Positions 1-64,000 of a DNA stretch of 64,000 nucleotides are shown piece after piece. Each line of letters begins with the position of its first letter. Position 1 is the stretch's first letter. The position numbers and the translations under genes are program-made. Origin of the DNA: Azolla caroliniana (taxonomy: Eukaryota > Plantae > Polypodiophyta); assembly GCA_043228905.1 (NCBI GenBank), contig JBHGNT010000008.1, forward strand, positions 13,640,001 to 13,704,000. Reading direction: 5' to 3'. The notes under the pieces are model-generated. The model saw only the letters and a program-made list of their open reading frames with translations, searched no databases and was not told where the DNA came from.

Positions 1-511
1 GGCGTCCCAAATATGGCTCAACAACTGATCGCCGATACTGGATGCAAAGCATTACATACCTCTACTTGCCACTTGTTCCCAAGTCGGGAAGTCCCTCTGT
101 GCCACATCAAGTGCCGTATCGTTAGCTCCGTCGACATAACTCCAGTGCCCGTGCAGGTACTGGTGCATCTTGTATAGACACAATTGACTCGTCCGGATAG
201 CTAAAGAATATAGACACAAGTTTAATAGAAACCTTACACGGGAGAGAAGGAGAGAGCAGAACAATAAAGTTAATTCAAAATAATAACGCTCTATACATAG
301 AATGTTCTCAGAGAGCACTTTTATAGAAGTCCTTATGGACTGATAGAAGTATTGACATGTACTTCAATGCTCATACGAGCGACTGACACCGACTCCCAAA
401 AATATGCCTACGTACTAGGCTAGATCCGTAGACCTCTAACAGCCTACCAATTACAATCCGGTCCGTCTCTTCGATGCATCTTTTTGTTCTGGATACCGAT
501 CCAGCTCTAGC
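1..511 (-). mobile_element. Ty1/copia element 5' part (partial LTR 175-511 plus gag fragment 1-174), running off the left edge
   Basis: 1-174 is the reverse complement of ~20127-20300 (gag YKMHQYLHGHWSYVDG). 175-342 is the reverse complement of ~19769-19935. 343-511 resembles the LTR at 37200-37675. The LTR end, PBS and gag start are deleted in this copy. Confidence 0.8.
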
Positions 512-947
512 TATCATGATATGGCAAGACTCGAACCCATGACCTTATGGTATATGGGTGGAGCTCTTAACCATCACACTATCTATTGTAACTCATAGGA
601 TATTATTTTCATTATAAGAAAGTAATGTATATTCCAGATTTCTCTGGAACATTCTTGAAGTTTCAGGATTACTCCTGACAACACTATAAAAGAAGGCACT
701 AGGCATTATGTTGAACCAAATTGGTTCAACGCCAGTCTTAAGCCTCACAGCCGCTTTGTACTTATCTTTTCACATAATATATTAGCTGCTGTCATCATCT
801 TTCTCTCTCTCTCATCCTCGCTATCTCTCTCTCTCTCCTCTTCTCACTTCCTCTCTCGGGAATCTTACGCAGTCCCGTCCTCTTAGTACTAATAGTACTA
901 CACTTGTTAGTACTAATTCCATCTCTGCTTTAGTACTATTCCTCACA
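512..947 (+). repeat. 5' LTR of chromovirus
   Basis: Direct repeat of 5815-6237. TATAAA at 685-690. Confidence 0.95.
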
Positions 948-1021
948 GTTTGAACCAATTTCTTCCTTTCCTCCAACCTACTTGTCGTTCTCCCTCATCC
1001 TCCTACCCTTTTCCCTATACT

Positions 1022-2179
1022 ATGGCTACTATTAGCGCCCAAGAATATCAATCCGTTTTCTCCGAGTTATAGTGCCTAAAAGAAAAGTTTGTTGCCCTAG
1101 AACAAGAAAACCAACGGTTGATAGGGGATCTGCAACAAATCGCTCTCGAAAAACAACAAACGCAAAAACAACATGGGGAGTTAGAATTACGGGTACAACA
1201 ACTCGAAGCAGCGTTGCAACAACAAGGATCAAGTCCCCAAGGATTTCATAAAGAGCCCAAGATTGGACTTCCTGTGAAATTTGATGGAACGGGATCGCAA
1301 TTCTGGGGATTCCTTAATCAGGTACGCTTAGTCATCCAGATGCATCCTTCCCGATATCCCACTGATGCATCTCGAGTCGGCCTAATAGGCACGTTACTTA
1401 GCGGCTCCGCCTTGGCATGGTTCGTTCCGCTTCTAGAAAAACAATCACCCTTGCTTAATAACTTTGAAGATTTTATTGGTGAGTTTAAAGCCTGCTTTGG
1501 AGATACCGACAGCATCAGGATGGCGATCAACAAGATCCGAAGATTGCGTCAAGGCGATCGTCCAGCCTCTGCCTACGCGGCAGATTTCCGTCTACTCGCC
1601 TCAGATATTCCCTGGGATGATCAGGCCCTCATGGATCAGTTTCGCTACGGCTTGCGCAATGATGTCAAAGATCTGCTTTTAACCTTCCCCGAAGAACCAA
1701 AGTCTCTTACGGAGGCAATCAGTCGAGCGGTCCGATGCGACAACCGCCTTTTCGAACGGCGTTCGGAGCGTCAATTACAAATACCACGCTCTCGGCCGGA
1801 ACCCACATACGCCTCAGTCACGGCTAAACCGTTTGCACGTGATGTACCCCAAGCCAATATTCCGACACCGATGGAGATCGACACCATGCGTCGACGCGGC
1901 CCGTTATCGGAAGAAGAAAAGCAACGACGACGTGCCAATTGATTATGTCTTTATTGCGGTGGACCAGGGCATATCGCCATCAATTGTCCCCATAAGCCAA
2001 GAAGACAGGTAAATCAAATCGTCGCTTGTACTAAACCCGAGTCAATTCTTCCCTTCGGAGTGTCTGATAGTATTAATAGTACTAATAGAGTGTCAGATAG
2101 TATTCATAGTACTAATATCCCAAGTATCTCAAACAAATTTGAAATCCTTAGTCAATTAGATGAAGAGTTAAACGATTGA
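1022..2179 (+). pseudogene. gag: gag (retrotransposon gag domain, CCHC knuckle) with premature stops
   Basis: ATG 1022 is in frame with ORF 1118-1942. TAG near 1070 and TGA at 1940 interrupt it. The frame continues LCLYCGGPGHIAINC to TGA 2177-2179. Confidence 0.85.
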
Positions 2180-5100
2180 GTCCAGCCAAAATAGGAGCTG
2201 TTTGGTTGGACAGCAGCCCTAGATCAGTACAGCCCATTAGTAGTTCCATTCCTTCCAAGCAAGTTAGCAATGTGTTCCTAGCCCAAGTAATTGTTAGTAC
2301 TAAAAGTACTCCCCTAGTACCCGTCCTAGCACTCTTAGATTCCGGAGCTAATTACTGTTTCATGGATCGAAATTTTGCCGAAGCTTCTTAGATATCCCTA
2401 AGAAAACTTCCTTGTCTCGCATTTGTAGTAGTCATTGATGGTTGTCCCATTGCTTCCGGGAATATTGTAGACGAATCAGAACCCATTGAAGTTGTCCTAG
2501 GTAGTTCTGTGTGTGTAATATTATTTAATATAATTAGTAGTCCAGAGCATCCCATTGTCCTAGGATTACCTTGGTTTGAATTACATAATCCAGCCATAGA
2601 TTGGAGAACAAGAGAAGTCTGATATCGACCACCCCAAGAATCTACTCACCGAGTTTCGACCATTTCACTCCATCAATTACGCGAAGAAGGACACAAGGAG
2701 GCAATGTTCCTATTTGCAATATCAATACATCCTTCCAGCACTATTAAGAAGGACTCCTCAGTACAACTTCCGGCAAAATATCATCCTTATGCCGATGTAT
2801 TTGACAAGGTAAAAGCCGGTACCCTTTCTCATCACCATCCCTATGACTGTCCCATCGATTTACAACCAGGAACCGAGCCACCATGGGGACCAATTTACAA
2901 CTTGTCACCCACCGAGTTAGAAGTCCTTCGAGCCTACATAGAGGAGAACTTGGCAAGCGGGTTCATCCGTCATTCGAAATCTCCGGCGGGTGCACCCATC
3001 TTCTTTGTCAAGAAGAAAGATGGCTCACTTCGTCTCGTCGTTGATTACCACGGATTGAATAAGGTCACCATCCGGAATAGGTATGCACTTCCTCTTATAT
3101 CAAGTCTTTTAGAGCGAGTTAATGGTGCCAAGTTTTTTACCAAAATCGATCTACGAGGAGCATATAACCTCGTGCAGATCCGACCAGGAGATGAATGGAA
3201 GACCGCCTTTCGCACGCGGTATGGGCATTTCGAGTATACTGTTATGCCGTTCGGCCTAACCAATGCACCCGCAGTCTTCCAACACATGGCAAATGATATA
3301 TTCAGAGACCTCTTGGATATCTGCTTGATCATCTATCTTGATGATCTATTGATTTATTCGAAGACCTCTTGGATATCTGTTTGATCATCTATCTTGATGA
3401 TCTATTGATTTATTCGAAGACCCAGCAAGAGCACGATTCTCACGTACTATTAGTACTAAAGCGACTCCGCGAGAATGGTCTTTATGCCAAGCTAGAAAAA
3501 TGTAGCTTTGACTGCAAGGAAGTGGAATTTCTAGGCTACGTCATCTCCTCAAAGGGCATTGCCATGGATCCAGCTAAAGTCCAAACTGTACTAGAGTGGC
3601 AAATTCCACGGTCGGTACGAGATGTACAATGTTTTCTAGGTTTTGCTAACTTCTACCGTAAGTTTATACAGGATTACTCGAAGATTATCCTACCCCTCAC
3701 ACAACTTACGAAGAAGGGCCAAGCATTTCTTTGGTCCATTGAAGCAGATATGGCGTTTCAGCATCTTAAGAAAGCCTTTACATCAGCACCGATTCTAGGT
3801 CATGTGGATACTAGCAAACCATTCATCATGGAGGCCGATGCTTCAGATTTCGCCCTCGGTAGCATCCTTTCTCAACAAGGACATAAAGAAGAGTTGCATC
3901 CGGTGGCTTTCCATTCGCGCAAATTCGATGTTGCGGAAATCAACTATGAAATACATACAAGGAGTTATTAGCCATCGTGGATTCATTTGTGCAATGGTGG
4001 CATTTCTTAGAGGGCTCTCCACATTAGGTCGTTGTCTTTAGTGATCATTAAAATCTTGCTTATTTCCAGAACGCTCGCGTACTAAATCGACGGCAAGCTC
4101 GGTGGGCGCAATTCCTCACGCGTTTCGACTTCAAAATCACATATCGACCGGGGAAGCATCAAGGAAAAGCAGATGCACTATCACGGCGTTCATATCTTGC
4201 ACCTCGTCCTGGTGATCCAACATTTGATAATCAAAAGCAAGTAATCTTGGGACCAACACGATTGCACACGACGCGGATTTTTCTCACCCCGATGGATTCA
4301 CGGATTACCGATGACATACGTGCAAACTTGAAGACAGATAGTTTTGCTCAAGACATCCTGGCGCACATTGATACTTCTCGGGCATCCTGTTCTCAGTCTC
4401 ACCAACCAGGTATTGACTACCGACAATTTGAATATCATGATGGTTTGTTATTCTTTAAAAAGCGCGTATATGTCCCCGATTGCTCCTATCGCCTTCAAAT
4501 CGTCCAGCATTGTCACGACACCCATACAGCGGGACATTTCGGTAGTACTAAGACATTGGAGCTAGTGCAACGATCTTTTTGGTGGCCCCACATGCGCCGT
4601 TTTGTCGACGACTACGTTCGGACCTGTGATGCTTGCTGCTGAGCAAAGATGCCACAACACCATCCATATGGCTTGTTGGAACCCTTACCGATTCCAAGTA
4701 AGTCGTGGCAATCTATTTGTCTTGATTTTATCACAGATCTGCCGGTCTCGCAGGGGTTCGATGCTATTTTAACCGTCGTCGATTGATATACGAAGATGGC
4801 ACATTTTGTTCCGTGTACTAAGGCCATCACTAGCGAGGAAACCGCCGCCCTAGTCATGCATGAGGTATTTCGGCATCATGGCCTCCCAGACAGTATCATC
4901 AGTGACCGAGGACCGCAATTTGTCTCCAAATTTTGGTAGCATCTCTTCAAGATGGTCAAGGTCTCTTGCAACCTCTTCTCCGGCTACCATCCTCAGACCA
5001 ATGGGCAGGCAGAACGAACAAACCAAACGCTGGAGCAATATCTCTAGTGTTTCCGGAGTTATCAACAGGACGATTGGCCCGAGATTCTCCACTTTGCGGA

Positions 5101-5803
5101 GTTTGCGTATAATAATGATGTTCACTCCTCGACTCGAGTCTCCCCATTCTACGCTTATACCGGTTCTCATCATCGCTGGTCGGTGATCAACACCCCTGAG
5201 CTACCTACCAATCCTCGTGCCGGGGATCATTTGGAGAGACTACACAAGATCCAGACAGATCTCTCGACTCATCTTCGTCATGCTCAACAGACACAGAAGA
5301 CTTACGCGGATCGTCATCGGCTTCCCTCCTCTTTTGCCATCGGAGATCGAGTATGGCTCTTACGTCGTCACATCAAGACTACTCGACCGTGCGACAAGTT
5401 GGATTATCGACGACTCGGTCCTTTCCGTATCACGGGTAAAGTTAATGATGTCACATTCCTCCTTGATCTCCCTCCGCAGCTTCAGATACATCCGGTTTTC
5501 CATTGTTCTCTTCTTGAACCTTATAAAGCAAACACCATTCCCGATCGTGTTATACCACCGCCGCCCCCGCTGGAGTTGGACGCCGGCTCGGAGTATGAAG
5601 TTGTGGCCATCCTCGATTCCAAACTTATTCACAACAAACTTTATTATTTGGTGGATTGGGTTGGTTATAGTCCGAGCGAACGCACTTGGGAACCCGTCGA
5701 GCATGTTGCCAATGCTCAGGATCTACTTGCTGATTTTCACCGAAAGTATCCGGACAAACCCGGTCCGCAGTCAGCACCGACTCGTTCCACTTGTCGTCTT
5801 TAA
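2170..5803 (+). pseudogene. pol: pol (PR-RT-RNaseH-IN-chromodomain) in the -1 frame relative to gag, multiply disrupted
   Basis: ORFs 2176, 2704, 3369, 4247 and 5183 carry [33 protein letters not shown], the HHCC region (H..TAGHFG...CDAC), LGPF and the chromodomain YEVVAILDS...YLVDWVGY..SERTWEP. Confidence 0.92.
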
Positions 5804-5814
5804 GGGGGAGATAG

Positions 5815-6237
5815 TGTCATGATATGGCAAGACTCGAACCCATGACCTTATGGTATATGGGTCGAGCTCTTAACCATCACACCATCTATTGTAATTCATA
5901 GGATATTATTTTCATTTATGTTTTATTATAAGAAAGTAATGTATATTCCAAATTTCTCTGGAACATTCTAGAAGTTTCAGGATTACTCCTGACAACACTA
6001 TAAAAGAAGGCACTAGGCATTATGTTGAACCAAATTGGTTCAACACCAGTCTTAAGCCTCTCAGCTGCTTTGTACTTATCTTTTCACATAATATATTAGT
6101 TGTTGTCATCATCTATCTCTCTCTCTCCTCTTCTCACTTCCTCTCTCGGGAATCTCACGCAGTCCCGTCCTCTTAGTACTAATAGTACTACTCTTCTTAC
6201 TACTAATTCCATCTCTACTTTAGTACTATTCCTAACA
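5815..6237 (+). repeat. 3' LTR of chromovirus
   Basis: Follows the PPT, has TG...CA ends, and repeats 512-947. Confidence 0.95.
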
Positions 6238-8830
6238 GTATCCTATTTCTCCATCTGTTCCATAACTGAGGAAAATACATTTCTTGGACCTTGGTGCAAG
6301 TTTGCGGTGATCATCTTTCGGGATGAGAGGGTACGCCTCACATCCGAAAATGCTCAGCTTGTCGTAATTCGGCTTACTACCGATCCATAGTTCTTGAGGG
6401 ATCCAAAGTTCTAGAGGCCTACTCATCGAATTATTGATTATGTGTACAGCCGTAAGTAGGGCCTCTGCCCAGAAGCCATCCGACAGTCCGGAGTGTTGGA
6501 GCATGGAAACTATCCTTTCTTGAATTGTCTAATTCATTCGCTCGACAATTCCATTCTGCTCCGGACTGTGGGGTGTCGTAAATTCACATCTGATGCCATG
6601 TTGTCGACAAAATTTGACGAATTCCTCTGATTTGAAATCTCCCCCGTTATCGGTCCGAAAGCATTTCAATTTTCGGCTGGACTGATTCTCAACCATGGAG
6701 AGCCAATCGGAAAAGATCGAGAAAACACAATCTTTGGTTTTGATCGGATAAGCCCACACCTTCCGAGTCGAGTCATCAATGAAGCTGACGAAATACAGAG
6801 TGCCACCGAGGGATTGATGTGGCATAGGACCACATTAGTCCGAGTGGACCAAATCGAGCAGACTCGATTCTCTCGGGGCAGATGAAGGGTGTGTTACGGC
6901 TATCTGCTTACCGTATTGGCAATGCAAAACTGATGATCTGAGAAGGAGGGTTTGGGGATGTATCCAACTCGAGATAAGTGTGTGATGCCGACCTTGCTGA
7001 GGTGTCCGAGTCTCCGTGCTAGAGTGATGACACGGGAATGTCAACCAAAAACAAGTCACCCTCTCTAAGTGTGACGTGCAAAGGATACAATGAGTGTATC
7101 TTTGGTCCTCGAGCAAGCAGGAGGTTCCCTCTATGGAGCGTCCACCCTCCTAATGAGAAGCCAGCACGGATGCCGTCTGAGATCAGTGGTCGTGAGAGCT
7201 CAGGTACATGTCGGACATTGCGTAGTACTAATGTAGAGCCACCCGCAAGGTTGAGCTATACGGTGCCCATACCAATTATGTCGCAATGTTGCGAATTTCC
7301 TACCCGAACTGAGTCGGAATGTCAGGCAGTGTATTGCCGAAATTGGGATCAATGAGGAGTCACATGAATGGACGCACCCGAATCTAAGAGCCACATGCTT
7401 GATTCTGCAGTCATAAGCAGAACTTTTGATTCGACTGAGTTCTCAATTGATAGTATATTCGGGTCATTTGTCAATACTTTGGCCGAAGAGCCGATGTAGT
7501 TGAACTCCTCGTGCCGGTCACTCTTCTGCTCGGCTCGCTAAGCCTTATCGTTTTTGGCCTTCAGTGCACGGCAGTCGGCTTTGATGTGTCCAGGTTTCTT
7601 GTAGTAGTTGCAGACTTGATTATCCCAGGACTTGCTCCGACTTCGTTGATTATTTGACTGCCGTGAAGAACTTCTTCCACGGTTGTTCGATCGGTCGGTC
7701 GAACCTTGTATTATTTAAGCATTGTTGGCTGAATCGTTAGCAAACCGAATGGTAGCTCTGACGATTCTGTCGAGCTTTTCCCATTCAAGCAACTTGTATC
7801 CTTCTAGAGGGTCTCATCTCAATGGGGTCAATTTGCCCCTTGACTATTAAATAGTCTTGCATCTGCTCCTTCCAGAAGTTGAAGTTCGATCCGTCGAACT
7901 TCCTTAGACTCATTTCTGACGAGCCGTATGTTGAAGCCATCTGTGTTGGCATAATAGACTTTATCCGGAGTTAGCTACGAACTGTGATGGAGTGTTGGAG
8001 CTTGGCTCACTCAATACCGTTCTAGCCGAAGTTGGACACAAGTCGTGTTGATTACGAATATCAATGAATCCTGTTCAGAGTGACTACTATCAACTGACAT
8101 AGTCGAGTTGAACCCGAATTTGATGATTCAATTTTTCCGAAATTTCTCAACACGAATTATATGCAATACTCCAGGCTGATCTTGTTTCGGTTAACGGAAA
8201 CGATGAGAGGGACGGATCCAACTGGTCCTCCCGAATGTCATTCAGTCGAATGAAACACATATTGGGGTTGCCCTTGGAGTCGTGTTTGCTTCAAGTGACT
8301 ACGGCGAGTAGGAGAAAAGCGTCAGATGACCTATTTGATTTCCGCCTAGCCAAGTGAAGCAACGATTTGGCCTAGTCAAGATAGAAGTTTCACTCCGAGT
8401 GGCTACAATCACACAACCAAGAGTGACCTAGAATGGTAGAGTGCAGACTTCGTCATGTTTCTCTTTGCGTAAACAATCTTGTTGTTGCTTGCTTGTCGAG
8501 ATCAGCTAAGATCTTCAGGATACACAAACAAGAGTTGTCGATGGAGACTAGATAGAAGGCGGCAGCAAAATCAAACAGACAACCATGTTGTGATACCAGA
8601 TGTTGGGAACACCACCATCTAATGCAGAACTCAGTCGACCCTCTCTATTTGAAGATCATAAGATTATGTACAAACGAAGAAAGATCAATGGCAACATGAG
8701 CCGAAAACAAGATGCAACAAGTACACAACAGAGAATTAGAGACAGGTAAGCACAATGTCAACGAAGTTTATTTCAACCTTTTACAAAATGAGCAACCACA
8801 CGTAACTACGTTACAAAGTCAGTTTATATA
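6238..8830 (-). mobile_element. Truncated Ty1/copia element (partial 5' LTR ~8601-8830, PBS, gag, protease, integrase)
   Basis: tgatacca at 8591-8598 is the reverse complement of the tRNAiMet PBS start. gag KFDGSNFNFWK near 7900. Integrase LYFVSFIDDSTRKVW, RTDNGG, PEQNGIVERMN, FWAEA. Cut at 6238 by the chromovirus LTR. Confidence 0.88.
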
Positions 8831-11800
8831 TTGACCGGGATCGGATGGGTCATCAACCAAGTCGACTCGGATGGTTTGCGATATCCGATCCATTTCGGAG
8901 CAAAACTTCTCAACGAAAGACAACAGGGATATGCACAAGTTAAAAGAGAATTATGGGGAGTCGTGTCAGCGATAAGATCAAATCGAGATTATTTTATCAG
9001 AGCCGAAGTAGTGATCGAAACTTATTGTCTTCCGATAGTCGGCATGATGTGGTGTTGTACGATACCGGATATGGCTATGCTAAGATGGATTGCATATGTA
9101 AAGTCGCTTAATCCGGAGGTACGACACATCTTTGGAAAAGACAATGCAATAGTGGATATGTTGTCAAGGGCACGGTTCGGAGACGACATAGCCGAATCTG
9201 ATAATGAAGAAGCTTCCGAAAACTACTTTACTTCAGAGCACATTTGTCGGGTGAATGTAATCCGAGAATTTCGGGAAGCTGAATACGAGGGAGAAAGCCT
9301 GATGATCGGGAAGGTGCTACAAGAAATCGAGGAATCATTGGACAATATGGAAAAGAGAGCCGAGATCCGAAGTAAGAAGCGGCAAGTCCGGAAGTTCTTC
9401 TTGAACAATGGATTAATCTGGAGGGAGCCGAAAAGACCGAATGGCATAGTACCACTGTGGGTAGTCGGAACAAAAGAGCAATGAAATCCAATAATATCCG
9501 AATTTCACAAATCCGATTGGGCTAGACATCGGGGAACATGGGCAACATTTGCGAAGATCAAGCAAAAATATTGGTGGAAGAATATGTATAAAGATGTACC
9601 GGAGTTCACAGGAGCTGCGAGAAATGCCAAATCTACTCCGGAGTTCAACACCAAGATGAATTACATCTGACATTCTCACTGACAATCAACTTCAAATGGA
9701 TGATTGACATTGTGGCCATGCCAACCGGGATCAGACAAAAGAAGTACTTGCTCGGGAAGATTCGACGAACCAAGTAGAAGGTCAGGCGCTACGGAAGAAG
9801 ACACGTTCTGCAGTATGCCAATTTCTCTTGGAAGAAGTGTTCTGCAAGTATGGGTGCGTAGGACGAGTGATTGCGGATCGGGGAGAACTTGACTCTAATA
9901 AAGCTAGGGAATTCTTCGCCAAACATGGTGTACGGTTAACACTGACCACGGCATACAATCTGGAAGCCAACAGGAAGATCGAACGAGGACTGTCATAGTC
10001 TAATCGTTAAAGCATTTGCAAAAGCATGGGATAGAAGGGTGAAGAATTGACCGCAGATGCTTCCGTATGCACTATGGGTAGATCGCACAACGCATAGTTC
10101 CGTGACTAGTTATATGCCAGCGGAACTTATGACCAGCCAAGCACCGGTAATGTTGGCAGAAACCGCAATTGCGATATGGACAGTTCTGTCATGGAAGGAA
10201 GAGATGAGCCGGGAAGAGCTATTAGCGGTTCAGATACAACAACTAGAGAGAAGATCGGAAGACATAGCGGAAGCAATACGCCGACAACAAGAACCACGGT
10301 TCCGCAACAAAAGGCAATTTGACACAAAGCACCGTCTACGACCACAGAAGATTGAAGAAGGAGATTGGGTGATAGTCTATGACAGTAGTTTGGATCATCA
10401 ACACACAACGATCTAGAAATTTGCTAAAAGGTGGTTCGTGTTGGGAATATGTCCCTGTAGTGGGAGGAAGAACCGACTGATCGGAAAGCCGACAATCGAT
10501 GACAGGGAAGATCCGATTGTTCGGAAAGCCGACAGTGGAAAAGTCGAAAACAGTGAATTGATTGTTTGAAGATTCAACTATTATTATTATTATAGTAATA
10601 ATAATAATGATGATGTATGGAAACAGGTCCCTCTAGATGGGAAAGAGAGAGGAGCCGAGTTGATGAGTGACTCAGTCGAGGCCGATAGGCCAAGGCCGAA
10701 ACCGGAATCGTGTAAATAGCCAACTCGGGTGACTATACTTGTAAATAGTATAAGTGTGCGCCCCATGAGGGCTACGTATGTAAATAGCCAGAAAGTTGTG
10801 TAAGTATATATACAACTAGGGCAAACTTTATGTGTGTGCAGAAGTTGTAGAACGCAAGAGAGTGTGAGAGAGAAAAGTGTGAGCCGCGCCATAGCTGTGT
10901 GAGTAACAGCAGACGCGAAGAGCCCTGTGCGGTTGATGCACTCGTGAGAGAGTGTTGTAATCTTCTCGCTATTGTATATCCACTATTTTGTATAGTGAAG
11001 AATCTATTCCCGTGGTTTTTCCCATTTTAGGGTTTCCATGTAAATCTCTGTGTATACATCAGATGTTTAACTTGTCTTTCTGGCATTTCTTGTGATTCGT
11101 ATTTCAGCGCATGATTTATTTATTGTGATCTATTCCGCATCGATTTCTCAACAATCTGTTATCAAAGCTTGAGGTGCAAGCATGGAAGGAGGTGTGAGCG
11201 GATTCCCAGGTATGATAGTTCTAAACTCTCAGAACTATGCAAACTGGAAGATCAAAATGGAAGACCTTCTCATAGTAAAAGACCTATACGAGCCAGTCGA
11301 CAGAGCAGAAATACCGAGGGGGGTATTGGAGTCAGACTAGAAGCTTCTGAATAGGAAGGTGGTGGCCACAATCCGACAATCTGTCGATGTAAGTGTCCTT
11401 CAGCATGTGGCGAACGACACGAATGCCCACGAGATGTGGCAAAAGTTGTCGGGTCTGTACGAGAGGAAGAACGCGCTAAACAGAACCTCGCTAATGAGGA
11501 AAATCATATGGCTGAAATACAGAGACGGTGAGAGCATCGTCGAACACATTAGCACGTTCATGGGGTATGTGAATCAACTTTCAGCGACCAAGTTTCCCTT
11601 GGATGACACAATACAGGCCATCCTATTGATGTGCACACTACCGGAAAGCTGGGAGAACCTGGTGATTACTCTCAGCACCTCCTATCAAGAAGAGAACTTG
11701 TCTTTACAGACGGTGAAGACAAGCATCCTAAACGAGGAGGCAAGGAGGAAAGACAAAGTCCAATCCTGTCCCAAATGGAGTCGAATCTGACTCAACACAT

Positions 11801-14800
11801 GGACAGAGCAAGAGACCGGCGAAGAAGAAGTCCGCAACGAACGGACAAATCCCACGCCAAATCGAAGTCCAGAGGTAAGCCTGTGTGCTTCTATTGTGGA
11901 AAACCTGGACACTTCCAGAAGGACTGCCGACACATGAAGAAAGATAAGTCTGTCGAAAATAATGTTGAACCCCGGAAAATTCCGGATGAAAACAACATTT
12001 CAGCCATTGCTATGAGCAATGAAGAACTCTTGTTCATTTGTGAACAGACAAGTGCAAATCTTGTGAGTGAATATTTCACGTGGGTGATCGACTCCGGTGC
12101 ATCCTTCCATATTACTCCGTCGAGAGATTATTTCTCGACTTACATAGCTGGGGATCATGGCTATGTAAAGATGGGTGATAGTGGAGAATGCAAGATAACC
12201 GGAGTCGAAGGTGTGTGTTTAACGACGTCGATAGGGTGTCGACTAACGTTGAAGGATGTTCGACACATCTCCGATATCAGATTGAATCTGATATCGACTG
12301 GAAGGCTTGACGACGAAGGCTACAGTGGTAGTTTTCGGAATGGCAAGTGGAAGTTCTGCCGAGGAAATCTTATAGTGGCCTGAGCACAGAAAGAAGGCAC
12401 ATTGTATATGATGCATGCCCGACTATGCAAATCGGAAGTAAACGTGGCAGCCGACTCGGCAGGAGAGATATGGCATAAGCGGCTAGGCCACATGAGTGAA
12501 AAGGGAATGTACCTGCTAGCCGACTAGAAACTTCTACCAGAAGTCAAGGGAGTGCACCTAGAGAAGTGTGTCGACTACTTAGCCGGAAAGCAGAACAGGA
12601 CGGCATTCCACTCGAGACCACCGAGGAGAAGAGAAGCTGCACTAGAACTAGTACACACGGATGTGTGCTATGTGGATGCTCCATCGCATTGAGGAGGACA
12701 GTACTTTGTAACGTTTATTGACGACTACAGTCAGAAAACATGAGCCTTCGTACTGAAGTCGAAGGATCAAGTATTGTCGGTTTTCAAGGAGTTCCAGGCA
12801 AGAACCAAAAGAGTGACAGGTCAGAAACTGAAGGTTGTCCGAACCGACAACGGTGGCGAGTACAGAGGGCAGTTCGAGGAATACTGCAAGAGCCAAGGTA
12901 TTAGAATCGAATACACAGTACCAAAGACCCCAGAGTTGAACGAGCTTGCAGAGAGGATGAATCGAACAATCATGGAGAGAGTAAGGAGCATGCTCTCTCA
13001 TGCAAAACTGTCGAAATCCTATTGGGCTGAGGCGTTGTACACAGTTGTTTATCTGATCAACAAGTCTCCCTCGGTGCCATTAAAGGGTGATGTCCCACAA
13101 AGGGTGTGGACAGGGAAGGATGTCTCCTACCAACACCTGAGGGTGTTTGGATGTTTGGCGTATATGCATGTACCAAAGGATCAGAGGACTAAGCTCGACA
13201 GCAAATCGAAAGCATGCATATTCATGGGATACTCAGAAGATGAGTTCGGCTACAAGCTATGGGACCTAGTCGACAAGAAGGTAGTGAGAAGTTGGGATGT
13301 AGTCTTTCTAGAAGACAAGACAATTGAAGACTGGAAGCAACAGAAGTCGGAACCGACTCCCCAGTCAACCTCGACTACCATCGACTTAAGGTCAAGTGAG
13401 TCGTCACCGACAGTTGTAAGGAGACAGCTGATCGACAGAGCTGAATCCGAGTCGGTTGACTCGGAAAGACCGACAGACTATGAGTCAGAGTCGGCAGACC
13501 TGCTAAAATCAATTGAGGAATATGAGTTGGAGTTGTCGAACCTGGAGATGCCGATTGATGAGCAGAATCCCGAGCAGAGAGAAGAGTTGGTAGAGACATC
13601 TGGATTGGAGCCAACAATGAGTGGACGAAGATACCCACTCAGAGAAAGGAAGGCACCGATTACATATGCTAGTCAATACGTCCTCTTGACTGATGACAGT
13701 GAACCGGAGTGCTATGAAGAAGTCATTGCCGACGAGAGTAAAGAAAAATGGTTGAGCGCGATGCAAGAGGAGATGGAATCCTTGCACGCAAATTACACCT
13801 ACGACCTAGTAGAGCTGCCGAAAGGTAAGAGAGCACTCAGGAATAAATGGGTCTACAAGGTCAAGACTGGAGAAGTCGACAGTGAGCCCAGGTATAAAGC
13901 CCGCATAGTGGTGAAGGGTTTCCAACAGAAGAAGGGCATCCACTTTGACGAAATATTCGCACCAGTCGTGAATATGACATCAATACGAATTGTTCTGAGC
14001 ATAGCGGCCAGCATGGACCTGGAGATCAAACAGTTGGATATCAAAACCGCATTTCTGCATGGAGAGTTGGACGAAGAAATCTACATGTATCAACCCGAAG
14101 GCTTTGAGGAGAAAGGGAAAGAGAATCTAGTGTGTCGACTGAGGAAAAGCTTGTACGGTATAAAACAAGCTCCACACCAATGGTACAAGAAATTTGAGTC
14201 CTTCATGGTGGAACATTAGTTCCAGAAAACACAGGCCGATCACTGTGTGTTCATAAAAAGGTACGAAGAAGGAGATTTCTTGATTCTCTTCCTATATGTT
14301 GATGATATGTTGATAGTCGGTCAAGACACTAGGAAGATTGGAAGCTTGAAGAAAGCTCTCGGCAAGTCATTTGCCATGAAAGACCTTGGACCGGCAAAGC
14401 AAATCCTAGGAATGCACATAACCCGAGACAGAGCTCGGAAGGTGCTATGGTTGTCACAACAGAAGTATGTGACAAAGATCCTAGAAAGGTTCAACATGTT
14501 GAACACAAAGCCGGTCGGCTTAGTGTTGCCGACAAATTGCAGATTGAATGCAAAGCAGTGTCCGAAAGGGCAGAAGGAAAAGGCTGAGATGAAGAAGGTA
14601 CCATATGCCTCAGCCGTCGGCAGTCTAATGTATGCTATGGTCTGTACGAGACCGGACATAGCATTTGCTATGGGAGCAGTAAGCCGATATATGAGTAATC
14701 CAGGGAGAGAACACTGGGCAACAATGAAGTGGATACTCAGGTACCTGAAAGGCACCTCGGAGGTGTGCCTAAGGTATGGTGTCGGAAAACCTGTGCTGGA

Positions 14801-16823
14801 AGGTTTTACTGATTCGAACATATCTGGAGATACCGACTCAACCCGATCCACATCAGGGTACGTGATGACCTATGCAAGGGGAGCAGTGTCATGGTGGTCA
14901 CAACTGCAGAAGTTTGTAGCCTTGTCGACTATAGAGGCAGAGTATATGGCAGTGGTAGAGGCCGGAAAAGAGCTGATTTGGATGAGAAATTTTCTCACCG
15001 AACTAGGCATGAAGCAAAAGGAGTTCTTGCTTCACTGTGACAGTCAAAGCGCCATACACCTAGCCAAGAACGCGGCATACCACTCCCAGACCAAACACAT
15101 ATAGAGAAGGTATCATTGGTTGCGGGAGAGAGTCAAAGAAGGAGAGTTTTCCCTTGTGAAGATCCATACCGACAACAATGGATCTGACATGCTGATGAAG
15201 AACCTACCTATGGACAGACTCAGAGTTTGTCGACAAAATACAAGACTGACAGATTTCCTCCCACAGGAGTGAAGTGGGAGTTTGTTGGGGATATGTCCCT
15301 CCAGTGGGAGGAAGAACCAACTGATCGGAAAGCCGACAATCGAAGAGTCGAAAACAGTGAGTCGACTGCTTGAAGATTCGACTATTATTATTATTATAGT
15401 AATAATAATAATGATGATGTGTGGAAACAAGGCTGATAGGCCAAGGCCAAGGCCGAGGCTGATAGGCCAAGGCTGAAACCGGAATTGTGTAAATAGCCAA
15501 CTCGGGTGACTATACCTGTAAATAGTATAAGTGTGCGCCCCATGAGGGCTACGTATGTAAATAGACAGAAAGTTGTGTAAGTATATATACAACTAGGGCA
15601 AACTTTATGTGTGTGCAGAAGTTGTAGAACGCAAGAGAGTGTGAGAGAGAGAAGTGTGAGCCGCGCCATAGTTGTGTGAGTAACAGCAAATGCGAAGAGC
15701 CCTATGCAGCTGATGCACTCGTGAGAGAGTGTTGTAATCTTCTCACTATTGTATATCCACTATTTTGTATAGTGAAGAATCTGTTCCCGTTGTTTTTCCC
15801 ATTTTAGGGTTTCCACGTAAATCTCTGTGTATACATCTATTTAACTTGTCTTTCTGGAATTTCTTCTGATTCCTATTTCAGCGCATGATTTGTTTATTGT
15901 GATCTATTCCGCATCGATTCCTCAACATTTTGGACCATACAAAGTTCGGAAAGTTTTTGACAATGGAACCTACCAACTAAGTGAGTTCGATGGAACGGTA
16001 CTATGGGTGCCTATAGCGGGGAAACGGGTGAAGATTTTCAAGAAGCGAACTGACAACGAACCCTGCATGACTGTAGGCAAGACCGTCAGTGTGGAGCAAT
16101 CAGACAAAGATCACGGTGGTGCAGAAAGCGAGGAAAGAGAGTTGGATTTAATAATCGACATAGGGGAACAGACAGAGGGTGCTTCAGATGAAGAAGAGTA
16201 ACAAGGAAGTACCGGAGACTTTGGCACATACCAGAGGATGTGAAGGTTCGGAGGGGGTGAGTGTCGTGATGTACTTTATACACTACGTAAAATATGTGTG
16301 GAGTACCCGATTGACTAAGTATAAAGAAATAGGAGAAAATACTACAATAATTATGTTACATGCATAGTGCAAAATTCGAACCTTGTACCTCCATGTTAAC
16401 GATTTTAAGCCTTACCATTATACTAGCATATTATGAATTTTAAAGTTATACTAAACTCTATCCCATGTAAATATTCGAGATAAGCATGATAAAAAAAGTT
16501 ATTCATGCATACACACTCGAGTTAAATGAAAAGATGTGATAAAAAGCTAATCATGCACATATAGTGTGCATGAAAACTAAAGTTAGAAAAGGCATGATCC
16601 TTGCACATGGTAAACTTAGACTCTTCCATCACTATATAAGGAAGAGAGAAAGATGTATATGGGGTTGAATATTTTTAGAAGGGAAATTAATAAACTATAC
16701 TTGTGGGATTCACAAGTTTTTTTATCTCTTTCTTTTTATTTATCTAAATTCATATTCTTATCTAAGTGTTGATTAATACACTATACCCGTGGGATTCGCG
16801 AGGTTTTATATCTTTTACTTACA
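8831..16823 (+). mobile_element. 5'-truncated Ty3/gypsy element of a second lineage (RNase H-integrase, 3' LTR ~16262-16823), split by a copia insertion
   Basis: RNase H TGIGWVINQ...YAQVKRELWG and integrase 9500-10438. The frame resumes at ~15933 to give RWFGPYKVRKVFDNGTY. PPT ggagggggtgag near 16250, then LTR tgtcgtgatg. No chromodomain seen. Confidence 0.8.
10439..15927 (+). mobile_element. Full-length degenerate Ty1/copia element (Tnt1/Tork-like)
   Basis: LTRs 10439-11153 and 15283-15927. Degenerate PBS tgttatcaaagc 11157-11168. PPT 15266-15280. gag-CCHC, PR (WVIDSGAS), IN, RT (LYVDDML), RNase H. Degenerate TSD gttcg/ttttg. Confidence 0.95.
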
Positions 16824-16867
16824 ACCTATTCACGGGGAAGAAGTTCGAATGGAATACGGAGCATACC

Positions 16868-19800
16868 TATTGAGCGGGCAAGCTCAACCGGATCCGGATC
16901 GGCTGAATGATCCAGTGTCAGGAATAGTACTAAAGCAGAGATGGAATTACTACTAAGAAGAGTAGTACTATTAGTACTAAGAGGACGGGACTGCGTAAGA
17001 TTCCCGAGAGAGGAAGTAAGAAAGTGCAACTTTTCTTTATCTCCTTATTGAGAAAGGATGCTACCGAGGGCGAAATCTGAAGCATCGGCCTCCATGATGA
17101 ATGGTTTGCTAGTATCCACATGAGCTAGAATCGGTGCTGATGTAAAGGCTTTCTTAAGATGCCGAAAAGCCATATCTGCTTCAATGGACCAAAGAAATGC
17201 TTGGCCCTTCTTCGTAAGTTGTGTGAGGGGTAGGATAATCTTCGAGTAATCCTGTATAAACTTACGGTAGAAGTTAGCAAAACCTAGAAAACATTGTACA
17301 TCTCGTACCGACCGTGGAATTTGCCACTCTAGTACGGTTTGGACTTTAGCTGGATCCATGGCAATGCCCTTTGAGGAGATGACGTAGCCTAGAAATTCCA
17401 CTTGCTTGCAGTCAAAGCTACATTTTTCTAGCTTGGCATAAAGACCATTCTCGCGGAGTCGCTTTAGTACTAATAGTACGTGAGAATCGTGCTCTTGCTG
17501 GGTCTTCGAATAAATCAATAGATCATCAAGATAGATGATCAAACAGATATCCAAGAGGTCTCTGAATATATCATTTGCCATGTGTTGGAAGATTGCGGGT
17601 GCATTGGTTAGGCTGAACGGCATAACAGTATACTCGAAATGCCCATACCGCGTGCGAAAGGCGGTCTTCCATTCATCTCCCGGTTGGATCCGCACGAGGT
17701 TATATGCTCCTCGTAGATCGATTTTGGTAAAAAACTTGGCACCATTAACTCGCTCTAAAAGACTTGATATAAGAGGAAGTGCATACCTATTCCGGATGGT
17801 GACCTTATTCAATCCGCGGTAATCAACGACGAGACGAAGTGAGCCATCTTTCTTCTTGACAAAGAAGATGGGTGCACCCGCCGGAGATTTCGAATGACGG
17901 ATGAACCCGCTTGCCAAGTTCTCCTCTATGTAGGCTCGAAGGACTTCTAACTCGGTGGGTGACCAGTTGTAAATTGGTCCCCATGGTGGCTCGGTTCCTG
18001 GTTGTAAATCGATGGGACAGTAATAGGGACGGTGATAAGGAAGGGTACCGGCTTTTACCTTGTCAAATACATCGGCATAAGGATGATAATTTGCCGGAAG
18101 TTGTACTGAGGAGTCCTTCTTAATAGTGCTGGAAGGATGTATTGATATTGCAAATAGGAACATTGCCTCCTTGTGTCCTTCTTCGCGTAATTGATGGAGT
18201 GAAATGGTCGAAACTCGATGAGTAGATTCTTGGGGTGGTCGATATCGGACTTCTCTTGTTCTCCTATCTATGGCTGGATTATGTAATTCAAACCAAGGTA
18301 ATCCTAGGACAATGGGATGCTCTGGACTACTAATTATATTAAATAATATTACACACACAAAACTACCTAGGACAACTTGAATGGGTTCTGATTCTTCTAC
18401 AATATTCCCGGAAGCAATGGGACGACCATCAATGACTACTACAAATGCGGGACAAGGAAGTTTTCTTAGGGATATCTGAGAAGCTTCGGCAAAATTTCGA
18501 TCCATGAAACAGGAATTAGCTCCGGAATCTAAGAGTGCTAGGACGGGTACTAGGGGAGTACTTTTAGTACTAACAATGACTTCGGCTAGGAACACATTGC
18601 TAACTTGCTTGGAAGGAATGGAACCACTAATGGGTTGTACTGATCTAGGGCTGCTGTCCAACCAAACAGCTCCTATTTTGGCTGGACTCAATCGTTTAAC
18701 TCTTCATCTAATTGACTAAGGATTTCAAATTTGTTTGAGATACTTGGGATATTAGTACTATGAATACTATTTGACACTCTATTAGTACTATTAATACTAT
18801 CAGACACTCCGAAGGGAAGAATTGACTCGGGTTTAGTACAAGCGACGATTTGATTTACCTGTCTTCTTGGCTTATGGGGACAATTGATGGCGATATGCCC
18901 TGGTCCACCGCAATAAAGACATAATCAATTGGCACGTCGTCGTTGCTTTTCTTCTTCCGATAACGGGCCGCCTCGACGCATGGTGTCGATCTCCATCGGT
19001 GTCGGAATATTGGCTTGGGGTACATCAGGTGCAAACAGTTTAGCCGTGACTGAGGCGTATGTGGGTTCCGGCCGAGAGCGTGGTATTTGTAATTGACGCT
19101 CCGAACGCCGTTCGAAAAGGCGGTTGTCGCATCGGACCGCTCGACTGATTGCCTCCGTAAGAGACTTTGGTTCTTCGGGGAAGGTTAAAAGCAGATCTTT
19201 GACATCATTGCGCAAGCCGTAGCGAAACTGATCCATGAGGGCCTGATCATCCCAGGGAATATCTGAGGCGAGTAGACGGAAATCTACCGCGTAGGCAGAG
19301 GCTGGACGATCGCCTTGACGCAATCTTCGGATCTTGTTGATCGCCATCCTGATGCTGTCGATATCTCCAAAGCAGGCTTTAAACTCACCAATAAAATCTT
19401 CAAAGTTATTAAGCAAGGGTGATTGTTTTTCTAGAAGCGGAACGAACCATGCCAAGGCGGAGCCGCTAAGTAACGTGCCTATTAGGCCGACTCGAGATGC
19501 ATCAGTGGGATATCGGGAAGGATGCATCTAGATGACTAAGCGTACCTGATTAAGGAATCCCCAGAATTGCAATCGCGTTGCATCAAATTTCACAGGAAGT
19601 CCAATCTTGGGCTCTTTATGAAATCCTTGGGGACTTGATCCTTGTTGTTGCAACGCTGCTTCGAGTTGTTGTACCCGTAATTCTAACTCCCCATGTTGTT
19701 GTTGCGTTTATTGTTTTTCGAGAACGATTTGTTGCAGATCCCCTATCAACCGTTGGTTTTCTTGTTCCAGTCCATAAGGACTTCTATAAAAGTGCTCTCT

Positions 19801-22800
19801 AAGCACATTCTATGTACAAAGCGTTATTATTTTGAATTAAGTTTATTGTTCTGCTCTCTCCTTCTCTCCCGTGTAAGGTTTCTATTAAACTTGTGTCTAT
19901 ATTCTTTAGCTATCCGGACGAGCCAGTTTTGTCTTCGCTTCCGCAATCGTATTCTTCCACATGGTATCAGAGTGTGAGGGTTAAGAACCTTTGCAGCCGA
20001 CAAGCGTTTTCTGAAGACAAACCCTAACCCCCGGTAAAGATTAGATAGAAGAAAAATATGGACCAAGGAATGGCTAGCTCGCTCCCGACGGAGAAGCTCG
20101 ACAGATTCAATTATGCATCTTGGTCATACAAGATGCACCAGTACCTGCACGGGCACTGGAGTTATGTCGACGGAGCTAACGATACAGCACTTGATGTGGC
20201 ACAGAGGGACTTCCCGAATTGGGAACAAGTGGCAAGTAGAGGTATGTAATGCTTTGCATCTAGTATCGGCGATCAGTTGTTGAGCCATATCTGGGACGCC
20301 AAGACGCCGAAGGAAGCTTGGGGAAACTTGAAGAAGGTCTTCGCCGCAAGCACCACGGCCCGGAAGCTACAACTCTGACAGGAGTTGAGCAATGTCCGAC
20401 AGAAGGACATGTCGGTGACCGACTATACGGTCCGGATCAAAGACATCTGCGACTCACTTGCCTCTGTCAACGTAACCGTCGAGGACGATGAGATGGTGCA
20501 GGTTTGTCTCAGGGGCCTGGTGTCAAAGTTCGGAGCATTCTAGATGGCAGTCTATACAAGAGAGAATACGCCCTCGTTTTTCGACTTACAGTCGATGCTC
20601 CTAGTAGAGGAGAACCATGCGGGTGTGTCAACAACCATGCACACAGACAACAGGATGTTGTACACGGAGGCGGATTGGCCCCTGGTCGTGGTGGACGAGG
20701 TGGATCGGCACGCGGTGGAAGCGGTTGACAAGAGCTGAACCGAAGGCACAAGGATGGTGCCAACAATAGTTTCAGACCCTTCGGAAACAGGGGGAGTGAA
20801 AGCAGCAATGGAAACCAGCAAGAGAAGACCGCACCGGAATGTTGGTATTGTGGCCGGAAGGGCCATAGAGAGAGCGCGCATGTTGGAAAAAGTGTGCCAA
20901 TTCGGACAAATTTGGATCCGGCAAACTTGGAGGAGGAAGTCGGAAAAGCTCGCACTACGCGGAGGGACTAGAAGGATCCAGTTCCAGAAATGGAACAGAC
21001 CCAACCTTTGTGATGAAACACAAGGCTAACTCGATGAAGAAGATCACTTATGGTTCGAAGCAAGTGTGGTATGTTGACTCTAGAGCATCGAACCATATGA
21101 CAAGCCACGAAGAGTGGTTTTCATTCCTGGAAAAACCGGAGCAACTGGGAGTTGTCCATACTGGAGACGACACTCCTCATACCATCGAGCACATCGGCGA
21201 GGTCCCTCTTAGCCATGTCGGGCAGAAGGGCGTTGATGAACGTCCTACACATCCCGACAATCACAAAGAATCTTGTTTTGGTCGGCCAGATTGTCGACCA
21301 AGGGATCCAGGTTCGGTTCACACATCTTGGGTGCTTCATCGAAGAAGAGGGCAAAGTCGCGCAAGGGCGCGAAGACGGGAGGATGTTTATCCTCGAGACA
21401 AATGATGTTGGCACTGCTATGTTTGCAAAGGGGCAAAAGGACAAGTCGGACATCGACCTGTGGCACAAGCAGATCGGCCACATCAATTTCCAGAACCTTC
21501 AAGAGTTGCAGTCAAAACACGTAATTTCCAGACTGCCGAAGTTCAGTGGCTGGAAAGGCCAAACCTATGAAGCATGCCAGCTCAAGAAGCAGCATAGGCT
21601 TCCATTCCCCAATGAGAAGAATTAGAGATGGAATCGTCTTGATCTCATCCATTCATGTGTGTCTTGATCTCATCCATTCATATGTGTCGTTGGGAGTTGG
21701 TATTTCGTCTCCTTCATCGACGATTTCACAGTCACACTTGGATCTACCTAATCAAGAGGAAAAGTGAAGTCTTCTCGTGCTTTCGGGATTTGAAGAACCT
21801 TGTCGAACGCGAGACCGGAAGAAAGATCAAGTGTTTGAGATCGGATGGCGGAAAAGAATACTTTTCCAGCCAGTTCACGAGTTATCTGCAAACAAAGGGA
21901 ATTTGACGGGAGTTCTCCTGTATATACACGCCGGGGCAGGACATGGTTGATGGTCGGAACAAGACGCGGGTAGAAGCGGCAATGGCGATGCTTGAGGAGA
22001 AAAACATGGCCAAATTTTATTGGGCCGAAACGATTCAGACAGTCGCCTACATATAGAATCAGATATCTGCCTCAGGGACAAAGGAGTCATCGCACAAACT
22101 GTATTTTGAGCGGAATCCAAATTTGGCACACCTTTGGGTGTTCAGTAGCATTGCATATGTGCATGTACTGAAAGAAAAACGGAGGAAGTTAGACGCGAAA
22201 GCTGAAAAATGCATTCTCGTCGGGTACTCAGATGAACAAAAGGGTTATAAGTGTTATAACCCCCGATCAAAAGCAGTCCAAGTTAGCCAAGATGTCGTCT
22301 TCGATGAATCGACATCATGTTACTTCTCGCCACCCGAACCCAAGCCGATTGTTGTTGATGATCCGGTGGAATCCAGAACAGAGGGAAGCGTCCCGGAATC
22401 TGAATAGACAAATAGTCTGACTTCTCTCCGGATGAGTGGACCGAATCCGGATAGGTTGAGTCAGAGTGGTCAACCGGATGACGAACCGGCGAGTAGTGGA
22501 CACTCGGTCGTGCTCTCTCCGTGCAAGGAACCGAGGAGACGGTTCATGCGCAAAGAAAAGGGGAAGAAGAAGATGTCGGAGTATGACACTGGAAGAGATG
22601 AGTCGGATCGGAGCGAATCTGATTCCCGAGATGAACCTTCAGAAGAGAAGTCTGAGTCGGCCAAGAAGGCCAAGAAATCGGTAGAGCAGAAACTGCGTCG
22701 ATCGACCTGCAAAAAGAACCCTGTCAAACGCTATGTCTTGACGGATTGGTAGGTTGCCAACATCTTCACCAAATTTCTCATCCTAGACAAGTTGCATCAT

Positions 22801-23050
22801 TTTTCAGAGATGTTTGGTCTTCAGCATCTCGACATGCTAGACATGAGGAGGAGAACCGGTACTGATACGAGGAGAACTTGAACCGGAACGGAAACTGGGA
22901 AAACAGGTAATGGCACCAGACAAAGAGCCAAAGAGACAAGGGGAGACAAGAAGAAAAAGGAAGCGAAGTTGACTGAAGAAGTCAGTACATCCGATAAAGT
23001 CGGAACAAGCAACGACAGCGGGAGAGTCAAATATGACCTCAACAGTCACA
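16868..23050 (+). mobile_element. Ty1/copia element with a chromovirus nested in its 5' LTR; RT deleted
   Basis: LTR start tattgagcgggcaagc at 16868 (compare tgttgagtggacaagc at 37200). LTR ends at 19961. PBS tggtatcagag 19962-19972. gag from 20058, PR WYVDS, IN CLRSDGGKEY. Jumps near 22740 to the RNase H end VANIFTK. Confidence 0.85.
16916..19768 (-). mobile_element. Internally deleted inverted copy of the chromovirus (gag-PR-RT plus 3' LTR end)
   Basis: ORFs 18925-19527 and 17045-18691 are near-identical to 1340-1942 and 2176-3875. 16916-~17020 is the reverse complement of the LTR 3' end. Confidence 0.93.
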
Positions 23051-23163
23051 TATGAACATATTTACTAATATGTTCCTATTTTTTGGTTCATACTAGATCC
23101 AGCCGAACTCCTTCCGCTCCAGTATCCGGATACCTTCTGGACCCATCCGATGGCTTGCAAGGT

Positions 23164-24093
23164 TTTAGGGGAGAAGGTAGAAGATAAAGAGTTTTTGCTG
23201 ACGAAGATCCATACGGAGGAGAACGAGTCGGACATGCTGACCAAGGTGCTGTCTGCCGACAAGCTGGACGTGTGCCGAAGACGGATCAGACTGACGAGAC
23301 ATCCCATGCTGGAGTGAAGGGGGAGTTTGTTGGGAAATAGGTCCCTCCAGATAGAATCCGGATCGAACGAGCCGAGGGAAGGAACCGAGACAGGCAAACA
23401 CGTAGAGAGGGAGAGTGAGAGATTAGTGACGAAGAGGAAGAGTGAGGGAGGGAGAGAGTGACTTCTTCTCAAGGGAAGTTCGGTCGTTCAAGCGTGCCGG
23501 TGTTAATGGGTGGGGGGTGAATGGCTTCACCCCTCCTCCCAAGGGGGTTACTTGTGAGAGAGAGGGAGAGAGAGAGAGAGACAAAGACACACCAAAATGA
23601 GAGGGAAAAATGTATATTGCATTACATGCCCCATAAGGGGTTTATATAGTACATCAAATGTAACGGTTACATAATATGACCGTTACAAATAAGATTGTTA
23701 CACATGCACATAAATGTGCATGTGTTCATACACATACTCATCCTCACACACTCATATACATTACGCATACACATCAACCACATTATCGTGTTCCACCCTT
23801 AGACCGCCCCGTACACTCCTACAAGTAACAACCGGTAGGTCGTTGGAGCCTATGATCCGAGCCTAGTACGTGTGCATATTCCTTGGAGTTAGTGTCAGTT
23901 GCTCGTATGAGCATTGAATTACTTGTTAGTCCTTCTAAGTGTACGTACACAGAGTGTTATTATTTTGAATTGAGTTTATGTTGTTTTGCTCCTCTCTGTC
24001 TGTGTGATTCAAGCTTCCATTAAACCTATGTGTATTTTCTATTGCTATCCGAGTAAACCGGTTTGTCAAAGCTTCTGCATATTAACTTTGACA
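23164..24093 (+). mobile_element. Copia 3' end (RNase H tail, PPT, LTR from 23328) interrupted by a solo LTR
   Basis: KIHTEENESDMLTKVL...; PPT ggagtgaagggggag 23311-23325; LTR tgttggg at 23328, ending ...ttgaca at 24093. Confidence 0.7.
23501..23830 (-). mobile_element. Short solo LTR (330 bp)
   Basis: tgtta...taaca termini with near-TSD gccgg/accgg. Confidence 0.7.
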
Positions 24094-24099
24094 ATACTT

Positions 24100-26060
24100 G
24101 CTTTCATTAAAGGTGTTGCGCACTTGCATATTCCATTCTTCAACAATTGCTCAAGCCATCTTAGAGCGATATCTTCTTCTGATAATATGTCTCTTTCATC
24201 TTCATACCTTGCCCTTGCTAGCATGTCTATCATGACATTGTTTTTTGCATGAGATGTGAAAAACCTCTGAATTCATCGACTTTATATACATTATCGTGAA
24301 GGATTCCGGCGACAGCAAGAAAATATACTGGTGAAAGCAAACAAGGGTGTGCACGTGCACACACAAAAAGGGAATTTGTATATAAACATTAGGTAAAGTA
24401 AAGGGTTGTTAGAAATGTACAAGTGGGAATATTTAATATGCACTTAATGTCCCTCAAAAAGAGGGGAATACCGGGTAGGTGATGGGAGGAGATTGGGGGG
24501 AAGATCTCTAAAGAAAATGGTTGTCATAACAACCAGATGTGATGTGGACCCTCCCTTTCCTTGAAGTTATAAAAGGGAGGGAAGGTGTCTGTTGTGGGGA
24601 TCGTTTTTATTAGGAGGTCGAAGCGCAGTCGAATTTGGAGTAAAGGGTTCTGGTTCTAATTAGATCTATTACGTTCTATCGGCCTCTGCTCGCGTAGTGA
24701 GCCCGTGTGCTCCCGACTAGAGGCTCACAACCATGTAACTATCAAGCATCGTGCTCTGATTAGCCGGCCCATGTCCATTCTTTTACTCACATCTTTTGTC
24801 GTTAATTGATTAATTGTTGTTTTCTGTATCCGGGTGTACCTAGCTTGTGACCTTGGTCTTGGTCGTTCTTATTCCGGTATCTTCTTTATTTGCTAGTAAT
24901 CGACTATGTGTTGTCTATTGGGTGATCATTGTCTTGTTCTTTCCTTTCTTCTGTCTTGCTTGTGTCTTCTTTTCTCCTCTCGTGCTTGTCGAGGTGATTC
25001 TAAGAGCCTGTGTGCTCTCCAACCGGAAGCCGAATATAGGGCCGAATCGGCCATAGTGATCATTCAGTCGGCTCAGGTTGTCAAGCTCCTTGGTTCAAGA
25101 CCTCGGTGGTCCTGTTGAGTTGACCGCAAGTCGTAGATTTCCGCGACAACTTGATCCACCTTAGCATGGCTAGGTCTAGTGTTGTGCACCTTGATATATG
25201 CCAAGGATTTGAAGACAATGCATTTCAATCACAACCACTATGCCAATTAGATTAGTTTTTTACGCCTTCACCAAAAACATTATGCCCCATAAATCTCCCT
25301 TAACTTGGGCATATCCCCTTTGTCAATCGTTAAGTGCCTTTGCCCCGAACCTTCTAGTGTAATCAACCATTGTCTTCACCCTCTTGATTGATGATCCAAC
25401 CAAAATCCCAGTTGGACTCGTATTGACCTTCCTTAATGTTAGTGACATTAGTAGTATCTCCTTTAGCCTCTTCATTGCCTTTTGTGTGCTCGTCTTCCCA
25501 TTTCTTAAAACTCACCCCTTCTTGAGTGGCCCATACAAGGGCTAAGCCATGTGAGCCTAATTGTGAATCCAAATGTGGTAGAAAGCACATGGACCTAGGA
25601 ATCTTCTCACTTCCATCTACAACTTTTATTCTTCCTTTATCTCCTTGATGGCATTTACCTTTGCTGATGAAGGCTTCCATCCGCATGCCCTGCAGAAATA
25701 GCCCCATCATGAGAATCTCTGATAATTTGAGAAGTTTGACTTCTCACTTGAGAATGTCATGTGTGCATCTTCCGGTCCTTGCAAGATCTTGTCACAATTG
25801 GCAATGTGATTAGCCATGAAGTGCCTACACCCATGTCCATCCAAGGTCTCATCTTTATCCACTTTGGAGCACCCTTTTATTGGAATGTCATCTCGGAAAG
25901 GTATGGTAATGTTAGGGATGCAATTTTTAGTAAAATGTTTCATATCATTCACCATGTGGGCGACAGAGTTCGTGTCACTTTGCGGTTGAGTACACATCCC
26001 ACTACACCGATTGGGATTCACATCCTCGTAATGTATCATGTTTTGGTGTTAGGGCCACTT
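24100..26060 (-). pseudogene. Gypsy RT-RNase H remnant, same lineage as the 8831 element
   Basis: Minus-strand frames read FRDDIPIKGC, EVRRFLGPCAFYHIWI, GWIINQEG, AMLRWI | YIKSMN...IDMLARARY, matching the ORF at 8831. Confidence 0.75.
24292..25148. mobile_element. Solo LTR (857 bp)
   Basis: Termini tatcgtga...cgcgaca. Removing it plus 4 bp (acat/actt) restores the frame MLRWI-x-YIKS of the interrupted RNase H. Confidence 0.7.
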
Positions 26061-26094
26061 TAGAGATATTATTAATACACTTATGCCTCTTCAT

Positions 26095-26480
26095 CAAATA
26101 TGATCTATGAGACCAAGAATATTACATTTCATGTAATAGATGTGAACATGAGTAGCGACTCTCAATGTCAAGAACTTTACCAATGAATGTTACCATCGAG
26201 AGTGGGCATTGTGATCAAGAACTTTCCAGATAACTTTACCAATGAATGTTACAATTCGTGCAAAGATTGGGTTTATCGAAGATATCTAGAAAGCATAATT
26301 GAATGTAATCAAAGGTAGAGCATTGAAACAAATGTGATACTCAGACTCCCGAACTTGTATGGTTTCGCCACTTAGTGAAGGATATGGTGTTGTAGTTACG
26401 TGGAACATATGTAGTTAATGTGTGCAACATGAGCCTCCATATTTTTCCCATGTCATGATACATTGGCAAAGAAGGTGTCC
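26095..26480 (-). mobile_element. 3' fragment of the LINE family also present at 40850-47100
   Basis: Shares tgatctatgagaccaa...gagtagcgactctc, gatactcagactcccgaacttg and gagcctccatatttttcccatgtcatgatac with the 41180-41830 unit. Confidence 0.7.
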
Positions 26481-26908
26481 CATTTGAATTGACTCATATG
26501 ATGAAGCTAGGGTTTGGTATGGTAACTGCGCAAAAAACGCTACAGTGGGGCCACTCATGTAGATCATGCCATTGAAAAACCGTGCGAACGAGGTTTCATA
26601 TACCTCATGGATGTATGATTTCCCGGATCAAGGGCATGTGAGCCATGGAGAGGTCGATCGTTCAAAAGCAGAATGATATCGATACTTGTGGTGGTGATTG
26701 GATTGATAGAGCTTTTGGTTGTGGCGGCATCCAATTGTCCGCTACGAGATTGTGGTCGGGTGGCCGACCGCCCGGTCCCGGTCGGCCGAAAGTGGCATGT
26801 AAAAGTGGCTTCTGTTCTTTTCTTCCACAAATCTAGCTTCCTCCTCCTTTCTACTCTCTCTCTCTCTCTCTCTGCTTCTCTCTCCAAGGAGAAAGACAAG
26901 GTAAATCA

Positions 26909-29900
26909 ATGGGAGCTACGTGGTTGCCCTTCACACCATCGCTCTCTTCCCTTCTTCTTCTTCTTCCTCATCCTCTTCCTCCTCCTCCTTCATACTATGT
27001 GTCTCGACCCATCAGACCACGAGCAATCTATGGGCCAGCTAATTCAGTACAGAAGCAACAGCGTCTTGGGTTTGATTCCCGAGTCGGAGCTTCTTCTTCA
27101 ACTTCATCATCTTCAAGCTTTCCAGGTACACTTTTCAACATTTCTTTACACCGCAATATTCTGAAAGATTAGTTTCCTCGTCCCTTGCAACTGACTAGAA
27201 ACTCAAATTTGGACAAAGATTATTGTCCTCCCTCCATCTCTTGGAATCTGCGGAACCAAGAAAGAGTTTGTGTAAGATGATAGGCTTTCACATATTCCTG
27301 GTAATGTGCGGATTCAACTGCCTGGCACTTATTTATATCGAACACAAACATTTGCCTACTTCACTTCATGGTGCCAAGATCGATTGGTCGTAAACTATGT
27401 ATATGGTGAGACAATGGATGGATCGAAAAACAAATGCAATCGCCATCTTATGGGTGATGCATACACATATATACATGCATGCATACATACTAAAAATTAA
27501 ACTACTCATAATGCAACACAAATTTTAATCTATGAGTTCCGAAAACACACCACCTGATGCAATTACAAGTGGTTGATTCTAAACATCGATAGCATTAATA
27601 CAGACTTTACAGGGATATCAGAGGTGGACTTCATTGTTATTGGGAGTGGGATAGGAGGTTTGTGTTGCGGTAGCTTGCTAGCGAGGTACGGAGAAGGGGA
27701 TGTTGTGGTGCTCGAGAGCCATGACTCACCAGGAGGAGCCGCGCATTCTTTTGAGATCAAGGGCTATCAGTTTGACTCAGGGCCCTCTCTTTTCTCTGGC
27801 CTCTCATCCCGTGGATTACAAGCAAACCCAATGGCACAGGTTTGATTTGCTTTTAGCTGGGAAAAATAATTAAACTTTCAGGCATCTATCAGTATATCCT
27901 CAAGTATTCAAAAACTACTTAATTTAGGGGTATTCCTGTAAACACACACACACCCCCAGAAGTCAAGGGTATCTTGGTGTTTTTCCGTTCAGTTCTTTCC
28001 CCTCTATTTATGGTATTGCTCTTACGGATAGGTTTAAAATACCAAGTAGTATTTCCTGTCATATTGTGTAAGCAACATGAATCTCTTATGTAGGTTCTGG
28101 ATGCATTGGATGAGAAGGTTGAATGTGCACGATATGACTCATGGATGGTTCATTTACCTGAAGGAGAGTTCCTGTCACGCATTGGACCAACTGATTTTTT
28201 CAAGGCATTTCTTCTGTTTCCCAATTGAACTGCTCTTTTCGTCAGCAACTACAGAATGTGTGTTTTTGTTTGTGTCACCCATGTCATGTCTTAGCATAGT
28301 AAAGTAAAGCATCATTGAAAAACAGGACCTGAAGAAATATGGAGGTCCGAATGCAGTTGAAGAATGGCGCAAGCTTTTGGTATGCTAAACTATCACACCT
28401 TTTTATGATATTATTTTTTTACTGTTCGTATTTATATTTATGCTCTTATGGTGTTTCAGGATGGCATTCTTCCTCTTTCGGCAGCAGCAATGGCACTTCC
28501 ACCAGCATCTATTAGAGGGGATTTGGGGGTTTTGCGTACAGCTGGATTGCGTTATGCACCCACGATCATGCAATCTTTATTGCAAATGGGCCCACAAAAT
28601 GCACTTAGAGCAACCAAGCTCTTGCAGCCATTTTCTGTAATTATGGATTTGCTAGACTTAAAGGACCCGTTCATACGAAATTGGTTGGATCTTCTTTGCT
28701 TTCTTCTTTCTGGACTTAAAGCTGATGGGACATTGTCAGCTGAAATTGTAGGTATATATATGCCTGGCCACATTGGCTTGAGTCCTTACATGGATATAGT
28801 CTTTATGATGTTGTGAACTCATTTGAGCATAGAAACAGAACAGAAAACGGTTTATTTCAAGCTCTTGAATTACTTTGATACATTGCTGAAAGCAGATATA
28901 CATGTTTGCTGAATGGTATAAGCCCGGATGTGTCCTCGAGTACCCAATTGGTGGTGTTGGGGAAATAGTAAATGCCCTTGTACGGGGTCTTCACAAATAT
29001 GGAGGGAAGCTGATGTTGAAATCTCATGTGAAGGAAATTATCATAGATGGTGGATGTGCCATCGGAGTCAAACTTACAGATGGCACAGTAAGAAATTATT
29101 ACTGATTTTATTATGATGTAGGTGTTCACATTGGCAATGATGAAGTTAAGCTTAATAACTTAACGCTTTTGACATATTGTGCCGAAAATTGAACCTCCCA
29201 AGTATGATGATGTTTTCACTTAGACATTCTCTGGTATGAGCGAGGGTTCACTAATAGATACATAACAATAGCATTTGAGATCAAGAAAATGCGAACTATA
29301 ATGTGTTATAGATAGATTACATAGCTAAACTGTGCATTTCATTCATGTAAAATCTACAGCCAAGGTCATTTATTTTTGTAAATAGGCATGAATGCATGTG
29401 ATATAGAAGGTTTAAACATAGTATCCCCATCCCTTACCCGGCAGGTCATTCTTTATGTAGCATTCATTTCAATTTTCATCCATCTACTAGTGTATTTGCA
29501 CTGATTGCATTACTCTCTCTGTCAGTAGGTCATTAAAGCTCGGAAGGCAGTTATAAGTAATGCTTCAATATGGGACACAATGAATATGCTTCCAAAAGAT
29601 GATATCCCTGCAGAGTATCGTAATAGATCAGTTAGCACTCCGCAATGTGAATCCTTTATGCATCTCCATCTTGGTATAGACAGAAAGGTAACTCTGTCTA
29701 TCCTATCTATAATGTTTCTTCTCGAAAGATTTTCTATCATGTTTGTTGAAGTTAATAAATATTATTGAATGCAGGACTTGCCAGAAGATCTAGAAATCCA
29801 TCATATAGTTGTTAATGATTGGAAAATTGGAGTGGATGCACCACAAAATGTTGTGCTTATTTCGATACCTAGTGTTCTAGACCCCAACTTGGCACCAAAA

Positions 29901-30809
29901 GGTAAGCATGTGCTGCATGCATACACTCCTGGGACTGAGCCCTATAACCTATGGGAGGGTCTTGATCGACGAAGTAAAGCATATAAGGATCTCAAGGAAG
30001 AACGGTCACAGGTAGGCCTTCAATTAAATTATTATATGATACAACATGATCTCTCATAATGATTATAATATCCCTCTCATGTATTTTTGTGTGAAGGCGT
30101 TGTGAGAAATTGTTATATAATACTGGTAGCACTTCTCAAATAGTAATTCATCTGGCTGTATTTTCGAAAGATAAACTACTGTCCTTTTTTACGAGGTTTA
30201 TGTAGTGATATTTCTAAAAATACGAGTAACAATGGTTATATTTAAGAAGATTCGTAAGTTTTATGCACAGATGCTGGGGAATAACTAATTATGGAAGTCA
30301 TTAAATGATACCTCTCTTCTCAAATAGTAACTAGTTATTGTATTTTTTAAAGATAGTACTTTACAACTAAGGGTATGTAGTAAAACAAAATTTAACATCA
30401 ACAGATAGGTTTGATATTATTCCTAATACAAGGAGTGTATTGGAAAATTTCCCTAATTTTTGTTACACTAATATGTGAAATCTTTGGGATGAAGGTTATG
30501 TGGGAAGCTCTGAAGCGGGCTCTTGGACCAAAATTTTCTCGTGATAAATGTGAAGTAGAGTTGGTGGGTACTCCATTGACACATGGGAGATTTCTTCGTA
30601 GGGATCGTGGCACATATGGCCCGGCTATCCGTGCCGGAAAGGGAACATTTCCTAATTCGTCAACTCCTATACCCAGACTTTTCTGTTGTGGAGATTCTAC
30701 ATTTCCGGGAATAGGCATACCAGCTGTTGCTGCAAGTGGACTCATGGCTGCAAATTCCCTTGTATCTGTAAGGAAACATACCGAACTCCTTGATGTGATT
30801 GGTGTATGA
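26909..30809 (+). CDS. Carotenoid isomerase-like (CrtI/CRTISO superfamily) FAD oxidoreductase, At1g57770-like, probable plastid transit peptide
   Basis: Exons 26909-27125, 27613-27839, 28094-28204, 28326-28379, 28460-28747, 28896-29087, 29529-29687, 29775-30011 and 30495-30809 join in frame. Motifs VIGSGIGGLCC, PGGAAHSF, FDSGPSLF, GTPLTHGRFLRR, CGDSTFPGIGIPAVAASG. Confidence 0.92.
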
Positions 30810-31130
30810 AGAAACAGTGCTTCCTTATCATTTGAATCAACGAGAGATTCATATGCAGATGATTGTTTTTCAACTTCATATTGTTTAGGCATGCCCCAAA
30901 AAGGGCAGTGCCATTTATCTAACTATTTTCCAAAAGGAAAAATAGGATTATCTACTTTTCCTTTTGTTTTTTTGTATTTGTAAGAGAACACTTGAAAAGA
31001 TTATTCTTTTGAATAAAAGATTGACACACATTCTTATTTTTTAAATTGACAAGGGATATGTGCATATAGATCAATTTCTAGTATCAACTGCTATCTTTGT
31101 TAGGCTGAGCCAAAGAGTGGTTCTATTAGG

Positions 31131-31462
31131 TATGGATTGTTTTCTCTAGTGTCAACTAACCTCCAAGACTTTGAATAGGGCCTTTACCTCAACTCCTATC
31201 TTCTCGATTCTAATCTAACTAAAACTTCATCGTGGAATGAATGCACCCAACTTTTCCCTGAGTGCCAAACTATCCCAAGTAAATTATTGGTTTCTCTTAG
31301 TAGTATGGATTGTTTTCTCTTAGTGTCAACTAACCTCCGAGACTTTGAATAGGGCCTTTACCTCAACTCCTATCTTCTCGATTCTAATCTAACTAAAACC
31401 TTCATCGTGGAATGAATGCATCCAACTTTTCCCTAAGTGCCAAACTATCCCAAGTAAATGAT
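31131..31462. repeat. Tandem duplication, 2 x ~175 bp
   Basis: tatggattgtttt...caaactatcccaagtaaat starts at ~31131 and again at ~31304. Confidence 0.85.
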
Positions 31463-32664
31463 TGTCATCTCCTACACATTTTTTGTGTTCTTCTCCCAAA
31501 AGTTTAAACCTTTAGAGATCAATTACATATTGTATGATAAGGAGTTGGTTGTCATCGTCTCCATGTTAGAGGTATGGAAACCCTACTTGGTAGGATCCCA
31601 ACATCCTATGAAAGTGATCACGACCATAAAAACCTAGCATGCTTCGTTGAGGGCTAGGTTGATGGCTTAACTTCTTCATTGTTGAAACGGTATTCCAATT
31701 AGGTTCATAGCATGTTAAAACATATGCCCTCTCATTGTGTAAAGTTTGAGCTTTGTCATGGGGGAAGAGGTCTATAGTTAGCAAACTCAATATATTTTGA
31801 AGCTTGACCAAGTCCTTTGGGATGAATCAACAATCAAATATATCATCATAGAAACCGTCTTTGATTGGTTCGCTAGGAGTTTCAAGAAATTTGTTGAAAC
31901 CAACTGAAGAACTGAAGCGTAGTGATCTAGACTAGTTAACATTTGGAGATAAGCTCCTCCTTCATAACCTACTCTACAGTTCGAACAATTCCTCTCAAGT
32001 CAAGATCTTGTTGGAGTGCCATGATAACACGATAGATGGGCGCCTTGATGTTGTGAAAGCCATCTGGGTAGCAATGTAAAACTATCAATGACCACAAAAA
32101 TTGGATCTAGTCAAAGAATTTGTCGGGCTTATATATGCTTACCTAGGTACATGTTCAGTTTGATTTCTTGACCTTTAAATCAAACCAAACCATTTATGCA
32201 TAGCATAAACCATGCGAAACCAAATTGAATTGTTTAGTTAAAACTTTAAATCAAATTGAATTGTCGAAAAGTATGATACATGTGGGAGACAAGTTGAGGT
32301 CCTAAATTATATCATATGGAAGTTGAAAAGATGCTTCCAAAATGGGAGACAAAATTTGGATCTAAATTATATCATATGGAATTCCATGTAGATGCACCAC
32401 ATTAGTACACAAAAAAAATTTCATCTGCACAAGAGATGGTTTTAGACTTGGAAATGAACCAATCCACTAACAAAGGTTTCTGATGAAGTTCACCAAAATC
32501 AAAGGCCAAGGTTGGATAGGAATCAATAATAATGGTAAAAGATCATTTCCATGACATGGCATGTGCAAAAGGAGACAAGAAACCAAACCACAATATCGCA
32601 AAAATGTGTGCATGTGTGTGTAAGGTTAGGCAAGACCACTTGGACTTGAACTACATTACACATG

Positions 32665-32831
32665 TGTTACCCGTAGGAGTTGTACGGGGAGGTATAAGGG
32701 TGGAACACTATAAAGTGGTTGTGTATGTGTATGAGTGTGTGAGTATGAATATGTGTATGAACACATGCACAACAACCACTTTATAGTGTTCCACCCTTAT
32801 ACCTCCCCCGTACAACTCCTATGGGGTAACA
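32665..32831. repeat. Fold-back inverted repeat made of LTR ends
   Basis: Near-perfect ~57-bp arms tgttacccgtaggagttgtacgggg...aagtggttg, homologous to the reverse complement of ~23775-23830. Confidence 0.9.
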
Positions 32832-32909
32832 GTGTGAAAAACCGAGTTGCGAGCTAGGTGAATATTGCCCATGTTATCAAAGTATACGAGGATTGGATCT
32901 TTGATGGAG

Positions 32910-35771
32910 ATGGCAAATGATATATTCCGAGATCTCTTGGATGTGTGTCTGATCATCTACTTGGATGATCTACTGGTTTATTCAAAGACTGAAGAAGAGC
33001 ATGATTCTCACGTACTGTTAGTACTAAAACGACTTCGAGAACATGGTCTTTATGCAAAGCTAGAAAAATGTAGTTTCGGGTGCAACCAGGTGGAATTTCT
33101 CGGCTACGTCATTTCATCAAAAGGCATCTCCATGGACCCAACTAAGGTCAAGACGGTGGTAGAATGGCAGACTCCGCGCTCGGTGCGGGATGTGCAATGC
33201 TTTTTAGGCTTTGCCAATTTTTACCGGAAGTTTATACAAGATTACTCAAAGCTCGTTCTGCCTCTCACACAGCTTACCAGGAAGGGACAATCGTTCGTTT
33301 GGTCTGAAGAAGCAGATATGGCTTTCGAGAGTCTTAAAAAGGCTTTTACATCAGCTCCAATTCTAGCTCATGTCGATCCAGAAAAACCATTCATTATCGA
33401 AGCTGACGCATCGGATTTCGCATTGGGGAGCATTTTGTCACAACGGGGTAATGATGAGAAGCTACATCCTGTGGCTTTTCACTCACGCAAGTTTGACGCA
33501 GCCGAAATCAACTACGAAATTCATGATAAGGAGCTATTGGCAATAGTGGACTCGTTTATGCAATGGAGGCAATTTTTAGAGGGATCCTCTCATCAAGTCA
33601 CCGTATTCAGTGACCATAAAAACCTTGCCTACTTTCAGGATGCTCGTGTGTTAAATCGACGTCAACCTCGGTGGGCCCACTTCCTCACGCGTTTCGACTT
33701 CAAAATTATATATCGTCCGGGGAAGCACCAAGGGAAGGCAGATGCATTATCACGGCGTTCATATCTAACACCGCATCCCGGCGAGCCAGCTTTCGATAAT
33801 CAAAATCAAGTAATCTTGGGACCGACATGACTGCAAGCAACACAGGTTTTTGGCATGCCCATGGATTCCCATGTTATCAATATCATACGTGCGGACCTGA
33901 AGACAGATGCTTTCGCCCAAGCTATACTAGCACAAATTGATCCCTCTCGAGCGTCGTGTTCACAGTCGCAACCACCAAGTACGGACTATCGGCAATTCAA
34001 ATACCATGATGGATTACTCTTCTTTAAAGAACTTTTGTATGCTCCTAATGGTTCTTGCCGCCTTCGAGTAGTACGAAACTGTCATGACACATATACAACT
34101 GGGTTTAGGGTTCTGGTGGCCCCGTATGCGACAATTTGTCGAAGCTTTTGTTCGGACTTGTGATACATGCTGCAGAGCGAAAATGCCAAGGAATCATCCA
34201 TATGGTTTATTAGAACCATTACCAATTCCAAACAAGCCGTGGCAATCCATTGCTCTAGACTTCATCACAGATCTTCCAGTCTCTAAGGGGTTCAATGCGA
34301 TTCTAACAGTGGTAGATCGATATACGAAGATGGCTCATTTCTTGCCATGTACTAAGGAAATCTCCAGTGAAGACACCGCCGAAATTGTCATGCGTGAAGT
34401 ATGTCGGCATCATGGACTTCCCGATAGTATCGTCAGCAACCGTGGGCCCCAGTTCGTGTCAAAATTCTGGAAGCACCTTTTTTAAAATGCTCAAGGTCAC
34501 TTGTAACCTCTCCTCCGACTACCACCCACAAACCGACGGCCAAGCCGAACGAACAAATCAAACGTTGGAGTAGTATTTGTGGTGCTTTCTCAGCTATCAT
34601 CAGGATAACTGGGCAGAAATTCTCCACTTCGCCGAATTTGCCTATAATAACTCTATCCACGCATCGACTAAAGTTACGCCCTTTTATGCTTATACGGGAT
34701 GTCACCCTCGGTGGAGTGTACTTGAAACCCTAGAGGTGTCCACAAATCCTTGCGCAGAGGATCGTTTGGAGCAGTTATGCAAGATATAAGCAGATTTATC
34801 TACACATCTCCAGCAAGCTCAACAAACACACAAGGTCTACGTGGATCGTCATCGACTTCCATCTAGTTTAAACATTGGAGATCGGGTGTGGCTGCTACGA
34901 CGACACATCAAGACTACTCGCCCATGTGAGAAGTTGGATTATCGGCGATTAGGTCCTTTTCGTATTATCGGAAAGATTAATGATGTCGCTTTTCGCCTCG
35001 ATCTACCTCCTCAACTTCGGATACATCCAGTGTTTCATAGTTCTCTCCTTGAACCCTATCACGAGAGCACCATCCCAGGACGTATTATACAACCTCCACC
35101 CCCGATCAAGCTTGAAGATGGACCAGAGTACGAGGTTTCCGCCATCCTTGATTCCAAGATTGTTCGCAACAAGCTCTACTATCTAGTCGATTGGCTAGGC
35201 TATAGTCCTAGCGAACGTACTTGGGAACCGATCGAGAATGTGACCAATGCTCGTGCGCTTCTTGAAGACTTCCATCGCCAATATCCACACAAACCGGGTC
35301 CTCCATCCAAAACAACTCGTGACACTCGTCGTTTTAAAGGGGGGATAGTGTCATGATATGGCAAGACTCGAACCCATGACCTTAGGTTATATGGGTCGAG
35401 CTCTTGACCATTATATCATCTATTGTAATACATAGAATATTATTTTCATTTAGATTATAGGAAATTAAAGTATATTCCAGATTTCTCTAGAACATTCTAG
35501 AAGCTTTAAGATTACTCCTGAGAACACTATAAAAGAGGGCACTAGGCATTATGTTGAACCAAATTGGTTCTACGCCAGTCTTTAGCCTCATAGCCCTTTT
35601 GTACTTACTCTTCTTATAATATATAATCTGTTATCATCCTCTCTCTCTCTCTCTCTCTCTCCTCTTCTCTCTTCCTCTCTCGGGAGTCTTACGCAAGCCC
35701 GTCCTCTTAGTACTAATAGTACCTCCCTTCTCTAGTACTAATCCGCTCTCTGTTTAGTACTATTCCTGACA
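32910..35771 (+). mobile_element. 5'-truncated chromovirus, a diverged subfamily of 512-6237 (RT end, RNase H, IN, chromodomain, 3' LTR 35349-35771)
   Basis: ORFs 32865, 34084 and 34841. PPT aaagggggga tag, then LTR tgtcatgatatggcaagactcg...cctgaca. Confidence 0.93.
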
Positions 35772-36585
35772 CAACCCCATCGGATTGGCTATCTTCATAT
35801 TCAAGCATTTTCGCCTTCCCTTTGTTTGATTTCGGACTTGACTGCAATGTGCTTTGATCGCTCTGAGGCTCTTGGGTCCACTCAACCAGGTTGAGATTGA
35901 ACTTTCCTCTAGTGTAAGCCTCAGTCAATCCTCCTCCTCTAAGTCTATGTCGAGATCGGTTACGATAGGTTTTGATGGAGTTAAGTCGACTATGTACCAG
36001 GATGTTGATTCATTGAGTATGACATCCCTACTCACTCGTACCTTCTTTTGTTCGAGCAAGTTCCCCATGAGTATGCACTTCTCCGATTTCAGATTGAGCT
36101 TTTGTTGCTTTTCATCGGGAATGTTTACATATGCAATGTAGGTGAGATAGGCCTAGCTTTCTTCCATAGTACTTCTCATGAGGGGTTACGTCATGCACGT
36201 TGGAGTTTGTGCACCGATTCATTAGGTACACGACAATGTTTGCCGCTTCTACCCAGTACGACCTTGGCATGTTTGTCTTGTTCATCATTGAGCTAGCCAC
36301 CTCTAGTATGTGCTGATTCTTCTGTTCGGCTACACCATTTTGTTGGAAACGAAGACCGTTAATATGCGGAAACAAGAAACATCACCCTTTATGAAGCACA
36401 ACAAGTTGACATGTAACTATGCGAGATGTACAAAGAACGTGATCAATAGACAAAGTGTGTGTGTGAGAGAGAGAAGAGTAGGCACACAAGAGCAACTATA
36501 TTATTCAAAGAATAGAAGTTACAATAGATGGAGGCAACAACAACAACAACACAAAACTACGTTACAAAGTTCAGTTTAAATACAC
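35772..36585 (-). mobile_element. Copia integrase fragment plus probable LTR fragment
   Basis: QQNGVAEQKNQHILE...YWVEAA on the minus strand. 36555-36582 shares aactacgttacaaagt-cagttta with the LTR near 8804-8830. Confidence 0.65.
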
Positions 36586-36587
36586 AA

Positions 36588-37675
36588 AACTTGAGGGGGA
36601 GAACCGGAACAGGAACCGGGAGAACAGGTAAAGGCACAACTGGAGAGAAGGAGAACGAAACCGAAATAGGGGGAGACAAGGAGAAAAAAGGAGTCGAGTC
36701 GACCGAAGAAGTCGTAACAAGCGGCTGCAATGGTGACAGAGTCAAGAAGGATAGAGCCGACCGAAAGATGAAGGTCAAGACCTGGACATGGTCTGATGTG
36801 GTGGAGGGCCTACAGGATGAAGATGATTTGGAGACAACCAATTCGGTCAAGAGTGGGAACGAATCGGAGGCAGCCGATTCGGTTGAACAATTCAATTTAG
36901 AAGAGCCAAATCAATTGAAGGCCAAACGGATGAGAAGGCGACAGAAGTCGACACTGACACAGAGGAGTGGACGCATCGCGAAGTGCCGAAATCACAACAA
37001 CAAAGGAGCTCAGATGAGCCTTATGAGCAGACATGCCAACTGAGAAGGTTGAGGTGCGCAGAACCAAATGGGTCATGGAAAGCGGGATCAAATAGGTCAA
37101 GGAGCGTGAGCGAGGCGTGAAGACACCAAGAGAAGTCGGAAGCAAGGACCGGCAACGACAGACACCACAATCCGACCTCAAGTTGAGCTTGAAGGGGAGT
37201 GTTGAGTGGACAAGCTTAACATGATCCGGATCGGCTGAATAAGCCAGAGCTAGTTTGTAATCTGGAATGAAGAACTGGATCAGTGTCCGGAACGGAGAGC
37301 CGGATCAGAGGGAACTGGATCAATGTCCAGATTTGTGCATAACCAGTAGGCCATTAGAGGCCTGCGGTCCTAGCCTATTAAACATGCATATTTTTGGGGG
37401 TTTGTGTCATGGCTCAATACGAGCATTGAAGTACTTGTTAGTACTTCTGTCAGTCCTTTTAAGGACTTGTATAAAAGTGCACACAGAGCACATTGTATGT
37501 ACATAGTGTTTTTATAGAGTATTATTTTGAATAGAGTTTTCTTTGTTTTCTGCTCTCTCAATCTCTCCTGCATACTCTCTGTGTTACAAGTTTTCCATTA
37601 AACCTTCATTTATTTTTTTGTTGCTATTTGGTAGAGCCTGTTGTGTCTACAAGCTTCCACACGTAACTCTTCACA
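36588..37675 (+). mobile_element. Copia 3' end: charged extension ORF, PPT and 3' LTR 37200-37675
   Basis: Homologous to 22840-23030. PPT gaaggggag 37191-37199. LTR tgttgag...tcaca of the 16868 family. Confidence 0.8.
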
Positions 37676-37768
37676 CCTTGTAATTCCCTCCATTGGCGAT
37701 TCTCACACAACACCCAAGAAGATACATATTACATACACACTACGACTCTGCCTATCACAACTGCATAA

Positions 37769-38377
37769 TGTAGGGATAGGAACCGGCCACAAGCAGTTGC
37801 TCGTATGCTTATATATAGATATTCGGGTGCAAGGAAACGAGTAAGGTAATACACAAATAGTAGGAAACAGAAAAATACAGAGACATGATATTTAACGTGG
37901 AAAACCCGAAAGGGAAAAACCACGTGGAGTCTACAAACTCCGAACACATCACTATGATGAGAGGAAGTACAATAAGAAACTCTAGGGTAACGACCTCGAG
38001 ATCTTCTTCGTTTGACTGACAAATGGTTACAAAGTTACACACACTAACTCTCACTCGCTTTCTATCTTACAGTTACATAGGCAACTACCATTTGTGTAGC
38101 TATACAACCACTATAATGATTCAACTGGCTTCCATAAAGTTTGCCCTAGTTGTTTTTATACTAAAACAACTTTCAGGTTATTTACAAATATAGCCCACAA
38201 GGGGCATGTTTAGACTATTTACAATTATAGCCCCTCGAATTGGTCATAAAATCAATTTTCAATTTCGATTTCGATTTCGGCCTCGACCGAGTTTACTCAT
38301 CAACTCCATGGGAATCAGTTCTCCCCTTTTTCTCAACTCGAGCTCCACTTCCATCCGGCGGGACTTGTTATCCAACA
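37769..38377 (-). mobile_element. Copia solo LTR (609 bp)
   Basis: tgta...aaca ends with a perfect 5-bp TSD cataa (37764-37768 and 38378-38382). Resembles the 10439 LTR in reverse. Confidence 0.88.
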
Positions 38378-39944
38378 CATAAAACCTCCAAAATCCCACA
38401 CCCCACTCAAAAAATAATAATATGGGAAAACTCCTAAACTCAACCTAGAAGGAGAGACGATAAAACATCAATTGTTTCCAACAAGAGAACCCAAAATACT
38501 GTCACCATTTGAAAACTCTAATTGGAACCATACAAGAAGAAGATGAAACCTCCTCGTCACAATTCAACAAGGATAATAATCTCTCCCACAACTCACAAGG
38601 AAGATGAATAACAAACCCTAAATCTTGACACCAATGAAATCCTAAAATTCCCTAAAATCCTCCGTACTTACATTTACATTTTTATTTTAATCTTCATTTT
38701 TAATACTTTATGTAATCTTGTTTTAGGAGAGATGCGTCGAAGGAGAAGAGGAATGACAAATTTCCTCATCCATTTGACAAGTTGATTGTTTAGGCTAAAC
38801 ACACAAGACTTCTTTCACATGGTTCTCTAAGATTGGAACTTTTGTAGGACTTTTGTTTTCTCATGCAACCTACAAAAGTGTATTCTTGTGTAGACCTAAA
38901 ATGCCACTCCTGACAATTTAACACAAGAAAAGTGCTCTATAAAACTCAGCTCAAGCACGCTTATGTCCTCCTTGAACCTACAAAGTTGCTCTTTCTGTTT
39001 AAGACCGAGGGAATCACTTGCCACTCCTTTCATTAAAACCTTGTCACAAGTCGAAGGGCAAAATTTCTTAGTTTCCCCAATGTCCCACATTTAAGTTTAT
39101 GATTGGAAAAAGCACGAGCAAGATTTGGTAAAGTCGGAAGTTGGACTTCACATCGAAATTTTTAGAGCGGTAGAATTCCAACCCCCATCTTTGGCATTCC
39201 GGTTCAAAGCAAGTATTCCGCCTTCACGACACGTGGCTCATATTCTTGTATGTCGATGAGCTAACACATCCTTGATTATATATATCACATCTCTTGCTAA
39301 TCCTTCGTTTGCGTATTTTTGTTGTTTTCTCATAGATTCATGATGCCGTTTGTGTTAGGGTTAAGTGGGAGGATACAGAGGAGTTGGTTTTTGGTTGAGA
39401 AGCTCATTGGGTTGATTATGGACATATGCAAACGAAAGATAAAACTATATACTTTTTTCATTGTCATGTGTCTCTGGTGATATTGGCGGGCGGTGCCAGC
39501 CCCACATAATAATTGATGATGATGATGACCGATGGCGACTACTATGTATACTATTGCTGCTGACTGTTACTACTACATATAGACTATAGTTATTTGAGGC
39601 CTCTTGTGTCTCCTCCTCCTCCCATGTTTTTCCAATAAACGAAGAAGAAGATATTTTGGGCGCTTTTCCTCCATTTTAACATTTGCGTTTTTTATAGTCC
39701 TTCTTCTCCTATTCCCACTCTCGTTGACCATCCATCCATCCATCCATCGTTGCCATTCCTCAGAAACCCTAATTTCCTTGTCGTTTCTGGCACACACCTA
39801 CAGATAAACCCTACTCAAGGAAACGGACCTTCGATGCCTCTCAATGACGTGGCATGCAACTTTTAATACTTTGATTTGCTTCGCGGACTGATTCTTTTGG
39901 CGATTTCTTCAAAATAACAGGTTTAAGTCAACCATCAGAACATC

Positions 39945-42900
39945 ATGCATTTCGGCAAGCTCGATGACTCCCCAATGTTCAGAAAACAGGTCAGATCCCT
40001 AAGCTTCTCTGCACCTTTTTAGTTCTGAAATATTCTCGTCTCCTTTTCCGAGAATTTCATGCTAGCTTTTGCATCAATGAGCGAATTTGCTGCAAAGGGT
40101 AGGCGAATGTCATGCGAGTAATTTGCATTTTCTGTGGAAGTTTTTATCATGATTTTGCGGCTGATCTATTTAAATCCTATCTTTTTCTGCAATCAAATTT
40201 CTTGCGACTTTACTGCATTTAATATGGGAAGTTTCTGCGGTTTTTTCTTTTGATGTGGAAGAAGTATGACATCAATACAGCATTTTGAGAAATAAAATAT
40301 TTAAAAATTGATGATGTTTAGAAAGTTTTGCGAAAACACCAAAAATATAAGAATTCAGTAGAATGTTTTACATATTTTGGCTGAGTATTTGCTTACATGC
40401 ATGAAATGATAGGAAATTATTCATGAGAATGTACAACATCTGACTCATTTTTTCTGATTTTTTTGCTGTGATTCATATTTCAAACTAGAAACTTCAATGA
40501 TTCAGTTGCCTTCTCCTTGTAAAAGTTAGATAAATAAGGGGGGTATTTTCCTATGTATTTGGACCATTGATGTCAGCAACATTAGATGGCATCCCCATGA
40601 TGATTCTTATGCACGGCTCTATTCAAGCCATCTGATTGAGAGAATTATTTTGATATTTGTCATGACGAAAAGTGTCATGGTGCCCATTCTAAGATGTCCC
40701 TAGGGGTGAGTGCGGTGAGTGTGGACATTGCAACTATAATGTTGTGGGGGAAAAGGGATAAACATGCATAGTAGCCCCTATGTATGAGGGCTACTATATA
40801 AAGGCATGACCTATGGTTGGGAGGATAAGCATTAGCATGCACCCAACATCTTGTCTCACTTCAAAGTGAGTGTAAATTAGCTCGTATGTAACTAATGGTT
40901 CGGATTGCAAACAACGGTATGGGCTCTAACATGTATTTGTGTATGTGGTTTCGCCCTTTGGTGAAGAATATGGTTTTGTTTTATGTGCAACGTATGTATT
41001 ATTATGTGTGTAGCATGAGCCTCCACATTCTCCCCATGTCATGATACTTTGGTGTTGCAAAAATGCCTCATTCATGGAGCAATCTATTGATGCATCATGA
41101 AGCAAGTATAGTGTATCCCATATTCCAAACCATTTTTCTACATTTTTCTACATTTTTCTACAGCTTTTATGTGTGTGAGATCGATAGATAGATTTTTTGT
41201 ATCGTCTTCGGAGGTCAAATATGACCTATGAGACCAAAGCTATAATATTTTCACATAATACATGTGAAAGTGAGTAGCAACTCTCGATGTTCAAGAACTT
41301 TACTAATGAATGCAACAAATGAGAATGTACATTGTGACCGTTAAAGAAATTTGTGCAAGGATTGGGTTTGGTTGAAGATGTGTGGAAAACATTGCTGAAT
41401 GTGATCAAAGGCAGAGCATTGTATCAAAATTTGATACTCAGACTCCCGAACTTGTTTAAGGCAAAGTTTTTGTAGTCGACTACTCTCATACTTGTGCCTG
41501 AATGCTCCATTTCCTATCATAGTGAGTGTGAGCTAAGTCGTTTGGAAAAATGGTTCAGATTATAGACAATGGGAGGGATTCTACCATGTAATCATCTATA
41601 TGGTTTTACCGTTTGGTGAAGGATATGTTTTTTGTAGTTAGGTGCAACATATGTAGTATAATGTGTAGAGAGTGAGCCTCCACATTTTTCCCATGTCAAG
41701 ATACATTAGTGTTGCAAAAAGGCTTATTCACAAAGGAATCTATTGTTGCATCCCATCTTTCAAACCATTATTCTATATCTTGCATCTAGTCGGAACACAA
41801 AATTTTGCTTTTATGTGTCTTTTGGATCTTTAGAGAGATAGATAGATTATATTATCGTCGTCGGAGGTCAAATATGACCTATAAAACCAAAAATATTACA
41901 TTTCACGTGATAAGTGTGAAAGTGAGTAGTGACTCTCGATGTTCAAGAACTTTACCAATGAATGTTGCAATCAAGAGTGCACATTGTGGTTGTGAGAGGA
42001 ATTCATGCAAGGATTGGGCTCGGTCGAAGAGATGTGGAAAGCATGGTCGAATATGATCAAAGCCAGAGCATTGTATCAAAGTATGATACTCAAACTAGCG
42101 AACTTGTTTAGGGCAAAGTGTGCATAGTCGACCACTCTCATCACTTGTGCCCCAACGCCTTGTCTAACATCGCAGTGCATGTGAGCTAAGTTGCATGGAA
42201 GCAATGGTTCGAATGGTAGATAATGGTATGGTCTCTAACATGTATCGATGTGTACGATGTCGCGAAGTTTTGCGCACGTGTGTTACTTGGGCGGGACCAC
42301 AGGGGTCTTGGACTAGGGAGTACTCAAGGGATAGAGAAGACTTGAGGTTTGCTTTATACCAATACTACTTCTCGACCCCTTCTCGAGCAAGGTCTCATTG
42401 CCCTTTGTTTTGTGAGGCTAGTGGCTCTCGTTGATCACGACTCGTCGACCTTTCGAGATCATCGCACGAGCCAAGTGACCAAACGGGTACAAGCAAGATG
42501 AACGCACAAGGGGACGATGACACAAACACGAATGTCCGTACGTCTTTATGAGGAGGAGAGGTGCATGGGCACGCCCGAACGCTCCCTTATCACAAGACGT
42601 CGAACGTACGAGGAAAACACAAAACACACGCACAAATGCTCATACGCCTTTATGAGGAGGAGAGGTGCATGGGCACGCCCGAAACGCTCCCTCGTCACAA
42701 GACGGCCGAATGTACAAGGAAGACACAAACACACACACAAAATGCTCGTACGCCTTTATGAGGAGGAGAGGTCCATGGGCAAGCCCGAACGCTCCCTCGT
42801 CACGAGACGACCGAACGTACAAGGAAGACACAAACACATGCACAAAATGCTCGTACGCCTTTATGAGGAGGAGAGGTGCATGGGCAAGCCCGAATGGTCC

Positions 42901-45900
42901 CTCGTCACAAGACGACCGAATGTACAAGAAAGACACAAGCACACGCACAAATGCTCGTACGTCTTTATGAGGAGGAGAGGTGCATGGGCACGCCCGAAAC
43001 GCTCCCTCATCACAAGACGGCCGAACGTACAAGGAAGACACAAATAAAGAAAGAAGGAGAGAAAGAAACATGAATGATATTGACCAAAGAGATAAATACT
43101 TGTTCGATTCCAACGCAAGAGGACCCTTTATAAAATAGGGTTTTGTTTACAATGGCAACTTATAGTTAACCACAAGCTCAATCAAAACAAAAATACTAAA
43201 TGCCCTTAGAGACAAAAGCAAATCCAAACACGGTGAAGATGAACACACGAGCACCACCAAAATGCCAATCCCAACGAACCACGACCACCCGAACGGCGAG
43301 CACACGGGCTCGCAAGGACGAACGGGGCGGAGCAACATCGAACCAACGAAGTTTGGGCTCACGAGCACTTCGAGTGCCGACGCGAAGAAGACGAGCACAT
43401 GGCGATGGGGGGGATGAAGGGGTATGAGATGAAGAGAAGTGGTGAATAAGAAGATGAAGAGCTCTGAAGGAAAATTGGCGATAGTCTCCTCCTCCCAAAA
43501 CGTCCTCTCGAATGAGCCCCCCTCGACCTCCTTTTATAGAAAAAAAGGAAGGGGGGTCGCCAATTTTGTCTTCAATGAAAAAGGAATAAAATTTCTTAAA
43601 TCACGCTGCACTGTAATACTAGATTTGAACCGTGCACCTCTAGCTAGAAGTCAATGTGACTATCCACTAGCCCATTAACTCTCTCTTGTATAATATATAA
43701 TTCTATCTCTATAAATTCATAGCCTGTCTCCCCTCTACCTTTTATCTCTCCTCTCTCTTACTTTTTGCACGAGCTTCTATACCTCCTTTCCACCCTTTCT
43801 TTTCCTTTTTATTTTGCATATGCACAATTAATCGCTTTTGTGTGCACACACATTGCACATTCACATTTTTGACCCCCCCCTTTCGTCGGTTTTTCCCACT
43901 CTCGAGTACGCCACATCACGACAACGGTTTCCCCGTTCCGCAAAGAATATGGTTTTGTAGTTAGGTGCAACATGTGTAGTATAATGTGTGAAGCGTGAGC
44001 CTCCTCCACATTTGTCCCATGTCATGATACATTGGCGTTGCAAAAAGGCCTCATTTACAGAGGAATCTAGTGATGCATCATGAAGCAAGTGTCTTGCATC
44101 CCATCTACCAAACCATTTTTCTATATCTTGCATCCAACCAAAACATAAAATTTTGCTTTTATGTGTCTTTTGGATCTTTTTGCATGCTTCCCATGCAATT
44201 CTAGGAAGTTGATGTGAGGTTCTTCTCTATGTGATGAGCCAACCATGATGGTTCGATAACTGTTTACATTATTTACATCTCCACCTTTATGTAAAGGTTT
44301 GATCCAATTTGTAGTCCAATCGTACGGCATACCATGTTGCAATGCATCATTAAACATATCGCTTATCTATACATGCAATTCTAGGAAGTTGATGTGAGGT
44401 TCTTCTCTATGTGATGAGCCAACCATGATGGTTCGATAGCTGTTTACATTATTTACATCTCCACCTTTATGTAAAGGTTTGATCCAATTTGTAGTCCAAT
44501 CGTACGGCATACCATGTTGCAATGCATCATTAAACATATCGCTTATCTATACATGTGCTTCTTTTCCCGTCCATTTGAGCATTTCAACCTTTATACATTG
44601 AAGATCGCTTGCCTTTTGAGAGGCCAATTTCTAAGTGCTATGCATATATCTTCAATTGTAAAGAAGGGAGACATGTGAAAGAGAACCATAACACATCATC
44701 TTTTCGGCAAGAGATAACTCATATAAATTCTTACAATGCATAGACAAGTCGTGAAGAGTTAAGTCACCATAACTCTCAACACGTTTCCCCTTCAGATTTC
44801 CCCAAAATTTAGCACATGCATGTGCTTTCTCTTGCGTTTGGATTAATTGTTGAGTAACTTCCCATATTCTTCTCCTTCTTTGAATAAGCCTTTTATACTC
44901 ATGCAAATGCTTTTTGTAATTCTCTTTATCCTTAACTACATCCAAAACCATAAGGCACTTTCGAGCTTCACGACATTCTTTATCAAACCATTTTTCCTAA
45001 GTTTCTTGGTGCATTTTCAAGATGTGCGGTTGGTCAAAAAGCATTTGTTTGTAGATGAGAGAATGACTTTCTTGAAAGCTTCCCATTTGCATTCTAGTGT
45101 GACACCATGTTGTATCTTTATCATTTGTAACATATCCTCAACCATCTTGGAATACAAGTGCGCTTAAGGTTCATGCTCAAGTGCGGTTGTTTATTATCTT
45201 CAATAGCCTTCTCACACTCAAACCTATGTATACATTTTAGATCAATACATAAAGGCCTATGATTGGATTCCGGTGTCCATTCACCAAGTGAGAATTTATG
45301 TATACGATCCAAAATACCTTCGGAAAGTAGCGCATAGTTAATCACACTATTTCCGTTGTGTTTTCTACATGTAAAACCATTAGTGTTGGGCCATAAGGAA
45401 ATACCATTTACAATAAGCAATCCGGTACTATTGCACATTTGTAAGAGTAACTTCCCATATTGGTCCGGATCTTTTTCATCGCTAGAAGAGCGGCTATACA
45501 TTTGCATATCCTCTTGCATCCTTGAGATATGTGGCATGAAAGATTCTTGTGAATCAAGTTGGAAACTTCTTGTACGAGCATTCATGTCACCAAAGACAAT
45601 AACTTCCGCTTTGGATTTGAAATAAGCAATATCATCTTTTAGATTGGCAAAAGTTGATCTTTATCCAAACAAGCATAAAAGTTAGAATCTTGATGAGGAA
45701 TGTAACATTCAACTACAAAAGTGGGCAAATCATTAGGTGTTTCTATTTTGAGCCATATGTAGCATTTATGTTCATCATTTTTTTATGATTGACACATATT
45801 TCTCTATTTCCTTCTTAATCAAACACGCCACCCCTCCTTGTCCTCTTCTTTGTCTTGGATTTTTTTTCCATATTAAAGAGTGTACATTATAGTTTCCTAA

Positions 45901-48900
45901 ACCTTGAATCCTTTGAGTATCATGCTCCCATGTTTCAACAAGAAGTGTGATATCCGAGTCATCAGTGAACTCCTCTATGCCAAATCCCGCATTCCATGGG
46001 TATCCATTGCAATTCCAAAAGCATAGTCGTAAAAGGCTTGGGTTAGTCTCATAGGTCACGTGTCCTAATTTGCCTAGATTTCCATCTTTAGGCACATCCT
46101 TAACCGTATTTTTCAATCTTTCTTCATATGCTTTACGACGAGCATTTTGTTGTGAGATAGTACAATCTTCACTCACAAAGTATTGCGTACCTTTGAGGTA
46201 TACCCAACTATTTTTGAGTATGATCCACCGCATTGTATCATCTGTCATTGTGCATACAATAGGCCTTTCTTCGGAACGAGTAACACCGTGTTTCCCAACT
46301 CGGTGTGCCCCATATACATTCACATTTGACATCCCATAATGCATGCTAAAAAATTCACCAATGGCCTTTCCAAGGGATGTGGGTGTTTCCATACTCTCTT
46401 CTTTAATCCCACGGACGACAATGTTCTTTGATCGTCTTTCATGTTTCTTGAATTCTCGGACATCTATGCTTTCTATATTCTTCTCTTGATGCATCACATG
46501 CATATTAGATGAGTTTGATGCCACATCCCTACCACATACATTGGCCCATGACTTCGTTGTACATACATTTTTCATCTCACTTACATCCCGCCTCATCGTG
46601 TCCAATTTTTCTTCTTTTAATGCTTCCTTTAACTCAATCTTGTTAAGGCGCTCATTTGTTTCGAAATAAGCTCTTTTACATTCTTGAATCTCTTCTTCAA
46701 GTTTTGCAACCACTTGCTTAAGACTTTCATTCTCAATGACAACAATTTGGAGCTTAACATTCTCTTTCATTAACGTCCTAATCTCTTCACCTTGCTTGTT
46801 TATGGTTTCTTGAAGAGAAATCAAGTGACTCAAGCATTTTGTCCATTGCATTGGAATCAAGATTTGTTGGTGACATCGACTCATTATCAATTATAACCCC
46901 GAACTTTGTGGCGACTTTACAATGTTTGCCATTGTAGGGACAAACCCAACAGGAAGAGAGAGACAGAGAGGAAGGGAGAGAGAATGTACCTTTCACTCAA
47001 TTTAGGGCTTCAAAATCTACCTTGCGTTTGAGGAACTGTGGGGCAAAGATGGCTGTGGATGAAAATGCTCATAACTTCTCGCCACAGTAACAGAATTTAG
47101 TAAATGAACATTCTTTAGAAAGCTCTCTGAAAGAGCTTTCCAATGAGCTATAGAACGTAGAAAATGATGGCCGAGTGAACTTACAGAGAGATTACAGAGA
47201 GCTTAGAGAGAGAGAGAGAGAGAATATAGTCTTTTTTATCGTCCACGAGGAACCCATATGGAACCAAATAACCGTATCGTCTTGGATATGATGCCTTCCT
47301 AAGAAGGGTGTAGTAAAAACTCTATGTGAAAATAATGCACACATATGTACTCACCTTCTTGTTGGAGATTTGAGTATGATACTTAAATTATTATGCCTGT
47401 CTAAGAAGTCATCATACTTCTCAAAAATTACCTTATATGCGAGCATGTGCTAAAGTAAGCGATATTCGTCTATCCGCTAGGTTTTCACTGTGTACCTCAC
47501 GTATCTTCATACTTGCATGAATGATGATGCCATGATGCTACCTTAATACCAACCTTGTGTAAGCGAGTTCAAAGAAGTGTTTAAGGCTCTTCGAGAGCCA
47601 AGGCACATTAGAGTAGTAAGATGTGGTCGGATACATTTTGGCATTTTAGCTTGTATTGGGACCGATGTTAAAGGTTAATATTGGCAATGCAATATTCCAA
47701 TTTTGACATTTTAGCATCTTCCTACATCAAATTTCATGCCTCTTGATGATCACATACTTCTTACCAATAGATGTTTTAGTCTCCATCTTTTAAACCATTT
47801 CATAATATGAAGCATCCAGGCAGATGAGAAGATTTTGCTCTTACTAGTTTTTTGTACCAAACCTGTTTTGGGAACTTGTGATTGGGCATATTTATTATTT
47901 TTGTGATATGCTTGGATACTCTTTGCATGGCTAGCGCATGTAGACCCGAGCACATATTTCTAATACAAAACCTCAGCAAGTGACAACATTTGATGGTGGT
48001 GTACGGATCTGTCAGTTCACCTGATTAGAGACTTATGTACATATTATACATCTAATACAAACCCTGTTTTCTTAAAAGAATTACCCACTAAGAGCATTTG
48101 TAAAAGAAAAAGAAGAAGATGGCTCCTCGGTTTATGATAGCCAGGTGTGTTGGGAATGCAATCATGAGCAGATTGAGACGAACGTGTGGAAATAATACCT
48201 TAGAGAGTTTCTTTGAATGCTATTAGTGCAGAGTTGCCCTCTTTTAAAGTTATTTCATATATATCATTCAATTTGAATCTACTGGGCTTGCAGTTATCCT
48301 GATGGGATTTTTGTACAATTAGGATAAGTGCTTTGTAAAAAGTTGGAATTTTTGCCAGCTAGTATCTGCAACCCCTGTATTGTGGATGAGTTTTTGGTTT
48401 AGCTCATTGAACCCTGCTCAAAGAGTGTTGTATCTTATAAATTACTTTCTTTATTTAATTTTCCATTCTGTATTTCACCACATTTCATTGGCTGTGGCTC
48501 ACTGTTTCTGCTTTCGTATTTCTATATTATGATTGATTATGTAACATTCACCATTCTGTGCATATCACATCCATATCAAGCGTCTTGTCTAGAATGGGTT
48601 TCAGTATACTCGGTGTTTATTTGGTGCTTCGAAAGCAATCACAAGCCAAGAAAATGTGTCTCCCCTACGTTCTTCAATTTCCTTCTCTTTTCTAGGTTGT
48701 GTAACAACGTGGTAAACCTATTTAAATAACTTCAGATTTGGATCATTTTCTTTGTTTACTCGACCATTCTTAGATTCTCTCGTCAAGAATAATTGCTTAT
48801 CTATGTTTCATAACACTCTCTAAATGCGCTTATCTAGGTTCTAAACAGTTCCTTACAAGATATATGCAATAATTATGCATCTTTGGATGCAACTTCTAGA

Positions 48901-51900
48901 AATTCTCATAACCCCTCTTCTACAAGTAATAGACCCTGAAACGATTTACCAATAACAGCATTTGAATATCGATAATTTGAATATGAGCTTTGTCAACTTA
49001 ATAGTGATTTTCTGCACGATTCCCATCAAATCGCTTAGAAATGGGATTTAGTGACATAGGTAGATGTGATCTTTGCCTTATGTGCACATGTGTCTCTTTT
49101 TCTATAAAATTATGAATGTCTTCATTTTTTTTACATTTTGATTAGATGTCTTGCAATTTGATGCATTATCATGTACTTGAAACGTAACTAGTTGTTTTCC
49201 ACTCGTGGTGCTTCTTAGGTTTAAGCTTCATGTGCTTTTATCTAATAGCTAATGTTGTGTTTTATACAATCGTAGCTACAAATATTGGAAGAAAATGCAG
49301 AGTTATTGAGAGACCGTTGTCAAAGGTTGCACCAAGGTTGTCGTAAATACACGTACGAATACTATACTTTTTCCTGTAAATTGAGTACCAAGGTCGTTGA
49401 TTGTTTGAGATTGATATGACACAACTCGGTTTTTATTGTTATTTGTAAATTGCATTAAAGTACATATTAAAAAAACTTGGAGCTATATGGATTAAAGTAT
49501 ATTTCAATGTCTAACAATTCTTCATGTCTGCTCTTATCCTTGGAGAATGAATCTGCAACACTAACTATGTTTGCTTAGTTTCATTATTTATTTGTGCATT
49601 CTTATAGTTTTTTCATATCTAGGATTTGCGTACATATTCTAAACAAGTTTTTTATGGTAATCATTTTTTCTTAGTAATTGCATTAATGATCTTGGGATTT
49701 TGAACCAAAAATGCCTCAGGGAACAACTTGGAGAGGCATATGATGGAGATATTGCATTTGCAAGTGCATTAGAAGGCTTTGGTGGGGGCCACGATGATCC
49801 GATTAGTATGGCCGTTGGAGGTTAATTTTGGTCACCCTAGTTCATTTTTTTGTCATTTGTAATTATATATATAAGTTTAAGTGTTCTCTTTGGAGCTTTC
49901 TTGTAGATATTTGATTCACGAAATTACCTTAGCAATATTATGATGTCTATTGGTGAAGTTAGAGGCAATTCACCTTGTGGTTGGGCTAAAACAATTTTAT
50001 AATGATGCAGTGTAGTTGCAATGGTTAGTGATACTGGTTCTTCTGTTTCCAAAGGGTGGTAGAAAACCAACAACATAATAATTCTATATTCTCACCTCCA
50101 GAAATTATTATATAAAGAAAGAAACACCCCTGAAGAGTTTGGACTTATTAAGGCTTAGATTCAAACTCACGAAGCTAGATTGTTCCTGGCCGACGAATTT
50201 GAACCATATTGACCTCAAACAATTGGCCCCTTTTCAATATTTCTTTATTTAAAACAGAGTAAAGAAAATACAGTATATTATATCTTAAACCTAGAGACTC
50301 AGCCAGTAGAAAAACCCTGGTCTAGGCCAAATTTGTCAATTGAAACTGATGCCTGAAACTTCAAGAGCACTCTTCACTACACACAGCATTTATTATAAAC
50401 AATTAAGTGAAATGTTTGCAGATTTTTGGCCTCAAATGTGCCTCTGGTGGCGTAAAACGGAATTTTGAGTTATACATTGGAAAGAGGTTTGATTGAATAA
50501 GATAAGCCTTGCTCATCGAGTCAAGTGTCTGCCTCTTCACAAATATCGTAACCGGCTCATAACGTTTAAAATTTTTAGTTAGGTCCTAACATCCAAATTT
50601 CAAATGACTTTATAGTGGCACAACTTTAGGATTGGTCTCACACCTCTACACATCAAAATCCAATTCTAACTGACTGACCAATTGCAAGCGGATTTGGGGC
50701 CTATCTACCTTGGGGTTAAGAACTGTTGAAGGATTGTGAATTGTTTTGGTTTCATTACAGAGTGCTCTACTTTGATTTTAAAAGTTGAAGAGGCATATGG
50801 AAATGATCTTATGAAATCTATTGGGTATCCTTTGCAACAATTATTCCTATGTTGTAACACTGCTCAATGTGTTAACTCTTAATCTCATGTAGCTTTATCC
50901 CACGAACTCCATGTGAAAATTCCCTTGGAAAAGCAGTCATAGGAATACAAAACCATGTTCTATCTAATTTATTACTGAGATCAAAAGACTGCTCATATGT
51001 TATTTGAACTTCAAAACTTGTTTGACCTAATTTACGTGTTTATGTTTCTAGGTTGCCTCAAACTTCAAAGACTCATTTTATCTTGATTTTGCAGGGCCTG
51101 TTATGAGCAAGTTCACAATTGCTTTACGTGAGATTGGCACATATAAGGAAGTTCTACGCTCACAGGTTGCCTTCCACTGTAGGTTTTATGGAAATGTTTA
51201 TTTCTGATCTATATCTATGACACAATATTGTGTTTCCCTTCCAATGGTCCTTTTCGCAATGGCAAGATGCTCATTCTCATCATATGAAGCTAATTCTCTT
51301 CCTTGAGGCTGCATTAAATGACTTGGAGCTATTTAGACTCATGTTAGGTCTATGGATGATATGTGCAGAAGGGTTGTGTATTGGCACAGATAGAAGGTGT
51401 CATGCTTGATGATTCATGATTAGGTATGGGCCCGGTTTGGTTTCTGTTTGGTTCCATTTCTTGAACTTAAAACCAAACTGAACCATTTATAATAGCAAAA
51501 ACCAAACCAAACCAAATTGTTTAGACCTAAGCAATTTCAACCAAACAGTTTAAGGGAAAGGTGAAATCAAACTGTTTTATGGAATAATTGAAATCAAACC
51601 GAACCATTTATTCACAAATGTAACCAAACTATTTAAGTCAAATTAATTAAACAAAAGAAACATTAAATTAAAAGGCATTTAAGTTAACGTAGTTAAATCA
51701 TTAAACAAAAAGAACATTAATTAAACCATTAGGGAAATAAAAGAAGTTAAACAAAAAAGCAATAAACCATTAAACCAGTAATAAACCCAAATGGTAGAAC
51801 CAGACTGAACTGAAACCAAGCCGTTTAATTATATTTGAAACCAAACCAAACTGTTTAATAAAATTCGAACTGATAAACAACTGTTAGGTAGGGCCCATAG

Positions 51901-54900
51901 CTATTCATCATGACAGTTTTAGGTACCATGAGTTCAGATTGCCTTTTGACTCAGACAAAGTTCTGGTATTAGCATTGTTTGTCTGACTGATTCCATGCTA
52001 TATTCAAGTATTGAATGATGCTTTTCTTGAAATGGGATTTAATATCATGAATGTAATTTCTCACCTTAGGTTATGCTTTGTGGATAAAAAAATAACTAGT
52101 GTATGGTAGAGTATTTAGATTCTCAAGCTTTTATATACCTTCAGTTTTGTTGTCTAAGAATTCCGTTATGGTTCTATCTCTAATTCTCTTTATAGGTGGA
52201 GCACATGCTCAATGATCGGTTGGTGAAGTTTACCAGCGTTGATCTTCAGGATGTAAAGGTGACTGGAAGTTCATTTGCTTTAATATAAATGCTGTTTGGT
52301 AGTCAAGCTGCATTTCTAAAGCAGAGGAATGTTATTTCAAGAGTTTATTTTGTATATCTAGTGTGATTATTTTTATTTACTTAAATTTGAAAGAAACAAT
52401 CTTACACTATCCATGTAGCAGAGAATAGAGGCATTGAATGAAGAAAAATAAGGTAGAAGCTTCATATTAAGCAAAATAAGATAAAGGTTTCCAACAAAGC
52501 CAAGTGAGTGAGAATCCTGGAACAATGTGGGAGACAGTCATGTGTGATCATGATAAGGTTTAAAAGAGGGCTTCACTGTCCATACCCAAATAGAAGAATA
52601 AATTGGTGGGTGAAGGCTAATATTAGCTGTCCCAGTTATTTTTCTGTACACTGCGTTTATGGCCAGATATGACAACAAGTGTCCTTCATTATGAGGAGTA
52701 TAGTATTTCTCTTGCTGTCACTAATGCAAAATCCAACTGGATTTAACACCTTATGTGTGAGTTGTATTTCAAACGGGAAGCTATTCAATAATGTTTGATG
52801 TCAGATGAATATTATTTTTTGATTGCACCATAGCTGCTTTGACTTGGATATGGAGCTATAAAGGCTCAGCTAACTATACTCTATCTGTAAAAGAACTTTT
52901 CATGGTCCTATTGATAAGCGGATCATCATCAAAACATTCTGCTACTTGGTTTTTGCTTCAGCTTAGAGGCTTGGCTTTTGATTTTGGGAAATGGTTGATA
53001 TCATCAATATTACTAGATCTCACACAACAGTATTGTGGTAAATATTTTTGTTTATATATTAAAATATCCAGGAAGTCCGTAAGCGTTTTGACAAGGCGAA
53101 TCTGCACTATGATCAGGTTAATGTTAATGATCTCTTTAGAATTTTCTCTTCCTAAACTTGTATGCATGGAGTCTTCTGTTTCTCTAATTGTGAAGGTGTT
53201 GGCAGGCTCGTGAGAAGTTCCTTTCCTTGAAGAAAGGAACAAAGATAGACATAGTTGTTGAGGCCGAAGAGGTAGAGGCCTTTACCATGGCCTGAATGGA
53301 TTTGTGAGAAGTTGAAATAGATATTTTCATTCACTTGCCTTTTCATGCGTAAAACGACTTGCAGGACCTTCGAAATGCGAGATCAGCTTTTGAGCAAGCA
53401 CGCTTCAATCTAGTATGTATGATTCAGATCACTAGTCCACATTTCTAGCTATAATTTGTGTAGGTCCATTTTTTAACATATAATTGACATATCTAATATA
53501 TGGATACAAGTCCCCATATTTCTTACCCTCTGAGAAAACCACAGGTTACTGCTCTATCTAATATTGAAGCTAAGAAGAAATTTGAATTTCTGGAGTCTGT
53601 CAGTGGAATGATGGATGCACATCTTAGGTATTTCAAGCAGGTAGTACAATCTGTATATTTTCTTACAGCTCATAACTAATTTTTTTGTGCATGGTATAAT
53701 ATTTTGTCAGATTTATCATACAGGGTTATGAGTTGCTTCATCAAATGGAACCATATATTCATCAGGTGGGTTTGTTTTGTTCCTTGATTTGTAGATAACA
53801 TTTTGCAATGGGGATCCATATTTATTGACTGATATTATGTTGCTTCTTTTCACATTTCTGTGCAGTTTAAAAATGTCATTAAATAGAAGTATATGAGTAT
53901 GAAAACAAACAATTCCTTTTATGCTTTTTTGGATTTAGGTTTTAACATTTGCTCAACAGTCTCGGGAGCGGGCCAACTATGAACAAGCAGCACTAGCTGA
54001 CAGAATGCAAGAATTCCGTCGACAGATGGACAGAGATAATCAACATTCATTATCTGATGTAGACTCGTCATCATCTGGAGATGGTATTCATACTGTTGGT
54101 CGGAGCTCACATAAGATGATAGAAGCAGTTATGCAATCAACATTAAAAGGAAAGGTAACATAATTAAATTCTTTTTGGATTCCTTTGTTTATGGAGGTCA
54201 ACATTTCATTATGTCCTTGTATTGGTATTGCACACATCTTTGTTATTTACAATGGGCATGAGCTCAAAAGGATGATTCACTTTATGGAATGGTTATCTTA
54301 GATTGATAATATTATGTATATAAATAAGTAAATTTTCTACAATGAAAGGCAGGAATATTAGTAGAAAATTTATTAGGCTATTTTAATTAATATTATAATT
54401 TATAAGAATATAAATAAGTAAATGTAGTCAAAACATGGATTTTCCGAGTTGAATGTGGTAAAGGTTAATGATCTAAATGGGAACTGTCAGTATATTCTGC
54501 CATTTCAAGATCTCTAGCCTTATAATCTGAAGAGAACTTGAATTATAGGTTCAAATAATCAAGCAAGGCTATCTTCTGAAACGTTCTTCAAGTGTCCGTG
54601 GAGATTGGAAGAGAAGATTTTTTGTACTTGATAGTCATGGAATCTTATACTACTACCGCAAACACTGGGAAAAACTGACGGTAAGCCAACTCATCTTCAA
54701 TTATAATTATTGAATATCTTCATCACATGTGGTTGCCACCCAGTATTTTCATCAATTGAATATCTTTATCATTTATCATTGCCAACCAAAATTTCCATTT
54801 TTGTCACTGTTTTGAATGCTCTGTATACCAGGATGAGAAGACTATAGGACACAATACTGTTGATTTGCTTACATCTACCATCAAAGTTGATGCGGAGCAG

Positions 54901-57900
54901 AAAGATTTGCGATTTTGTTTCAGAATTATTTCTCCAACAAAGAATTATACACTTCAGGCAGGCATTATAAAATTCTTCACCCCAAATTGAACTTGTCTAT
55001 GACGCAGATTGTTTACTTTGTCTAACCATGTCTTTCCATTGTACAGGCAGAGAGTGCAATTGATCGAGTGGATTGGATAGACAAAGTAGCTGGTGTAATT
55101 GCGTCATTACTCAATTCTCAAATACATAACCAGGTTGCACAATCAACTGCCCATATAATCATAGTTCATCAGTTCTCTTTGTCCAACAAAACTGATCTGG
55201 CATATTATGGTCTAGGGAGGTGGTAGCCAGAGACTTTCAAGAAGCTCCATGGATAGTTGTCACCAACAAACTGCTAGTGAGAGCAGTTCGATGTCTTCAG
55301 ACATTGATCATATTGCATTTGAGGACTCTGCAACATCAAGAAGCTCTCTTCCAAACCCTCAGGACTGCATGCAAAGCTCTTCAGAGATCCAGGAAAGGCC
55401 TATTGATTTGCTGAGAAGAGTTTCAGGAAATGATATTTGTGCTGATTGCGGCTCTTCCGATCCAGATTGGGCCTCTTTGAACTTATGCATTTTATTGTGC
55501 ATTGAATGTTCTGGTGTCCATCGCAACCTTGGTGTGCATATTTCAAAGGTATTTGTTTAAAGTACACACCATGCTGCTTTCTGTTGTATATGCATTACCT
55601 TGGAAGAATGTACTACCTTTGTTATGGTATTTTGTTATTTTTTTCATACAAATAACAAGAAGGATAAGATGCATATGTACATAAGCAGTTGTTGGATGAT
55701 TATGAGGGCAAAAAGAAATCCATGCTCATTCAGAACAATGTATATATGAGGAGCAAAGAATATTGTGGAAACTTAACAAGAAATTTATACAGTAATAGCA
55801 TACACGATGCTGTAATTTTGTAGGGGCTTCTACTTTTTTTTTGTGTCTACATACATAATAAAACATAATGACAGATTTCTTCAAAGGTGAAAGTTTGTTT
55901 GACAAGTTAACATAAGCAATTGTAATTTTAGGTGTCATAGGCCATTATAGTATTTTAGAGATGTTGGTATATCTCTCTTTTTGACTTGTTGAACTAAAGC
56001 TTTGCAATGATAATCTGCAAAGGAACTTCCTTTGTGCATTTTTCCTGTCCATTATTATGTTTTTTAATTGACTGTCAAAGTAGAGTGCCATAAAACAATT
56101 GGGTAAACTTGTGACTTATGGTATTTTTTAGCTTGTATGAAGTGTTATTTGATTTATGAATCAGTCTTAGGTTTGAAATAATGCCAATGCTTTGACTTCA
56201 TAAAACAAAGTTTCTTTGCTGGAATTTATTTTACTTTTGCATGTTATTTGGATTGTTTATATGTACTTCTATGATATACGTTGAGCAGGTGAGTTCATCA
56301 ATGCCAGATGTAAAGGTTTTCTTTTCTAAATGTTGAGGATTTCATACATCCACTTTTGCCATATGTTTTGAGCAGGTGCGGTCTTTAACCCTAGATGTAA
56401 AAGTTTGGGAACCGTCTGTTATCAATCTCTTTCAGTCTATTGGAAACAACTTTGCAAATAGTATTTGGGAGGAGTGCTTCTGTGATGGGGAAAAGATTGA
56501 TGATGTGCCTAGTACTAATGAAAGGTACAACATTTGTGTTGTCAAGCAATATTTCTTTAGCTGTTGCACTCTTACCAAATAATCTATCTTGAAGTATGTA
56601 TTTTGGATTGTGGCATACCCATGTGATGTGTCAATTATGCATATGTACTGTGGACCCCTAGGGTGTCCACAACCCATCTGAAACTCTAGAATGCGCCAAA
56701 AAGTAGACTATGAATCCCGAAGAATCTGTTGAATCTAATTTGAATGACCTAGGTGTTGCATGGAAATTGAGTCGGATACCGTATGGACCTAGTTGATGAT
56801 GCTTTTAAGTCTTCACTTGAGTTGATAATCTGTGAAATCCTTAATCATAGAGTTTGTTTGCAGGAATCACCTGAATGAAGAACTACCAAGAGGGACAATT
56901 TTTAAGCCTGAGGCAAGAGACCCATTGTCAATAAAAGAGAAATATATACATTCCAAGGTAACGTGCTTCCTTCTGAAATGCCCTGAAAATAGAAAAAGAG
57001 TTTCAATAGAATCAGGCCAAATGTACTCAAAACCAGTCCATTACAATCAATACAAAGATAATATCATGATGTATAAAGAATTAGTTTCGTGCTAAAGAAT
57101 TGCTGCTATAAAAATTATTGCTCCCATTGCCCTGTAAGCCAGAGGTGAGGAATTCAACTCCCACCCTGCCAATGGTTGCGGTTAAATGGCATACCCTAAA
57201 GTCCTATTTACATGTAGGAATTTGAGAGCTAAATATATGCTAAAAAAGACAGCCAAAATTTCAAGATCAATTGTGAATGAATTATATGCTAGCAGCTATA
57301 GATGATTAAATTTAATCAACATCTAAAGTTATAAGCAGCAACTGTGAAACATTTGTATTGTTGAGTAGTATTGCTTTTAAATTTTAGTGAAAATATCAAT
57401 TACATTTTCGTTTTAGGAGCATAATGAACTAGTGGATATTATAATGATGGTGAATCTCAATATTGCCTTAACTCTTTGGCGACCATCTGAGTGAATAGTT
57501 GTCTATCAGTTGGAGTCATATTAATACATTGAAGTTTTCTAAGAAAAATAAACTGCTATGTAATAACTTATTTGATTTCTGTTGTGAGTCATACATCAAT
57601 CGAAAGCGCTGATGCCAATTGCTTCAAATATATTCTGAATACTTTTTTACATCTGCAGTATGCCGAAAAACGTTTTGTCTTCAGAAACAAGAATCATGAA
57701 CGAGCGATAAATGTCAGCCACAAAATCTGGAATGCAGTTGAATCAAATGATAAACATGCTGTATATGGTCTCATTGTGTGTTTTGATGCTGATGTCAATA
57801 CAACTTACGAAGAAGGCACACTAACCAATGAAGTGGTAGAGCCTGAACTAATTTCATCATCAGGAAGTAGCAGCCCAAAGAATTCTCATAGTTCAACAGA

Positions 57901-58481
57901 TGTCGTCTATGAAAACATTATTCCAAATCTTGAGAAAGCTTCCTTGTCAATCAGCACACTAGATTTATCAAAGTATGGTTGGACACTTCTACATTTAGCA
58001 TGTTATGGGGATGACTTGGGTATGATAGAACTCTTATTGCAGTATGGTTCTCATATAAATGCCTGCGACAGTTTGGGCAGGACACCATTGCATCATTGCA
58101 TACTACATCGACGAAACACGATTGCAAAGCTTTTGCTGACAAGGTATTTCTTGATATATTTATGTATATATGTATATGACACAACATATTTTTGGGGTAA
58201 AACACCAATATACTGAACTTTATTTTTGGGATTCTTGTAAATATTGAAAAAGTTAGGTGTTTTTGATGTTTTCCCATTCTTTAAATAAAGATCATTTTGA
58301 AATGCATAATAGAATGAGAGCTTGCCATAGTAACATAACGCTAAAGATTTTTTAAACTAAAAATTTCAGAGGCGCAAATCCGGCAGCTGTGGATAAGAAT
58401 GGAAAGACACCACTACAAACAGCCGTGGAAATGGGTGCTTTAACTGATGAAGAGTTATTTTTGATGCTTGATCAGATTTGA
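39945..58481 (+). CDS. ACAP-type ARF GTPase-activating protein (BAR-PH-ArfGAP-ankyrin), AGD1-4/VAN3 family
   Basis: Exons 39945-39989, 49276-49352, 49720-49820, 51095-51165, 52196-52258, 53072-53116, 53206-53271, 53365-53412, 53545-53640, 53724-53765, 53939-54154, 54549-54680, 54832-54957, 55047-55133, 55216-55548, 56376-56524, 56864-56957, 57659-58143 and 58370-58481 join in frame. Motifs [25 protein letters not shown]...[14 protein letters not shown]...WASLNL...[27 protein letters not shown]. Confidence 0.93.
42258..43923. mobile_element. Solo LTR (1666 bp) inserted in the LINE 3' region
   Basis: Termini tgtcgcga...tcacgaca. 4-bp TSD acga/acgg. The flanks rejoin colinearly with the neighbouring LINE repeat unit. 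Confidence 0.8.
42520..43045. repeat. Tandem repeat, 5 x ~105 bp, inside the solo LTR
   Basis: tttatgaggaggagagg recurs at 42545, 42649, 42755, 42860 and 42964. Confidence 0.95.
44192..44551. repeat. Tandem duplication, 2 x 180 bp, in the LINE
   Basis: catgcaattctaggaagttg at 44192 and 44372, near-identical copies. Confidence 0.92.
51421..51903. mobile_element. hAT-type MITE in ArfGAP intron 4
   Basis: 13-bp TIR taggtatgggccc / gggcccatagcta. 8-bp TSD ttcatgat/ttcatcat. Internal aaacca/aaactg subterminal repeats. Confidence 0.85.
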
Positions 58482-59893
58482 TAGTTGAGTAGTGAAATCA
58501 TGTTCATTAAGTGTTCCATGTGTGTGTATTAGCCAATTGTATGCGGAACCATGAAGAAAGCTTCAAGTGGTATTTTGACCATAGGGATTCAATGGTGGTC
58601 CATTACAGCTTGTGTTTCATACCATTGACTATGCCGTTCTTCAATATTTTCAGAGGTACAAAGAAGAAAAGCAGAATGTGGTCAGGCTGATTGGGTGTAT
58701 TCTCTACTCCGATATGAGCTCATTTTAGGTCTCTGAAGTTACCACCTTGATGTTTGCTCTGGTTGAGCACACTATCAATTCTTTGAAACTCATGAGATTA
58801 TGGAATCATTGTTTGTTGTTACCATGATGTATTTTTTTCCTTAACACAGTTAGTCCCTTGTCTATAGATGGCAAGAGGCAAAACATGGGATTCGTTTAAA
58901 TACTAGTTTAAATCATGACTCCCAAGTTTAGGGTGAATTTATGCTTGAATTCTTGTGCATCTCTCGTACTTCATTGTTATTTTACATGATTCTTGATTAG
59001 TAGTAAGACGGCACCATCTTATTGAGACCATCAAAAACTATTTTCTTCATCAGCTCTCAAGTTTGCATCTCTAGCTGGTTTTTTTGTGCCTGAAATCTTT
59101 AGATAGAAATCAGCTAGAGATGGAACATATTTATGTAAATGGTAATATCTATACACATGTATTTACGTATATATATATGTCCATACAATTGATGGCTTAG
59201 TTTTGATCCTTGTAAATATATTGTCAGACTTGTATCTACTTCTAACATTTTGGTTTACTTTCCTATTATTGGTATAATTAAAGTTTCAGATTGACCTCCA
59301 CATCCCAAAAATGATTATGTTCAATTCATGGACTCTTCTCCATTCCAGTTCATTGGGTTCCATTCCCTCATCTATTCAACTATTTGTTTGTTCTTATCTT
59401 ATGTAAACTCAAAAATGTGTTACATTACTCGAAACTAATATGTAACCTCATCAATTTGGGGATGTTAGATGAATGACAACAATTCTCTCTTGGTTATGTA
59501 ATGATCCAAAACTTCGAAATCTTATCATGCATAAGAAAATTCGGTAGGAAAACATTGGTGTAGAGTGGAGATTGGTTAGAAGAAACCACTTTTGACATAG
59601 ACAATTGTTGGTTAAATGCAAAAGGCCATTATCAACAATTCTTTTAACTTGATTAGTTGGTGTTTGATTGAAACCCTAAACCCTAAACCACCTTTTGCTT
59701 TTAAAAGGTACTTTCAATTGTTTGTGATTGGAAAGCATACCTTCTAAATTAGTGACTATGCCCAATGAGATAATATTGGCAACCATAATGCATGTTTTGG
59801 CAAAGTGTAGAGGATGGTAGATTCCCAATAGGACTCCAATGATTGTATCACATGCTTTTCTAAGTGATGTTCCTAGCACACAGCATTGAGAAT

Positions 59894-59962
59894 GGTCAAA
59901 GCTTGTATATGATGTTTGACTTCCATTAACTTGATGTCAAACATCATATACAAGCTTTGACC
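59894..59962. repeat. Perfect 27-bp inverted repeat with a 15-nt loop
   Basis: ggtcaaagcttgtatatgatgtttgac / gtcaaacatcatatacaagctttgacc. Confidence 0.95.
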
Positions 59963-60695
59963 CTAGTGCAAGGCTACGTGTTGAGCCTAGTTTCTACAAT
60001 GATGTCTTAAACCACTGCACCCATCTTGACAGTACCACCACTCCACCCCAGCTTTGCTCCCGACCATCATTCTGGTGAGTTGTGACAACCTTGGATAAGG
60101 TAGTAGTTGTAACCCCATAGGTCAATCACAAAATACACCTTGTAGAATATTTCCAAATTATGACGACCACATTGGTTGGAACAATTGCTTGACAACTTCA
60201 CCACCATTGTACTTGTTAATGTCGATTGAGCCCTCCAATTCTTGGAGAGCAGTGGATGACATTTTGACTTATAATTATTGAATTAATGTAAATCTATGGC
60301 ATGACCAACTATTCTTATGGAGGGGCCCAAGGAACAGACTATGATGTAATTGATGATTGTTAAGGAATATAGTAGTCGAATGTCCAACCAACTTTTGTCA
60401 TAGCCATAATTAGGACAAATGATCTATTGTCAACCTCCATTAAGTGGTGACCACCATCGGATTACGAATCAAAGATCTATAAACATAGATGCAATCTACC
60501 TAGTGTGTGACAATTGGACATTGCAAGATGAACAACATCATTGAGAACCACAAGAACTCATAGATATAATTTCCTTTTTTTCATAACATATACCCTTTCA
60601 CGTAGAATAATAATTTCACACTCACACATAATTGTATACATACAATTATGCGTAAATTATGCGCATACATGATAGTAATATATATAATATAAAGG

Positions 60696-63600
60696 TGTTA
60701 ATGTGTCCGGTCACTATTTTGTTTTTTCTTCTTTAATAATATTTATTATTAGTAGTAGTAAGAAACAAAACGAACGTTTTGTTTCTTTCTTTAGTAACTA
60801 GTACCCTTTCATTATTTCTTGAAAAGGGTAAATGTAAGTTACGTTTTTAGTGTATGTGTGTCTACAAAGAAAAAGAAGAAGGGGGAAAACAAAACAAAAC
60901 GACCGTTTTATTTTGAGAGGTATAAGAAGAAGAAAATGAGATAGAAGAGAGAGGGAGAGCGTGTGGAAAAGAGAGATATAGTGAAGAAGAGAGAACAAAA
61001 AACAAGGGTTGGTGCTCAACTCTTCTACCTTCCAACTCCACGTGAGATCAACACTCTTACTACTTCGACTTGTGGGCTTTCTTATCCGGGTTTTATTCTC
61101 TCTTCTCTTTCACTCATATGTTTGTGAGTTAGCTATCATTTGTTTGGATTATTGTACCCATCTTTGTCGGTAGTATTTTGCTACATATATCTACTTTTCT
61201 CTATTGTATCTAGAAGTAAGCTTGTATTTGTGTTGTATCCCCTTTCTTGATATTGGATTGTTTTGGACTTTGTCCCGTGGTGGTTTCTGTCATTGAGGGG
61301 GTTTCCACATTAAATCTTGTGTCATCTTTATTGTATCATTGTGTGTGTTTTGTGGTCTTTTTATTTGATCCTTACCTCATAATAATCGAGCATAACCGTG
61401 ACGTGTGTTACACTCTTACGTGTCTATACCTCAACAAGTGGTATGAAAGCGGAGGTTGTTTTTTTTTGCTCGATTATAAATTGAGGCAAACAATCAACAA
61501 TGGTTGTTTTAAATGGCATGAACTATAAAAAATGGAAAGTATTTTGCTACATATATCTACTTTTCTCTATTGTATCTAGAAGTAAAGCTTGTATTTGTGT
61601 TGTATCCCCTTTCTTGATATTGGATTGTTTTGGACTTTGTCCCGTGGTGGTTTTCGTCATTGAGGGGGTTTCCACATTAAATCTTGTGTCATCTTTATTG
61701 TATCATTGTGTGTGTTTTGTGGTCTTTTTATTTGATCCTTACCTCATAATAATCGAGCATAAACGTGACGTGTGTTACACTCTTACGTGTCTATACCTCA
61801 ACAAGTGGTATGAAAGCGGAGGTTGTTTTTTTTTTTGCTCGATTATAAATTGAGGCAAACAATCAACAATGGTTGTTTTAAATGGCATGAACTATCAAAA
61901 ATGGAAAGGAAAAATGAAACATTTACTTTTCTTTAAAAATTTGCATTTACCTGTGTTTGCGACGAAGAAACCTAAAAAGAAAAATGATGAGGAGTGGTGT
62001 TTTGAAAATGAACAACTGTGTGGTTTCATTCATCAATGGGTAGGAGATAATGTTTTGAATCATGTTGTGAATGAAACAAATGCAAAAACGTGGTGGAATA
62101 AATTAGAAACCTTATATGCTTCTAGAACCGGTAACAATAAGTTGTTTTTACTTAAACAAGTGATGCATTTGACTTATAAAGAAAATAACTCCATTTTTTA
62201 TCATTTAAATGATTTTCAAGGTTGTTTTGATCAATTGTCTAGTATGGGTATACATTTTGAAGAAGAAGTTCTTTCTTTATGGGTGCTAAATACTCATCCC
62301 GAGTCATGGGAAATGTTTAGGGTTACTCTAGCTAATACGGCTCCTAAGGGAGGTGTGACAATGGAATATGTGAAGAGTGGAATTCTAAATGAAGAAATGC
62401 GGCGGAGGATGCAAGGAACAACATCACACTCGGAAGCTTTGGTTGTTGAAAATAAAGTAAGAAGCCAAAACAAAAGTGATGGCCGAAACAACAAAGGTAG
62501 AAGTAGAAGTAAGTTAAGGTCTAGATATAAAGATTTAGTTTGTCATTTTTGTGGTAAGATAGGTTATATAAAGAAATATTGCTTCAAATGGAAGAAGGAG
62601 AATAAAGTGTCGAACTACATGAAAGATAAGAAGAATGTAAATGATAATATTGATTCTATTAATGTTGCTTCCTCTAATGATTTACTTGTTGTATGTAATA
62701 GGTACAATGAAATTAACATAAGTAGCTATGAAACCACTTGGGTTCTTGATAATGGTGCCTCCCACCATGTTACGTCTAGAAGGGATTTTTTCTCATCTTA
62801 CACTCCATGTGATTATTCTGTTATGAAGATGGGGAATGATGGATTCGCAAAGGTAATCGGCACAAGAACTATTCGCTTGCAAACCAACACGGGATTTAAG
62901 TTGATTCTACATCAAGTACAATACGTGCCCGATATTATATTGGATCTAATCTCTACAGGTACATTAGATGACAAGGGCTATAACCATGCGTCACAAAATG
63001 GTAAGTGGAAAATCTGTAAGAGTTCTTTGATTGTTGCTAAAGCTAATAAATGTTGTCACAATGGTTTATATCTTTTGCAACCTTCTATCTCTAATAACAT
63101 TGTCAATGCAGTTGTGAATCAAGATGTTTCAAAATTGTGGCATAAGAGATTGTCTCATATTAGTGAAAGGGGATTTAACTTTCTAGCTAAGAAGAATGTA
63201 TTGCCAAGTTTAAAAGATGTGAAATTAGATACATGTGATCATTGTTTTGTAGGGAAGGCTAAGTGGGTTTCCTTTAAGAAATCATCTGTTCGACAAGAAA
63301 GTGTTTTCGATCTAGTGCATTCTGATGTGTGTGGACCCTTGAAGGTAAGGTCAATAGGTGGAGCACTTTATTTTGTTACTTTAATTGATGATCAATCTAG
63401 GAAGCTTTGGGTTTGAATGTTGAAATTAAAAGATCAAGTATTTGATGTTTTTAAAGATTTTCATGTTTCTATTGAGAGAGAGAGAGGGAAGAAACTGAAA
63501 TGTATTTGCATCGATTATGGTGGCAAATAATGTGGATCTTTCGATGCATATTGTCGAGAGCAAGGTATCAAGCATCAAAGAAACCTGCTAAGACTCCCCA

Positions 63601-64000
63601 ATTAAATGGTTTGGCTGAAAGAAGGAACAAAACCCTAGTTGAAAGAGTTAGTTGCCTACTCTTAGATGCGAAGTTACCCAAATCATTTTGGGGTGAGGCT
63701 TTGAATATTGTTGCACATATAATTAATCTTTCTCTTACTACCGCATTGCAAGGTGATGTACCAAATAGAGTGTGGTATGGTAAGGATGTGTCTTATGATT
63801 ATTTATGTGTGTTTGGGTGTAAATGTTTTGTACATATACCCAAGGATGAAAGATCGAAGTTAGATGCTAAATCTAAAAAATGCCTTTTTATTGGATATGG
63901 TCAAGATGATTTTGGTTATAGGTGTTACGATCATGTGGGAAAGAAGCTTATTAGGAGTCGTGATGTAGTGTTCATCGAGGACCAAACCATTGAGGATATT
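60696..64000 (+). mobile_element. Ty1/copia element (Tork-like), 5' LTR through integrase, running off the right edge
   Basis: LTR end cctcaaca and degenerate PBS tggtatgaaagc. ORF 61869-63416 has gag, CCHC-like knuckle, WVLDNGAS and LVHSDVCGP. The LTR start at 60696 is tentative. Confidence 0.88.
61173..61905 (+). repeat. Tandem duplication, 2 x ~366 bp, covering LTR end, PBS and gag start
   Basis: gtattttgctacatatat at 61173 and 61539. Confidence 0.92.

Follow-up and report, generated by a model that had tools for sequence, protein, structure and literature searches.

An outward-facing tRNA-type module conserved in the LTRs of Tcn1-type chromoviruses, a candidate TFIIIC site

The window analysed here, the whole stretch of 64,000 nucleotides from Azolla caroliniana, contains a Ty3/gypsy element of ~5.7 kb at positions 512–6237 that encodes gag, reverse transcriptase (RT), RNase H, integrase and a chromodomain, the last recognised by Pfam Chromo with E-values of 1.6e-12 and 6e-15. 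The features of this element and of a diverged relative are as follows:

512–947, plus strand: 5' LTR, 88% identical to the 3' LTR
685–691, plus strand: Pol II TATA box, ~150 nt inward of module position G53 (see below); an AT-rich tract separates it from the A box
718–729, plus strand: inferred 5' end of the genomic RNA, serving as self-primer; 12-nt complement of 950–961
950–961, plus strand: self-priming primer-binding site, pairing with the RNA 5' end
1073–5803, plus strand: gag and pol (RT, RNase H, integrase, chromodomain), spread across several frames
5803–5814, plus strand: polypurine tract and spacer ahead of the 3' LTR
5815–6237, plus strand: 3' LTR
32918–35771, plus strand: diverged Tcn1-type copy, 76% identical, a 3' half with its 3' LTR at 35349–35771

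The domains follow the Ty3/gypsy order RT–RNase H–integrase and end in a C-terminal chromodomain, as expected of a Tcn1 chromovirus. Among the best 120 protein matches, those with names come mostly from fungi, amphibians and fish, with one from a seed plant (judged by names, without a reference Tcn1 tree). No tRNA primer site follows the 5' LTR; instead, positions 950–961 complement 718–729, which start 33 nt past the TATA box at 685. A 12-nt match of this kind, in which changes compensate one another, was found in 10 of the 11 related loci having LTR-to-gag continuity, and Tcn1-type elements therefore need no tRNA primer. By chromodomain, self-priming and size the element fits the Tcn1 clade as a self-priming chromovirus. 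A clean 5-bp target duplication was not found around 512–6237 and the flanks do not match; since its LTRs are 88% identical, this is possibly a recombinant or decayed copy. An inverted partial copy that lacks the LTR head lies at 16916–19770, within an inverted duplicate (1–3898 versus 16916–20300, 98% identical) that comprises part of the Tcn1-type element plus its left flank. At 709–730, and in the relatives L005, L009, L020 and L030, the inferred RNA start lies in a short palindrome made up of the U3 end together with the self-primer. The palindrome is retained with changes in several families, and the primer itself is T-loop-like in most.

According to the original prediction, the beginning of each complete LTR reads on the minus strand as the A box, variable loop and B box of a tRNA gene. 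The minus-strand string quoted there is matched exactly in the 3' LTR (5815–6237), and the module occurs in all three LTRs (512–947, 5815–6237 and 35349–35771), with G53 at 536, 5839 and 35373. Modules were scored with a position matrix built from 35 numbered real tRNAs (16 from Escherichia coli, 17 from phage T5 and 2 from the related locus L039) and with no LTR in training:

526–581, minus strand: module of the 5' LTR; A box 581–571, tRNA positions 44–48 at 545–541, B box 537–527; 22.9 bits
5829–5884, minus strand: module of the 3' LTR; A box 5884–5874, positions 44–48 at 5848–5844, B box 5840–5830; 20.8 bits
35363–35418, minus strand: module of the diverged copy's 3' LTR; 19.1 bits

These three modules score 19–23 bits, while the best plus-strand score across all LTR heads is 8.9. 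T8 lies 45 nt ahead of G53, as it does in 12 of 35 real class I tRNAs (range 43–47), and TTCGA therefore falls at tRNA positions 54–58 as had been proposed. Compared with the box consensus given in PMC12498455, each of the three has no mismatch in the B box and one in the A box.

That the module is not a tRNA gene was also borne out. ARAGORN found no gene in the window, the tRNA covariance model gave no match there, and Rfam returned six matches at E ≤ 10 for 5700–6300, all at chance level and none of them a tRNA. The covariance model had been suggested as a check on tRNA ancestry, and here its signal was weak: the top-scoring module, at 17 bits, had an E-value of 0.093, so that none passed E < 0.05, although 24 of the 27 non-tRNA matches at E ≤ 10 were modules, with a model that demands stems as well as sequence. 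Two features had escaped the original prediction. The same 60–70 nt of the LTR head fold, in the window family, as one long imperfect hairpin (z −2.0 to −5.75), and the window holds two further modules outside the Tcn1-type family, with G53 at 16381 and 43630.

Relatives were sought with the integrase–chromodomain end, which makes the search blind to the LTR, and copies were judged from contigs of public sequencing runs. This gave 122 relatives, of which 77 loci at 42–88% identity were kept. A polypurine tract and LTR start could be called by pattern in 62 of these (15 had no start called), and 57 extended at least 125 nt into the LTR (5 were too short). Together with the two 3' LTRs of the window they make up 59 heads, which fall into 23 families at 85% coding identity (12 at 80%, 5 at 75%); family representatives were picked by coverage, ignoring the motif. 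A search of viral contigs with a single protein gave no matches. The loci L085–L131 are chromovirus-like polyproteins on short contigs filed in bacterial or archaeal genome bins, most likely eukaryotic contamination.

Over 620,570 positions the matrix gave 66 matches of at least 13 bits. Two are training tRNAs, and the other 64 all lie on the minus strand: 62 in Tcn1-type LTR heads, one in the LTR of a second lineage and one unassigned. The median of the best score per head is 22.0 on the minus strand versus −3.9 on the plus strand, and the module is present in 51 of the 59 heads and in all 23 families. It is absent from 51 more distant relatives (246,237 bases), where the highest score overall, 13.2, falls inside pol and the 900 nt that follow pol reach at most 9.9 (29 of the 51 extend that far). 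The published box consensus behaves alike: in-group sequence (492,688 positions) has 49 matches, 45 of them on the minus strand, and out-group sequence (486,456 positions) has 2; the B box is matched with at most one mismatch in 20 of the 23 families, and the A box, at a distance of 30–60 nt, in 17. In a tree of 48 rows, a branch with weak support (89/73; 98/96 when L033 is omitted) separates the 28 in-group rows from the others, and five separate losses of the module were placed on this tree.

ARAGORN, run on 60 of the 77 loci, recognised no real tRNA genes other than two in L039. Genuine tRNA genes (for Asn and Thr, and one cut off) lie near truncated Tcn1-type copies at L039 553–627 and 831–905 and at L059 1–51, possibly by chance. 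These two loci of 77 are what could be adduced for the idea that the module is a landing pad, upstream of which Pol III-targeting elements insert. We consider this very improbable: the distances differ between L039 and L059 (~140 and ~770 nt), no fixed-distance insertion upstream of the A box was seen among the heads inspected or among the loose ends and joints listed, and the idea leaves unexplained why the carrier retains the module.

Identity over 228 pairs of families (L073 left out, 3 pairs dropped for too few sites) is 0.86 in the boxes and 0.76 at positions 44–48, compared with 0.37 in the spacer, 0.38 in the flanks and 0.42 at fourfold sites; the families are kin rather than independent, and anchoring the modules with the matrix raises the box value somewhat. 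Box identity stays at 0.85–0.86 in every distance class, while silent sites, spacer and flanks are near saturation (0.36–0.42). Among the 23 families the most constant bases are T8 (19), A14 (21), G18 (21), G19 (21), G46 (22), T47 (23), each of G53 to C56 (22), A58 (23) and C61 (18), with positions 44–58 forming 15 contiguous conserved positions. G18, G46, T47, G53, T54, T55, C56 and A58 are found in 15 of 15 representatives with coverage of at least 5 (L073 left out). Position 59, which is N in the B-box consensus, is free and shows all four bases among these 15. At the CpG of positions 56–57, the degenerate side is changed in 21 of 53 scored heads and the invariant side in 1 of 53. The A-box consensus base G10 (10 of 23 families) and the structural invariants T33 (6 of 23) and C25 (5 of 23) are weakly kept, and positions 25–43 are random between families.

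Spacing is conserved as well. A free search for the A box over 25–90 nt peaks 44–45 nt before G53 in 19 of the 23 families, whereas the position of G53 in the LTR varies from +25 to +72. A TATA box lies 145–253 nt inward of the module in 13 of 15 families having a pattern match, and the tract upstream of the module is 79–85% AT versus 61% for the remaining U3. The four cloverleaf stems pair at 0.38–0.63, which is the partner-shuffled level, compared with 0.94–0.99 in tRNAs. A cloverleaf mimic was accordingly rejected, the stems being at chance and the anticodon-loop and other structural invariants lost. A tRNA-type origin, outward orientation, lack of a cloverleaf and selective conservation of the boxes between families were thus all upheld; the insulator or antisense-RNA role suggested in the original prediction is a putative one, and judged from the sequences the module is real and under selection.

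The hairpin of the window family is not a general property of the module. Minus-strand hairpins are strong in L015 and L004 (z −5.3 and −6.4), but z ≤ −2 is reached in only 3 of 23 families (median −0.7) and no 6-bp helix register is common to 22 families. A general hairpin was rejected on these grounds; the window-family hairpin had initially lent serious weight to the notion of the module as a by-product of an inverted repeat.

Within the window family the picture is less clear-cut. The proposal that the boxes are kept above the sequence between them, which stands between families, fails among window-family copies, where positions 21–35 are as fixed as the boxes; over this short range hairpin and promoter are therefore indistinguishable. 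Eight of the 59 heads score below 13 bits, including contigs with coverages of 71 (L017), 11 (L031) and 8 (L062), and in L062 the module is cleanly deleted. The module is dispensable in some lines, as three apparently multi-copy subfamilies are without it (coverage 8–71; contig depth is no copy count). In L017 and L066, from two assemblies (coverage 71 and 2), the LTR head gives way at ~+110 to unrelated sequence at an identical junction; this may be a chimeric LTR that has spread although its module is not intact. Non-canonical boxes have spread too, since C56 is changed to T in 11% of window-family depth in run X1 and 9% in X17 (1.5% in X19), and the G at position 14, found in both LTRs of the window element, makes up 28% of X1 depth; of the runs used, X19 is flagged as probably DNA and X20 amounts to 2 contigs at a depth of ~4, so that neither bears on expression. 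Other frequent variants of the family lie at positions 36–41, 20a, 12, 10 and 9 and upstream. At the LTR-head CpG sites 5836 and 5864 of the window, plus-strand G-to-A changes are listed while C-to-T stays below 3%, a strand bias in cytosine loss.

Losses of this kind would be expected if the module were a relic of one old capture of a tRNA or SINE, retained as a passenger or solely for its hairpin next to the integrase attachment site. One gain with scattered losses fits the tree, there are multi-copy lines without the module, and the hairpin explains conservation in the window family as well as the boxes do. Between families, the constancy of box identity at all distances, against near-saturated silent sites, spacer and flanks, and the lack of a general hairpin largely refute this reading, and overall we regard it as improbable.

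A second lineage in the window carries the module in the same antisense orientation. It is a gypsy element without chromodomain at 8792–16900 (RNase H at 8792–9484), whose integrase is split by a Copia element (10439–15928) and whose LTR starts at 16262 after a polypurine tract:

16371–16425, minus strand: antisense module of the gypsy 3' LTR, 110–165 nt inside U3; 27.3 bits, with a perfect A box

RNase H identity to the Tcn1-type element is 16%, and none of 98 homologues has an informative name by which the lineage, represented here by one family, could be called. Where the window copy differs from C61, the canonical base is found in 95–99% of the depth (four runs, three organisms; 40 of 164 variant rows). 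The highest cover in organism C (9,432 and 4,602) falls on the B-box half of the module; it is 88–325 across the next 190 nt of U3 and climbs again at the TATA region. The capture may have been independent or may have occurred via exchange of U3. A third tRNA-type module (43600–43680, minus strand, G53 at 43630; 22.2 bits, B box exact) sits between divergent TATA-like boxes (~43535 on the minus and ~43709 on the plus strand), each followed by a CT-rich tract. Not far from it, a 105-nt unit with open frames and no Pfam match is repeated in five tandem copies at 42531–43055.

On balance we lean, at slightly better than even chances, towards the view that the first 25–120 bases of U3 contain tRNA-derived A and B boxes, facing outward, which function at the DNA level as a Pol III type 2 (TFIIIC) site and would keep the Pol II promoter of the LTR open. 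Boxes at exact tRNA spacing amid surroundings at chance level make recruitment of host TFIIIC likely. TFIIIC would bind both boxes and could load TFIIIB onto the AT-rich tract between A box and TATA box; a nucleosome-poor barrier might then form between the flanking heterochromatin and the Pol II promoter, and a short outward transcript, if there is one, would be a by-product. Chromodomain integrases are thought to target elements to heterochromatin, and tRNA genes and TFIIIC sites can act as chromatin barriers. Since U3 is copied into both LTRs each cycle, selection on the module would operate at every transposition. We favour the TFIIIC site because conservation tracks what a DNA-binding factor would read rather than RNA pairing, and because of the AT-rich tract where TFIIIB would load. 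Self-priming, a separate TATA box 145–253 nt inward, lost stems and fixed spacing are what the sequences themselves show. Two base counts speak against a promoter, namely that T47, constant in all 23 families, lies outside the box consensus and that G10 is so often lost. More tentatively, and with a probability we would put well below one half, two unrelated autonomous gypsy lineages of non-seed plants might each carry an outward tRNA-gene mimic as a portable TFIIIC barrier against silencing.

The invariant T47 and the fixed spacing would suit the main rival, which the original prediction did not consider: a host tRNA would anneal through its T and D arms to the plus-strand U3 of the genomic RNA, as at the 3' part of the bipartite site of Ty3, and would bridge or dimerise the RNA or aid strand transfer. 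Contacts of this kind are described for Ty3, between U3 and both arms of the primer tRNA (PMC5371799). All 64 non-tRNA matches are antisense, in both lineages, and the module stands directly after the polypurine tract with its spacing fixed to one base and positions 44–58 contiguously conserved. Since TFIIIC tolerates 30–60 nt between the boxes (PMC12498455), a promoter would not require such fixed spacing, which is what colinear tRNA pairing would favour. Tcn1-type elements, though, prime themselves (PMC6317226), and the pattern of change does not resemble that of a duplex. Changes that G–U pairing would tolerate number 3 of 150 at seven invariant positions, two of which (46 and 47) were chosen after the data had been seen, versus 78 of 231 at eleven other conserved ones; position 59 is free in mid-duplex, positions 25–43 are random, and one family's self-primer changes without a matching change in the U3 box. 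We judge tRNA annealing unlikely. The HIV-1 U3–R region reportedly also embeds a tRNA-like sequence. Use of the U3 box as a second site for the self-primer was rejected, as the two do not co-vary.

Returning to the TFIIIC site, the boxes might also be a working Pol III promoter whose RNA matters, either as a short hairpin or as an antisense transcript from the 3' LTR over the polypurine tract and the integrase end that tunes silencing or translation. The strong hairpin of the window family, in which copies vary mostly at positions 36–41 and in the outer A box, would fit such an RNA, as would the run of four T that 13 of 23 families have no more than 54 nt from C61, versus 6.7 expected; five of these 13, however, form one related group. 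Hairpin RNAs transcribed by Pol III from promoters of type 2 are described for bovine leukemia virus (PMC12498455). On the other side, the hairpin z-score reaches −2 in so few families, without a shared helix register, and transcript length would range from ~60 nt to more than 1.3 kb, the window 3' LTR having no T-run terminator for 1369 nt downstream. This leaves a functional Pol III RNA quite unlikely in our estimation. Selection for long antisense read-through was rejected because the scarcity of such runs is not strand-specific: over the final 900 coding bases, 5 of 7 families have fewer plus-strand A-runs, but 6 of 7 have fewer T-runs.

To our knowledge, how chromodomain retrotransposons remain expressible after landing in heterochromatin is an open question, for which a 55-nt module whose invariant bases are known offers a direct test. 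If the portable-barrier reading is true, retrotransposons would possess an anti-silencing device in cis, and many TFIIIC sites would be scattered through host heterochromatin; if bound, high-copy LTRs could account for a large share of all TFIIIC sites of the host. Were tRNA annealing true, reliance on a tRNA by an element that primes itself would be equally unexpected.

The Tcn1 clade as described by Neumann (2019, PMC6317226) and Novikova (2010, PMC2864245) shares with the elements studied here the chromodomain, self-priming and a size within 5466–9444 bp, and it is reported from mosses and club-mosses (PMC6317226); the named protein relatives may point to an affinity with fungal and vertebrate Tf1/Sushi-type elements as well. 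In the passages searched, neither paper mentions a Pol III promoter or a tRNA-like sequence in the LTR. The bipartite primer-binding site of Ty3 is alike in that U3 of a Ty3/gypsy element contacts the T and D arms of a tRNA. Ty3, however, is tRNA-primed and pairs with one tRNA (PMC5371799), whereas priming in Tcn1-type elements is tRNA-free and variation follows the promoter consensus.

The A and B boxes stand between promoter and flank as in tRNA-gene and TFIIIC barriers, but those are host loci with demonstrated binding, while the LTR module is mobile and known here from its sequence. The Pol III promoters described in LTRs so far belong to tiny non-autonomous elements; the present clade is autonomous and has kept one, in reverse orientation, while neutral sites diverged to saturation. 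Our literature search, which mostly did not cover subscription journals and Repbase reports, found no description of the module for Tcn1 or of any autonomous antisense case. What is already known, from PMC10886601, are the Pol III promoters in the LTRs of the non-autonomous Helenus, Ajax and Cassandra. The same paper states that "not a few" Repbase LTRs hold tRNA-like pieces, and because only TRIMs were analysed there, more cases may sit unremarked in Repbase.

Cassandra, which the original prediction had named as a parallel, and Ajax are TRIMs that carry a Pol III promoter in both LTRs; unlike the module, these promoters are 5S-derived and belong to non-autonomous elements, and Cassandra transcripts run between the 5S parts of its two LTRs (PMC10886601). 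The closest described parallel is Helenus (TRIMp3; Kojima, 2024, PMC10886601), which includes one Selaginella family. Its LTRs contain tRNA-derived sequence that is conserved around boxes A and B and mostly is not a working tRNA. Helenus elements are non-autonomous and 311–1263 bp long, their Pol III promoter is proposed to transcribe the element itself, and the autonomous partners of such elements must, according to that paper, use Pol II. Tcn1-type elements, in contrast, are protein-coding (gag-pol, ~5.7 kb), have their own TATA box and carry a module that faces away from the element.
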